From the IMG/VR virus record IMGVR_UViG_3300031234_000818: DNA of 64,000 bases. The stretch is one strand, 5' to 3'. Position numbers and translations under genes: made by a program. Of the stretch, positions 1 through 64,000 are shown piece after piece; position 1 is the stretch's first letter, and the number at the start of each line of letters is the position of its first letter. The notes below the pieces were generated by a model. That model was given only the letters and a program-made list of their open reading frames with translations, made no database searches and was not told the DNA's origin. Source of the DNA: a virus.

Positions 1-17
1 ACCCTGGAGGAAACAAG

Positions 18-254
18 ATGAGCAGGACGATCACCATCCAAGGCGTCACGGTCGAGACGCACCTGTGCGAGTCGTGTCGAGGCTCGGGGGCAGAGGACAC
101 CAGCCCGCGTTTCGCGGGCGACGACGACGGCTACACACCGTACGCCTCCGGCTCGTCGTGCTCGACGTGCTGCGGCACGGGTCGATACCCGGCAATACAC
201 GACCCGGACCCGACGACGAAACGCTGTAAGAAGTGCGGCAAGCACACCGGCTGA
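18..254 (+). CDS. Small Zn-finger protein (DnaJ-type CxxCxGxG repeats)
   Basis: CESCRGSG, CSTCCGTG and CKKCG motifs in a 78-aa ORF. Confidence 0.6.
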   Translation: MSRTITIQGVTVETHLCESCRGSGAEDTSPRFAGDDDGYTPYASGSSCSTCCGTGRYPAIHDPDPTTKRCKKCGKHTG

Positions 255-278
255 CATGCGCGCGACTCTGGAGGAACG

Positions 279-434
279 ATGAGTTGCAACTGCGAAGAGC
301 TGTGCCCGAGAGGTGGCCTGGGTAAGTGCGATGCTCACTACTGCGCGTGGTGCTGCGGCTGCGCGCTCTGTCGAGCTGTCGATCTGGCTTGGCAGAAGGA
401 CCATGCACCGACGAAAGCTGAAGAGAACGGATGA
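279..434 (+). CDS. Cys-rich 51-aa hypothetical protein (below ORF-track cutoff)
   Basis: ggagga RBS, ATG 279, MSCNCEELCPRGGLGKCDAHYCAWCCGC..., TGA 432-434. Confidence 0.55.
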   Translation: MSCNCEELCPRGGLGKCDAHYCAWCCGCALCRAVDLAWQKDHAPTKAEENG

Positions 435-437
435 CAC

Positions 438-770
438 ATGATCGACTTCCAGCGACGTTGCCACATATTCGATGGCGCGCCACACACGACGAAGCGATGC
501 GCGCGATGTGATCATCTTGAGGAGAGGGCGATGAAGCCGATGCGGCTGAACATATCCACAATGGAGTATCGGGTGTGGGTCGCCCTTCGTGCATTCGGCA
601 TCCACGGTGCGACCGGACGACAAGTGGCAGAGTCGTTGTCACACGACATCGATTCAACTACGGTGACGGTGTACCACCTGCGAGAGAAGGGGCGCGCTCA
701 ACGAGTTGCGCGCGGCATCTATCGGGCCATCGACTTGGATGTGGGCGCTGACTCAGCAAAAGACGGTTGA
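438..770 (+). CDS. Hypothetical protein with probable C-terminal winged HTH
   Basis: ATGRQVAESLSHDIDSTTVTVYHLREKGRAQRVARGIY resembles a wHTH; N-terminal CxxC. Confidence 0.5.
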   Translation: MIDFQRRCHIFDGAPHTTKRCARCDHLEERAMKPMRLNISTMEYRVWVALRAFGIHGATGRQVAESLSHDIDSTTVTVYHLREKGRAQRVARGIYRAIDLDVGADSAKDG

Positions 771-1269
771 GCGTGCGCGCTTTGAAGGACGAGATGACTG
801 AGTGGTGGCGACGACTGCAACTGGCTGCGCGGATCTGGTGGGGCGGCCGACCGCACCGCTGCCCGGACCCTGCCCGCCGTGCGTGGAGGATTGCGGGCGA
901 GGAGCTACACCGGAAGTCGTACTACGACGCTCTCTACCGTGGGCGCTAGCCTGCGCGCTTTGGAGAACGAGACGATGCGTAAGCAGGTCAAGATACCGCG
1001 GTGCCGCAGCAAGGATGCGGTTGGCTGTCAGTGCGTGCGCCGTCAAAAACACGTAGGAGCGCATACATCCAAGCCAGGCGACAAGCGCTATGAGTGGCCG
1101 CGTGGACGTAAAAAGTAGTGCGCGCTTTGGAGGAGGAAACGATGGGCAAGGATGGCGTGGTGAACCAAGAGGAGTTCATGCGCCGATGGGCGCTGGAGTT
1201 CGCCGAGTGGAGAGCCATCGGAGATCGAGTTCAAGACGTTCGCTCAGTGTGCAACGGAAGGAGACGGTC

Positions 1270-1536
1270 ATGGCTGAGGACGTAGCGACGGAGATCATGT
1301 ACTGGCTCAGGTCGGATGGTGCGGCAGGAATGACGCGCTTCCAGATGGCCGACTACATCGACGCGCACTGGCGCTTCACGGCGGCACCCACCACCCCGGA
1401 GCCCGCGACGATCCCGGTGACGGATCTGGTCGACCCTCGCGGCGGCTTCCTGTGTGGACCCGTGGGGCACGGCATCGACAAGGACCCGATGGCGAAGGAA
1501 TGGTCGGGCAAGGTCACGAAGCCGAAGGCGACGTGA
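1270..1536 (+). CDS. Hypothetical protein
   Basis: ggaagga RBS before ATG 1270, in frame with track ORF 1090..1536. Confidence 0.55.
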   Translation: MAEDVATEIMYWLRSDGAAGMTRFQMADYIDAHWRFTAAPTTPEPATIPVTDLVDPRGGFLCGPVGHGIDKDPMAKEWSGKVTKPKAT

Positions 1537-1608
1537 GGGCAGAGTGGGATCAAAACGGTGCGTAGCGTGCGCGCCAAGCGCGACGAGGCGTGGAAGGAGT
1601 AGAGAACT

Positions 1609-1779
1609 ATGAACGAATCGAAGTTGATCTGGTCCAACGTGGAGAGCGCCGTGCGCAACGCGGACACCATCATGTCGGGTAGAGACGTCGGTCACAAGAT
1701 GACCGCTGTAGTCCGCCTCCAGTCACTTCTGGAGGACATGCAACATGCACTCGAACGTGAGGACGAAGGCGACGATTGA
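1609..1779 (+). CDS. Hypothetical 56-aa protein
   Basis: ggaaggag RBS, MNESKLIWSNVESAVRNAD..., TGA 1777-1779. Confidence 0.55.
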   Translation: MNESKLIWSNVESAVRNADTIMSGRDVGHKMTAVVRLQSLLEDMQHALEREDEGDD

Positions 1780-1830
1780 ACGGCGCCCAAGTGCGCGCTT
1801 TTGACGACAACACGCGAGAAAGGAAACGAG

Positions 1831-2124
1831 ATGGGAGCGCATCTGATCGAAGGCGAGTTCCAGAGCGACAAGTACCCGACCACGCCGCGGGGTAAGGTCC
1901 CGCTCTCCGTGAAGGACACCACGGCGCAGGATCTCCTCTGGGAGTACGCGCAGAGGCGGCGTGTGGTCGACGCGGAGTTCAGCGACGACCTGGAGGCGGC
2001 TTTGCTGCGGGCCGGGTACAGGCCGAGGTGTTCCGTGGTCCAGAGGTGTCCCGAGCCCGCACGCTGGGGCGGCCTGTGTGAAGCTCACCACGCCGAGGTC
2101 AAGGTAAGTAACGGTAGGGCGTAA
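1831..2124 (+). CDS. Hypothetical protein
   Basis: aaagga RBS, ATG 1831, C-terminal Cys/His motif. Confidence 0.6.
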   Translation: MGAHLIEGEFQSDKYPTTPRGKVPLSVKDTTAQDLLWEYAQRRRVVDAEFSDDLEAALLRAGYRPRCSVVQRCPEPARWGGLCEAHHAEVKVSNGRA

Positions 2125-2162
2125 CCTGCCGAAAGGCTGCGCGCGAATCGAAGGAGGCTGAC

Positions 2163-2450
2163 GTGAAGGTGCTGGTATGCGGCGGTCGCGACTTCAACAA
2201 CCCCGACTGGCTTAGCTGCACGCTGGGCGAGCTATCCCGTGGTGCCGGGTGGACGACCATCATCGAAGGTGGGTCGCGCGGAGCAGACCGCCAGGCGCAA
2301 GAGTGGGCCATCGCCAACGGGCTCGACGTGCAGACCTTCGACGCGGACTGGCGTCACCACGGACGCAGGGCCGGGCCGATTCGGAATCAGCGTATGCTCG
2401 ACGAGGGACAGCCTGACCTCGTGGTCGCGTGCGACCGCGTGCGCAGTTGA
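2163..2450 (+). CDS. YspA/DUF2493-like SLOG family protein, apparently C-terminally truncated
   Basis: KVLVCGGRDF, IIEGGSRGAD, ADW..HGRRAGPIRNQRML, PDLVVA; lacks the usual FPGG.GT tail. Confidence 0.75.
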   Translation: MKVLVCGGRDFNNPDWLSCTLGELSRGAGWTTIIEGGSRGADRQAQEWAIANGLDVQTFDADWRHHGRRAGPIRNQRMLDEGQPDLVVACDRVRS

Positions 2451-2496
2451 ACAAGGAAAGGCGCGGACTGTAGTGCGCGCTTAGGAGGACGAGACG

Positions 2497-2700
2497 ATGG
2501 CGGAGCAAGAGAAGTGGCGGAGTCCGGCTACGATCCCCAACACGGAGGGGACCTGGATCGTGTGTCTGCTCAAGAGCGGCCACTTGCGTCTCGATACGGT
2601 CGTGAAGGTGGACGGCCTGCACTCGCTCGCCGCGACCCCGATCACGGAGGTGGAAGGATGGCGACCCCACACTTTGGGGGCATTCACGCCGCGCTCGTAG
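2497..2700 (+). CDS. Hypothetical protein
   Basis: Follows a junction repeat with ggagga RBS. Confidence 0.6.
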   Translation: MAEQEKWRSPATIPNTEGTWIVCLLKSGHLRLDTVVKVDGLHSLAATPITEVEGWRPHTLGAFTPRS

Positions 2701-2950
2701 TGCGCGCGAGAGGAGAGTAGACGCGGTGAAGAGGCTCGTGTGTTGGTTGATGGGTCACAGATTCGTACGGTTCGACACATGGGACTCAAACTACCGTTGT
2801 CGGCGATGCGGCAGGTGTAGAGGACGATGAGCTGCGCGCTTTGGAGGACGAGACAATGGCGATGAAGTGGATCGTGATTGCGGCGATGACGTTCGCGCCC
2901 CGCCCTTGACAAGCGCTCGACGGGGACTGAACGTGCGCGCGCCGGAGGCT

Positions 2951-3178
2951 CTATAGGCCATCCACCTTCCACGACCAGTTCGTCATGAACTCGTGCGCCC
3001 AGCCCTGGACGACGCGACCACCGGCCTTGCGGACCCACCCGTCCGTCGTGGCGACGAGGTCGACCTGCTCGTCGCCATCGCCGTGCGTGAACGGGTGCAT
3101 GTATCCGCACGCCTGATAGGCGTTGAGGCTCGCCACCTGGTCGGTGGTCCACGGGGCGTCGGTTCGCGGGAGCGTCAC
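2951..3178 (-). CDS. Hypothetical protein
   Basis: 75-aa ORF with phage-like composition. Confidence 0.5.
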   Translation of the reverse strand: MTLPRTDAPWTTDQVASLNAYQACGYMHPFTHGDGDEQVDLVATTDGWVRKAGGRVVQGWAHEFMTNWSWKVDGL

Positions 3179-3370
3179 GGTGTCGAGTGTCGCGCGAACG
3201 TGAAGCTGACGTGCGCAGGTGACGTTTGCCGTCCGGTCATCGGCGGAGATTCCAGCACGATCCCAGGACCATGGCGAGCATGATGGCCGCGGGGATGTTC
3301 AGGGGAAGGCCCGAAGGCCGTCTGGATGTCACCGAGGGCTTTTGTGCGCCGGCCGCCGTCCGCAAGCATG

Positions 3371-3401
3371 AGTCTACCAATGTATGACAGGCTGTCAAAC
3401 A
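3371..3401 (-). promoter_or_regulatory. Sigma70-like promoter overlapped by a TGAC-N5-GTCA palindrome (copy 1)
   Basis: Minus strand tgtTTGACAgcctgtcatacattggTAGACT; near-identical motif at 47247. Confidence 0.6.
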
Positions 3402-3428
3402 CGCCGATGGCGTGGTAGTTTGGCCATC

Positions 3429-3536
3429 ATGTACCGTGGTCCTGGTCCGCGTGACAACTGGCTGTGGCTTGGGTTGGGCGTGCTCGTGGTGGTCCTGTGG
3501 ATCGTGGGTGTCTGCTTGTGGCAACCTCCTCGCTAG
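3429..3536 (+). CDS. 35-aa single-pass membrane peptide
   Basis: MYRGPGPRDNWLWLGLGVLVVVLWIVGVCLWQPPR; stop 3 nt before the GNAT start. Confidence 0.45.
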   Translation: MYRGPGPRDNWLWLGLGVLVVVLWIVGVCLWQPPR

Positions 3537-3539
3537 GCG

Positions 3540-4049
3540 ATGGAGTTCACGTTCACCAGCGACGTGGCGGCATCTCGCGCCGACGAGATCGTCGACTACT
3601 TGCGAGGCCCGCGCCTCTGGGTCCCGTCGATCGACTACCCGGACTTCGAACGCTGGGCGACCAAGGTCCACCAGCAGCTGAAGAGCGAGTGCAAGCGTGC
3701 GCTCGTCGCGCTCTCGTACGGCGGCGTGGTGGGCGCCGTCATCTACCAGCGGCACGAGGTCGAAGCGGACGCTCTGGAGATCCGGAACATCACGGTGCGT
3801 CCTGACGTGCGCGGTCGCTACGTGGCGCGCTTCCTTCTCCGGAACGCGGAGATCGAGGGGGCGCACGACTTCGGAGCGCGCGTGGTCTTCTGCGACGCGA
3901 AGGTCAAGAACGTGGCGATCCGATCTCACCTCCTGCAGAGCGGGTACCGCGTGCGGCGCGTGGAGGATCTCTACGGCTTGGGAGCTGGAGAGGACGTCGT
4001 CTACGCGAAGCGCCTGGGGCCATCGAGGCCGCTTCTCGGAGTGAGGTGA
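3540..4049 (+). CDS. GNAT family N-acetyltransferase
   Basis: EIRNITVRPDVRGRYVARFLL (motif A) and NVAIRSHLLQSGY (motif B). Confidence 0.85.
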   Translation: MEFTFTSDVAASRADEIVDYLRGPRLWVPSIDYPDFERWATKVHQQLKSECKRALVALSYGGVVGAVIYQRHEVEADALEIRNITVRPDVRGRYVARFLLRNAEIEGAHDFGARVVFCDAKVKNVAIRSHLLQSGYRVRRVEDLYGLGAGEDVVYAKRLGPSRPLLGVR

Positions 4050-4234
4050 CGTCCGTGGCCTCGACGCCCTATCGCGCGGTGGGCCGGCCGCCGGACATCG
4101 AGGAGGACGTGCAGGAGAACCACGTCACCAACGCAGCGGACTCGATCCAGGGCCCACGCGATCAACCGAGCCCGTGGTGGTCGACCAAGGAATGGCGAGG
4201 ATCGCATGTGCGATTGACGTTCAGGCGCCCCGCG

Positions 4235-4274
4235 AAAAAAAGAAGTTGCACGACTTCCGGAGCGCTGCTACCGT
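4235..4274 (+). promoter_or_regulatory. Sigma70-like promoter with A-tract, upstream of the tRNA array
   Basis: A-tract at 4235; TTGCAC(4246)-N17-TACCGT(4269). Confidence 0.6.
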
Positions 4275-4280
4275 CGTCAT

Positions 4281-4643
4281 GTGATGAAACGCTGGCCCTT
4301 CGCACCAAGAACACTCTCGCTTCGCGGTGAAACCGCGATGGCGGCGACGTGCGTCTGTGGCGCGGATGCGGCGTTTGGACGCGATCACCAGCAGCCTAGG
4401 ATTTCAAGCGCCTCGCCCTCGCTGAAGTCCAATCCGGTGGAGACGGGTACGTAGGGGCGGTCCGAAGACTTGACGCAAGAGCGTCGTCAGAAGGCCGCCC
4501 CGGAGAAGACCCGGTGGCGGCTTTCGGCATTTCAGGGTCCGAGAGTCAGGCAAGCAAGCAATCCAGCAGTGAGGCCGTCATGTACACGATCCGAAAACCG
4601 AAGAGCGCGCGCGGGGCGAGCCGCGCGAGAGGAGCATCGAGGA
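4281..4643 (+). ncRNA. Candidate structured non-coding RNA or long leader of the tRNA operon
   Basis: No credible ORF; several hairpins, e.g. tcgcgg/ccgcga, ggggcggtc/ggccgcccc, cgcgcgg/ccgcgcg. Confidence 0.35.
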
Positions 4644-4717
4644 GGGCTCTTAGCTCAGTCAGGTAGAGCTGCCGCCTTTTAAGCGGTCGGTCGCGGGTTC
4701 GAATCCCGCCGGGCCCA
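4644..4717 (+). tRNA. trnK: tRNA-Lys(UUU)
   Basis: Cloverleaf; gccgc-ctTTTaa-gcggt. Confidence 0.93.
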
Positions 4718-4754
4718 CTCGGATCGCCGGTCGTCACCGGGGATCCGTGAAGAA

Positions 4755-4828
4755 GGGCCCGTAGCTCAAATTGGTAGAGCACCCGACTCTTAATCGGGTG
4801 GTTGGGGGTTCGATGCCCCCCGGTCCCA
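4755..4828 (+). tRNA. trnK: tRNA-Lys(CUU)
   Basis: cccga-ctCTTaa-tcggg. Confidence 0.93.
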
Positions 4829-4852
4829 CGACCAACATGTAGTTTCCAAGAT

Positions 4853-4923
4853 TCCGGGTTCGTCTAACGGCAGGACGCGAGTTTCTGGCGCTCGCTATCG
4901 GGGTTCGAATCCCTGACCCGGAG
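4853..4923 (+). tRNA. trnQ: tRNA-Gln(CUG)
   Basis: U1-A72; cgagt-ttCTGgc-gctcg. Confidence 0.88.
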
Positions 4924-4996
4924 CTACACAGCCGAGGTGTGCCTTGCGCACGTCCGAGGCCCCGCTCATTGACAACCGAGGTTACGAAGTGTCGGC

Positions 4997-5031
4997 GCGC
5001 ACGAGGGAGCCTGGACCGCTCCCTCGTGCGC
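4997..5031 (+). terminator. Perfect 14-bp hairpin in a tRNA spacer (terminator or processing stem)
   Basis: gcgcacgagggagc-ctggacc-gctccctcgtgcgc; weak U-tail. Confidence 0.45.
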
Positions 5032-5038
5032 ACCGTTT

Positions 5039-5110
5039 GGTGCTTTAGCTCAGTGGTAGAGCAGCTGCCTGTTAGTCAGCCGCGCGCAGGTTCGAACCCT
5101 GCAGGCACCG
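5039..5110 (+). tRNA. trnN: tRNA-Asn(GUU)
   Basis: gctgc-ctGTTag-tcagc. Confidence 0.9.
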
Positions 5111-5153
5111 CATAGCGAGCTAAGCTAACGCATGAGCATCACGGGGGCTGGCG

Positions 5154-5633
5154 ATGGTGCAGAAGAAGCTTTTCTGCAGGATCACTGGCGCAACGCGGCT
5201 GGTGCGTGGCGCGCGCGCTGACGCTCTCCTCGCCGGATGGCGATTCGAGATCAAGAAGGCCAGCCACGAGACGGTGAGCCAAGTGCGACCCGTGCGCTTC
5301 CTGACCATCGTGGTCTGGGAGCGGCCTCGCTGGTACGTGATCCCGGCGGAGCGGACAATCGCGTACGCCGCCAGACGTGATCGGGGCCAGCACACGGAGA
5401 ACCCGCTCGACTGCGTGGTCCTAGCGTTGAATAGCTTTGCGGATTGCGTTGTCGACGACACGGGGCTTGGTGTGCGGTCTGTCGCGGTGGCATCTGCCTC
5501 CGATACGCTGACGAGGCTCAAGCTGGCGATGCAGGAGTCGATGCACGAATCGAAAGCGCTAGCATCCGCGCAGCGGCGACGAGCAATCGAGATTCTCGAA
5601 GCGGAGGCTCCGCAAGCGCGCCTCTTCAAGTAA
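5154..5633 (+). CDS. Possible PD-(D/E)XK-fold nuclease; N-terminus may be frameshifted from 5132
   Basis: ADALLAGWRFEIKK fits D-x7-E-x-K; ends 2 nt before tRNA-Thr. Confidence 0.45.
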   Translation: MVQKKLFCRITGATRLVRGARADALLAGWRFEIKKASHETVSQVRPVRFLTIVVWERPRWYVIPAERTIAYAARRDRGQHTENPLDCVVLALNSFADCVVDDTGLGVRSVAVASASDTLTRLKLAMQESMHESKALASAQRRRAIEILEAEAPQARLFK

Positions 5634-5635
5634 CT

Positions 5636-5707
5636 GCCCGGGTAGCTCAGTGGGAGAGCACCGCTTTCGTAAGGCGGGGGTCGCGGGTTCAATCCTCGCA
5701 CCGGGCT
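5636..5707 (+). tRNA. trnT: tRNA-Thr(CGU)
   Basis: ccgct-ttCGTaa-ggcgg. Confidence 0.92.
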
Positions 5708-5716
5708 CCGCATCAT

Positions 5717-5792
5717 GTCCCGTTCGTCTAGTGGCCCAGGACAGCCGGCCCTCGCCCGGCCAACACGCGTTCGAGTCGCGTACGGGACGCCA
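5717..5792 (+). tRNA. trnE: tRNA-Glu(CUC), CCA encoded
   Basis: gccgg-ccCTCgc-ccggc (C33). Confidence 0.9.
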
Positions 5793-5793
5793 C

Positions 5794-5867
5794 GCGCCCA
5801 TCGTCTAGTGGCAGGACCGCCGCTTTTCACGTGGTCAACGCGGGTTCAAATCCCGCTGGGCGCGCCA
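5794..5867 (+). tRNA. trnE: tRNA-Glu(UUC), CCA encoded
   Basis: gccgc-ttTTCac-gtggt. Confidence 0.9.
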
Positions 5868-5877
5868 TGATCGATCT

Positions 5878-5951
5878 GGTCGGGTAGCTCAGTCCGGTAG
5901 AGCGGCTGGTTGAAAACTAGCGCGTCGCAGGTTCAAATCCTGCTCCGACCA
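5878..5951 (+). tRNA. trnF: tRNA-Phe(GAA)
   Basis: gctgg-ttGAAaa-ctagc. Confidence 0.93.
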
Positions 5952-5973
5952 CGAAGTCACGGAGGTGTTGTTT

Positions 5974-6047
5974 CGGGGTGTAGCTCAGTCTGGTAGAGCA
6001 CTCGGCTGGGGGTCGAGTGGTCGCAGGTTCGAATCCTGTCGCCCCGA
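5974..6047 (+). tRNA. trnP: tRNA-Pro(GGG)
   Basis: ctcgg-ctGGGgg-tcgag. Confidence 0.93.
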
Positions 6048-6060
6048 CGGATGGACGTAC

Positions 6061-6145
6061 GGAAGAGTGGCTGAGTGGCCGAAGGCGTCGGTTTCGAAAA
6101 CCGGAGCACCGCAAGGTGTCGTGCGTTCGAATCGCACCTCTTCCT
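6061..6145 (+). tRNA. trnS: tRNA-Ser(CGA)
   Basis: tcggt-ttCGAaa-accgg; long variable arm. Confidence 0.93.
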
Positions 6146-6152
6146 CTGCAAC

Positions 6153-6237
6153 GGAGAGATGGCTGAGTGGACGAAGGCGCACGTTTGGAGAACGTGAGCA
6201 CCGCAAGGTGTCGTGAGTTCGAATCTCACTCTTTCCG
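6153..6237 (+). tRNA. trnS: tRNA-Ser(GGA)
   Basis: cacgt-ttGGAga-acgtg; variable arm identical to Ser(CGA). Confidence 0.93.
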
Positions 6238-6247
6238 CGAAGTGTCC

Positions 6248-6334
6248 GGAGTGGTGGCTGAGCGGTCGAAGGCTCTTGTTTTGAAAACAGGCGTGGGTGC
6301 AAGCCCACCGGTGGTTCGAATCCATCCCACTCCG
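6248..6334 (+). tRNA. trnS: tRNA-Ser(UGA)
   Basis: cttgt-ttTGAaa-acagg; long variable arm. Confidence 0.93.
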
Positions 6335-6357
6335 CGAAGGACAACGATGAAACACAT

Positions 6358-6442
6358 GGAGAGGTGGCCGAGTGGCTGAAGGCGCGCGCTTGCTAAGCGC
6401 GTGGCGGTAACACGCTCGTGAGTTCGAATCTCACCCTCTCCG
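6358..6442 (+). tRNA. trnS: tRNA-Ser(GCU)
   Basis: cgcgc-ttGCTaa-gcgcg. Confidence 0.93.
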
Positions 6443-6463
6443 CTGCGTGGAAAGGAGGTCGAC

Positions 6464-6691
6464 ATGAAGAAGGAGAAGGTCTGGCGCGTGCTCTACACGT
6501 CGATCGCCAGGGTGCACGCTCGGTCAGCGGCGGAAGCCATCGACCGGACCCACCGGGCGGCTGGCGCGGCCTTGAAGAGGGCGCACGCGGTCACGCCGTC
6601 GCTCGCAGCGCACGTGGACATCGAGAACATCGACATGGTCTCCGCGGAGTTCTGCGGGACCGAAGAGATCCCAACAGCCATCGCGGCGTGA
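6464..6691 (+). CDS. Hypothetical protein within the tRNA array
   Basis: aggagg RBS; 75 aa. Confidence 0.65.
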   Translation: MKKEKVWRVLYTSIARVHARSAAEAIDRTHRAAGAALKRAHAVTPSLAAHVDIENIDMVSAEFCGTEEIPTAIAA

Positions 6692-6739
6692 GCCGCCAAG
6701 AAAGGAGCAAGGAGATGGATCCGCCAGACGACGAGTACT

Positions 6740-6811
6740 GGCCCTATAGTCGAGTGGCTAAGACGCCTGCCTGTCACGTAGGTAGCACGGGTTCGATTCC
6801 CGTTGGGGCCG
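6740..6811 (+). tRNA. trnD: tRNA-Asp(GUC)
   Basis: cctgc-ctGTCac-gtagg. Confidence 0.93.
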
Positions 6812-6822
6812 CTGTGTCACGA

Positions 6823-6897
6823 GGGAGTATCGGTTCAACTGGATAAGCCTCCTGATTCCAAATCAGGCAACTGCAGGTTCGAGTCCTGCTGCTCCCG
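6823..6897 (+). tRNA. trnW: tRNA-Trp(CCA)
   Basis: cctga-ttCCAaa-tcagg. Confidence 0.88.
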
Positions 6898-6917
6898 CGA
6901 ATGTGACGTGTGTTTCT

Positions 6918-6990
6918 GGGGCTGTAGCTCAGTTGGGAGAGCGTCTGCGTGGCACGCAGAAGGTCCGCGGTTCGATCCCGCGCAGCTCCA
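6918..6990 (+). tRNA. trnA: tRNA-Ala(GGC)
   Basis: G3-U70; tctgc-gtGGCac-gcaga. Confidence 0.93.
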
Positions 6991-7080
6991 CGATGGCTCA
7001 CTTCCGGGGCTGGACCCATCTCTCGGTACCTCGTCCAGGGGGCCAGGAGATCGGCCCGGCGGTGAGCCCACGATGTTCAC

Positions 7081-7153
7081 GGGGACGTAGCTCAGCTGGG
7101 AGAGCGCGCCGTTCGCAATGGCGAGGTCGGGAGTTCGATCCTCCCCGTCTCCA
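7081..7153 (+). tRNA. trnA: tRNA-Ala(CGC)
   Basis: cgccg-ttCGCaa-tggcg. Confidence 0.93.
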
Positions 7154-7176
7154 CCGTGCACGTGTCGGTTGTGTCT

Positions 7177-7249
7177 GGGGCTGTAGCTCAGTTGGGAGAG
7201 CACTGGCTTTGCAAGCCGGGGGTCGCAAGTTCGAACCTTGTCAGCTCCA
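7177..7249 (+). tRNA. trnA: tRNA-Ala(UGC)
   Basis: ctggc-ttTGCaa-gccgg. Confidence 0.93.
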
Positions 7250-7262
7250 CGAAGTGTGTGTC

Positions 7263-7335
7263 GCCGGTGTAGCTCAGTCGGTAGAGCGCTTCCTTGGTAA
7301 GGAAGAGGTCACGCGTTCGATCCGCGTCGCTGGCT
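7263..7335 (+). tRNA. trnT: tRNA-Thr(GGU)
   Basis: cttcc-ttGGTaa-ggaag. Confidence 0.93.
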
Positions 7336-7354
7336 CCGTGTTCGTTGTCGTTCT

Positions 7355-7426
7355 GCTGGCGTAGCTCAATGGTAGAGCACCTGTTTTGTAAACAGGCGGT
7401 TGGGGGTTCAACTCCCTTCGTCAGCT
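7355..7426 (+). tRNA. trnT: tRNA-Thr(UGU)
   Basis: cctgt-ttTGTaa-acagg. Confidence 0.93.
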
Positions 7427-7492
7427 CCACCGGGTCCGGGGGTGGTGGACGCGTGCTCACGCGCGCGAGCCTCCACTGCGGGTCCGGGACGT

Positions 7493-7565
7493 GCGGGTGT
7501 AGCTCAGTTGGTAGAGCGTCTGCCTTCCAAGCAGACTGTCGTCGGTTCGAGCCCGTCCATCCGCT
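7493..7565 (+). tRNA. trnG: tRNA-Gly(UCC)
   Basis: tctgc-ctTCCaa-gcaga. Confidence 0.93.
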
Positions 7566-7674
7566 CCTCGTTGCAAAGTGCTCCCAACGGCCGGTCGCCG
7601 CTGCAGCGGTCCGGGAATTCGAGGAAGGTCCAGGCCGACCTCGGGAGACCGTGATGGTCTGGGTACGTCGTCTC

Positions 7675-7748
7675 GCGGATGTAGCTCAGTTGGTAGAGCG
7701 CCTGCTTGCCAAGTAGGAGGTTCGCCGGTTCAAATCCGGTCATCCGCT
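7675..7748 (+). tRNA. trnG: tRNA-Gly(GCC)
   Basis: cctgc-ttGCCaa-gtagg. Confidence 0.93.
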
Positions 7749-7807
7749 CCGGGTGAAGCGCGTGGATGCGGCCTGGCCCGCCCTCCACGCGCGGATCCTG
7801 CAAACGT

Positions 7808-18200: not shown

Positions 18201-18794
18201 TGAGGTTCTTGGCCTCCAGGATGCCGACGTAGCGCCGGGCGCTCGTGTCGGTCATCTCGGCGATGTAGAAGACGGCGCCGTCGGAGAAGACCTCCGCGTG
18301 GCAGAGAACTGCGTCTGTGTGTGAGGTCACTTGGTGCTCGCTCGGTTGGGGAAGCGGACGTTCTGGGTGAGGCGATAGGCCTCGTCTTCGTCGACCTTGC
18401 GTCCAAGCTCGATGAACAGCGCCTGGAGCTGGCGTCGTAGATGTGCGCCCAGGATCTTGATCTGCGAGCGCGGGCGTTCTCCGTCGGCGGCGAGGTTCTC
18501 GGGGGACAGGCGCGAGTAGGTGCTGGCGATGTCGAGGAGGATGTCCATGTCCGGCCGGATGGGTCGTGCCTGGAGCTTCGTCATCACCGGGCTGCTCTCC
18601 GGCGCCGTGGAGCAGAGCGTGTGCGGGACCGTCCACATCGTGCCGATCTCGTGGCCACCGCGTTCTTCGAGCTGCTTGATGCGGTAGGAGCGCGGGTTCA
18701 CTTTGGTGATTTCGCCGCGGGTCTTCTCGCCGTTGGGTCGGCCGAAGTAGACCGAGGAACCGACCGAAAAGAGCCTGGTGGAAGAGTCGTCCAT
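15252..18794 (-). other. Leftward cluster of hypothetical genes (e.g. 16033-16290, 16654-16977, 16955-17395, 17398-18330, 18327-18794)
   Basis: Abutting or overlapping minus-strand ORFs with natural protein composition; no recognised domains. Confidence 0.6.
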
Positions 18795-18801
18795 GAGCCT
18801 T

Positions 18802-18830
18802 GTTATACGGTCGGTATAACACGTGCGCAA
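18802..18830 (-). promoter_or_regulatory. Sigma70-like promoter TTGCGC-N17-TATAAC
   Basis: -35 at 18825-18830, -10 at 18802-18807; ATG 7 nt downstream. Confidence 0.7.
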
Positions 18831-19359
18831 GTACATTTCGACGGGTCAGGAATCCCGCGTGTTTTCGGGACTATGGGTGTGCGTCGCGTGGACATGGGGC
18901 CCGGTTTCCGGTAGGAATGTGGGGCATGGTCCACGTTGCTTTTCCCGACGTCCCCATCCTCCGCGCGCGCCTGGCGGGCGCGGAGGAAAGGCTGCGACCG
19001 TGGACAAGCGAGAGGATCGAAGGGACCGGACGGTCCGGTACGGGGAGCGTGCGCGTCGGGAGCATCTGCGGCTAGTCCATCCCAGCGGGGTGGTCGACTG
19101 CGTCTGCGAGCGGAGCGCGTGGTTCTTCGCGAAGGGGAAGTCGGTGGGGTGCCGCTGTCGTCGAGTCGGTCGGCGCACGGGACCGAAGGTGGCCGGATCG
19201 CTGTGCCATGGCGGCGGCTACCACCCCTGTGTGCGTGAGCGCATCGAGGGCAAGCGCCTGACGAAAGGGTGGCTGGTGGCCCTTCGTGGTGAGGCGCCGG
19301 ACGAGGTGGAGTTGTAAGCCGACGGGCGGCCCGTGGTACTCTCGAAGTGCGAGGAGCCC

Positions 19360-19773
19360 ATGGTGGATCTCTACAAGGTGGCGGAGCGCGTTGCTCGCTC
19401 GATGAGCGGACCGAAGCCGTACTTCGAGGAGCGCCAGATGGCTGGCGGCATCGGGCTGTGGTTCGACACGTACCCGGCGGTGCTGCTGGTCGAGCGCCTG
19501 CGGAGCGGCCGGTACCTGGTGCAGTTCTCGTGGTCGTACAACACGGCGTTCGACGAGAAGGAGAGCGCCGAGGTCGAGCTGGGCTCCTACAAGACGGCTC
19601 TCGCGGCCGTCACGCACGCGATGGCGGCCGCGAAGATGTCGGCGCAGGAGATCCGCCAGCTCTTCGAGCATCGGCCGAAGGCGCGGCCCGGGCGTTCTCG
19701 GCGGGAGCACCCATGGCGGAGTTCGGACGAGGCGCTGGTCTCGGTCCGGCACCACGGCGACACTCGCGGGTGA
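19360..19773 (+). CDS. Hypothetical protein
   Basis: gaggag RBS, ATG 19360. Confidence 0.6.
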   Translation: MVDLYKVAERVARSMSGPKPYFEERQMAGGIGLWFDTYPAVLLVERLRSGRYLVQFSWSYNTAFDEKESAEVELGSYKTALAAVTHAMAAAKMSAQEIRQLFEHRPKARPGRSRREHPWRSSDEALVSVRHHGDTRG

Positions 19774-19792
19774 CGGTCGACTTCTGGGCTCT

Positions 19793-20305
19793 CTAGGCGC
19801 GCGCGCGTCGGTCGGCGCTTGGCTTGGTGCCCCAGTAGGCCTTGGCGAAGTCCTCTCGCGTGGGTCGGTACTCCGGGTAGTACTGGTGAATGAGGTGTAC
19901 GCCTGCGTGGTCCCGGGAGTGCTTGATCGGATCGCGGTTGGAGTCGCTGATCATCGAAGAGGCGTTCCACTGCTCTGCCGTGGCGCTCGGGTTTCTGTAC
20001 ATGCCTCGGAAGTAGCCAAGCACCTGGTGAATCCAGTCCTGGATCTCGGGCGAGTGGAGCGGCGGCCGTTCCTTCTTCCACGCGTTCAGCAGCGCTCGTG
20101 CGGCGGCGCGTGTGGAGCCGTCCAGCCAGCTGGCCTCCTTGGCCGCGTAGGTCAGCGACATGGAGCCGCGATTCTCGGGTCGACGTCGGAGATCGGTCTC
20201 GACCGAGAAGTGGTGGGTCGGGTACCCGGGCGGATCGAGAAAGCTCCCGGTGCTGCCCTTGACGATGCGGCCTTTCTCTGTGCCCATGGCTTGTGAGAAT
20301 ACCAT
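19793..20305 (-). CDS. Hypothetical protein
   Basis: 170-aa ORF packed in a leftward operon. Confidence 0.6.
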   Translation of the reverse strand: MVFSQAMGTEKGRIVKGSTGSFLDPPGYPTHHFSVETDLRRRPENRGSMSLTYAAKEASWLDGSTRAAARALLNAWKKERPPLHSPEIQDWIHQVLGYFRGMYRNPSATAEQWNASSMISDSNRDPIKHSRDHAGVHLIHQYYPEYRPTREDFAKAYWGTKPSADRRARA

Positions 20306-20308
20306 CGA

Positions 20309-20923
20309 TCACTTGTCTCCGTGCGTGGGTTGCGGTTCTGTCGAGCCTGGCCGTGCGAGTTTCTCCGTTTCGGCGCGCAGCGTGGCCACGACGGCGACGT
20401 GGGTCTGGCGATGCCCTGGTGTGGGCAGCTGCCAGTCTCTGGCAGCCTGGTAGCGGGCGGTCTCGGGCGAGGGATGCGGGCGGTAGAGGAGCTGTCCTCC
20501 CTGGGGCAGAGCGAGGCTCACGGACCATGCGCCCATCAGGGGGCCGTCGGTGCGTCCGCAGATGCCGTGCGGCACGATGATGCCCTTGTGGGGGCGGTGC
20601 ATCTGCCTGGCGGAGAGATCCAGGAGGAAGTGTTCCCGTCCGGTCTTGCCCACGATGACCAGGTGCCCTGACAGCCCGGGCCCGGGGGATTGGGCGTCGA
20701 TCGCGACGGCCCACGCCCGACCCGGCGTGCGGTCGCCTGCGGCCCACGGTGCGTTGAACGCCTCCGCTTCGCAGAGCGTGGGGCGAGCCTTGATCTTCCA
20801 GCTGGCGAGCACCTCCAGCCCGGCGCGTGTCGCGGCGACGCAGCAGTCTGGGCGCAAGCCGTGCGCCTCGAACACGGTGGGCGCGATGCGTGCGAGGACG
20901 GCCAGCAGGCGAGGTGTGTTCAC
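20309..20923 (-). CDS. Hypothetical protein
   Basis: 204-aa ORF; start overlaps the upstream stop. Confidence 0.65.
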   Translation of the reverse strand: MNTPRLLAVLARIAPTVFEAHGLRPDCCVAATRAGLEVLASWKIKARPTLCEAEAFNAPWAAGDRTPGRAWAVAIDAQSPGPGLSGHLVIVGKTGREHFLLDLSARQMHRPHKGIIVPHGICGRTDGPLMGAWSVSLALPQGGQLLYRPHPSPETARYQAARDWQLPTPGHRQTHVAVVATLRAETEKLARPGSTEPQPTHGDK

Positions 20924-21948
20924 GGGGCTTCGGGCTCGTGACCGACGCGGTAGGTGTGGACGAGGATGGGCGCTTCGATGGGGCCACGCCAGTAGGGCTT
21001 GATCCAGATGTGCTTCCGGCCGGTCCGTCCGACGCCGCAGACCTGGTGCGTGTAGTGGCCGCGGACGAGGTGCTGGACGGACGGCGCGCCGTGCCGGCGC
21101 CCCTCGACGTAGTCGCGGACGGCGGGTCGGCAGTCGACGTCGATGGGCCCGCCCAGCAGGAACGTGCGGTGGTTTGGGGGGCCATCACGGCGCTTGCTCG
21201 TCGGCGCGACCGGCCGATCGGTGGCGCCGCCAAACTTCGGGTGCGCCTGCAGCATGATGAGGAGACCCAGCACATAGCGCTGCGCCAGGACGAGGATGCG
21301 GGCGGCGGCGTCCTTGAGATCGGGCCCCAGGGGTTCGCGGCCGTGGTCGCCGATGGAGAGGCTGTTGTCAGAGTCGGCATCGGCTGTCAGGAGCGCGTGG
21401 AGCGACGCGTTGTACACATGGAGGCGAGCCGCGTCATTGGAGTGCGGGTACAGCTCCATGACCCACACGACGGGCGGATCGTCATCGTCGTGGGTCTTCT
21501 TCCCGGGCGTGGGAACGATCATGGAGGTGGGGACGACGCGCCGGGAGATCATGATCCGGTCGATGGGCTTGCCGTCGATGTGAAGGAGGCCGTCGGGCAC
21601 GATGCACCGGAAGGCGAGCCACGGGACGTGGATGTCTTCCATCGAGTCGACGTGCGCGCGGGTCGACATGAGCGCGGCGGCATATTTGTGACCCGCCATC
21701 AGGCTGGGGTAGCCGTAGTGGGCCCACTGCGCGGCGGTGAGGCCGGCGATGCTGGCGGTCTCGACCTGATGGAGAGGCATGCCGGCCTTGATGAACGTTC
21801 CGAAGAGGTGCCGCCGTGCGCTGACGATGTCCTCGGTCTTCGCGAAGGTGTGCGGCCAGAGGCGCATGCCCAAGAGGGCGAGTTCGTCGTCGGTGGCGCT
21901 GGAGGCGTCCGGCAAGTAGACGACGGTGGGGGCCTGGGAGTCGGTCAC
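20920..21948 (-). CDS. Hypothetical phage protein
   Basis: GTG 21948; C-terminal HLVRGH...W..PYWRG motif of a type common in phage proteins. Confidence 0.65.
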   Translation of the reverse strand: MTDSQAPTVVYLPDASSATDDELALLGMRLWPHTFAKTEDIVSARRHLFGTFIKAGMPLHQVETASIAGLTAAQWAHYGYPSLMAGHKYAAALMSTRAHVDSMEDIHVPWLAFRCIVPDGLLHIDGKPIDRIMISRRVVPTSMIVPTPGKKTHDDDDPPVVWVMELYPHSNDAARLHVYNASLHALLTADADSDNSLSIGDHGREPLGPDLKDAAARILVLAQRYVLGLLIMLQAHPKFGGATDRPVAPTSKRRDGPPNHRTFLLGGPIDVDCRPAVRDYVEGRRHGAPSVQHLVRGHYTHQVCGVGRTGRKHIWIKPYWRGPIEAPILVHTYRVGHEPEAP

Positions 21949-22384
21949 GGGACGCTCCCTTCGGTCACCGGCACGGACAGATCGCCGATGTGGATCCACG
22001 CGTCGATGCCGCGCGCGGCGTTGACGATGCGGGCGTGGTAGCCGGCGGCGACGGCCACTGTGCAGCGAACGCCGGTGCCGTGGGCGAGGGCGCCCTCTCG
22101 CTCCTCGACGGGGCAGAAACGGGCGTAGGGGGCGAGGACGACCATCCCCTCGTCCACGAAGCGAACCGGCTCGAACTTGCGCCTGTCCATCACCAGGCCC
22201 TCCCGCCACGCGTAGGCGTGTGCTCGACCTGGCTGGGGAGCACCAAGATGAACATGCATCGAAGGCCGCCGGGCGTCATGTGCGGCTTGAGGTAGCCCTT
22301 CTTCGTGATGGCCACGCGCTCACGACCGCATCCTTTGCACTTGATGTGGGCGGGCGTCACTCTCGCAGTGGGTCGCATGCACAT

Positions 22385-22413
22385 GTTATACAACACGTCA
22401 TACACGCGCGCAA
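22385..22413 (-). promoter_or_regulatory. Sigma70-like promoter TTGCGC-N17-TATAAC (copy 2)
   Basis: -35 at 22408-22413, -10 at 22385-22390; ATG at 22378. Confidence 0.7.
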
Positions 22414-22459
22414 GTACGTGCCTGCAGGGCCCGCTTGGGTGGCCTTGGCGATTTACAAC

Positions 22460-22488
22460 TTGACGCAACTTGCAGCAAGTTGCATGCT
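22460..22488 (+). promoter_or_regulatory. Promoter with a perfect 19-bp palindrome across the spacer
   Basis: TTGACG-N17-CATGCT; GCAACTTGC-A-GCAAGTTGC at 22465-22483. Confidence 0.6.
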
Positions 22489-22495
22489 TCCTCCC

Positions 22496-22573
22496 GACCC
22501 TCGTAGCTCAGTTGGATAGAGCGCCAGTTTCGGAACTGGAGGCCAGCCGTTCGAATCGGTTCGATGGGTCCCA
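22496..22573 (+). tRNA. Non-canonical tRNA-Arg-like gene (6-nt anticodon loop, bulged acceptor stem)
   Basis: D arm gctc-agttggata-gagc; ccagt-TTCGGA-actgg; T arm agccg-ttcgaat-cggtt; ends ...gggtc-CCA. Confidence 0.7.
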
Positions 22574-22597
22574 CGCATCAACGACCTGGGAGAGAAC

Positions 22598-24220
22598 ATG
22601 CAGACGGCGTCCACCACGGCGTTCGAGTCACGCGAAGACGACGACTACGCGGCGTTGCTCAAGCACATGCACGAGGCGGCGCTGATGACGTCGCATCCCC
22701 TCTTCACGACCGACGCCCAGGGCCTCTACGATCTCTTCCTGGCGTCGTTGCCCGTCGACCGTCGGTCGCACTACGTCTGCCGCACGTGCCGGCACTTCGT
22801 CGAGCGTTTCGGGGGTCTTGTGGCGATCGATGAGTCGGGCACGGCGACGTCGCCGCTCTGGGACGGGTGGGTGCTGCCGCCGTTCTTTTCGGAGGCGGTA
22901 CGCGCGCTGTCGCGCGCGGTCAGCAAGGCGCGCGTGACCGGGGTCTTTCTGACGGCCGACGACGTCCTCGGCAACCCGTCGAACGCGAGCCCGAAGAGCC
23001 CCACGGGGACGTGGCGTCACATGCACACGGTGGTGCAGCCGAAGACGAAGAAGAGCGCGCTCTTGACGGCCGACCAGATGGCCGCGGAGAAGCGTGAGGA
23101 CTACGGCACGCTGTGTCGAGGGCTCGCGGAATACCCGGCAGATCTGGTGCGCCGTGCCCACGCGCTCCTGACGACCGGTGGTCTCTACCGCTCGGAGAAG
23201 TGCATCGGGACGGCGAAGTGGCTGCTCGACCTGCACGAGTCGCGGGAGGCGACGAAGCACGCGCGGTCCCGCGAGCACATCACGTGGAGGACCGTCGCGC
23301 TGGCGCCGCCGGGGTTCTGCCACGTGCGCTCGACGATGATCGGGACGCTCCTCGAAGACCTCGCGAACGGGAAGGAGTTCGAGGAGATCAAGCGGTCGTT
23401 CGACGGCAAGATGCACCCGCTCCAGTACCAGCGTCCGCAGGCGCCGCCGACCGACGGGCAGCTCGCTGCGGCCGAGAAGGTCATCGAGAAGCTGGCCTCG
23501 GCGGGCTCGCTCGCGCGCCGGTTCGCCACGCTGGCGGACATCGCCGATGACGCGGTGTGGATGCCGAAGGAGCCGACCGTGGAGAAGGCCGGCGGCAGCG
23601 TCTTCGGGCACCTGAAGTCGGGTCGCGAAGAGGCTCCGCTCGACGTTCCGGTGCAGATCATCACGTGGGACAAATTCTGGCGGACGGTGCTTCCCCAGGC
23701 GGAGCGCATCGAGTGCCTGGTGCCCGGCCACGGGAATTTCTTCGCCTTCGTGACGGCGGCCAATCTCGATGCTCCGCCCATCCTCCAGTGGGACAGCGAG
23801 GCCTCGCGCAACCCGGTGAGCTGGTACGTGCACGCGAGCCGCGACCGTCAGCAGACCGGGTCGCCCGCGGCGGTGTGGGGGCTGTCTGCCGGGCAGTTCG
23901 TGCCGGTGGCAGCCATCACGACGCAGCCGTCCTCGTGGGGAGGCGGCGGCGACCACGGCGGCAACGGAGTCTACATCGTGATCGACGGTGCCCGCGAGAG
24001 TCAGAATTGCGGCCTCTGCCTCTTCCCCGAGATCCTGAAGTCCGAGTACCACGGCATCCGTGCCGCCATGGAGGCCTACTCGCGGTCGCGCGCCATTGAG
24101 GTGGTCGGCGTTCCCGCGTGTGGGCTGGCGCTCCAGAAGAGTGGAGGCCTGTGGGACGGCACCCTGCGCGTCACGTCCAAGGGTACCCGCGTCGTCTACA
24201 AGCTCGACAGGTGGGACTGA
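22598..24220 (+). CDS. Large hypothetical phage protein (540 aa)
   Basis: ggaga RBS; strong GC3 bias; H-Y-x-C-x2-C motif. Confidence 0.8.
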   Translation: MQTASTTAFESREDDDYAALLKHMHEAALMTSHPLFTTDAQGLYDLFLASLPVDRRSHYVCRTCRHFVERFGGLVAIDESGTATSPLWDGWVLPPFFSEAVRALSRAVSKARVTGVFLTADDVLGNPSNASPKSPTGTWRHMHTVVQPKTKKSALLTADQMAAEKREDYGTLCRGLAEYPADLVRRAHALLTTGGLYRSEKCIGTAKWLLDLHESREATKHARSREHITWRTVALAPPGFCHVRSTMIGTLLEDLANGKEFEEIKRSFDGKMHPLQYQRPQAPPTDGQLAAAEKVIEKLASAGSLARRFATLADIADDAVWMPKEPTVEKAGGSVFGHLKSGREEAPLDVPVQIITWDKFWRTVLPQAERIECLVPGHGNFFAFVTAANLDAPPILQWDSEASRNPVSWYVHASRDRQQTGSPAAVWGLSAGQFVPVAAITTQPSSWGGGGDHGGNGVYIVIDGARESQNCGLCLFPEILKSEYHGIRAAMEAYSRSRAIEVVGVPACGLALQKSGGLWDGTLRVTSKGTRVVYKLDRWD

Positions 24221-24390
24221 TGGATCTCGACCGGCCAACGATCATGCGGATCGCGCTGGAGGCGCAGCTCGATCCGCGCACCGTGAAGCGCGCCATCGAG
24301 CACGGCATCGAATCCATGCAGAGCGCCTACTCGAAGGCGCGCCTACGCATCGCGCTGAAGAACATGAAGCGCGAGGATCTCATCAAGTAG
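24220..24390 (+). CDS. Small HTH-like protein
   Basis: MRIALEAQLDPRTVKRAI resembles an HTH. Confidence 0.5.
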   Translation: MDLDRPTIMRIALEAQLDPRTVKRAIEHGIESMQSAYSKARLRIALKNMKREDLIK

Positions 24391-24413
24391 AACGTCATGT
24401 ACGATAGGACGAC

Positions 24414-24716
24414 ATGAAGAACGAGTCCGCTCCGACCCGCACCTGGAAGCGGCCTGGCCGCAAGGAGATCAGCCAGTGGTTGGACGGGTGGGTCGAGCGC
24501 TACCGAACGCTGGGCGATCCGTTCGCGATCTCGCCGGAGAAGCTCTTCATGATCGTCTGTTCCAACATCGGCTGGTGCTGGGACGTCGACGATGTGGGTC
24601 GCGCCCCGGATCCGGCGTACGGAAAGAAGGGAAGCGCCATCGGGGGCTTCTACAACTTTCTGGAGGAGACGATGGCGGCCAAGAAGCGCAAGCGGGAGCA
24701 ACATGCCCGAGACTGA
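24414..24716 (+). CDS. Hypothetical protein
   Basis: agga RBS; 100 aa. Confidence 0.6.
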   Translation: MKNESAPTRTWKRPGRKEISQWLDGWVERYRTLGDPFAISPEKLFMIVCSNIGWCWDVDDVGRAPDPAYGKKGSAIGGFYNFLEETMAAKKRKREQHARD

Positions 24717-24926
24717 GGCTGACGGGCTGCGCGGACCCGTGATCGTGTGGGGCGCGCCCGACCTTTACGCGATCGGTTGTGCGGTCAAGGCTCGCGCGGC
24801 GTCCGTGGCGTACGCGGGCGGTCTGGATCTCGGAATCGTCGTCGCGTACGTGGCTGCGGCGGCGTTTCACCAGGCGCACTGGATGTACTGGAGGCCGCGG
24901 TCGACGGTGTGGCCGTACGCGTGAGC

Positions 24927-25298
24927 CTAGCGCGGCAGCTGGGCTCGCCGCGCGAGGTTCTTGGCAGTGCCGCTCTTCTCGCGACCGGCTCGGACCCAGG
25001 CGATGTCGGTGGTGGAGGCTTTGGTCATGGCCTTGTCGCGGTCGCCGTCGGAGAGGTACCCGCCGACCTTGGGGAAGCCCGCGTTGTTTCGAGGCGTCGT
25101 GAGCATGTGGTAGACCGTCACGTGCGGGTAGAGGGCCGCCTTGAGGTAGCGCTGCGCCATGGTGTCGGCGCCGCTGGCGTCCCCGACGATGAAGGAAGCG
25201 CCCTCCTGGATGGCCGCGCGGATCTTCGGGACGTAGTGTTCCTCGAACTCTTCGCTGGTGAGGTCCAGGTGGCCCGAGACAAACGCGACGGTCGTCAT
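24927..25298 (-). CDS. SLOG-like (YspA-type) Rossmannoid protein
   Basis: VAFVSGH, FIVGDASGADTMAQ, RDKAM..AS, GTAKN. Confidence 0.6.
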   Translation of the reverse strand: MTTVAFVSGHLDLTSEEFEEHYVPKIRAAIQEGASFIVGDASGADTMAQRYLKAALYPHVTVYHMLTTPRNNAGFPKVGGYLSDGDRDKAMTKASTTDIAWVRAGREKSGTAKNLARRAQLPR

Positions 25299-25557
25299 TG
25301 TTGGTCCCGTGCTTCTCCGGTTCATACACTTGCCCAGCCGCTAGCCGCAAGCGCATCGCGGCCCGCGTCGGTAAGCGTCAGTGTCGTACCGCGCCGGGAT
25401 GACACTCGTTCGACCCAGCCGGCTCCCGCAAGTCGGCGGCCCATGCCGCGGCTGCAACAACAGTCACGCTCGCCGATCCGAGCGTTCCCAACAAGAGCGA
25501 CACGCCGCAAGATGACAAGCTGCTTCGCTGTTGGCGTCATTGGTTCCACTGGGTGTG

Positions 25558-26586
25558 TCAATCGGCGTCCGTCGACCAGAGGCTCTCCGCGTCGTAGCCC
25601 AGGAGCGCGTGCGCGGTGGCGTTCAGGTAGCCTTCCGCTCGGCCGTACGTGAGCCACGCGTTGGCGACGGTCGCAGCGTTCCCGCTGTCCGGCGGGAAGG
25701 CGAGCGGCACGCGGTGTCCCACCCATGCCGTAGCTTCGGGCGTCCGCGAGACGCGCGTGATGCGCCGCAGCTCCGAGGCGGCGTGTTGCCACGCGCCGTA
25801 GTTCATGACGAGTGAGAAGAGCGTCGAGATGAAGACGGCGCCCTCGTGCTCGTTGGCAGGCTCGATGTCCTTGCCCGCGTAGAACGCCTGGAGGAAGCGA
25901 CGGCCGATGGCCGTGCGGTCCTCGAAAGAGAGCGAGGTCCCGTCGGTGTGGACGATGGTGCTCTTCAGGACGTACTCGTCGCGTCCGTGCTTGACGCACC
26001 GAGGTGCTCTGTAGTGCGAGTAGTTGGTGGTCATGACGCCGGCCTCGCCGCAGAAGTCGCTGGTCGTCCCGCTTTCGTCGTTACGGTCGCGGGCTGTGCA
26101 ACGCCCTGACTCGACGAGGGAGCGTTCGCGCTGCTTGGAGTCCTCTTGCTTTGCCTTCCAGTCCTTCTCCGCCTGGGCGTCTGCGGCGTAGGGCTCGGCC
26201 TCGCCGATCTCCTCGCGCGATAGCGCCATGTACTCGCCCACGCGGGGCGGGATCGTGAAGGTACCGAAGAGCGTTCGCAGGCAGGCTTCGCAGATCGAGA
26301 AGCGGTATGTTCTCGTATCCGAGAGGTGAGGAGAGCTGTAGCCGCCTTCGACCTTTGCTTCGACGAGGCCGTGCGGGACGTCGTGGTTCATGTCCGTCGT
26401 CGGGCAGAGTCCTCCGCCGCAGCGGTTGCACCTCCAGCTCTCGCGCGTGCGCCGGATGCCCTTCCCGTCGCAGTTGCGGCAGGCGAGGGCTTCGGCGTAG
26501 CGCCCCGCGGCGCGGTCCTCCTTGCAGGTGCCGCAAGCCTGGTGCATGGGGGCGTCGTCGACCGCGCCTGCCACATCGCTCGTCAT
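25558..26586 (-). CDS. Hypothetical Cys-rich protein
   Basis: Multiple CxxC motifs; 342 aa. Confidence 0.65.
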   Translation of the reverse strand: MTSDVAGAVDDAPMHQACGTCKEDRAAGRYAEALACRNCDGKGIRRTRESWRCNRCGGGLCPTTDMNHDVPHGLVEAKVEGGYSSPHLSDTRTYRFSICEACLRTLFGTFTIPPRVGEYMALSREEIGEAEPYAADAQAEKDWKAKQEDSKQRERSLVESGRCTARDRNDESGTTSDFCGEAGVMTTNYSHYRAPRCVKHGRDEYVLKSTIVHTDGTSLSFEDRTAIGRRFLQAFYAGKDIEPANEHEGAVFISTLFSLVMNYGAWQHAASELRRITRVSRTPEATAWVGHRVPLAFPPDSGNAATVANAWLTYGRAEGYLNATAHALLGYDAESLWSTDAD

Positions 26587-26898
26587 AGGTGGCCACTCTA
26601 GCAGCGGCCGTTGGGGACGTCACGCGTCGGCGTCAACCTGCGTGGCGCGTCGCTGGTTGTAGGCGCGCAGAAAGTAGCTGCCACGGACATCCTCGAAGGC
26701 CGCGAGCCTCGTCATCGGGCCAAGTCCGCAGGCTCTGCCCGACCGAAAGCGCCACCGGAACAGCGTGGAGTTGTTCCCGTAGTCGTCGCTGCCGAAGATC
26801 TCCGACATCACGGCATGGAAGCGGCGCCACCACGATGCGCGCGGCGCGCTCCATGGGGCGAGGGAGTGTTTGTTCATCCACGGCACCGTAGCACGCGC

Positions 26899-26927
26899 TT
26901 GCTGCGCTGTCCGACGTACGGTATAAC
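26899..26927 (+). promoter_or_regulatory. Sigma70-like promoter TTGCTG-N17-TATAAC
   Basis: -10 at 26922-26927; ATG at 26936. Confidence 0.6.
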
Positions 26928-26935
26928 GACAAGCC

Positions 26936-28899
26936 ATGGAGCCGAAGCCGACGGTCGCGTGTCTGGTGTGCGGTTGCGCGGTCAGGCTGATGCACTTCCG
27001 TGGGCGAGGTCCGGCATGCGGCTCGGTCTCGCTGGGCGGTGTGACGGTCCGGCTCCAGCGCAGCCAGGACGTCTCCGCGATGTGCGACCAGTGCTTCGCC
27101 TTCTGTCTGTCGTCGCCTCTGGCGCAGGCGTTCGTGTACGAGACGGGGGTGCGTTGGATCGGAATGTCGCGCGTGAGCTTCGGGCTCGTGGCGAGGTACG
27201 TAGGCGTCCCGGCGTTGCATCTCAAGAAGCTGCTCGTTCGATCGCGCCAGAACGAGCAGCGGCTCCAGCGCCGGAAGCGGAACGCCCACGACGTCGCGGT
27301 CGAGAAGGGCCGTGTTGAGCTGGCGAGGATCTGGCACGAGAAGAATCCGTGGGGCAGGTACGTGATCGGTACCGTGCCGTACATGCTGGGCATGTTCGCG
27401 TGGATGGGTCGGGCGGCGTAGGCGTGGGTGATGCGCGGGAGACGCTACATGACGGCCGACGTGCGCGGGGTGACGCCGGCCTTTCTCATGGCGTACATCG
27501 AGAAGTGCGCGCAAGGCGCGGACCCGCGTCAGCGCGTGGCGGACGACGCCTGGATCCATGGCGCTAGCGGCGTCCGTTGGCGCAAGGGCGACAAGCTCTA
27601 CTGCGACGACGGGACGGAGTTCTGCCCGCCGTGTGCGGAGAAGCGTCTGGCCGCGATCCTGAAGAGGTACCCGAAGTACAAGAACGAGCTGACGATCGGG
27701 ATCAGCAACTGCCAGGAGCACGATGGGCCGCCCCTCTGTTCGGTGTGCGGTACGAAGCTGATGTGCACGCTCACCGACTACGGCTTCGAGTCGGAGCTGG
27801 AGGCGCTGACGACGTACGCTGTGCCGACGACCGCGAACGAGTGGAAGTGGATGGCGGAGGTGCTCGACCACGTGAGGGCGACGGACGAGCCGCTGTCGTC
27901 GCTCGTCGAGCGGCCGATCCCGGAGGGTCACAAGCCCGGGTGGCATCACGTGCCCGGGGGGCTGGAGGCCACCATGCACAACCGGGCGGTCCGATCATGG
28001 CGCGCGGTCGCGAAGGCGATTCTGTGAAGCACACCAAGCACGTCAGTCGGGCCAGGGTGGTCATGTACGCCTTCGGAGAGGGCGTAAACGAGGCGAGTGG
28101 AATGCTCGACTGCGAGTGTGTTCTCGCGTCCGCGAAAGCCGCTGGTGTCATCATCAACTACGACGACGGGCGTGACCGTGATCCATGGTTCGAGGGGCCA
28201 CCGGGCGCGTCGCTGCGCGGTCTGCGTGATCAGTTCATCGCGGCGGGCTACAGACTGAAGAAGCTCGTCTGCAAGTGAAGGAGACGTGACGATGTCCGGG
28301 ACCATGACCGAGAGGCAACGACGAGAGGCTACGCAGCTGGTGCTCGTGTGGCTGGAGGAGACGTGCGGCGCCGATGTCGCCCATGACTGGTACTGGGAGC
28401 ACACGCCGCTACCTTGCGGGCTCCCTCTTGACGATCAGCTCGACCAGGGCCTTCAGTGGGCCGCGATGGGCCGGAAGGCCGCGCTGCCGCTCATGGCCAA
28501 CGACCGCGCGGCGTACCATCGGGAGATGGCGGAGATCATGGCGCACCGTGCACCTGCCGTGGTGGCCTGAGGCCCGATGACCCAACGACTCTAACTTCTT
28601 CGGGATGAACTTCTAAGGCGGTGGATGCGATGGAACGAACGGTCGTGAAGCCCCTGGATGAGAGCGAACTGCGTCGCATTCGTGTGCAGACGGAAGACCG
28701 CTCGCCCGAGCACACGGTGGTCCGTCTCTTGGCCACCTTGGACGAACGGCAAGCGCGTGTGGTCGCCTACCTTCGCGGATGGGAGGACGGTCCGGGCTTC
28801 GGCTACCCGGACGGGATGTGTGACGTCCTACGAACGGTCGCCGACCAGATCGAGCGAGGGGACCATCTGCGGGGGCGCTTGGTGAGGTCGCCGACATGA
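26936..28899 (+). other. Rightward cluster of hypothetical genes (26936-27421, 27428-28027, 28024-28278, 28286-28570, 28621-28899)
   Basis: Tightly packed ORFs downstream of a promoter. Confidence 0.6.
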
Positions 28900-29493
28900 A
28901 CGCGCCCTCGGGCGGCGGCGACCAGGAAGGCGCGCGCGCGGCGAGGGCGTAAGATGCCGGGAGAGGCAAGGCCCATCGTACGGGCGGCGCGGGCGCGCGT
29001 CGAGGTCGATCGTCAGCGAATCGTGATGGCGCGCCGGCCGAAGATGGTCCACCCGGATTCGTTGTGGTAGGTGACCTCGACGTCGACGACGCGGCCCAGG
29101 TACTTGCGGAGGTGGCGCAGCGTGCGGCGGGTGGGGCTGAGCGGGCCTGTCCAGTCGCTGCCAGGGCGTCGGAACGGGATACGGTGGTCGCGCCCGCGCA
29201 GGCGGAGGGTGACGAAGGCCGCGAGGGGGTCGACCTCGATGAGGCTGGCTGTGATGCCTTCGCGATGCAGATGCATCGGCCGAGCGCCATCCGGGAAGGA
29301 TCCGGCGGTCGGTTGTCGGCGCGTGGCGAAATGCATGGCGTGGGCCGAGAGTTTCTAGCACACCGGACGACGGGTTGTGCTCTTTCTCTGGACAGCTACG
29401 ACCGGTAGTGCTCATCTCGCTGACGCCTCGCGCGTTGGTGTGGGGCGCAGCTCACTCGGACGAGGCGTCCGAGTGCACATGGAGAGATGAACG

Positions 29494-33984
<4,491 letters not shown>

Positions 33985-34027
33985 TGGACGTGCTGGAAGC
34001 GCGCCAGAAGTCGCTGAAGGGGAGATA

Positions 34028-37000
34028 ATGCTCCGCTGCGAGTCGTTTCGCCGCGAGGTCGCCGATCTGCGGGACAGGCTGAGTCTTCAGGAGTTGATAG
34101 ATCATCTGCACAACGAGTGGAGGCCGCGAACACAGGCGCCAATGCGGATCCCGGCAACGGCGAAATGGTACGCTCCTGGCTGCCATCGTGTGCAGCTGAT
34201 GACGGCGGCGCATTCCGTGGACGCGCACGAGGAATACACACGGGAGCACGCGCGGCGAACGTGCGAAGTCTCCATACCTGCCACAAGGTCTCGCGGCGCG
34301 CGGCCATGATACGGCTCATAGCGACGCTCTATCTGTCGGTCGGCGCGATGTGTCTCGCGTGGGGCTGGTCGCAGCCAGGGGTCCTGGAACTGATGCGACG
34401 GCGCAACGACAAGTTGCCACCTGTCGGGCGCTGGGTTTCGTGGATTGTGGCCATCCTGGTCGGTCTTCTGTCGTGGCCGATCCGGATCGCCGCTATCCTG
34501 AACCCGCAGGGTGCGTGGCGGGAGAAGATACTGTCGAATTTTCGTCGGGAATTTCTGGACCGCGACGATCTTCTCAAACCGAAGATACCGGTGCGTTCGT
34601 GCGAGAAGCATGGTCGACCATTGCGATGCGTGCACGTCGACTGCGCGAAGTGCGGCCAGGTCATTCACTGGCCGGTGTGCGACGACTGCCCGCAACCAAT
34701 CGCCTCGGCGTCGTGGGTATGCGGGCGGTGCGGGTGCTGATGGCTCGCGGCTGGAAGGACGGTGATGGAATGCTGCTCATGTTCCACGACGATGGCTGTG
34801 GCGAGCTACTGGACGACGAGGGCAAGTGCCCAACCTGCGGATTTCATCCCGACATGCAGAGCACTTCTTTCAGGGATGTCCCCGTCGAGGAGCTTCTGAC
34901 GATGCGCGGGCGCACTTTTCTTGGAGAACATCGCGCGCAAGTACGCGGCGGAACGAATGTCGAGGAGTGACGCCGTGGGGCGAAACATCTGTCGAACATG
35001 CGGGGAGTACGAGGACGACTGCGTGTGCGGGGACGCGGCGGCCAAGCTCGCGAAGTGGGAGGCGTACCCGCAGAGGTTCATCTGCCCCGACTGCGGCTTC
35101 GGGGTGAAAGCCGACGAGGACGGCTGCTGCGCCACCTGCGGAAGAGACTGCGCCCTGGTCGCGGTCCTCGTCGAGCCGGAGGAGATGTCGCCAAGCGTCG
35201 TGTCGACATCAGAGCAGGAGAAGCTCTTTGGATGAGCTGATGTCAGCTGCTCTGGGCGTGCCTGTCGTTGTGTCCGACGAGGCGCCGCCGAAGCCCGTGG
35301 GCTACATGCGGCGGGCCGTAGCCGGGCCCCGCGATCCGGACGACGTGGCCGTATTCCTCAAGGGCCACAAGGGGCTCGATGTCGAACTCGTGCGGTACGG
35401 GTCGCGCGGGTACGCCGTGCGGGAACGCGGCGGCGGAGCGCACTTCGTGGTCGACGCCAGCGGCGCGATCTGGCGTCTGAAAGCAGAATGAAGCGAGAAG
35501 ACGTTCCCCTAGCGGTCTCGCGCCTGATGGGCGATCGGCCCGTGCGCTGGGCCAAAGCCGGCACGTTCATCCCCGCGTACGACGGTCACGACCGCACGTT
35601 GGAGGTCTTCAACGCCGAGGCCAAGGACCAGCTCGATCTGGTGAAGTCCATGCGGTCGAAGAAGAAGGCGCTGGAGGCGGCGGCCGAGGGTCCGCTCACC
35701 ATCATCTTCCACTCCGTCAAGCCGTCGGCCGAGAAGCACGGAGACTTCCTGCTCGAATTCGGGGCGCGCGCCCGTGTGCCTGGTGTGCCGGAGGTGCAGC
35801 GGGCCGCAGGCCGGACCGAGATGTACATCTTCCCGATGGTCGCGGAGATCAAGGCGGTGGGGACGCCACAGAGCTTCGACGTGTCGACCACGATGAACAT
35901 GGTTGGGTGCTTTCGTGCGACGCGAGCAATGACGGTCGTCACGAAGCCCGGCGTGGTGTTCTTCGACGGCATCTCGTTTGCTGGGCAACCACAGCTACTC
36001 GTGGAGTTCGATGCGTACTGGTGGTCCCACGACTACTACGAGAAGACGCTGAAGTCCTTGATGCGCGAGTACAAGTGCAAGACGCACGACGCGCTGTACC
36101 GCTACTTCGACCGGCGTGACTGGGATCTGCCCGATCCGCGAAAAGTTCTCCTTCCGACACTTGTGAGCGGCGAGTCGGTGCGCATGATGGGTCGGTACAC
36201 CGGACAGGCTGCTGGCGTCCCCGGCGACAAGAATCCAGGCGAGCCATTCCAGTTCGCGCTGGCGTTCACAGGGCCAGGGTCATCCAGAACGTGACCGGGT
36301 CCTTGTCGCTTGCGAACGTCGGTGGTACGTAAGACACCGTGTCGGACACGTCGCAAGAGGAACCGCAGTTCTGCATCCGCGTCGTGCGACCGGACGGTTC
36401 CAGCGAGTACGCGCTGCGGCTGAGCGGGCCGTTGGAGCTTTGGCGCGGCTCCAAGCAAGAGGCGGAGTTGTACGCCGCAGAACGGCTTCGACTACACGGT
36501 CCGCGAAGGTTTCGTTACGTCGTCGAGCCACTTCCGCCGCGCTTCCACCATGCGGCCGACGGAGAGAAGACGGCGAGCGAGGTCTGAATGGGACACATCG
36601 GCGAACTCCTGGTGGTCCTCATCGTCAGCACGCTCGCGCTGGGCGGTCTGGTCTGGTGGATGCTGCATCCTGGTCCGGCCATCCGATGGCTACCGCTCGC
36701 TCCCAGCTACACGTTTGTCGCCATGTTCGGAGCTGCGTACAACGCCATCGTGGAGCGCTGCTGGTGGGCAAGCGCGTTCTGTCTGTGCCTCGCCGTCGTC
36801 TTTCGGAGCGGCCGCTGGTTGCAGTCCGACAAGGGCGTGCCTCAGGAGGTGCTCGTCGTGGGCACAATGGTCGCCCTCATGCTCGCCAACGGCGTCTGGC
36901 TTCTGGCCGGTCACCCGGGCGTCCCATGATGGCGGACCGCAGAGACGCCGTGTCGGACGCGTCGCAACAGGAGATCGGGCACTCGTCGACTGAGATAGCT

Positions 37001-37228
37001 CGGGCCGAAGCCGCGGAGACCGCGCAGGCATGGGTACGCGCCGTGGATCTGGTCGATCGGATCGTCGCCGACTTGCGGGCGGAAGCGGACAAGTGGGACA
37101 AGAAGTCCATGGTGCCCGGGACCGCGGACGATCTGCGACGCCGCTACATGAAGCTGCACGAAGAGCTACGCCGATTGGCCAACAAGTACGAGAAGCTGGC
37201 CGACAAGATGGATGACGACGGAAGGTGA
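34028..37228 (+). other. Rightward cluster of hypothetical genes, including membrane proteins (34306-34740, 36588-36929) and 35488-36294
   Basis: Overlapping start/stop packing; hydrophobic segments. Confidence 0.55.
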
Positions 37229-37748
37229 GGACCGATTGAGCGAAGAAGAAGTAGTGGACCCATGGGCGAAATGGATACCGCGCCTCACCGTTCTGGGCGT
37301 GCTCGCGGGCATCCTGTTGTTCTCGTCCCTCGTGTTCCGTGGCTGCTGCGTAACCTTCGTGGACAGCTACGAGGTGGGCTACAGCTACGACCTTCGAAGC
37401 GGGCAGCTGAGCCACCTGGATCGCACGGGCTACATCCTTCACTCCCCGCTCGTCGACATCCACACGGTGGATCTGCGTCCCATGCAGGTGTGCATCAACG
37501 CGAACGCGCGGGTGCTCAACTGCAAGCTGGTGCAGTTCAATCCGGCGGGGCTCGATCTCTTCCTCTCTTGGCACGGGCGGGCCAACTACGAGGCAACAGC
37601 TCTCAACCCGAACTACGAGGCAACAGCTCTCAACCCGATCCTGATGAGCTACGCGTACGACGGCTCGGGCAAGAACTACCCGTTCCTGACGGTGATCCGT
37701 GAGCTGAAGCCGGAGGAGGCGGTGGCGCCCGCTGTGAGCGCCAGGTGA
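37212..37748 (+). CDS. Membrane-anchored protein, SPFH/Band-7 N-terminus-like (paralog 1)
   Basis: TM helix then FVDSYEVG; shares motifs with the next gene. Confidence 0.6.
   Translation: MTTEGEDRLSEEEVVDPWAKWIPRLTVLGVLAGILLFSSLVFRGCCVTFVDSYEVGYSYDLRSGQLSHLDRTGYILHSPLVDIHTVDLRPMQVCINANARVLNCKLVQFNPAGLDLFLSWHGRANYEATALNPNYEATALNPILMSYAYDGSGKNYPFLTVIRELKPEEAVAPAVSAR
37584..37637 (+). repeat. Perfect in-frame 27-nt tandem duplication (NYEATALNP x2)
   Basis: aactacgaggcaacagctctcaacccg at 37584 and 37611. Confidence 0.95.
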
Positions 37749-38215
37749 AGCCGCGGTGGGCAGCGCGTGCCTGGCGTCTGCGTCGGCTTGCTGTGCGTGC
37801 CAGCCCGGTGCTGGCGCTCGGCATCGTCTACCTGTCGAGCGTCAACTACGTCGATTCGTACGAGGTCGGCATCGCCTGGGACCGCGCAGCCGGTACCTGT
37901 GTGCTGCAGGGGCCTGGTGTGCACTGGACAGCGCCATGGGTGTCGGTCTCGTGCGTGGACACGAGGCCGCAGCGCGTGTGCGTGTCGACGACGGGCAAAG
38001 GCTTCAGCTGCAAGCTGGTGGCGTTCGTGCCGGGGGCGTACCGGGAGTTCGTGGCGGTGGAGGGGCACCGTTACTACTGGCTGTCGAACCGCGTGTCCTT
38101 CAACCTGGGCTACGACGAGGAGTACCGCGGGATGAAGGACTTGCTGCGTGGCTACGCGTACGGCGCGACGGCGTACCCGTTCGTGGTGACGCTGAGGGAC
38201 CTGTCGGCCCCATGA
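37745..38215 (+). CDS. Membrane-anchored protein, SPFH/Band-7 N-terminus-like (paralog 2)
   Basis: YVDSYEVG, VDTRPQRVC, CKLV, YAYG..YPF shared with paralog 1. Confidence 0.6.
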   Translation: MKPRWAARAWRLRRLAVRASPVLALGIVYLSSVNYVDSYEVGIAWDRAAGTCVLQGPGVHWTAPWVSVSCVDTRPQRVCVSTTGKGFSCKLVAFVPGAYREFVAVEGHRYYWLSNRVSFNLGYDEEYRGMKDLLRGYAYGATAYPFVVTLRDLSAP

Positions 38216-38718
38216 GCCGCTTATCCCGCATAGTCTGGCGCACGTTGAAGCCGATCCGGAGCGAGTTCCGGCCGGATGTGGTGCACCCGGCTGGCAGCGA
38301 AGGATGGCCGGTGACGCCGATCGATGCGAAACTCGGCGTGTGTCTCTTCGAGATCCGCGTGCCGGACGACCAGCTCGTGGGCGGGGCATCCTACGACGTC
38401 GTGACGGTTGACGTCTCCGATCTGGAAGTCGACGACTCCGCCCCATGGGCGATGGCTCCAGCGCGACAGGCGGGGGAGGCGTTCAAGTCGTTCGACGGTC
38501 AGGCGGCCAAGAGCGTGGGGGTGCGCATCGTTCTCTCTCGGATGATGGCGCCTCTCGATCAGTACGACGTGAAGGACGCGGCCTGCGCCAAGGCGTTCGC
38601 GGCGCGGACGCCGGAGGAGTACGAGGCGGCGCATGTGGCGATGCGCGCGGCGTTCCCGGAGATCGCGAAGAGCTACGCGTGCGACTGCACGGCATGCCGC
38701 AGGACTGACGCGAGCTGA
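38212..38718 (+). CDS. Hypothetical protein
   Basis: ATG 38212 overlaps the upstream stop. Confidence 0.55.
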   Translation: MSRLSRIVWRTLKPIRSEFRPDVVHPAGSEGWPVTPIDAKLGVCLFEIRVPDDQLVGGASYDVVTVDVSDLEVDDSAPWAMAPARQAGEAFKSFDGQAAKSVGVRIVLSRMMAPLDQYDVKDAACAKAFAARTPEEYEAAHVAMRAAFPEIAKSYACDCTACRRTDAS

Positions 38719-38729
38719 GGTTGCTCACG

Positions 38730-40272
38730 TCACTTCTGCTTGCGCTGGCGGCTGGGGGCGAGCGAACCGGCGCTCGCTGCCTTACGGCCCGTTTCGCAGT
38801 TTGAGCACGTGGGGATGTTGAATACCCCTGCAGGTACGCACGTCCCCTCTCCGCCGCCATCGTCGAGCAGGACGGTGCACGGGGCGTCTGGCGTGCACCG
38901 GCAGCGTGGGCACGGTCGCGCACCGGGCAGCCAGGTGGACTGCGGGAGCTGGGCGGGTACGGCGTCCCACGTGAGAGTGTTTCGTGTGTGCATGTTGGCA
39001 CCCTCGCCGTCCTCGCTGATCGACACCGTCGCGCCGCCGCGAGTGACGTAGGCGCAGCGCGCGGCGAGGTCGCGTACGGCCTCGTTCTGGATCAGACGGT
39101 AGTGGACGAGCTTTCTGCCATCGCGCGTCTCGTTGGCGACGACGGATACGAGACCGAGGGAGGCCACCCGCGCGCCGATGTGGCGCGCGGAGCCGCGCGC
39201 TGCGAAGAGCCCCTTGAAGTGGTGAGCCATGGCCAGGAACTCGACGACCCCCTTGCGGATGCGAGCTGGCCGATGTCCTGTGAAGCTCAGTGGTGTGACC
39301 AGGTGGCCATTGAGCGCGAGCCAGCGTCGTCCATTGGCGAGTGTGACGGTCGACTGGACGAGGCGGTCCGACGTTGCAGGCGGCATTGCTTGAGGAAGAG
39401 GGCGCGCGCGTTGCGCGTTACGCGCTGGTCTTCAGTGCGCGGCCCGACAAGAGGCGCCGGGCTGCGTCGGCCGCTTCCTTCGTAGGGCAGCTGGCGATAA
39501 TTTCCGGGCATCCGGGGTTGCCTCGGTAGACGTGGTGAACCTCCACGACGGTACGCTTTCGTCGCCGCGTCTCCGTGAACTGATGCAGCCTCTCTACCAT
39601 TTGCGGCTCCCTCCGAGTGTTTGCGAGCACCTATTCTGCCTTCGTCTCCTGCGCCGCCGCGCGCACGTCACGTCGCCGATCAGCGCAGACATGCCCCGGC
39701 CGCATGACGAAATCGCACAACGGGCACGCGGGTACGCCCAGCAGTTGAGCGGCCAACCGGAGAGCGGCCGGGTTCTCAGCTGCCACACGCGCGAGCGCGC
39801 GCACAATCTCGACGTCGTGTTGTTGCTTGGTCTCGAACATTGTCACGTACTCCGTCTGTCGTGTGGCTCCGCGCCCAGGGCCGCGGGCGCGTTACCGCTT
39901 CTTGCTCAACTCCTCCGTCTCTCCCATGGTCAGGTTCATCGACACGATGTCGAGCACGTTGCTCGGGTAGTCTGGGTCTTGCTTGTTGTAGATGCGGTTC
40001 GCCTCGCGTCCGAGCATGCCGGCGATTTCTCGTCGCTCGTGCTCGCGTCCCTTGATGAACATGGGGTCGTGGTCGCGTTCCCATGTCTGACACGTCGGGC
40101 AGATCAGTTCGGGAGGTGGCGGCATGGGACCGACGTACGTCGTGCGAGGGAACGCGTCGTTGGCCGAGCGTTTCGATTCCTTGTCGCCGCACACGGGCAG
40201 AAGGTTATGACCTTCGTAGGCGTGCAGCGGCTTCCCCGCGTGTACCTGCTCCCATCCGAGCATCGTCGTCAC
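38730..40272 (-). other. Leftward cluster of hypothetical genes (38730-39386, 39418-39630, 39631-39846, 39892-40272)
   Basis: Abutting minus-strand ORFs. Confidence 0.55.
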
Positions 40273-40331
40273 CGCTTCACCGTGACCATGGTTCCTCCGT
40301 TGTCAGTAGGCGTTCAAGCCTACGTCAGCCT

Positions 40332-40505
40332 TCATCGAGCGATCCGCGCTTCGACAACCTTGCAGCCCTCTTCGACCAACATCTTGATCACGGCGGCGCG
40401 CGGGATCTTGACGCCGGTCTGCTTCACCAGGGCCACGCGGATCTTCTCCAGGCGGGCTTTGGTGCCTTTTTCGAACCGGATGCTGAGGATGTCGGTCGCC
40501 GCCAT
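40332..40505 (-). CDS. Ribbon-helix-helix-like DNA-binding protein (57 aa)
   Basis: ILSIRFEKGTKARLEKIR...IPRAAVIKMLVEEG (beta-alpha-alpha pattern). Confidence 0.7.
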   Translation of the reverse strand: MAATDILSIRFEKGTKARLEKIRVALVKQTGVKIPRAAVIKMLVEEGCKVVEARIAR

Positions 40506-40592
40506 CGCTACATGGTAGCTCATAGGGCTTCGATGGGTAAGCTTGTGGCTGGATCGCCAGAACCGTGCCAGAATGGGCTGGGTACAGCGCAC

Positions 40593-40666
40593 GTTCCTTG
40601 AAAACCCCCGCGTCGTGGTCCGCTCCTGACGATAGCGCCCACGCTCCCCTCGCTTGCGAGGATGCC
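40593..40666 (+). repeat. Leader-like 74-nt segment, duplicated at 52575-52649
   Basis: gttccttgaaaac..ccgcgtcgtggtccgctcc...cctcgcttgcgaggatgcc in both places. Confidence 0.9.
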
Positions 40667-40734
40667 ACGCTACCTTGCTACCGCGCGTGCGTGGATGGGC
40701 CGCAGTTCGACCGGAGTCACGATCTGAAGGACAG

Positions 40735-41228
40735 GTCGTGCCCGCGCGTGCGCGGATGTGCCGCAGAGGCAGTAGCGTCGGCTGGATGGGCACACGTCAA
40801 GCCCGCGCGTGCGCGGATGTGCCGTCTCTCGCGCAGTCGCTTCTTCCGCTCCGGCAGTCGAAACCGTGCGAGCGCGGATGAACCGAAGCGAGCCACCAGA
40901 GGACGTCTGAGACATCCGGGCTCATTTGCCAGGAAAGATGAGTAGTTTCGAAGTGTCGTGCCCGCGCGTGCGCGGATGGACCGGCCCCTCACGACCGACC
41001 CCCACGGTTCTTCGGGTCGTGCCCGCGCGTGCGCGGATGGACCGGCAGCGCCCAACGGTCGCGAGGTTACGTGTCGCGTCGTGCCCGCGCGTGCGCGGAT
41101 GGACCGTCGGGCCGATTCGCCAGGTCATCGATCCCGTTGTCGTGCCCGCGCGTGCGCGGATGGACCGTCCAGACTGTCGTTCCTGTCAGACCTGTTGAGC
41201 GTCGTGCCCGCGCGTGCGCGGATGACCG
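40735..41228 (+). CRISPR. Well-formed type I-E-like CRISPR array block
   Basis: 29-nt GTCGTGCCCGCGCGTGCGCGGATGGACCG exact at 40955, 41016, 41078 and 41139, variants at 40735, 40796, 40857 and 41201; unique 32-33-nt spacers (one 69-nt gap). Confidence 0.92.
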
Positions 41229-41298
41229 CGCGGGTACCTGGATACCACGGGCTCCTCCCTTTGAGGCGCCGGGCCGCCTAGGATGCTACGGTCGTGGT

Positions 41299-41481
41299 GT
41301 GGGAGACATCGTCGAGTCGTTGCCCGAGGGCTCGGACGTTGCCGTGATCGTCGCGGCTGGTGACGAAGCCTTCGCCGCCTTCGACATCGACGAACAACAA
41401 GTGGCAGAGCTTCTTGCCTCGATCGAAGAGGCGGATTGCGGCGAGTTTGTTTCCCTGGATGATGTGCTGAAGTCGAGGTGA
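41299..41481 (+). CDS. Small antitoxin-like protein inside the array
   Basis: C-terminus LASIEEADCGEFVSLDDVLK resembles addiction-module antitoxins. Confidence 0.45.
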   Translation: MGDIVESLPEGSDVAVIVAAGDEAFAAFDIDEQQVAELLASIEEADCGEFVSLDDVLKSR

Positions 41482-44020
41482 CGACGCGCTCGCGGTCGTT
41501 AGTCGTTCCGCGTGCGCGCGATGGATCGTCGAGCAACTGGAGGATGAGCGTCGCCTCGTGCTCCTGCCTCGCACGCGCGGATGAACCACCGCGCAGGCGG
41601 CTCTCCATGTCGGGGTCGGTGTCGTTCCCGCGCACGGCGCGGATGTTTCGGGCCCATTGGGGAAGAGCGCGCGATGGCGTCGTGCCCGCGCGTGCGCGGA
41701 TGGACCGGCGTACCTCGTGCACGAGCGCGTGAACCGGATCGTCGTGCCCGCGCGTGCGCGGATGGACCGAGGAGGTCACGTGGGAGGAACTCCCCGACGA
41801 CGTCGTGCCCGCGCGTACGCGGATGGCCATGTCCATGGTGCCTTGCCGTATGGGCCCAGCCACACGTCGTTCCCGCGCTCGCGCGGATGGGCCGTACCCT
41901 CGTGATTGGCGTGCGACGAACACGTGGCCCCGCGCTTGCGCGGATGAACCGTTCCAGACGAAGGTGCTCGAACACCTTGGGCTCATCGGTCGTCGGTGTC
42001 CCGCGCACGCGCGGATGAGCCTGACTTTCCGCTGATCGTTGGGACGGACAGACACACGCCATTCCGCGCGAGCGCGGATGAACCGAGCCAGCCTGCCTTC
42101 GTACGAACGCATCGGTCTCGACGTTGCTCCCGCGCGTGCGCGGATGAGCCGAACTCACATCGGGCGGCGACGAGTGAACAACGGCCGCGCGTGCGCGGGT
42201 CGGTCGGCGTTCCCGCGCGAGCGCGGATGGATCGGACCACCCGAACGACATCGACGGGCAGCTGTGTAGGACGCCGCGCGAGTGTGGATGGGCCTTGCCG
42301 GTGGTCGTTGTCGCTCAGGACGATGGTCGTCGCTCCCGCGCGTGCGCGGATGGGCCGCAACAGTGAAACTGAGCGTGCGGCGTTGGCTCGCGTCGTTCCA
42401 GCGCGAGCGCGGATGAACCGTCGTCGCGGAGATGCGCGATGGTCACGGCGATGTTACTGCCGCGCGAGTGCGGATGGGACTAGGCCACCTCGCCAAGGCT
42501 CCGCACTTCAACATGGCCTCTCCCGCGTCCTCGTGGATGAACCGCCAAGCTCGCCTCGATGCGCGATGATGTCGATGAAGTGGCTCCCCGCGCCAGCGCG
42601 GATGAGCCGCGCGGGATGGACATCGCCCATCGTGTGAGTAGCGTGTCTCCCGCGCCAAGCGCGGATGAGCCAAACGCCGATCGCGAGATGGTCGAGCTTC
42701 TTCACGCGCGAGCGCGGATGCGCCGCTTCGACTATGCGACTATGCGACCGAGGGTGCCTGCATTGCCTCCTCTTCCGCGCGTACGCGCGGATGAACCGGC
42801 CTCCGGACCGATGGGGCCACGTGCTCCAGAGAGCCCTCGCTCCGCGCGGATGGACCGGACGATGTGGTCTACACGCCGCCACGCTATCGTCACCGCGCTT
42901 CGCGCGGATAGACCGGCTCACGAGGTGCCTGGCGGATTCAAGTCGCTCGTCACCACCGCGCTTACGCGGATGAACCGATGCTCTGCCACCTCTGGGCCGA
43001 GACGCGATCCTTCGTCTCGTCGGCACTGATACCCAAAGCGACCATCGCGTCGAAGCGTCGAACACGTGACGTGACGACGTGACGGTGGTGGCTCAGTGGC
43101 GTGGCCGCGCGCGCGCGGATGGACCGACGACCTTGTCAGGAAGCCAGCAGCCGATACCGTCTCTCCCGCGTGCGCGTGGATGTACCGAAGTAGCCGAAGT
43201 CGACGAGTTCGGTCTCGACGCCGTTCGTGTCTACCGCGCCCGTGCGGATGAACCGTACCGCCGCATGTTCTTCGCGGCCCAAGCCTACAAGCCGCCTAGC
43301 TCCCGCGCTCGCGCGGATGTGTCGCGCGGCGCGTTCAGCGGGCGGACCGGATACTGGTCACCTGTCGTGGCCGCGCTCCGCGCGGATGGATCGTGGGCAG
43401 GGCGAGTTATCTGGCCGGACTCACGTGACCACCGCCCGCGTCAGCGTGGATGCGCCCTCGGGGATCTAGCAGGTCGTGCACAACGGTCGTGCCGCGCGCG
43501 CAGCGCGGATGGACCGCCGAGTACCCACCAGGCCGTACGATCCGCCGTTCCGCGGCACGGCCCACCTTCAGCGCCACCGATTGGGAGCGTTTTTTCCGCG
43601 CTCCGCGCGGATGGACCGTACCGCGTGTTGAGGTAGTTGCTGATGGATGGACCGTCCGACAGGACGTGCAGGCAGTTGTGTGACGGTCTCCGCGCGTCGC
43701 GCGGATGAACCAGTGAACCGGTGGAGCGTTCTCAGTGCCCGTCGCCTATGGTCTGCGTTGCCGGCCGGCGTCCCCGTGCGCGCGCGGACTACCTTGGTGG
43801 AGCAGCTGTTTTGAGCCCCATGCCCCCATGCCCATGACGACGTTTGGTCGCACGCCTCGTACCTGCGCCCGAGCGCGCGGATGGACCGAACAGCGGGCAG
43901 AAGACCGCGTCGCAGCTCGTGTCACTCCCGCGCGTGCGCGGATGGTCCGTGGTTCCGACGTCCCAGGCGGCTTGATCCAGTCCCTCCCCGCGCGAGCGCG
44001 GATGATGACCGTGTGGGCGA

Positions 44021-44353
44021 TCAGGTCCATGGGTACCTTGGTCGCCGCCGCGCGGTGCGCGGCCCCTCGGGCAGCCGGAGCACGGCGCGGTCGAAGTCGC
44101 GGGTCGCACTCCGGTACGCGAGCAGGCCGCGGTCGAACTCTTCGTCGGACGCGAGCCATGCGGCCTCGCGTGGCACGCGCTCGGCGGCGACGTCGGCTGA
44201 GCGAAGCTCGGTGAGCGCGGCGCGAACGTCCGGTGGCATTCGCTCGATGACCTCTCCTGGCTGTCCCTGGTAGCGTCGGTAGCGGCGAGACGAGACGAGC
44301 GACGGGTGTCCGCCGCGGACGATGGTGTAGTCGAGAGCGCTCGCTGGAGTCAT
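44021..44353 (-). CDS. Hypothetical protein inside the array
   Basis: 110-aa ORF filling a repeat-free gap. Confidence 0.55.
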   Translation of the reverse strand: MTPASALDYTIVRGGHPSLVSSRRYRRYQGQPGEVIERMPPDVRAALTELRSADVAAERVPREAAWLASDEEFDRGLLAYRSATRDFDRAVLRLPEGPRTARRRPRYPWT

Positions 44354-45504
44354 GGGTCGTAGCCTACCACTGGATCGGCTTTACGCCGCACCGCTTCCAG
44401 GCCGCGTCGACAGTCTCCGCGCGGGCGCGGATAAGCCAAAGCGACCCAAGGTGGTGTGAGCGACGCATGACCGTCATCCCCGCGCGCGAGCGCGGATGAA
44501 CCGCTGACGAAGTCCGCCCATGTTCGAGGTAGGTCATTGCTCCCGCGTGCGCGCGGATGGGCCGACAGGAGTTCACGTGGTGCCACGTTCAGGCGTTCAG
44601 GCTGTTCACTCCCGCGCGAGCGCGGATGGATCTCCGGCCGTGTTGACCGCTGGCCACGTGTCGTCGTCACGAGTAGCTCTTGGCTGCCAGCGTAGTGCGC
44701 GGATGGCTCACGGTACATGGCGCCCACATGCGGGGCATGCGGCATGCGGAGTCGGAATGTGCCAGCGCGATTGCGCGGATGGACCTCGGTACCTCGACGG
44801 ATGGCAGGCATTCAAGAGGGTAACCGCGCGCCTGCGCGGATGATCCGTCGGCGTGTGACGCCTCGTCGGTAAGGCCGAACCTCCACCCAGCGCGAGCGCG
44901 GATGTGCCAAACGGCTGGACGGTGTTGATGCGGAGGATGAGGATGACCGCCATGCCCGCGCAAGCGCGGATGGTTCGTGGTCGCCAGTCGAGCGAGTAGC
45001 GATGTGATGGACCGAAGCGCAAGACGCCAAGGCCCAAGTCGCCAGTCGCCGTACATGCGTGCGGATGAGCCGCGGAATGGATTCGGCCCGATCATGGGAG
45101 CGAGCCGCGTCGTTGCGCGGATGAACCGGCCGGAGAGGTGCTTACCGAGAGCGAGTACGTCGTCTCCGCGCAAGCGCGGATGGAGCACGTTTGCGCAGCC
45201 GGTCAGACTCTCGATTGCTGTTCGTGGGTCCGCGCGTAGCGCGGATGAACCGTCGCCACAACTGCGGGCGGGTGTAGCCAAGCGGTCCGCGTGTGCCGCG
45301 GATGCGCCTTGCCCAAACTCGTGGGCCACGATGCCCAAGACTCCGCGCCACGCGCGGATGGTTTACGCGTGCGTCGGTGAGGGCTTACGTTACGCCGGTG
45401 GTCGACCGCGCGTGCGCGGAGGTGCGGGTATCGCAGTACTGCTTGATACTGGCCGGCGATCAACGTTTCGCTGACGCCATGATGGCGGTAGGCTAGAAGC
45501 AGCC

Positions 45505-46497
45505 ATGGGATGCAAGGTCTTGCTGCTACACTTGGACGGGAAGCTGCCCAATGTGGCCCTGATGCGCATCGCGGCCCACCATCGCGCGCTGGGCGACGAG
45601 GTGGAGCTGCGGCACGCGCCCACGGTGGCCTCGGTGGAGCCGGAGATCCTCGACAGGCACGATCGGGTCTACGCCTCCTGCATCTTCGAGCGGACGCGCC
45701 CCGTTGCGGAGCGAGTGCTGCAGGCCCATCCAGGCGCCATGGTCGGCGGTACGGGTTTTGACGTTGTTCGAGGCTTGGAAGACGTGGGCATCGAGACCGA
45801 CGTGCAGGACTACGCGATCTACCCGCGCTTCCGGCAGTCGATCGGCTTCACGCAGCGTGGCTGCAGGCTGAAGTGCTCCTTCTGTGTCGTACCGCGCAAG
45901 GAGGGGCGCGTGCGAGGTGTCCAGACCGTCGAGCAGCTCTGGCGCGGGGCGCCGTGGCCTCGCGAGCTTCTTCTGCTGGACAACGACTTCTTCGGCCAGG
46001 ACGACTGGCGCGAGCGCGTGCGTGAGATGCGCGACGGCGGCTTCAAGGTGTGCTTCTCGCAAGGGATCAACGCGCGGGCGTTGACGGAGGAGACGGCGGA
46101 GGCGATCGGCGCGCTCGACTACCGCGACGATTCGATGAAGACCAAGCGGATCTACACGGCCTGGGACAACAAGAAGGACGAAGCGCGACTTTTCCGTGGG
46201 CTCGACCTCCTTGTGAAGGCTGGCGTCAAGCCGGACCACATCATGGTCTACATCCTGGTCGGGTACTGGGCGGGTGAGACGGCCGAGGACCGCGACTACA
46301 GGCGGCAGCGACTGAGGGACTTCGGGGCGCGTCCGTACCCCATGCCCTTCGTGCGGACGCAGGAGCTGGTGTCCTTCCAGCGATGGGTCATTGGCGCCTA
46401 CGACAAGAGCGTCCCCTGGGCGGACTGGTGTGCGGCCCGCGGTTCGCCGCGGAACCTGACTGTGGGCTCGCAGCAGCGGTCACTTCCTCTCTACTGA
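45505..46497 (+). CDS. Radical SAM (Fe-S) protein inside the array
   Basis: RGCRLKCSFCVV (CX3CX2C); N-terminal LDGKLPNVALMRIAAHH; LLDNDFF. Confidence 0.9.
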   Translation: MGCKVLLLHLDGKLPNVALMRIAAHHRALGDEVELRHAPTVASVEPEILDRHDRVYASCIFERTRPVAERVLQAHPGAMVGGTGFDVVRGLEDVGIETDVQDYAIYPRFRQSIGFTQRGCRLKCSFCVVPRKEGRVRGVQTVEQLWRGAPWPRELLLLDNDFFGQDDWRERVREMRDGGFKVCFSQGINARALTEETAEAIGALDYRDDSMKTKRIYTAWDNKKDEARLFRGLDLLVKAGVKPDHIMVYILVGYWAGETAEDRDYRRQRLRDFGARPYPMPFVRTQELVSFQRWVIGAYDKSVPWADWCAARGSPRNLTVGSQQRSLPLY

Positions 46498-47061
46498 GCA
46501 CCCGCGTACGCGCGGATGGACTCGACGTGAGCAAGCGCATCGCTCCACGCAAGCGAGGATGCCTCGCACCTTCACGCCGTCGCAACCGTGATCGCGTGAT
46601 CGCTGCGACCGTGTAAGCCACCGTGCATGCGCGGATGACCCGTCGGTCGCTCAGCTGCGGCTGGCCGCTACACGTGAGGGCCGCCGCGCGTCGCGCGGAT
46701 GGCCCACCTGGTTTTAGTTACGCGTCTCCGAACTCGTCGCTCGAACACGCGCACCCGCGCTCTGCGCGGATGACCCGTGAGTAGGCGGCCCATTATTCCC
46801 AGGGATGCTTGGACACCGCGCCATCGCGCGGATGCCTCGTTCGATGACCGCGCGACATTCGAGAGTCCCGTGTTACTGCCGCGTGCGCGCGGATGGCCCG
46901 TAGTTTGGCTGCATGGTCGCGTCAAAGACGAGTGCGCTGCCGCGCCAAGCGCGGAGGAACGAGTGCTGGCACGCATTCGCAGCGCGGTCTGCTAGATTGC
47001 GTTCGGTGAGCCTACGGAGACTGCAGGCGATGGTCCAAGGCTGGCTGGGAGGCAGATTGAC

Positions 47062-47238
47062 ATGTCCGAGCATGACTGGATGGTCGTCCTGAACGCGAAG
47101 AGCAAGGTCAACGCGACCAACGAAGCCCGAAAACGGCGCGAGCGTGGCGAAAATTCCAGGGCCCGAAGCATAGACGGCTACTGGGTCGTGGAAGTCTGGA
47201 CGGACGCCTACGGGCCGGACCATCTAATGCGCGGATGA
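47062..47238 (+). CDS. 58-aa hypothetical protein whose stop codon is supplied by a repeat
   Basis: gggagg RBS, MSEHDWMVVLNAKSK...; stop is the TGA of gcggaTGAac. Confidence 0.55.
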   Translation: MSEHDWMVVLNAKSKVNATNEARKRRERGENSRARSIDGYWVVEVWTDAYGPDHLMRG

Positions 47239-47246
47239 ACGCGCTC

Positions 47247-47277
47247 TGTTTGACCGACGGTCATACAATGGTAGGAT
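47247..47277 (+). promoter_or_regulatory. Promoter with TGAC-N5-GTCA palindrome (copy 2)
   Basis: tgtTTGACCgacggtcatacaatggTAGGAT; ATG at 47284. Confidence 0.6.
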
Positions 47278-47283
47278 CCGCCC

Positions 47284-47679
47284 ATGGCGATGGACTTCCA
47301 GTCGTTTCTCACGCGTGTGGTCCAAGACGGCATCGCTTCGGCGAAGACGGACTCGCAGTTGCAGTCGCATCCCAAGCGGTTGCGGGGGTCCATCAGCGGC
47401 TTCGAGTCCTGCCTGGGCAAGAATGCCGCGCAGCTGTGGGAACTCCTTGCGGACGCGAACCGCAAGGCATGGGACGTTCGTGTCGAGCAGGAAGACGACA
47501 AGGACAATACGTACGACATCGAGGACTACTGGGAAGCTCGGTACGTAGCAATCCAGGTTGAGTGGGTGTGCAACACCGTGTCGGCCGCGATGGCGAGCCA
47601 AGGCCACACGATCGTGCCACCGACGGCGCGCGGGTACATGAACGCCGCCCGTATCCTCGGTGTCGAAGGCGCAAACTAG
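47284..47679 (+). CDS. Hypothetical protein inside the array
   Basis: 131 aa; a repeat begins immediately after the TAG. Confidence 0.7.
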   Translation: MAMDFQSFLTRVVQDGIASAKTDSQLQSHPKRLRGSISGFESCLGKNAAQLWELLADANRKAWDVRVEQEDDKDNTYDIEDYWEARYVAIQVEWVCNTVSAAMASQGHTIVPPTARGYMNAARILGVEGAN

Positions 47680-48115
47680 GCGGTCCCGCGCGAGCGCGGA
47701 TGACCCGCGCGTGTGCGAGTTCGACGTCTTCTCCACTCAGCGCAGCACCAAGCGCGTAAGCGCGGATGAACCCGACACGTTCGACGGGTTACGCGTGGTG
47801 TGTCTCCGCGCGTTCGCGCGGATGAATCGGTCGACGGGATCGGCGCATGGTTCGATCCAACGCTTCCGCGCCAGCGCGGATGTACCGGCCAGGCGTCGCA
47901 CCGTAGGACCGTCCCTGTTCAGCGGCCGCGTGTGCGCGGATGGTCCTTGGGTCAAGCGGCCGGCAGCCGCGGAGGGCCTCAGGTAGCCCGCGCTACGCGC
48001 GGATGAACCTTGAACTCGGCCTATGAGGTGGAAGTCGGGCCGTACTCGCCGCGCTACGCGTGGATGAAACGTAAGCCCATGAGCGCGAGCATCGAGACAT
48101 GGTACGCTCGGGACC

Positions 48116-48337
48116 ATGCCGAAGGACGTTTTGTACGGCCCGATCCAGGCGCGTGGCTACGACGACATCACGCTCGTCGTCGAGCACGAGGCCTTCTTTC
48201 CCGACGGGACTTCGATGAAGATCCCGGCTGGAACGAAGCTCGTCATGACGTGCTTGGCTGGCGGTGGCGGTCCGACCGTCGAGTACCGGGGCGGTTGCGT
48301 CGAGAGAGCGGATGTGAAGCGGTCACCCGCTGCGTAG
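48116..48337 (+). CDS. Hypothetical protein inside the array
   Basis: 73 aa; a repeat begins immediately after the TAG. Confidence 0.6.
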   Translation: MPKDVLYGPIQARGYDDITLVVEHEAFFPDGTSMKIPAGTKLVMTCLAGGGGPTVEYRGGCVERADVKRSPAA

Positions 48338-48540
48338 GTTCCGCGCGTTCGCGTGGATGGACCGTTCGATAGAGTCACGGTGGTGCGACCCACCTTCCGC
48401 GCATCGCGCGGATGGACTGGTTTCAGCCCGCACGGCTACCAAGATCATCGGCGATGTCCCGTGCGATGCGCGGATGTCCCTTACTCAGGCATCCTCGGTG
48501 CGGCGTAGCGAGTTCGCCCGCGCTTGGCGCGGAGGCAGTC

Positions 48541-49170
48541 TCAGGCCGAGATGGTCGATGCGAAGCGCTGCAACGCGGCCTTGGCCTCACTGACGTTGTT
48601 GCGGCCCCAGAGTGGCTCGATGCGTGAGATCGGGCTGCCGTCGTTCACGCGCAGGTGGACGATGTGCCCGTCGAGAATCGCGTCCTTGAACTTCTCGACC
48701 CATTCGGTCTCGAAGTAGTTACGCATGTCGTTCGCCATGTCCGAGAGATCGCACTCGGACTCGTTGCCGTTCGTCCACACGGCTTGCACCATGGCGATGA
48801 TCGGGCCTGGCTTCGGCCCGCGACCCGTCTTGTAGTCCCTCGACTTGTCGACGCGCTCGTAGACCACGAAGGCCTTGAGGACGCGACACGTGCCTGACTC
48901 GCACTCGATGGGGTACTCGGCCGAGTCTTTTCTCGACCGATAGAGGTCGACGTACATGCCCGGCGTGAGCGTTCGGTACTGCGTCATGAGCGCGGCCAGG
49001 CATTCCTTCGAGCAGGCCATAGTGTTGGCCTGGTAGCCATGCACCCACACCCAGTCGTCCGGTGGAGGTCCGCCCTTGTGTTTGCGTCCTACGCGGTCGC
49101 AATGGGCGCATAGGCAGTCGACCATCGGGCCGAGATTCGTGTGCTTGGTGCAATCATGTGTGCAGTTCAT
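48541..49170 (-). CDS. Hypothetical protein with Cys-rich N-terminus
   Basis: Last gene of a leftward operon. Confidence 0.65.
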   Translation of the reverse strand: MNCTHDCTKHTNLGPMVDCLCAHCDRVGRKHKGGPPPDDWVWVHGYQANTMACSKECLAALMTQYRTLTPGMYVDLYRSRKDSAEYPIECESGTCRVLKAFVVYERVDKSRDYKTGRGPKPGPIIAMVQAVWTNGNESECDLSDMANDMRNYFETEWVEKFKDAILDGHIVHLRVNDGSPISRIEPLWGRNNVSEAKAALQRFASTISA

Positions 49171-49204
49171 GGTGTTCCTTCAAGCTGGGAGGTTGTCGCC
49201 ACCT

Positions 49205-50134
49205 TCACGCGGGCAGCGTCGAGCGAAACTCACCGAACGCGTTGACGGCGGTTCCCAGTAGCTCGCCCCGCAGGCACAGCTCGTCGCAGAGCATCATCCG
49301 GCGGTAGCCGACGTCGTGGAGCCATTGAAGCTCCAGGAAGTCGGCGCAGGACGGGACGGGCCCTTCGACGATGGAGAGGAGGAGGCGCGAGGCGACGCAG
49401 GCCTTGGGGTCCTTGTCGACGATGAGCCGGAGGGCCTGGGCGATCCGGTGGGGCCGGTCGATCTCGACGTAAAGGTCTCCGCGCGCGGCGACGAGGACGA
49501 GGTTGTCCCTCTTCTTGAACGTGTCGGCCACGTACGAGAGGCCACGCATGCTCTCGATCTTGAGCCAGACCTCGCTGTCTTTGCCTGCGAGTTCCAGGAA
49601 CTGGTCGATGTCGCGCTCCTCCTCGACGTAGGAGAGAAACCACTGCTTGAAGCCGGCCTTGCGGCACTTCTCGATCTTGAGCTTCTCCTCGGGGATGAAG
49701 AGATCGCCCAGGATGCGGAGGTTGGGGTCCCGGAGGTAGAGCGACTCACCGGCCTTGACCTTGTACCGGGGGCCGCCCTGGAAGACGAGGCGCTGGCCGC
49801 CTTCCTCCAGGTGGTCGAGCATGGCGTGGTCCGCCCCGCCCTTGAAGATGACGACGCTGGGCGTGGCCACCTCGACGGCGTGGTTCAGGCGGAGATCGAG
49901 GTGGTCGTCGTTCGGGATGACCTCGATGACGCGCGGCTGTCGGGCCTTCACGTCGAAGTAGAGGTCGACCTTCTGGATCTTCTTCTGCTCCTCGATGACC
50001 TTCAGCTCGTGGTCCAGCTCGGGATTGCTCATCATTGCGCTGTTCAGGCGGATGCCGCTCAAGCGGTCGTCCTGCACGAATCGCTCGTAGTGAGGGAAGC
50101 TTGGCCAGAGGGTGGCCAGGAGATCGACGCCCAC
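49205..50134 (-). CDS. Pyruvate-kinase-like barrel protein (no C-terminal regulatory domain)
   Basis: ATLWP, IRLNS, FDVK, LSYVE, LKIE..GL, ARGDLYVEI, ASRLL.S..PVPSCAD, MMLCDE align with PK motifs. Confidence 0.75.
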   Translation of the reverse strand: MGVDLLATLWPSFPHYERFVQDDRLSGIRLNSAMMSNPELDHELKVIEEQKKIQKVDLYFDVKARQPRVIEVIPNDDHLDLRLNHAVEVATPSVVIFKGGADHAMLDHLEEGGQRLVFQGGPRYKVKAGESLYLRDPNLRILGDLFIPEEKLKIEKCRKAGFKQWFLSYVEEERDIDQFLELAGKDSEVWLKIESMRGLSYVADTFKKRDNLVLVAARGDLYVEIDRPHRIAQALRLIVDKDPKACVASRLLLSIVEGPVPSCADFLELQWLHDVGYRRMMLCDELCLRGELLGTAVNAFGEFRSTLPA

Positions 50135-50137
50135 GGC

Positions 50138-51085
50138 CTACTTCCCCAGCAGGCCCTTGGCGGGCTTGGCATCGGGCAGGTGCATGACGGATTTGCCCTT
50201 GGCGGACTTGTGGGGCGGGAGCGTGCCGTGGACGGTCTTCAGGGAGGTGTAGACGGTGTCGACCTGGCCTGGGTCCTGGCGGCCTTCCAGCTCCTTGCGG
50301 AAGTAGTCGATGCGGTTGGTCTCCTTGGCGAGGATGCCGAAGATGACGTCGACGACGCGCTCGGGCGCCTGGAGGGCGACGACGTGGTCTTCGCCCAGTA
50401 GGCCAACCCACTGACGGTGGATGGGGCCGTCGTCCACGGCGTACGCCTTGCGCACGACGTAGACGGAGTACTTGCGTCGCAGCTCCTCGAAGATGTCGGT
50501 CGTGTCGATCCTGGACGTGGTGTTGACGTGGTTGGCGACGGCGTGAGCTTTCTCGACGTAGGGGTGCAGGCCTTCGTCGCCGATGAAGACGATGATGGGC
50601 TTGATGGCTTTGGGCATGGAGACGTTGCGGGCGTAGTAGAGCGCGGCCAGCTCGTAGCTTTCGCACTGGTCGCTGCCGCCGCCGCGCTCGATGACGAGCG
50701 CCTTGAGGTGCTCGGCGAGCTTGGTTCCCCTGTCGAAGGTACGGACCTGGAGCGGGTACTTGTCGCCCTGCGTGGCGTCGCCCACGGCGGCGAAGCTGAT
50801 CTCCATCTCCTCGCCCAGGTACTGTTTTCCCTCGATGTCGAGGTAGGGCAACTTCGAGAAGATGACGGCGGGCCACTCGCCCATCGAGCCGGTGACGTCG
50901 CAGACGACGACCAGGGGCGAAGGGCTGCTGGTGGACAGGGCCTCGGGCACGAGGTCCGCGGCCTTCACGCCTGTGGTCTTGGCGTCGCTGTAGCTACGCC
51001 CGGCGTGGGCGTCGTAGCTCGTGCGGGCCGCGGTGAAGTCGTGGCCCTTCCATTCGCCCGGATCGTAGTCAGACGTTTCGGCCAT
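50138..51085 (-). CDS. vWA-domain protein (copy 1)
   Basis: MIDAS-like DVTGSMG; GGG.D..ESYE; FIGDE. Confidence 0.8.
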   Translation of the reverse strand: MAETSDYDPGEWKGHDFTAARTSYDAHAGRSYSDAKTTGVKAADLVPEALSTSSPSPLVVVCDVTGSMGEWPAVIFSKLPYLDIEGKQYLGEEMEISFAAVGDATQGDKYPLQVRTFDRGTKLAEHLKALVIERGGGSDQCESYELAALYYARNVSMPKAIKPIIVFIGDEGLHPYVEKAHAVANHVNTTSRIDTTDIFEELRRKYSVYVVRKAYAVDDGPIHRQWVGLLGEDHVVALQAPERVVDVIFGILAKETNRIDYFRKELEGRQDPGQVDTVYTSLKTVHGTLPPHKSAKGKSVMHLPDAKPAKGLLGK

Positions 51086-51383
51086 GGGCGTCTCCCTCGG
51101 TCATGGGTGCGTACGGAACCTCCCATGGTCTTGGCTGGTCGTCGAAGTATTGGTCCTTGATGGGGAACCCGTTCTCCAGATCCCGCATGGCGTCGAGCGG
51201 CACCCATAGGATCTGACCGTCGGAAGTCTCGCAGCGGTAGCGCATGCTCTCGACGTGATTGTGGTAGCCCTCCCGCTGGTTGACCTCGACCTTGAACCGC
51301 AGGGTCCATCCTTCACGCTTCTTGAGGTAGTGCTCGTTCTCGGAGTCCGGTAGGACAACGAGGTACACGCTGCGAGTGTGCAT
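51069..51383 (-). CDS. Hypothetical protein
   Basis: Operon-packed; ggaga RBS. Confidence 0.6.
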   Translation of the reverse strand: MHTRSVYLVVLPDSENEHYLKKREGWTLRFKVEVNQREGYHNHVESMRYRCETSDGQILWVPLDAMRDLENGFPIKDQYFDDQPRPWEVPYAPMTEGDAHGRNV

Positions 51384-51397
51384 GAGGCGAGTCTCCT

Positions 51398-52399
51398 TCA
51401 GAGCCCTGGGATGGGCTTCATGCCGGTCCAGGTGCGTCCGAATGCTTTCTGTCTGATGTCGCGGAACATGTTGAAGAGGTCACCTCGTGGTCGCGCGAGG
51501 ATGTCGTGAGCGATGAGGCTCTTGACGAAGTCGCTGATGGGACCAGGGACGCTTGCCGGGACCTTGAGCTGTTCGACGGCCTTCATGTTGCCGCTGAGCG
51601 CGTAGATCATGAGCATGCCCAGGCTGTAGAAGTCGCTTTCTGGCAGGAGGGTCTTGCCGGCGAGCTGCTCGGGCGGTGCGAAGAATGGCGTGTAGCCCAT
51701 GGCTTTGGCCTTGGGGGCGGGCTTGACCATCGACAGGCCGAAGTCGACGAGCACGACCGCGTGGATGTCGGGTTGGACGATGATGTTCTGAGGCTTGATG
51801 TCGCCGTGGACGACGCCGTGGTGGTGCAGGTAGAGAAGGGCGTTGAGGATGCGGTCGACGATCCAGGCGACGGACTCGGGCTCGATCTTGCCGACCTTCT
51901 CGACCAGCTGCTCCAGCGTGAGCCCGGGGATGTAGCTCATGATGAGCGCCAGGCTTCCGTCTTCCAGCCGGTGCATGTCGCGCATGGCTGGGAGCGCGTG
52001 GTGGCGAAGATCCCAGATGGCCTTCGCCTCGGCGATGAGGACGGCGTCGTGGGCGGCTGAGACCTGCGAGCAGTGCTTGATGCACACGGGCTCGTCGTTG
52101 ATAGTCTGCTCGCCCTTGTACGTCGATCCGAAGCCTCCCTCGGCGATGAGGTCGAGCACGCGGTAGTTGCCCAGGATGGTACCTGCGGTTTTCGAGCGGG
52201 CGGCGAGATCGTACTTCTCGCGCTCCGCCGGGCTGGAGAGCACCTTGTAGGCCTTCGTGATGGCGTCGAAGGCGTCCTTGTCGCCGCCCTTGTCGGGGTG
52301 GTGGACGCCTGCGAGGGCATGGTACGCGGCCCTGATGACGACCTGGCTGGCCTGCGGGCTCACTTCGAGGATGCGGTAGTGCGGAAGCACGAGGGCCAT
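51398..52399 (-). CDS. J-domain fused to a Hanks-type Ser/Thr protein kinase
   Basis: HYRILEV...HHPDKGGD (HPD); GGFGSTY, CIK, HGDIKPQN, DFG, APPE. Confidence 0.9.
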   Translation of the reverse strand: MALVLPHYRILEVSPQASQVVIRAAYHALAGVHHPDKGGDKDAFDAITKAYKVLSSPAEREKYDLAARSKTAGTILGNYRVLDLIAEGGFGSTYKGEQTINDEPVCIKHCSQVSAAHDAVLIAEAKAIWDLRHHALPAMRDMHRLEDGSLALIMSYIPGLTLEQLVEKVGKIEPESVAWIVDRILNALLYLHHHGVVHGDIKPQNIIVQPDIHAVVLVDFGLSMVKPAPKAKAMGYTPFFAPPEQLAGKTLLPESDFYSLGMLMIYALSGNMKAVEQLKVPASVPGPISDFVKSLIAHDILARPRGDLFNMFRDIRQKAFGRTWTGMKPIPGL

Positions 52400-52420
52400 G
52401 TCGTCGTTGTCTCGGTGACC

Positions 52421-52450
52421 GTTATACCGCGTGTAAAACATGGTGGTCAA
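52421..52450 (-). promoter_or_regulatory. Promoter TTGACC-N18-TATAAC for the kinase operon
   Basis: -10 at 52421-52426, -35 at 52445-52450. Confidence 0.55.
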
Positions 52451-52624
52451 GCGACGCGTCCCCGAGAAAGCTGCGGCTGTTCATAGGGTCATCCTGCGCC
52501 GAGACAAGCGCGAGAGGCGCCGTTGGCCTGGGTACGCGACCGCGTGTAGAGTGTGGGCCCCGCGCGTTGCGGGTGTTCCTTGAAAACTCCCGCGTCGTGG
52601 TCCGCTCCGTGACGACAGCGGCCA

Positions 52625-53285
52625 CGTCCACCTCGCTTGCGAGGATGCCCCAACGTCGACGATTACCGCGCTGTTCGGTGATGGTGACCGCGCCGTGCGC
52701 GGATAGGCCAAACCTCGGCTCGTGAGCCATCGGTATGATGGTCGTGGTGCCCGCGCGTGCGCGGATGTTCCTGCACATTGCCAGGCGGCGCAGGAGTTCA
52801 TGCGTGGTCCCCAGCGCCTTCGCGCGGATGAGCCGAGGTTGGCGCTCCAGGCCGTGACGACCGTGGTCCGGCGCACGTTCACGCCCGAGCGATCCTGCGC
52901 GAGCGCGGATGGAGCGAAGACGCCAGCCGAGATGAGGGCGGAACAGGTCGTCGTCCGCGCGCGCGCGGATGCGCCGTACCCGCTTGTGCCGCCGACGTTG
53001 TTCACGTTCCGCGCCGCGCGTTGCGCGGATGGTCCGGTGCTGGACCTGACACGTGGAAGGCCCATGAGAGAGCCCGCGCTTGGCGCGGATGGCTCCGACT
53101 TTGGCGGCCACTAGGAGGTGCACATCGACTGCCCGTGCTCCACGTCTTGCGTGGATGATCCGAACCGGTGCAGAGCGTACGGCTGGCCGTGGTCGCGCCG
53201 CGCCATGCGCGGATGGTCCGATGTACGGGCTGGAGATGGTGGGGCGTTCGGACGTTATGGCCCGCGCGTTGCGCGGACAGGGTGT
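52625..53285 (+). CRISPR. Second degenerate array (~11 repeats) behind the duplicated leader
   Basis: Same core repeat, e.g. gtgcccgcgcgtgcgcggatgttcc at ~52747; ~60-70-nt period. Confidence 0.75.
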
Positions 53286-53289
53286 CTGG

Positions 53290-54141
53290 TCACGCGAAAA
53301 CGCGGACGCACTCCCGCATGGTGTTGTCGTGGATCTCCAGCACCTTGGGGATGCTTCCGTCTCGTTCGACCTGGTAGCCGCCTGCGAGGTTCCACGCGAC
53401 GGGGACCTTGCTTCCGGCCAGCGTCTCGAAGACGATGGCGTCACGCTGGCGTAGCTGGTCGGTCGTGAGCCAGCCACCTTGTGGATCGTCCACGTGTGGA
53501 TCGGCCCCCGCCTGGTAGAGGACGACGTCGCAGCTCTTCATGGAGGCGAGCACTTCGGGCAGTCGTTCGAAGAATGCAGGCGCGTGACCCGGATGAAAGA
53601 AGTGGCGCCCTCCAGTGAAATGGCAGACCCAGTCTTCCGCGCCACGCGCTCGGATGATGTGGTCGGTGCCGTTGCCGTAGTGCATATCGATGTCGAGGAT
53701 GCCGATGCGGTCGGCACCGTCGTGCTTCAGCGCGCAGGCGGTGACCATCAGGCCGTTGAAGGTGCAGAAGCCCTGGGCCTTGGCAAACTCCGCGTGGTGA
53801 AACCCGGAGCAAGGAGCTGCCGCCGCGCCACCGGACGAGAGGACGTGCCTGGCGGCGGAGAGCATCGCGCCCGATGTGTGCAGGAGCGAACGCGCGATGG
53901 TGAGCGACATGTTGCCGAACCCGTTGGGCTTCCTGCACTCCAGGATGTCCATCACGAACTGCCGGTCATGGGCCCTGGCGATGTCGTCGACGGTGACGGG
54001 CGTGGGCTCGATGAGGGCGACGGGGAACTGCTTCTGCCACGAGGCGACAACCTGTGCAGGCTTTGCGGCGCTTGGCGAGTAGGACTCGGAGTCCGCAACC
54101 ATCTTGGGCGTGTAGAAGACGGGAATGGTGGCTGCAGGCAT
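53290..54141 (-). CDS. Zn-dependent histone-deacetylase-family protein
   Basis: GFHHA...GFCTFN, LDIDMHYGNGT, AGADPH.DDP.G, GGY. Confidence 0.92.
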   Translation of the reverse strand: MPAATIPVFYTPKMVADSESYSPSAAKPAQVVASWQKQFPVALIEPTPVTVDDIARAHDRQFVMDILECRKPNGFGNMSLTIARSLLHTSGAMLSAARHVLSSGGAAAAPCSGFHHAEFAKAQGFCTFNGLMVTACALKHDGADRIGILDIDMHYGNGTDHIIRARGAEDWVCHFTGGRHFFHPGHAPAFFERLPEVLASMKSCDVVLYQAGADPHVDDPQGGWLTTDQLRQRDAIVFETLAGSKVPVAWNLAGGYQVERDGSIPKVLEIHDNTMRECVRVFA

Positions 54142-54152
54142 CGGGCCGGAGT

Positions 54153-54587
54153 CTACTTCCGGCGGTTTGTCTGGACCACGGATTTCTCTCCGCCTCTCGC
54201 CCGTTGATGGTATCGACGCATCCCATCGGAGCGGCTCATGTTGTCCCCGAAAGCCCGCGCGGCGATCCTGGGCACGTAGTGTCCGATCGCGCTGTTGCTG
54301 TCGATCTCCATGTCGAGGACGTTGAACACGGGAACGAGATCGTCGAGGCCAAGCTCCCGCGCATCGATCGCGTCGGGAACGTACGTGCCCTTGCTCCCGC
54401 CGTTCCAGTCACTGCTGCAGAAATAGTAGGTGCCGTTGCCGGACAAGAACTCCAGGCCGTGTTTCTGGCAGGCCGGGACGACCAGATCGCGGCGGACTTC
54501 GTCTGCCAGGCTCTGGACCTCGCGCTCGAAGGTGTCGCGCGCTTTCTTGAGGCGGCGTTCGTACTGGTTCGTGTCGATGGCGCCCAT
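54153..54587 (-). CDS. Hypothetical protein
   Basis: 144 aa, co-oriented with the deacetylase. Confidence 0.6.
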   Translation of the reverse strand: MGAIDTNQYERRLKKARDTFEREVQSLADEVRRDLVVPACQKHGLEFLSGNGTYYFCSSDWNGGSKGTYVPDAIDARELGLDDLVPVFNVLDMEIDSNSAIGHYVPRIAARAFGDNMSRSDGMRRYHQRARGGEKSVVQTNRRK

Positions 54588-54636
54588 GAGGACTCTTCTA
54601 GCAGTGGCATTTCCTGTGGTCGAGGTAAAAACGGTG

Positions 54637-54665
54637 TTGACGGTACACTATCGACGGTGTACGTT
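54637..54665 (+). promoter_or_regulatory. Promoter TTGACG-N17-TACGTT overlapped by a GTACAC-N8-GTGTAC palindrome
   Basis: Palindrome at 54643-54662, directly upstream of the NrtR-like gene. Confidence 0.6.
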
Positions 54666-54673
54666 CGACACAG

Positions 54674-55411
54674 ATGCCGTACACGTACGAATTCCCGCGC
54701 CCGTCGGTGACCGTGGACAGCGTTGTCTTCGGCATCGGCGAGGACGACGCGGAGCGCCCGGAGCTTCAGGTGCTCCTGGTGGAGCGCGGCATGGAGCCCT
54801 TCAAGGGCTACCCGGCGCTTCCAGGCGGCTTCGTGAACGTGAGCGACGAGGGAGACCAAGGCGAAGATCTGGAAGCTGCGGCTCGTCGCGAGCTGGAGGA
54901 GGAGACCCACGCGAAGGTCGAGTACATGGAGCAGCTGTGCACGGTGGGGACGCCGGGTCGCGACCCACGTGGGCGGATCATCACGGTGGCTTACTTCGCG
55001 CTCGTGCGGTCCAGGGACCACGTGGTGCGGGGTGGCGATGACGCCAAGGAGGCGCGTTGGGCGTCGGTGCGTAACACGCTCGTGCACCGCAACACACTGG
55101 CGTTCGACCACGACAAGACGCTGGGACTCGCGTACGACCGGCTTCGCGCGAAGGTCCGGTACGCGCCCATCGGCTTCAACCTGCTACCGACCAAGTTCAC
55201 GCTGACGGAACTGCAGCAGGTCTACGAAGCGATCCTGATGCGGCCGCTGGACAAGCGGAACTTTCGCAAGCGCATCCTGGCCATGGACATCCTGGTCGCG
55301 AGCGGGGCGCAGTCGCCCGTCGGCCGTACGGGCCCGCTCGCCAGGCTCTATCGCTTCGACAAGCGGGCGTACGACCGTGCCGTCCGAGACGGCTTCAACT
55401 TCGATCTCTGA
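54674..55411 (+). CDS. nrtR: NrtR-type regulator (NUDIX + C-terminal wHTH)
   Basis: PSVTVDSVVF, LPGGFV, AARRELEEET, LAFDH, FTLTELQQVYEAIL..LDKRNFRKRI, ARLYRF. Confidence 0.88.
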   Translation: MPYTYEFPRPSVTVDSVVFGIGEDDAERPELQVLLVERGMEPFKGYPALPGGFVNVSDEGDQGEDLEAAARRELEEETHAKVEYMEQLCTVGTPGRDPRGRIITVAYFALVRSRDHVVRGGDDAKEARWASVRNTLVHRNTLAFDHDKTLGLAYDRLRAKVRYAPIGFNLLPTKFTLTELQQVYEAILMRPLDKRNFRKRILAMDILVASGAQSPVGRTGPLARLYRFDKRAYDRAVRDGFNFDL

Positions 55412-55423
55412 GCGAGGACGACC

Positions 55424-56890
55424 ATGGAAAACCCGATCCACGCATACGCCACGCACGACGCCCAGCACCGGATCACGGGCTTCGCCAGGCTGGAGGACAA
55501 TCCCATCACGGACACCGACTCGTACAAGCCCAGCCACGCGTACCAGTACGTGCCTGGCATGCAGTCGATGGTGGGGTACTTCGAGTCGCGCGGAGGCCGC
55601 TACAGGAACACGTGTTTCAACGGGCTGCAGCCGCTGATGTTGCAGTACCTGGCGGTCGAGATCACAAGCGCCCACGTGCGCGAGGCGGCGCAGCTGTTCG
55701 AGGAGCACGGCGAGCCATTCAACAAGGCCGGCTGGTCCCACATCGTGAACCGCTACGGCGGGCGCTTGCCCATCCGCATCCGGGCGGTGCCCGAGGGGAC
55801 GGTCGTTACGGTGAGCAACGTGCTCTTCGACGTCGAGCTGACGACGCCGGATCCCGAGGTGGCTTGGCTCCCCAGCTGGCTGGAGACGAAGCTCGTGCGG
55901 CTCTGGTACCCGACGACGGTCGCCACGCGCGGCTTCTACATGAAGGAGAAGATCCTGGAGGCGCTGGTGAAGTCGTCGGACGATCCGCTGTCGGAGATCG
56001 ACCACAAGCTCCACTGCTTCGGCGGTCGCGGAGGGTCCAGCATGGAGACCATCCGCGTGGGCGGGTGCGCGCACCTCATCAACTTCAAGGGGACGGACAC
56101 CGTGGAAGCGCTGCGGTACGCGCGGCACTACTACGGCGCGCAGATGGCGGGCGTCAGCATTCCGGCGGCGGAGCACTCGACGGTGACCTCGTGGGGTCGG
56201 GAGCGCGAGGAGGACTTCTACGCGAACTTCGTCGAGCAGTTCCTGCTTGGCAAATGCGGCAAGAAGTTCCCGATGGCCGCGTGCGTGTCGGACACGTGGA
56301 ACTTCTACAACGCGGTCGAGAACCTCTGGTGCGGCGAGCGGCTGCACTCGATGGTGCGCGACTCGGGCGGCACGCTGGTCATTCGTCCGGATTCTGGCAA
56401 GCCGCAGGAGGTCGACTGCAAGGGGCTGGCGATCCTCGAACGGAAGCTGGGCATGCGGAAGAACACGAAGGACTACAAGGTGCTGCCGCCCTACTACCGG
56501 ATGATCCAGGGCGACGGGGTCAACGACGAGAGCGTCCCGGAGATCCTGCACGAGGTGATGTCGCGCGGCTACTCGGCCTCGAACCTGGCCTTCGGGATGG
56601 GCGGCGGCGGCTTGCAGGACATGACGCGCGACACGCAGAAGTTCGCGTTCAAGTGCTCGGCGGTGCTGCAGGACGGCACGTGGCACGACGTGTCGAAAGA
56701 TCCCGTCACCGATCCGGGCAAGCGATCGAAAATGGGGCACCTGGCCCTCGTGCACGAAGGCGGGCAGTTCAAGACGGTGCGCGCGCCGCGCAAGGACGAC
56801 ATGCTCGTGCCGGTCTACGAGGACGGCCGGGTGTTGAAGACGTACACGCTGGACGAGGTCCGCGCGAACGCGATGAAGGGGCTGGTGTAG
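55424..56890 (+). CDS. nadV: Nicotinamide phosphoribosyltransferase (Nampt)
   Basis: TDSYK, KLHCFGGRG, FKGTDT, SIPAAEHS, VSDTWN, VIRPDSG, IQGDG, FGMGG, RDTQKFAFK, DPGKRSK.G. Confidence 0.95.
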   Translation: MENPIHAYATHDAQHRITGFARLEDNPITDTDSYKPSHAYQYVPGMQSMVGYFESRGGRYRNTCFNGLQPLMLQYLAVEITSAHVREAAQLFEEHGEPFNKAGWSHIVNRYGGRLPIRIRAVPEGTVVTVSNVLFDVELTTPDPEVAWLPSWLETKLVRLWYPTTVATRGFYMKEKILEALVKSSDDPLSEIDHKLHCFGGRGGSSMETIRVGGCAHLINFKGTDTVEALRYARHYYGAQMAGVSIPAAEHSTVTSWGREREEDFYANFVEQFLLGKCGKKFPMAACVSDTWNFYNAVENLWCGERLHSMVRDSGGTLVIRPDSGKPQEVDCKGLAILERKLGMRKNTKDYKVLPPYYRMIQGDGVNDESVPEILHEVMSRGYSASNLAFGMGGGGLQDMTRDTQKFAFKCSAVLQDGTWHDVSKDPVTDPGKRSKMGHLALVHEGGQFKTVRAPRKDDMLVPVYEDGRVLKTYTLDEVRANAMKGLV

Positions 56891-56892
56891 CG

Positions 56893-57048
56893 ATGTCGCT
56901 GTTTCAGATGGTGCTGCTGCTGGGGTCACTCGCCTTCGTGGGGGTGGTCGTTGGGGTGCATTACGGAGCGCACTGGGGAGTGGCTGCGAGCGCTGCGCTG
57001 TACGTGCTCATGCCGTACCGCCCGCAGATCCTCAAGGGAGATAAGTGA
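56893..57048 (+). CDS. Small two-TM membrane protein
   Basis: MSLFQMVLLLGSLAFVGVVVGVHYG... Confidence 0.55.
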   Translation: MSLFQMVLLLGSLAFVGVVVGVHYGAHWGVAASAALYVLMPYRPQILKGDK

Positions 57049-58271
57049 ACATCATGGACGGGTACCCGAACGAGCCGAACGAGATGCGGGACGAGATGCT
57101 GGCGAAGATCATCGACCGGCCCATCCGGCTCTACGTGGTCGCCACGGGGGCGGGAGCGGGCATCCAGCAGGAGATCTGGCGGGTACCTGGGTGCTCGGCC
57201 ATCCTCTGCGGGTCGAGCTTCCCGTACTCGAAGGAGGAGGTGGCAGCCTTCGCCGGCCTGACGCCGGAGAAGTTCGCGTCCGAGGAGTTCGCGATCGATC
57301 TCGCGTGCGCGGCGTACCTGCGAGCTGTGGATCCGAGCCAGCCCGACGTCGAGCCCGTGGGTCTGGCCGTGACGGCCTCGGTGTCGACGGTGAAGGCCCA
57401 TCGTGGCGAGCATCGGGCGCACATCGTCTGCGTGACGCGCGACCGCATCGTGGGACGCACGGTCATCCTGACGAAGACGGCCGGAGCGGATGCCCAGCAT
57501 GCTCGATTGGTCGACGGCGCCGAGGTGGACGGTGCCGCGATCTGCGTCCTTCTTGCGGCGTTGAATCCCGAGAGCGAGTTTCTCAACAGCGTCTGCGAGG
57601 ACTTCGAGGCGAAGGCGCGCGAGCGGTTCTTCAAGCACCCGGTTTTCCGCCCCGACGGAACGCGCCAAGGAGTGGACGGGCTCAACCCGAACCGGCCCCT
57701 GTTCCCGGGTGCCTTCGATCCACCGCACGAAGGGCACGACGAGATCGCCCGGGCCGTGACGAACTTGAGCGGCGATCCGCGACAAGGGGCCGACTGGTTG
57801 GAACCGGTCTTCGCGATCTGCTCGACGTCGCCACACAAGGCGAATATCAGCGTCCAGGAGATGCTGCGGCGTGCCAAGGTGCTGAAGCGCAGGATCGTGC
57901 TCTTCACCCGGGACGATCCTTTCTACATCGACAAGGCGCGGGCGTTCGAGGGAACGCCGCTGGTGATCGGCGCCGACGCGCTCGTGCGGATGCTCGATCC
58001 GAAGTGGGGGACGGATCCGAAGGCCATGTTCGAAGAGTTCCATCAGCTGGGCACGACGTTCTACGTCTTCGGCAGGGAGATCGACGGCGTCTTCGTGACA
58101 GCGCGGGATGCCATCACGAGGTTCGCCTCGTCGATGACGTCACCGGATGTGCCGCTGGGTTCGTGGAGCATGTTCGTCGCCATCCCGGGCCGCTGGGACG
58201 TCAGCTCGACGGCGGTGCGCACGGACCAGCAGCACGCGTCGCCGGTGAACGAGGAGGTCTCTCATGCCTGA
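57045..58271 (+). CDS. CinA-like N-terminal domain + HxGH nucleotidyltransferase (candidate NMN adenylyltransferase)
   Basis: ATGAGAG...PGCSA..GSSFPY; LFPGAFDPPHEGH; VIGAD. Confidence 0.7.
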   Translation: MNIMDGYPNEPNEMRDEMLAKIIDRPIRLYVVATGAGAGIQQEIWRVPGCSAILCGSSFPYSKEEVAAFAGLTPEKFASEEFAIDLACAAYLRAVDPSQPDVEPVGLAVTASVSTVKAHRGEHRAHIVCVTRDRIVGRTVILTKTAGADAQHARLVDGAEVDGAAICVLLAALNPESEFLNSVCEDFEAKARERFFKHPVFRPDGTRQGVDGLNPNRPLFPGAFDPPHEGHDEIARAVTNLSGDPRQGADWLEPVFAICSTSPHKANISVQEMLRRAKVLKRRIVLFTRDDPFYIDKARAFEGTPLVIGADALVRMLDPKWGTDPKAMFEEFHQLGTTFYVFGREIDGVFVTARDAITRFASSMTSPDVPLGSWSMFVAIPGRWDVSSTAVRTDQQHASPVNEEVSHA

Positions 58272-58755
58272 GGAGATGCACGTGCGTGTCGGCGTCGCTG
58301 CGGTCCTCTGGCGGCCGTCCATCGTCGCGCTGCGTCCGGACCGACGCCAGGTGCTCATGGGCCGTCGGAAGGGCTCGCACGGTGCCGGGACGTGGGCGTT
58401 TCCGGGTGGAAAGCCTGACCTTTACGAGAGCATCGTCGCCACGGCGGCTCGCGAGCTAGTGGAGGAGGCCGGCGTGGTGGTTGCCGCGACGCGGTTCAAG
58501 AAGAAGACCTTCACGAACGACGTGTTCGTGACCGAGGGCAAGCACTTCGTCACGCTCTACGTCGAGGCGCTGTGGCGGCCGTCGGACGGCGAGCCGCGGG
58601 TGATGGAGCCCGAGAAGTGCGAGGAGTGGCGGTGGTTCGACGAAGCGCCGTCGCCGCTCTTTCCACCCGTCCAGAACCTCATGAAGGACGGGTTCGATCC
58701 GTGGGCGGTCCGCGAGGCGCTGACGGTGGAAGCCGTCGAAGCGCTGCTGGGGTAG
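58264..58755 (+). CDS. NUDIX hydrolase (MTH1/NUDT15-like)
   Basis: RKGSHGAGTWAFPGG...ARELVEEAG; EPEKCEEWRWF. Confidence 0.88.
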   Translation: MPEEMHVRVGVAAVLWRPSIVALRPDRRQVLMGRRKGSHGAGTWAFPGGKPDLYESIVATAARELVEEAGVVVAATRFKKKTFTNDVFVTEGKHFVTLYVEALWRPSDGEPRVMEPEKCEEWRWFDEAPSPLFPPVQNLMKDGFDPWAVREALTVEAVEALLG

Positions 58756-58758
58756 GCG

Positions 58759-59925
58759 ATGCTGAGCGACCTCGAAGCCGTCCAAGCGGTCCTCGCGAAA
58801 GCGCGGTGCCCGGAGGACGTGTTCGGCGTGCTGCATGGTGGCGGCGTGGCGGAGTTGCACGCGGCGCTCAAGAAGTCCTACCATCAGGTCGCTCGGGTCG
58901 TGCACCCGGACAAGTACGCCGATCAGCCGGTGGCGTTCAAGCTGGCGACGGGGCTCTTCGGTCACGTGACGGAGTGGTTTCAGAAGGCGCGATCGAAGGT
59001 CGACGCCAAGACCTACGGCGACAACGCGCCGCACGTGGAGGCGCCGCCCAAGCCTGCGATCTCGCCGCAGATCATCCAGACGCCCAAGGGCAAGTACATC
59101 GTGACGGAGCTTCTGGCCCACGGGGACCTGGCCGATCTCTACCGGTGCTCTTACACCGACGAGGACGGCCGCGAGCAGCGGGCCGTGTTCAAGATCGCGC
59201 AGAGCGCGGCGGACAACGATCTCTTGGAGAACGAGCAGAAGACGCTCCGCGCGATGTACGCGCCAGCGCAGGCGGAGGAGAAGTTCTACCGGTACCTGCC
59301 GAAGCTCCACGACTCGTTCCTGTTGCGGCAGGAGCGCGGAGCGAACCGTCGCGTGAACGTCCTGCAGCTGGCGGATGGGTACGTGTCGCTCGCCGAGGTG
59401 ATGGAGGCGTTTCCATCGGGGATCGACGTGGCCGACGCCGCGTGGATGTTCAAGCGCGCGCTGGCGTGTCTCTGGTACGTGCACGAGAGGAAGGGCGTCG
59501 TGCACGGGGCGGTGCTGCCCGAGCACGTGCTGGTGCACCCGAAGAGGCACGGCGCGAAGCTCGTCGACTGGTGCTACGCAGTTTCCGACTGGAAGACGAC
59601 CGACGGGAAGGTGAAGGCGATCTCGAAGGCGCGCCGCGCGTACTACGCGCCGGAGGTGCTGTCGAAGGGGCGGGTGACGCCGCAGACGGACATCTACATG
59701 CTTGGAAAATGCATGGTGGCGCTGCTGGGCGGGAGCGCGGAGGGCCGCGAGACGCCAGACACCGTGCACGTGGGGATGAAGAGCTTCTTGCGGAGCTGCC
59801 TCATCGAGGCGCAGCCGATGCGCCCCGACGACGCGGGCAAGCTTCACGAGGATCTGGACGAGCTATTGCTGCGCATCGTGGGGCCACGGGAGTACCGCGA
59901 ACTGACGATGCCGGCCAAGGTGTGA
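58759..59925 (+). CDS. J-like domain + atypical or pseudo protein kinase
   Basis: VHPDKY; catalytic loop HGAVLPEH instead of HRD..N; DWCY in place of DFG; APE. Confidence 0.75.
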   Translation: MLSDLEAVQAVLAKARCPEDVFGVLHGGGVAELHAALKKSYHQVARVVHPDKYADQPVAFKLATGLFGHVTEWFQKARSKVDAKTYGDNAPHVEAPPKPAISPQIIQTPKGKYIVTELLAHGDLADLYRCSYTDEDGREQRAVFKIAQSAADNDLLENEQKTLRAMYAPAQAEEKFYRYLPKLHDSFLLRQERGANRRVNVLQLADGYVSLAEVMEAFPSGIDVADAAWMFKRALACLWYVHERKGVVHGAVLPEHVLVHPKRHGAKLVDWCYAVSDWKTTDGKVKAISKARRAYYAPEVLSKGRVTPQTDIYMLGKCMVALLGGSAEGRETPDTVHVGMKSFLRSCLIEAQPMRPDDAGKLHEDLDELLLRIVGPREYRELTMPAKV

Positions 59926-59943
59926 AAGAGAGGACGGTTTCTC

Positions 59944-60939
59944 ATGGGGTATTCAAGTTACAGTGACGAGTTCTACAAGGGCCGAGTGGCCAGCAGGAAG
60001 GCCACCGGGACGGCCACGTTCATTCACGACGCCACTGTGCGGTCGGGGAAGGTCAAGGCGGGCGTGCATGCCTCGCTGAACATCCACGGCAAGATCCGCG
60101 AGGCGCGCGACAGCAAGGAGCACCCGAACTCGACGCCCGTCGCGATCGTGTTCGACCAGACGGGATCCATGCACAGCGTGCCCAGGATCATGCAGGACAA
60201 GTTGCCGCAGTTCATGGGGCTGGTCCTCCGCAAGGGGTACATCGAGGACCCGGCGGTGCTCTTCGGCGCCATCGGGGACTACAACAACCACGAGGATGCG
60301 CCGCTGCAGATCGGGCAGTTCGAGTCCGGCATCGAGATGGACGACAACATCACGCACATCTACCTGGAGGGTGGCGGCGGCGGTTCGTACGAGGAGTCGT
60401 ACCAGAACGCCCTCTACTTCTTCGCGCACCGCACCCGCTGCGACGCGTTCGAGAAGCGCGGCAAGAAGGGGTACCTCTTCATCATCGGTGACGAGAAGGC
60501 CTACTCGCGCTCGACGAAGTCGGAGCTGCAGACGCTCATCGGCGACGGCGCGCAGGCGGATGCGTCGCTCGACGAGATCGTGGCGGCGGTGAAGGAGAAG
60601 TGGGAGGTGTTCTTCATCATCCCCAGCGGGACGTCGCACTACGACGACCCTGTGCTGGAGAACTTCTGGAAGAAGTACCTGGGCCAGAACGTCATCAAGC
60701 TGGAGGATCCGAACGCGATCTGCGAGACCATCGGCCTCGCGATCGGTCTCATGGAGGGGACGGCCTCGGCGGACGGCATGGCGGGGGATCTGAAGGACGT
60801 CGGAGCGAGCGACGCGATCGTGCACGCGGCTTCGACGAGCGTGGGCGGCATCGCGAGGGACCGGGCGATGACGAAGGTCGGCACGGGCGGCTCGCTGCCG
60901 TCGAAGGCGGGCCGCTCCGAGAAGATCGAGCGGCTGTAG
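59944..60939 (+). CDS. vWA-domain protein (copy 2)
   Basis: FDQTGSM; GAIGD; LEGGGGGSYEESY; IIGDE. Confidence 0.85.
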   Translation: MGYSSYSDEFYKGRVASRKATGTATFIHDATVRSGKVKAGVHASLNIHGKIREARDSKEHPNSTPVAIVFDQTGSMHSVPRIMQDKLPQFMGLVLRKGYIEDPAVLFGAIGDYNNHEDAPLQIGQFESGIEMDDNITHIYLEGGGGGSYEESYQNALYFFAHRTRCDAFEKRGKKGYLFIIGDEKAYSRSTKSELQTLIGDGAQADASLDEIVAAVKEKWEVFFIIPSGTSHYDDPVLENFWKKYLGQNVIKLEDPNAICETIGLAIGLMEGTASADGMAGDLKDVGASDAIVHAASTSVGGIARDRAMTKVGTGGSLPSKAGRSEKIERL

Positions 60940-61032
60940 GGGGAGCGGCGGACGAGGCACGGTAGCGCCTCCCGGGGTGGCCCCGTTCCGGATACGGGGC
61001 GCGAATGCGCGCGCGGAGGAAAAGGAGAAAGA

Positions 61033-62745
61033 ATGACTGAAGAGGAATCGTCTGAAGGCCAGACGTGGATGGACTACGTCCATCGGTGCCACGAGTACGA
61101 GTACGACCAGCGGCAGCGTCGGACGGCGAACGAAGCCGACGCCAGAAAGAAGCAACCCGTGAAACAACGTACGGCACGTACGGCCACGCGAACAATGACA
61201 GGGTGGGTGCTGCTGCATCCCGGCGGAACGGTGGAGACGGACTACTTCCAGCAAACGTCGTGGGTCAGCAAGGGCAAGAGGGTAAGCCGCGAGACGTGGC
61301 GGAAAACCTACCGGCCGAAGTGCGTCATGGTCCGCGCGACGCTTTCCTACGAGGTCTAGGATGATCGACGAAGCGAAGTGGACCGTCGACGAGCTACAAG
61401 AGTACCTCGACATCGAGCTGTCTCGCGTAGTCGACGCGGCGAAGGCTCGCGCGGGTCTCGATGCCGTTACCTTCAGCGGGACCGTGTCTGGTTTTCTCAT
61501 CAAGACGGGGCTTGCGCTGGCTGTTCATGGTGGGGCGCCGCGCAACGTCGTAGAGAACGCCATGAGCGCATCCATCGCGGACGCCTATGGTCCACGACAT
61601 GGAATGAATCGGGCTGCGCGTCGCATGGCTGAGGCCGAGGACAAGAAGCGAAGGCGATCGTAAGGAGGCAGGTCATGCAGGACGGAGGGATGCCGAACGA
61701 AGAGAGGTGCACGCACGGGGGGACGCCCATGACGTGCGGGGAGTGCACGGACGCCGTGGTGATGAGCGATCCGGTCGCACGACAGGCGTATCGCGCCAAC
61801 CTGTCCGCGCGTGTACGTCGCGAGACGCTCGCCGAAGCCGCCCACGTGTGCGCCATCTACGCGCAGGACGTCACTGGCCCGCGGGAGTACCAGCCGACGT
61901 CCGACGAGTACGCGAAGAGGGCGGGCGGCCTGGAGTGCGAGCGGCGCATCCGTGCGTTGATGTCGAGCACATGACCAAAGAAAGGGCCCCTCGCTTTTTC
62001 ACTCCGCTGGGGGTCTACATGACCACGGATGGTGGCGAGTGGCTCCTTCGCAAGATGGCGAACGGCGTTCACGTCATCGGCCCATGGACAACCGATAGCA
62101 TGGGGTACTGGCCTGCAGCGGATGCCGCGCGAAATGCGCTGGTCAACATGGCCGGATCGGGCGCGTGGGTTGAGGGCTACGAGGTGCTCGGGTGAAGGAC
62201 GACAGCGTCGTGATGGTGAATGCCGTGCGCAACGTGCTCGTTCTGCTGGTGCTTGCTGCGACCGTCGTCGCGTGCGACGGGGAGCCCGATGGCGCCACTG
62301 GGAGGTCCAGTTCCCCGGCGGAGGCCGGAGCGCGGCTTCCACCTATCGACGAGCTGTGCGCGCCAGTGTGCGACCTGCGTGACTCGCGGCGTGAACTCCG
62401 CGAGACGCTCGCCCAGCGCGAGGAGCTTCTCGCGAGGCGCTTCGAGTTGCAGATGGACATAGAGCGCATGCAACGTCAGCTTGAGGCTGGAGTTCGTCGT
62501 TGACGATGGAGATGACGATGGCGATCCCGCAAGTGGCGTTCCCTGTACCGTTCGACCAGATCCCAGCCGAGCTGAAGCGGCTTGGAGACCATGCGCGCGG
62601 GCTGGAGGCAGAGAAGCGTGTCTGTCACGCGCTCATCGAGGCGGTGCAGGATGGTTGCCCGCACCCGGACGGAAAGATGAAGCGCGGCACCGACTACGGT
62701 GGGACGGGTTGGGTGCGGTGCGCGCACTGCGACAAGGAATGGTGA
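61033..62745 (+). other. Cluster of small hypothetical genes; 62192-62503 is a putative lipoprotein
   Basis: Packed ORFs with RBS; lipobox-like LAATVVA-C followed by a coiled coil. Confidence 0.55.
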
Positions 62746-62994
62746 CGACGTGAGCGATCCGACCGAGGCCTGCCGCATCTGCGGGGAACCGCGGCGGGCG
62801 CACGTAGGGCCCAACGAGACGCATCCAAGGGAGGCGCGCGGCGAGGGCACGTACAAGCTCGTCGGAGCCGGTACGATGAGCGCGGGCGTGTGGTGCTCGG
62901 AGTGCAGAGGGCCATGCAACGGGCATGGGTGGGAGCGGTACGAGTTCGTGGCGTCCGTGAAAACCGTCGCCGATGGCCCCGAGGAGCGTGTGAC

Positions 62995-63561
62995 ATGAGC
63001 AAGGATCCGCTGGTACGTCGAAGCAAGCACCTGAGTCTCGTGCTCCGTCACGATCCCGGAAGCGTCGGCATCGCGCTGGACGCTGCCGGCTGGGTGGATG
63101 TTGCTGTGCTCTTGCCGGCGATGAAGCTCACGGGCGAACAGTTGGAAGAGCTGGTCGCCAAGAACGAGAAGAAGCGCTTCGAGTTCAACGAGAACAGGAC
63201 GCGGATCCGCGCATCGCAGGGGCACTCGGTGGACGTGGAGCTTGGCTACGAGGAGAAGGTCCCGCCTGCGAAGCTCTACCACGGGACGTCCATGGATCTC
63301 CTGGGCGTCATCCGCGCCGACGGGTTGAAGCCCATGGCACGTCACGACGTGCACCTGTCGGACAGCATCGATACGGCGATCCTGGTAGCCAGGCGTCGGT
63401 CGAAGCCGTGCGTGCTGTCGGTGCGTTCCGATCTCATGTCGTTCGACGGGCTGAAGTTCCAGCTCTCGACGAACGGCGTGTGGCTGACGGCGCACGTGGC
63501 GCCCTCATACCTCGGAGCGCACGTGTGGTTTGCCGGGGAGTGGATCGAGGCCAGCCCGTGA
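62995..63561 (+). CDS. kptA: RNA 2'-phosphotransferase (Tpt1/KptA)
   Basis: [44 protein letters not shown]. Confidence 0.93.
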
Positions 63562-63848
63562 GCGCCTTCGCCTACAACTACGAGACGTCGCCGAAGGCCA
63601 TCCGTCGCGAAAGGGCTGCGATGCGTCGTGTTGGCGCCGAGGTGCGGCGGTGGCGCGAGAACTACGGCATGACCGGCATCGCGTTCGCGAAGCTGCTTGG
63701 GATCAGCAGCAACCACCTGTCCAACATCGAGCAAGGAGTCCGCAAGCTGCCGCTCGACATCTTTTGCAAGGCGACGGGAGCCAAACCCGGGCGGATGCAT
63801 GCGGTCGCCGGCCACTGCGCCAGCTGCCATGGGACGGGGTATCGATGA
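63558..63848 (+). CDS. XRE-family HTH protein with C-terminal CxxC
   Basis: [32 protein letters not shown]. Confidence 0.75.
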
Positions 63849-64000
63849 CCGACGTTACCATCGTGGCGGGTCTTGGCTTCGGTGACGAGGGCAAGGGCAC
63901 GATCGTCGACGCGTTGACCCGGCGGCACGACGCGAAGCTCGTCGTCCGGTTCAACGGTGGCAGTCAGGCTGGCCACAACGTCGTGACGCCGGATGGCAGA
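63845..64000 (+). CDS. purA: Adenylosuccinate-synthetase-like protein (5' part; runs off the window)
   Basis: [25 protein letters not shown]; ORF absent from the track because it is truncated. Confidence 0.85.

Follow-up and report, generated by a model that had tools for sequence, protein, structure and literature searches.

A huge phage-like element with a large, partly decayed type I-E CRISPR array and I-E effector genes on one molecule

Introduction

CRISPR arrays carried by phages have been reported as small, and those found without cas genes are thought to borrow host proteins. In the survey of huge phages by Al-Shayeb et al. (2020, PMC7162821), the compact arrays have 6 repeats at the median, some genomes carry arrays but no cas genes, and the systems described include effectors without Cas1, Cas2 or Cas4 and type I variants with an odd helicase. 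The type I-F system of Vibrio phage ICP1 is likewise a class 1 system of a phage with its own arrays, directed against a competing element (PMC7162821 ref. 26). ICP1 encodes Cas1 and Cas2-3 and takes up spacers; its arrays are short, clean and adjacent to the cas genes, and its targets are known. Other viral genomes contain Racrs, hairpins that mimic host repeats and stand solitary, without cas neighbours; two of the established Racrs are of type I-E (PMC10651486). Finally, degenerate mini-CRISPRs in the intergenic regions of cas genes autoregulate I-B, I-E and V-A systems (bioRxiv 10.1101/2023.03.10.532045), and multiplexed viral Cracr arrays, with 2-3 spacers each, silence the I-E systems of hosts (bioRxiv 10.1101/2024.10.29.618823).

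Here we describe a repeat locus in a 64,000-nucleotide stretch of DNA (the window) from IMG/VR record IMGVR_UViG_3300031234_000818. It is a genuine type I-E CRISPR array of unusual size, partly decayed and carried by a huge phage-like element. The element resembles the huge-phage systems in being a large, tRNA-rich metagenomic phage-like genome whose effectors come, in the ~107 kb covered, without Cas1, Cas2 and Cas4 and whose variant type I system has an odd helicase. It differs from them in its subtype, I-E with a Cas8e-Cas11e fusion, and in its repeats: more than 100 units of one family (~75-82 in the window and ~30 near the cas genes) are scattered over more than 65 kb, mixed with genes that include the element's own cas genes, and are mostly degenerate, with just the presumed protein-contact positions kept.

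Results

The repeat family. The 29-nt repeat has the consensus GTCGTGCCCGCGCGTGCGCGGATGGACCG, which folds into a stem of 5 bp (CCGCG/CGCGG) closed by a 4-nt loop, followed by the 8-nt handle AUGNNCCG; an Rfam search with the repeat matched no family. Exact copies are found at 40955, 41016, 41078, 41139, 41679 and 41741, the same six that a sequence-only reading of this DNA had counted; about 70 further 29-nt units are diverged. That reading had put the total at ~90-100, which is too high. With the anchor G[CT]GGATG, 82 plus-strand units are counted, of which 74 fall in 40691-48470 and 8 in 52761-53209; the minus strand of the array region has zero matches. A covariance model trained on 38 units, with a cut-off of E<=0.01, gives 74 plus-strand matches in the window, every one within 40674-48364 or 52744-53220, and its minus-strand matches are the palindromic stem only. 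The true count in the window is ~75-82 (74-82 by the two methods).

All copies lie on the same strand (+), in blocks at 40674-48481 and 52681-53220. The first block, of 7.8 kb, agrees with the earlier estimate of ~8 kb, while the second is ~0.5 kb rather than 0.7 kb. The persistent ~61-nt period noticed before is borne out, with a median of 62 nt and 59-64 nt in 39 of 61 neighbouring pairs. The I-E geometry of 29-nt repeats and 32-33-nt spacers holds for the clean tracts; in the degenerate tracts, spacers vary between 24 and 48 nt and many units contain single-base indels. The 29-nt repeat, the 32-33-nt spacers and the stem-loop with an 8-nt handle ending in CCG are those of canonical I-E systems (E. 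coli, Thermobifida).

Organisation of the locus. The array is split into at least 7 tracts by ORFs on the repeat strand (Table 1). Our best reading is that two layers are present, namely young tracts next to the leaders, with perfect repeats and 32-33-nt spacers, and long, old tracts that have drifted. The degenerate tracts are 100% identical across independent peat runs and one cave run. The C-terminal motif of the small ORF at 41299..41481, judged from its translation, looks antitoxin-like. Around the Radical-SAM-like gene, 80 IMG/VR loci with a homologue showed neither such repeats nearby nor synteny. Long minus-strand ORFs that run across the repeats (e.g. 41186-42112) fail the GC3 test and were discarded as artefacts of repeat translation. 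In metatranscriptome libraries two short contigs, 40674-40824 and 41465-41608, were found at a depth of 2-3.5, with no information on ends or strand; the first, of 151 nt, matches the window exactly, a weak signal that could be DNA carry-over.

Table 1. Coordinates of the features of the repeat locus (window positions unless a contig locus is named)
Feature	Position	Strand	Remarks
Leader L1, copy a	40595..40662	+	repeat-like hairpin CCTCGC-TT-GCGAGG, then ATGCC
Mini-array A	40674..40885	+	4 degenerate units, 32-nt spacers; between leader elements L1 and L2
Leader L2	40899..40954	+	relatively AT-rich; directly 5' of clean array B
Array B	40955..41229	+	4 exact repeats and a variant terminal repeat; spacers 32-33 nt
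Small ORF inside array, ~60 aa	41299..41481	+	no Pfam match; gene status uncertain
Array tract C	41502..45427	+	~55 units; exact at 41679 and 41741, others degenerate
Possible ORF in gap of tract C (~44010-44410)	44021-44353	minus	GC3 and JGI gene call
Radical-SAM-like gene between tracts	45505..46497	+ (repeat strand)	phrog_9298, 2.7e-49; weak Pfam Radical_SAM
Array tract D	46495..46900	+	6-7 degenerate units
ORF between tracts, 58 aa	47062-47238	+	no family match
ORF between tracts, 131 aa	47284-47679	+	no family match
Array tract E	47679..48071	+	7 degenerate units
ORF between tracts, 73 aa	48116..48337	+	
Array tract F	48334..48481	+	3 degenerate units
DnaJ-kinase gene	51398-52450	minus	one flank of tract G
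Leader L1, copy b	52575..52649	+	ahead of the second block (tract G)
Array tract G	52681..53220	+	8-9 units, flanked by two minus-strand genes
HDAC-like gene	53290-54141	minus	other flank of tract G
Near-cas repeat tracts (E<=0.01)	L211 9048-9934, 12268-13101, 15578-15792, 16725-17086	+	
Near-cas tracts including weaker matches	L211 8998-9934, 15517-15865, 16725-17201	+	

Conserved leaders. Copy a of L1 has counterparts of 90-96% identity at window 52575-52649 and, in loci of one related contig, at L204 1866-1934, L203 12352-12418 and L205 1726-1780. L2 is 98% identical to L205 1791-1847 and 88% identical to L203 12414-12470, and adjoins the first repeat in both. A bipartite leader (L1 plus L2) is kept at 88-98% between two elements, with 2-3 uses in each, and the flanking genes of the related contig have no nucleotide similarity to those of this element. 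The several arrays of that contig hold at least 57 repeats, which are cleaner than those here, and one spacer is common to the contig and the element: the first spacer of array B (40984-41015) is its third (L205 2002-2033). Changes in the stem of the L1 hairpin are compensated. A scan of the leaders for sigma-70-like promoters found none.

cas genes on the same molecule. The sequence-only reading called the array cas-less, and this is correct within the window: no cas domain occurs in the called genes of the surveyed window regions, with ~28.5-35.5 kb covered by an ORF check, which found a ribonucleotide reductase (RNR) gene. It does not extend to the genome. JGI contig L206 6462-20510 is identical to window 1-14050 at 99.98%, and the cas genes lie 1-12 kb upstream of window position 1, the last ending 1.06 kb before it. 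The gene order is a DEAD-type helicase, a Cas3e-like protein, a Cas8e-Cas11e fusion, five small ORFs, a long Cas7e, Cas5e and Cas6e; from helicase to cas6e the block spans -15.3 to -1.06 kb in window coordinates and precedes the array by about 42-54 kb. Family matches were obtained for the Cas3e-like protein (1.2e-43), for Cas8e (1e-74) fused to Cas11e (2.7e-21), for Cas7e (7.4e-50) and for Cas6e (2e-13), all with PADLOC, and for Cas5e (6.8e-42) with NCBIfam. The search for cas genes beyond the window, which the earlier reading had proposed as a check, recovered an I-E effector set, and "no cas in window" should not be taken as "cas-less".

All the protein families of canonical I-E systems (Cas8e, Cas11e, Cas7e, Cas5e, Cas6e and Cas3) are matched here, but the element differs from these systems in the fusion of Cas8e with Cas11e, in a Cas7e ~150 aa longer, in the five small ORFs within the operon, in the distance of ~42 kb between main array and cas genes, and in that no cas1 or cas2 is seen: the gene lists, which run from about -36 to +71 kb in window coordinates and take in ~107 kb of what is probably a far larger genome, contain no domain of either. 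Compared with solved Cas6e for the catalytic histidine, the Cas6e aligns by its C-terminal glycine-rich motif alone. In the Cas3-like protein, motif II is DDVY instead of DEVH and Walker A is not recognisable, and the protein appears to be impaired as a helicase. This prompts the question whether the targets are silenced rather than cut.

Repeats of the same family occur among the cas genes, with ~30 plus-strand units (E<=0.01), all degenerate, which occupy the spaces 5' of the helicase, cas3, a 197-aa ORF and cas8-11.

Position-specific decay. Across 101 diverged units, the 3' arm of the hairpin departs from the consensus in 2% of cases, the AUG in 1%, the 5' arm in 10% and the CCG in 19%; for the 5' flank, the loop and handle positions 25-26, mismatches reach 55-57%. 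The hairpin arms, the AUG and the CC of the repeat are kept at 80-100%. Heterogeneity among positions is strong (chi2 = 960, df 28). The hairpin is paired in 94% of cells, and the changes by which pairing is preserved are G-U wobbles. The earlier reading had named uniformly distributed substitutions, together with a lack of transcription or processing and of protospacers, as the mark of a dead array; by the yardstick of the substitutions, decay this uneven means that the locus is not a simple dead array. In our best reading, the repeats of the old tracts have drifted except at the positions that Cas6e and Cas5e would be expected to read.

A more modest view is that the locus is mostly a relic, in which just a few leader-proximal perfect units make crRNAs and ~100 degenerate units are functionless leftovers, the conserved look of the hairpin coming from a GC-rich palindrome, from gene conversion or from the selection of matches on the hairpin. 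The irregular spacers and single-base indels of many units speak for it, as does the lack of cas1 and cas2 in the ~107 kb to renew the array. Moreover, the units were detected with models that reward the hairpin, and the stem has no compensatory double changes; what is conserved is the sequence, in part perhaps through age structure or gene conversion. On the other hand, mismatch rates differ ~25-fold or more between neighbouring positions of one 29-nt unit, positions 16-17 and 27-28 are kept at 80-95% even though they lie outside the anchor used to find the units, and handle positions 27-28 lie outside the palindrome as well. Large functionless tracts would also be unexpected in a virus genome, and these are identical across samples. 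We regard the relic view as unlikely.

Spacers and targets. The 102 spacers of this genome contain no duplicates, which argues for their acquisition one by one. The search for protospacers with a consistent PAM suggested earlier yielded none in 89 kb of the element's own sequence, in the related contig or in INPHARED, and none in IMG/VR for 3 spacers, scanned with every sixth base free. PAM-proximal seed matches of the 102 spacers to the element's own 89 kb are no more frequent than those of reversed or shuffled spacers.

Discussion

The locus is probably the crRNA source of an element-encoded I-E system without adaptation genes. In favour of this are the cas genes on the molecule that bears the array, the repeats of one family among them, the position-specific conservation with its paired hairpin, the leader kept in a related contig, the unique spacers, the recurrence of the cas module in long-Cas7e relatives and the identity of the degenerate tracts across independent runs. 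In such a system, the tracts would be transcribed on the plus strand from the conserved leaders, and probably also by read-through with co-oriented genes. Cas6e would bind the CCGCG/CGCGG hairpin and cleave at its 3' base, leaving AUGNNCCG as the 5' handle, and Cas5e, Cas7e and Cas8e-11e would then assemble on each spacer. The loaded complexes may bind DNA that matches their spacers, in competitors or in the host, and the earlier idea of an inter-phage weapon is plausible in this respect. Several observations sit less well with an own system: spacers of 24-48 nt in many degenerate units are a misfit with canonical I-E Cascade, and the lack of cas1 and cas2 in ~107 kb leaves spacer acquisition without an explanation. 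The negative protospacer searches, the lack of compensatory double changes in the stem, the limited alignment of Cas6e, the impaired look of the Cas3-like protein and the two short, low-depth RNA contigs also count against it. ICP1 differs from the element in its adaptation genes, clean arrays and known targets.

A rather unlikely extension of this explanation is that the degenerate units are maintained instead of being debris. Repeats would be selected to diverge except at the Cas6e and Cas5e contacts, blocking recombinational loss of ~100 guides, and the Cas6e hairpins that surround genes, the helicase, cas3 and cas8-11 of the element among them, would tie the processing or regulation of mRNA to CRISPR. 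This presupposes an element that is unable to renew its array, and it would make the locus a gene-interleaved, self-stabilised CRISPR locus of an undescribed kind. If the old units are still processed, they would form a natural, large and fixed guide library stabilised by repeat divergence, and the Cas6e sites would also punctuate an operon.

The units could instead serve regulation or processing, as CreR- or Cracr-type RNAs, as Cas6e punctuation by which the co-oriented genes that they flank, the element's helicase, cas3 and cas8-11 included, would be processed, stabilised or repressed, or for retargeting host Cascade. Their exact fit into the spaces before the helicase, cas3, the 197-aa ORF and cas8-11 is in favour of this, as are their position around five plus-strand ORFs of the window, always on the gene strand, the L1 hairpin with its compensated stem changes, and the precedent of the autoregulatory mini-CRISPRs (10.1101/2023.03.10.532045) and viral Cracr arrays (10.1101/2024.10.29.618823). 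Like CreR/CreA and Cracr loci, the degenerate repeats keep the handle-forming nucleotides, are found between cas genes and have variable, often short pseudo-spacers. Those loci, however, have 1-3 spacers, compared with 100 here (a scale ~30-50 times larger), and demonstrable partial matches to cas or toxin promoters, by a criterion of at least 9-15 PAM-proximal matches, whereas the self seed matches here equal their controls and tract G is antisense to its neighbour genes. We find a mainly regulatory role quite improbable.

The sequence-only reading had proposed either a cas-less weapon that borrows host Cascade or a poly-Racr sponge, its RNAs being loaded into, or titrating, the Cas6e and Cas7e of a host I-E system. 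Racrs and cas-less huge-phage arrays are real, and a decoy would tolerate irregular spacer lengths. Racrs share with our locus hairpins that mimic repeats in a viral genome, but here periodic arrays come with leaders, unique spacers and cognate cas genes. With a complete I-E effector set on the same molecule, interleaved with the same repeats, borrowing from the host is unnecessary, and a sponge, which would titrate the element's own Cascade too, is the less economical view. Among named bacterial proteins, the nearest Cas7e shows 29% identity across 39% of the length, so that co-evolution of the repeat with the Cas6e of the element itself is more likely. Furthermore, no array bearing this 3' part of the repeat was found in 401 sampled Myxococcota genomes, searched with a two-repeat pattern, nor elsewhere in JGI metagenomes apart from one related element. 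Both versions of this proposal are, in our judgement, highly improbable.

As to the identity of the element, PHROG matches (phrog_1735 at 8.7e-106, phrog_9298, phrog_2971, phrog_3043 and phrog_448) and gene content (39 tRNAs, EF-Tu, RNR and NAMPT) point to a huge, phage-like peat genome, whereas the ~107 kb of gene lists contain no gene for a capsid, portal or terminase. An INPHARED megablast with the array and the RNR gene gave no relative. A Myxococcota host is a guess prompted by one gene, a UDP-glucose dehydrogenase whose best named matches are from Polyangiaceae (68-70% identity). Three Myxococcota genomes searched for a host repeat array gave chance-level matches, and a genome-collection scan with an over-loose repeat pattern gave just isolated chance matches in GC-rich genomes.

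The element belongs to a lineage of very large peat elements, on contigs up to 550 kb, with a divergent I-E effector whose hallmarks are the Cas8e-Cas11e fusion, the long Cas7e and the apparently impaired Cas3. Searches of IMG/VR did not find this lineage, nor, with a single protein and with a profile, the long-Cas7e family. The cas module recurs in relatives with 42-87% Cas7e identity, whose contigs measure 350-550 kb: that of the 87% relative has 549,902 bp and belongs to ERZ26871208, and the 42% relative, on a 350,856-bp contig, has a canonical array of 29-nt repeats with a 61-nt period 3' of cas6e.

Results

The repeat, GTCGTGCCCGCGCGTGCGCGGATGGACCG, occurs on the plus strand from position 40674 onward, with six exact copies and a median unit period of 62 nt. 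The anchor G[CT]GGATG marks 82 units, 74 at 40691-48470 and 8 at 52761-53209, and zero units on the minus strand of the array region. An nhmmer profile recovered 77 units, on the plus strand without exception, while a covariance model trained on 38 units gave 74 plus-strand matches at E<=0.01, all within the two blocks, its minus-strand matches being the palindromic stem only. These concordant counts place the repeat observation far beyond chance. Thus the giant type I-E-like array proposed in the sequence-only reading is real, with a size nearer 75-82 units than the 90-100 suggested there. The array is discontinuous, since ORFs on the repeat strand split it into tracts, and its second block is flanked on both sides by minus-strand genes. 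Two DnaJ/kinase and phrog_2971 gene pairs are present, one of them between the blocks, adjoining a pyruvate-kinase-barrel-like gene. A 63-aa ORF diverges from leader element L1 of the first array; it reads as ribbon-helix-helix-like in sequence and has no family match.

Features of the window and neighbouring loci (window-relative unless a locus is named; negative values lie upstream)
Feature	Size	Position	Strand	Match
DEAD/ResIII-type helicase	612 aa	-15302..-13464		Pfam DEAD/ResIII, weak
Cas3e-like	754 aa	-12059..-9795; L209 3821-6085		PADLOC 1.2e-43
ORF	197 aa	-9187..-8594		no match
Cas8e-Cas11e fusion	698 aa	-7977..-5881		Cas8e 1e-74, Cas11e 2.7e-21
Five small ORFs	90, 78, 165, 141, 98 aa	-5879..-4153; L209 10001-11727		no family match
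Cas7e	511 aa	-4156..-2621		7.4e-50
Cas5e	234 aa	-2609..-1905		6.8e-42
Cas6e	280 aa	-1898..-1056		2e-13
tRNA cluster	39 genes	4644-14701; 22496-22573	+	
EF-Tu		11184-12350		
AcrVA2-like product		20920-22209	-	Pfam PF26125
ORF diverging from L1	63 aa	40332-40524	-	no family match
Leader L1		40595-40662; 52575-52649		Ga0302325_10006022
L1 hairpin		40640-40672; 52620-52650		
Leader L2		40899-40954		Ga0302325_10006022
Small ORF splitting array		41299-41481	+	
Radical-SAM-like gene splitting array		45505-46497	+	
ORFs splitting array		47062-47238; 47284-47679; 48116-48337	+	
DnaJ/kinase + phrog_2971 pairs		48541-52450; 58759-60939	-; +	

The 101 diverged full-length units of the window and the upstream locus were scored against the consensus, using models for finding and aligning units that themselves favour the hairpin, and mismatch was strongly heterogeneous across positions (chi2 = 960, 28 df). 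It reached 57% in the 5' flank (positions 1-7), 55% in the loop and 57% at positions 25-26, and fell to 10% and 2% in the 5' and 3' stem arms, 1% in the AUG (22-24) and 19% in the CCG (27-29). The same pattern appeared in an anchor-based count leaving positions 16-17 and 27-28 unconstrained. Uniform substitution, which the sequence-only reading took as one mark of a dead array, was therefore not observed, mismatch ranging from 1% to 57% by position. Stem pairing is kept in 94% of cells, stem changes are single and wobble-preserving only, and no compensatory pair changes occur in the stem of array units; conservation thus acts at the sequence level, which would be predicted for a hairpin recognised by a protein. 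Indeed, the old tracts retain exactly the predicted contacts of Cas6e (hairpin, cleavage site) and Cas5e (handle), which argues against plain neutral decay, and the explanation that the array is mostly a relic is ranked lower.

The JGI contig Ga0302326_10001259 (65,242 bp), found by look-up of a window protein, contains a locus, L206, with 99.98% identity to window 1-14050, and extends upstream. The description of the array as cas-less is correct for the window and wrong for the genome, as Cas3e-like, Cas8e-Cas11e, Cas7e, Cas5e and Cas6e proteins are encoded there. About 30 more degenerate units of the same repeat family, all on the gene strand, lie in the gaps 5' of the helicase, cas3, the 197-aa ORF and cas8-11, which links repeats and cas genes without relying on the assembly. 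Gene lists spanning about -36 kb to +71 kb contain no Cas1/Cas2 domains.

The Cas3-like protein retains an HD-like FHDVG motif, and its motif II is DDVY (versus DEVH) with an unrecognisable Walker A. DDVY and the lack of a recognisable Walker A are common to a 34%-identical homologue (L212 5935-7893), in which the HD region is wholly absent. In view of these motifs, nucleolytic interference appears doubtful. A separate DEAD-type helicase gene (612-635 aa) lies upstream of the Cas3-like gene in both L209, the locus described here, and L212, a relative.

The long-Cas7e homologues form a small family, not found in IMG/VR; the closest named bacterial Cas7e has 29% identity over 39% of the length. 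An 87% relative (549,902-bp ENA contig) keeps the order helicase, cas3, cas8-11, five small ORFs, cas7, cas5, cas6, with intergenic gaps of 600-700 nt. In a 42% relative (350,856-bp NCBI contig) the operon is compact, and a canonical array of 29-nt repeats (61-nt period) comes after it. A 65% relative encodes a further Cas7e paralogue and lacks an array within 8 kb. In some relatives a second, shorter Cas7e of ~400 aa lies a few genes 3' of cas6e, as at L213 4450-5652 and as P0017 on a 763,830-bp ENA contig. The five small ORFs, between cas8-11 and cas7, keep their number and size in 87% relatives and are missing from the 42% relative.

IMG/VR contains no exact copy of the 23-nt repeat core, and among JGI metagenomes one occurs only in Ga0302325_10006022 (27.4 kb; loci L203-L205). 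Here at least 57 units, most of them perfect and separated by spacers of 32-34 nt, form several arrays between phage-like genes. The contig has in common with the window one spacer and a bipartite leader (88-98% identity), whose elements L1 and L2 abut there and are separated by four degenerate units in the window. The L1 hairpin, CCTCGC-TT-GCGAGG followed by ATGCC, resembles the repeat with both stem sides changed (G to U, C to A); it is the sole compensated stem variant seen, and is kept in Ga0302325_10006022. Two arrays of that contig share, by duplication, a run of three spacer-repeat units (L204 2755-2918 versus 4487-4707, 90-97% identity), so segmental duplication is a further way for arrays of this lineage to expand.

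At least 24 DNA runs contain the array region; almost all are peat metagenomes, and one is from a cave. Contigs of four runs match degenerate tracts at 100% identity, and for two JGI contigs identity to the window is 99.97-100%. In further contigs, different 30-39-nt spacers connect the repeat-like flanks, so related arrays with other spacers co-occur. Metatranscriptome signal was too weak to establish transcription: two libraries, one short low-depth contig each, at 40674-40824 and 41465-41608. No spacer matches were found in the element's own 89 kb, in Ga0302325_10006022 (shared spacer aside), in cultured phages, or in IMG/VR (three young spacers, every sixth base free).

Discussion

The data are most simply explained by a type I-E system that the element itself encodes, lacking adaptation genes and with a guide locus that is now very large and dispersed. 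The young tracts beside the leaders have the appearance of working arrays, and the old tracts preserve the repeat positions that Cas6e and Cas5e are predicted to use. The unique spacers argue for past acquisition one by one, for which Cas1-Cas2 may have been elsewhere in the genome, since lost, or the host's. Two other explanations rank lower. The units could be regulatory or processing hairpins of the CreR/Cracr kind (crRNA-like regulators); PAM-proximal seed matches of the spacers to the element's own sequence are at control level, so CreR-type self-regulation is unsupported. The array could also be a decoy for host Cas, after the repeat-mimicking viral Racr RNAs; here the repeats accompany the element's own cas genes.

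Phage-encoded CRISPR-Cas systems without Cas1/Cas2 are already known, with a median array of six repeats (PMC7162821), whereas this element has more than 100 units. New here are this number, the I-E variant architecture, the interleaving of units with genes, cas genes among them, and the selective repeat degeneration.

The window has 62-69% G+C, and several of its genes have PHROG matches. Besides 39 tRNAs and EF-Tu, it carries an intein-containing class II ribonucleotide reductase gene along with NAMPT and NUDIX genes. The tRNA genes cover nearly all amino acids, with EF-Tu inside the cluster; the tRNA-like gene at 22496-22573 has an odd anticodon loop. The AcrVA2-like assignment comes from annotation precomputed for a Logan contig of identical sequence, and against PHROGs this product has a weak match only, to a family of unknown function. 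Upstream of the window, a UDP-glucose dehydrogenase (L211 5531-6904) has named best matches all in Polyangiaceae/Myxococcota MAGs (68-70% identity), a one-gene hint of a possible myxobacterial host; further upstream, glycosyltransferase and sugar-nucleotide genes form a block.

Follow-up and report, generated by a model that had tools for sequence, protein, structure and literature searches.

Type I-E CRISPR repeats are processed by Cas6e, which recognises both sides of the repeat stem and whose cut leaves an 8-nt handle; processing is expected to yield a 61-nt crRNA (PMC5965380). In the E. coli Cascade, Cas5e has pockets for handle positions -8 to -6 and forms specific bonds to U-7 and C-2. 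Positions -5, -4 and -3 stack as a triplet and -1 is kinked, with no base-specific bond reported for these four (PMC5965380). [quoted passage not shown] Viral Cracr arrays are phage-encoded and cas-less; host I-E Cas proteins process their repeat-like sequences, and the RNAs compete with host crRNAs and redirect Cascade (bioRxiv 10.1101/2024.10.29.618823). Racr are solitary phage repeat mimics whose stem-loop is essential for Cas6 binding, with validated type I-E examples (PMC10651486). A survey of CRISPR arrays found that the positions of repeat mutations are non-uniform and differ by subtype (PMC12839519).

Here we describe a cas-less, type I-E-like CRISPR array complex on the + strand of a peat-soil phage, contained in a window (the whole stretch of DNA analysed) of 64 kb. 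In our reading, the array is probably still maintained as a substrate of a host type I-E-like system, at the bases that a I-E system needs. The 29-nt repeat consensus, GTCGTGCCCGCGCGTGCGCGGATGGACCG, is identical to the E. coli I-E repeat at 20/29 positions, and the positions that differ fall mainly in the variable class of the array (Fisher p = 0.014). The I-E repeat of Thermus thermophilus ends in the same ATGGACCG handle. A curated union of detections comprises 91 units, ~85 of them non-identical: 81 lie in the first array complex (40674-48540) and 9-10 further units in a second array (52682-53284). Perfect 29-mers are present at 40955, 41016, 41078, 41139, 41679 and 41741 (n = 6). Iterated nhmmer over the 64 kb found ~80 + strand copies, all of them confined to 40679-48478 and 52749-53218; only two minus-strand matches were returned, both weak (E 0.2-0.9) and both overlying + strand units. 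Contrary to the earlier note, the array does not stop at 48540: a second leader and array follow at 52577-53284. The parts are as follows.

40595..40662, + strand: leader part A, which aligns in five leaders and ends in the hairpin CCTCGC-TT-GCGAGG (40649-40662)
40674..40885, + strand: four degenerate repeat-spacer units inside the split leader, missing from a population variant
40899..40954, + strand: leader part B, directly 5' of the first perfect repeat
40955..41228, + strand: five perfect or near-perfect 29-nt repeats with spacers of 32-33 nt
41299..41481, + strand: small ORF (60 aa) in a spacer position, no family match
41500..44011, + strand: sub-array of ~38 units, two perfect (41679, 41741) and the others degenerate
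44021..44353, - strand: ORF (110 aa) that interrupts the array, no family match
44409..45427, + strand: sub-array of ~16 degenerate units, the terminal one (A22 at 45420) with AGG instead of ATG
45505..46497, + strand: radical-SAM-like phage gene (330 aa) within the array (Pfam PF04055, weak; phrog_9298, 2.7e-49)
46495..46962, + strand: sub-array of ~8 degenerate units, the terminal one (46955) with AGG
47062..47679, + strand: two small ORFs, of 58 aa (47062-47238) and 131 aa (47284-47679)
47679..48071, + strand: sub-array of 7 degenerate units
48116..48337, + strand: small ORF (73 aa) whose stop overlaps the following unit
48334..48540, + strand: last four units of the first complex, the terminal one (48533) with AGG and its handle lost
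52577..52645, + strand: leader part A again, including its hairpin
52682..53284, + strand: second array, 9-10 degenerate units, with ACAGGGTG after the final stem (53262-53276), whose handle is lost

The array complex has several leaders, one of which is split by the four degenerate units. Leader part A is 95.6% identical to a relative contig (L087 12352-12418) and 88% identical to 52577-52645 of the window; part B is 92% identical to L087 12414-12501, where the two parts adjoin uninterrupted. A population contig joins 40662 directly to 40909, omitting the four units. The hairpin CCTCGC-TT-GCGAGG belongs to the leader, which is conserved in five places, and in the relative contig ACG, rather than ATG, comes next. 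Previously this sequence had been taken for a leader-side repeat copy with a compensatory change; the sequence exists as described, but as a conserved hairpin of the leader. The GCGAGG-ATGCC type of the leaders recurs in one unit near 46547-46568.

The earlier note had claimed that a stem ending at G21 and the ATG behind it are kept while loop and both ends vary, and had cautioned that copies found by this very core would bias the impression. Pressed to its conclusion, that caution makes the locus a dead array in neutral decay whose conserved core is a detection artefact, and nhmmer models built from the copies do weight the core most. A detector that used the handle only (ATGGACCG, at most 1 mismatch) gave 43 array matches, where chance would give ~2.5. 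Among these matches, 37 non-perfect copies had identities of 0.59 in the 5' flank, 0.88 in the 5' stem arm, 0.69 in the loop and 0.93 in the 3' stem arm; stem, loop and flank have decayed unequally. Their stems held 35 mismatches, against 89.6 ± 5.9 expected under an even spread within each copy (0/20,000 simulations were as low) and 75.6 expected when G/C sites alone were considered. Conversely, a stem-only detector (CCGCG-N3-7-CGCGG, at most 1 mismatch) gave 90 matches against ~9 expected by chance, with identities of 0.92 at A22, 0.87 at T23 and 0.87 at G24, compared with 0.40 at both G25 and A26; values were 0.74 at C27, 0.82 at C28, 0.58 at G29 and 0.26-0.49 in the 5' flank. ATG mismatches in these copies numbered 29 where 111 were expected, and again 0/20,000 simulations were as low.

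Counting by period rather than by motif, as had been suggested, led to the same result. The 6093 array bases, at 61 per unit, make ~100 slots, 91 of which hold a recognisable unit; in the gaps, only a handle remains at 43647 and at 45007, and only a stem at 42185. Because so many slots are filled, hidden copies with decayed cores cannot explain the contrast: stem decay at the flank level (~0.45 per site) would leave fewer than 1/100 slots passing the stem detector. Neutral decay seen through a detection artefact is refuted by the handle-only, stem-only and period controls, and we give it almost no credence. The claimed pattern is thus confirmed, the caution notwithstanding, with a conserved block at positions 8-13, 16-24 and C27-C28. 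A second phage-like contig, Ga0302325_10006022, carries the same repeat and leader in 60 units with 33 variants; its variant sites are concentrated at 1-2, 5-7 and 25-29, with few at positions 8-24. The same positions vary there, and the profile is therefore replicated.

Together, these data show strong purifying selection on the hairpin (8-13/16-21), the junction G21|A22 and the handle bases A22, T23, G24, C27 and C28. At unconstrained positions of the older units, we estimate that nearly all sequence memory is gone (~0.9-1 substitution per site). In crRNA numbering, handle positions -8, -7, -6, -3 and -2 are conserved and -5, -4 and -1 variable. [quoted passage not shown] The conserved bases comprise the Cas6e hairpin, the cleavage site and the handle bases contacted by Cas5e (-8 to -6 and -2), and thus fit Cas6e and Cas5e.

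G18 and G20 are invariant in 85/85 non-perfect units, while the loops comprise 50 different sequences of 3-7 nt; 37 copies have a 6-bp helix, whose loop is mostly 3-4 nt long. Among stem substitutions, C>T outnumbers G>A (17 vs 4, p = 0.007), an excess that the flanks lack; in the + strand RNA, this bias preserves pairing as G·U. The search for covariation proposed earlier yielded true compensatory doubles, but they are rare, with two in the array: CCGTAC.ATGC.GTGCGG in the sub-array 44409..45427, its 3' end just before 45065, and CCACGT.CTT.GCGTGG in the second array, ending just before 53155. The support is therefore for a stem kept mainly as sequence with wobble tolerance, rather than by classical covariation. 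In the sub-array-terminal units (n = 8), stem identity equals that of internal units (0.95 vs 0.95), whereas identity at the conserved handle bases is 0.70 vs 0.93 (Fisher p = 3.6e-5), and T23>G occurs in three units, each of them terminal. Instead of relaxed selection, the loss of terminal handles could reflect the insertion events as such.

For all five + strand ORFs in the array, a unit either starts no more than 18 nt past the stop codon or overlaps the 3' end of the gene by no more than 25 nt. In the ORF at 41299..41481, 18 nt separate the stop codon from the next unit; the stop codon of the 330-aa radical-SAM-like gene overlaps the start of the next unit; the 58-aa ORF terminates inside a repeat remnant, its stop provided by GCGCGGATGA; and the 131-aa ORF ends 1 nt into the next unit. 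The 330-aa gene has 245 relatives in IMG/VR, with the repeat in 0/80 fetched loci, and where other phage contigs encode a homologue of the 131-aa protein, its surroundings are ordinary and gene-dense, without repeats. Many neighbouring ORFs have no known family. The placement of units at gene ends would suit hairpins that are Cas-independent phage RNA or DNA elements, acting in 3'-end formation or stability for the genes within the array, as barriers to Rho loading on a long transcript that is not translated, or as binding sites for a phage-encoded protein. A dedicated binding protein is conceivable among the unassigned neighbours, and the scan of ~60 ORFs in the window found no cas genes nearby. 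However, such elements should covary freely, and here the sequence itself is fixed, as at G18 and G20; they would account neither for A22-T23-G24 and C27-C28, which lie outside the helix yet are conserved, nor for the loss of handle bases only where no spacer follows. Nor are the stems intrinsic terminators, as they have no T-run behind them and the terminator listing includes one remnant only. We therefore regard Cas-independent elements as unlikely.

The degenerate part of the array is letter-identical in contigs from several other peat samples, and rearrangements and alternative spacers are clustered at perfect repeats. The first spacer (40984-41015) matches a relative contig (L089 2002-2033) at 32/32 bases. 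Word depth in the bin with two perfect repeats (41623-42063) is several-fold above that of most other bins; this depth, and contigs in which other spacers join perfect repeats, imply other arrays with this repeat in the same samples. Rearrangement between repeats does occur in the population, the array also contains perfect units that could act as donors, and the core is the longest stretch that units share (median 9 nt). Concerted evolution could accordingly be proposed, in which short-tract gene conversion or unequal exchange re-homogenises the G+C-rich palindromic core while flanks drift, with no selection on RNA. Yet conversion would not pass over loop positions 14-15, variable (~1.65 bits) between two conserved arms, nor would its tracts end sharply at 24 and restart at 27-28. 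The C>T over G>A asymmetry and the handle loss in terminal units are not predicted either, and at variable positions neighbours are no more alike than distant units (0.407 vs 0.389, p = 0.08). This explanation appears very improbable to us.

We rate no higher the idea that the array is a mosaic of already-different I-E repeats, taken up or recombined from many host or phage arrays, on which the constraints had acted elsewhere. The conserved positions coincide with those common to the E. coli repeat, the variant types GTCGCTCC... and ...GATGAACCG are present in both phage contigs, and the other arrays implied by the depth data could act as donors. But almost all units differ from those next to them and block structure is absent, which would require capture unit by unit, and beyond one related contig no source of the variant repeats was found in IMG/VR, the GTDB genomes or a JGI metagenome scan.

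Selection for processing and loading is thus well supported. We propose that the + strand of the array would be transcribed from the conserved leaders, that a host Cas6e would cut every unit after G21 and remain on the hairpin, and that Cas5e would then capture the downstream 8-nt handle, such that the units would still yield RNAs that can be loaded into Cascade. Such RNAs may be guides or crRNA-like regulatory RNAs, or may compete for Cas proteins. The earlier inference is borne out as far as it invoked selection for processing; that its diversified handles are adaptive is not shown. Handle variation is limited to positions without a reported specific contact and looks like drift. Divergence of flanks and loops probably also guards the long array against deletion by repeat-repeat recombination. 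The run of identical bases shared by two degenerate units has a median of only 9, reaching 20 or more in 0.4% of pairs, and the degenerate part is the same letter for letter across peat samples while rearrangements cluster at the perfect repeats. With the resistance to recombination shown for CreTA, this is consistent with the recombination-avoidance idea of the earlier note, which is nonetheless unproven. Several results count against a maintained Cascade substrate. No cas genes were found among the ~60 ORFs scanned in the window, and no protospacers for three recent spacers. No host carrying the repeat was found, and the cognate Cas6e is therefore hypothetical. Only 38/72 short unit periods are 60-63 nt (range 53-77), so that many units would give crRNAs of non-canonical length.

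Like a canonical type I-E array (E. coli K-12 repeat GAGTTCCCCGCGCCAGCGGGGATAAACCG), the phage array has a 29-nt repeat, 32-33-nt spacers in its young units, and a hairpin whose 3' end at position 21 is followed by an 8-nt AT(G/A)NACCG handle. It differs in its phage context without cas genes in the window, in its 6-bp stem (5 bp and a tetraloop in the canonical system), and in having genes in spacer positions and several leaders, one of them split. Canonical arrays are homogeneous save for the last repeat, whereas ~85/91 units here are non-identical. CreTA and other crRNA-like modules are host-borne, with one or two repeats beside cas genes, and guard toxins; the haloarchaeal I-B examples have no conserved hairpin (PMC9458426). 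By contrast, the ~90 units described here are phage-borne and conserve a hairpin, and no toxin or target was identified. Viral Cracr have 2-3 spacers, partly matching host cas or toxin promoters, against ~90 units here. Each Racr is a single repeat placed after a promoter, with a 5' handle in which changes are tolerated (PMC10651486). The phage array keeps its handle bases wherever a spacer follows and loses them only in terminal units, which is indicative of crRNA-like loading and not just of Cas6 capture. Finally, the mutations surveyed in cellular arrays are sparse and the arrays otherwise homogeneous (PMC12839519), whereas here nearly all units are mutated and free positions are near saturation, providing a constraint map resolved base by base.

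The region 40644-48540, in DNA of about 65% G+C, reads as a long and very degenerate CRISPR array on the + strand. Its consensus unit is the 29-mer GTCGTGCCCGCGCGTGCGCGGATGGACCG, present in six perfect copies spaced 61-62 nt apart, and as in type I-E arrays the direct repeats of about 29 nt alternate with unique spacers of about 32-33 nt. The hairpin is likewise of the I-E kind, with a stem at 8-12/17-21 whose 3' end falls at position 21 and is followed by an 8-nt handle, ATGGACCG (AT(G/A)NACCG type). Checked against the E. coli sequence, the repeat is identical at 20 of 29 positions, and seven of the nine differing positions belong to the variable class of the array (Fisher p = 0.014). An ungapped scan and three rounds of nhmmer placed about 80 copies, all on the + strand, within 40679-48478 or a second cluster at 52749-53218 and none elsewhere in the 64-kb window; the only two minus-strand nhmmer matches were weak (E 0.2-0.9), and both sit on + strand units. 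The curated union of three detectors comprises 91 units. Their period has its mode at 61-62 nt and ranges from 53 to 77, with only 38 of 72 short periods at 60-63. Six ORFs, five on the + strand and one on the - strand, break up the array. Tandem Repeats Finder was unsuitable for extracting units, as it detects perfect runs only, and Rfam searched over 40400-53400 gave no family, including the CRISPR-DR models, at E <= 0.1. Three remnants lie in gaps: at 42185-42198 a perfect stem directly abuts the start of the next repeat, its handle and spacer deleted, and at 43647-43654 and 45007-45014 intact ATGGACCG handles stand without a stem in front.

The earlier note held that the hairpin and cleavage-site flank were kept while loop and ends diverged, with the caveat that copies had been found by that same core. 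To answer this caveat, detection was separated from measurement in three ways, and the contrast persists. A handle-only detector (ATGGACCG, at most one mismatch) matched 43 times within the array, where the rate in the rest of the window predicts about 2.5, and the 37 non-perfect copies that it found had an identity of 0.59 for the 5' flank and 0.69 for the loop, as opposed to 0.88 and 0.93 for the 5' and 3' stem arms. The stems of these copies hold 35 mismatches, where 89.6 +/- 5.9 would be expected were mismatches spread evenly within each copy; with G/C sites only, 35 still compare with 75.6 expected, and the contrast does not come from base composition. A stem-only detector gave 90 matches, about nine of them expected by chance, and here A22, T23 and G24 were kept at 0.92, 0.87 and 0.87 (about 0.94-1.0 once corrected for chance matches) and C27 and C28 at 0.74 and 0.82, with G25 and A26 at 0.40 each, G29 at 0.58 and the 5' flank at 0.26-0.49. 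If the comparison is limited to A/T sites, A22 and T23 remain far better preserved than T2, T5 and A26. By period, the array segments amount to 6093 bases, or about 100 slots, of which 91 are recognisable, and the larger gaps hold two handle-only remnants and one stem-only remnant; a stem decaying at the flank rate would leave fewer than one slot in 100 passing the stem detector. Equal decay of stem, loop and flanks, which the earlier note set as its refuting outcome, is not seen on unbiased extraction.

Per-position entropy, a check that the earlier note had proposed, sets the stem arms apart from the 5' flank and loop in the same way.

Entropy by repeat position in the 85 non-perfect units
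Stem arms: 0.17-0.36 bits
C13 and G16: 0.70 and 0.25 bits
Positions 22-24: 0.29 bits
Positions 27-28: 0.9 bits
5' flank: 1.5 bits
Loop positions 14-15: about 1.65 bits
Positions 25-26: 1.77 bits

Cleavage by Cas6e leaves a 21-nt 3' hairpin and an 8-nt 5' handle, and the enzyme remains bound to its product; in E. coli Cascade, handle bases -8, -7 and -6 lie in Cas5e pockets with a specific contact at U-7, Arg108 reads C-2, the bases -5, -4 and -3 stack as a triplet, and base -1 has a kink (PMC5965380). The handle of the array (repeat positions 22 to 29, or -8 to -1) is kept at -8 to -6 (A22-G24) and at -2/-3 (C28, C27), and is free at -5, -4 and -1. Purifying constraint is thus position-specific and matches the protein-RNA contacts of type I-E systems. 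The array amounts to a natural mutational scan of the I-E repeat, in which about 85 independent variants separate changeable from fixed bases, and this variant map agrees with the structural contacts of both Cas6e and Cas5e.

In the eight units at the end of a sub-array, which have no spacer after them, the stem is as well kept as in internal units (0.95 vs 0.95), whereas the conserved handle bases are kept at 0.70 against 0.93 in internal units (Fisher p = 3.6e-5). T23>G occurs in three units, every one of them terminal (45420, 46955 and 48533), and the octamer after the last stem of the second array is unrelated to the handle. Conservation of the handle depends on a following spacer: the handle matters only where a crRNA would begin with it.

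Substitutions in the stem are asymmetric (C>T 17 vs G>A 4, p = 0.007), and the flanks have no C>T excess. Because C>T changes preserve G·U pairs only if the RNA is the + strand, this bias is a signature of + strand RNA. By our tally, 17 of 36 non-consensus pair cells still pair, where 17-33% would be expected for random single changes; changes in loop length mostly lengthen the helix, and 37 copies have a 6-bp stem with a loop mostly of 3-4 nt, nearer the usual I-E geometry. Classical compensatory doubles are rare, with two stems carrying them: G12A is matched by C17T in the stem whose end immediately precedes 45065, and G10A by C19T in the stem whose end immediately precedes 53155. Minimum free energy folding gave a helix ending at G21 in 64 of 91 units, compared with 14% of shuffles; in this G+C-rich DNA, however, units and shuffles have nearly the same total energy, so energy alone is uninformative. 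Micro-ORFs opening at the conserved ATG were also considered and rejected, being no longer than those from other ATGs (median 31 vs 38 codons).

A related JGI metagenome contig, Ga0302325_10006022 (loci L087-L089), has at least three arrays that share both the repeat and the roughly 125-nt leader. Most of its ORFs are family-less, with no cas genes among the ten scanned, and tblastx between it and the window gave low-scoring noise only. A single spacer is common to the two (40984-41015 and L089 2002-2033, 32/32 bases). The 60 units of the relative are much younger, with 19 perfect and 33 variants, and vary at positions 1-2, 5-7 and 25-29 and rarely at 8-24. A segment of several repeat-spacer units is duplicated there (L088 2729-2939 and 4461-4735), and identical variant repeats occur in runs, four of GTCGTGTCC... 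and five of ...GATGAACCG, as is expected from growth at a mutated first repeat.

As in I-E arrays, a leader precedes the first repeat; it is conserved across all three leaders of the related contig, and the window has two copies of its part A and one of its part B. The earlier note took the leader-side CCTCGC-TT-GCGAGG (40649-40662) for a repeat copy with a compensatory pair. The hairpin is there, but it is not a diverged first repeat: it lies in a leader module that recurs in conserved form at 40595-40662, at 52577-52645 and in all three leaders of the relative, where ACG follows instead of ATG. The hairpin element may be an ancient derivative of the repeat, and a third GCGAGG-ATGCC unit lies near 46547-46568. 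The first leader of the window is split, running from part A through four degenerate units to part B (40899-40954) and the perfect repeats, and a contig from another peat sample (run X7) joins 40662 directly to 40909, which makes the four units a polymorphic insertion in the population.

At the 12 free positions, units of the window have a pairwise identity of 0.39, compared with about 0.28 in random G+C-rich sequence, and neighbouring units are no more alike than distant ones. We estimate that each unit has diverged by about 0.9-1 substitution per free site but by only about 0.05 in the core, a 15-20-fold constraint on the core. The degenerate part is nonetheless stable, being identical in contigs from other peat samples (0-1 differences per contig), so that population polymorphism gives no signal of selection. 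Identical bases in a row between units have a median of 9 and reach at least 20 in 0.4% of pairs, and joints and alternative inserts of 30-39 nt occur mostly at leader-proximal perfect or near-perfect repeats. A role of degeneration in avoiding recombinational loss, for which the degenerated repeats of CreTA are an experimental precedent (PMC9458426), would fit these data. In runs X4 and X5, word depth over 41623-42063, which includes the perfect repeats at 41679 and 41741, lies several-fold above the level in most of the other bins, and perfect and near-perfect repeats are joined by contigs that carry different inserts of 30-39 nt. The same samples thus contain further arrays with this repeat, from the host or from other phage strains.

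All five + strand ORFs within the array have a repeat unit that starts no more than 18 nt past the stop or overlaps the 3' end of the ORF.

Distance from stop to repeat unit for the + strand ORFs within the array
Stop at 41481, + strand: +18 nt
Stop at 46497, + strand: -3 nt
Stop at 47238, + strand: -25 nt
Stop at 47679, + strand: -1 nt
Stop at 48337, + strand: -2 nt

For the ORF at 47062-47238, the repeat core GCGCGGATGA provides the stop codon itself. The small ORFs have no family match. The radical-SAM-like gene at 45505-46497 belongs to a widespread phage family (phrog_9298, 245 IMG/VR relatives), and the repeat is absent from all 80 loci of this family that were retrieved; probably, then, the gene was inserted in the array or the array grew around it. 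Homologues of a 131-aa protein encoded in the array (50-66% identity) lie on gene-dense phage contigs without repeats.

The surroundings resemble those of a large phage, with an intein-bearing NrdJ, Nampt, NUDIX, NrtR, J-domain kinases, an HNH endonuclease and many family-less ORFs, and none of about 60 ORFs in the window matched a Cas family in NCBIfam or Pfam, so that the cas operon typical of an I-E locus (cas3, cse1, cse2, cas7, cas5, cas6e, cas1, cas2) was not seen beside the array. The NrdJ, a B12-dependent ribonucleotide reductase of 1496 aa (29494-33984), matches the intein C-terminal splicing region and intein-containing GyrA and DnaB models, and a histone-deacetylase-family gene (53290-54141, - strand) lies just downstream of the second array beside the NrtR-Nampt-NUDIX cluster. 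The stretch is present in 24 peat metagenome runs. Megablast of 40600-48600 matched no GenBank phage, and the perfect repeat occurs in no IMG/VR contig; five single matches to the degenerate core pattern in IMG/VR were dismissed as chance. Nor was the repeat core found in arrays of GTDB genomes, where the single match, within a coding gene of a Polyangiales MAG, was taken as chance; the pattern is absent as an array from 401 sampled genomes of the phylum of that MAG. Three recent spacers have no protospacer in IMG/VR with every sixth base left free, and the spacers of the degenerate region matched nothing among the loci examined. Only one sigma-70-like site occurs in 13 kb, away from any unit. 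No RNA data set was listed as containing the whole array. A 151-nt contig in metatranscriptome run X25 is identical to 40674-40824, at depth 2; since DNA carry-over is possible and the ends of a contig need not be those of an RNA, it speaks neither for nor against transcription.

Judging from the agreement of the conservation map with published contacts, host Cas6e would cut the units after G21 and Cas5e/Cascade would capture the handle, on RNA presumably transcribed from the leaders. The old units may then be guides, regulatory RNAs of the crRNA-like kind or RNAs that compete for Cas proteins. We lean away from a classical guide role, given the irregular unit lengths and the lack of targets found. 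That a phage with no cas genes nearby has kept an array of about 6 kb through about one substitution per free site, with only the fixed bases protected, is difficult to account for unless the array RNAs still meet a host I-E system. Confirmation of this would extend phage RNA manipulation of CRISPR, as by Racr (a single-repeat RNA anti-CRISPR) and Cracr (a crRNA-like regulatory array), from one to three units to the scale of an array, and would provide a natural design rule for recombination-stable multiplex arrays. One tentative and rather unlikely possibility is that the phage keeps the roughly 90 units, as a fossil array, for a recombination-proof, multivalent RNA that exploits the host I-E system, a polymeric relative of Racr and Cracr counter-defence coupled to gene expression. 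If so, each unit would remain a substrate of Cas6e and loadable by Cas5e, a single transcript could sequester or reprogramme Cas6e or Cascade assemblies by the dozen, and Cas6e cuts would free the embedded phage genes as hairpin-capped mRNAs.

Among known systems, Racr is a single, spacer-less, promoter-driven mimic, whereas the array has about 90 units with spacers. In Racr the stem-loop is essential and the 5' handle dispensable (PMC10651486); in the array the stem is conserved, and outside terminal units so are handle bases 22-24 and 27-28, which makes us lean away from a pure Racr-type Cas6e sponge. In Cracr arrays, spacer-like sequences match host cas or toxin promoters in part. As in CreTA, a module with degenerated repeats that represses a linked small toxin gene, degeneration of the array spares the Cas6- and Cas5-binding nucleotides, as judged by entropy. 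Non-uniform positions of repeat mutations (PMC12839519), retention of Cas6 and Cas5 contacts in degenerated repeats (PMC9458426), and cas-less repeat mimics and mini-arrays of phages (PMC10651486; bioRxiv 10.1101/2024.10.29.618823) are already known. The array stands out by its scale and depth, with about 90 phage units, free positions near saturation, a base-by-base constraint map, and genes between the units.
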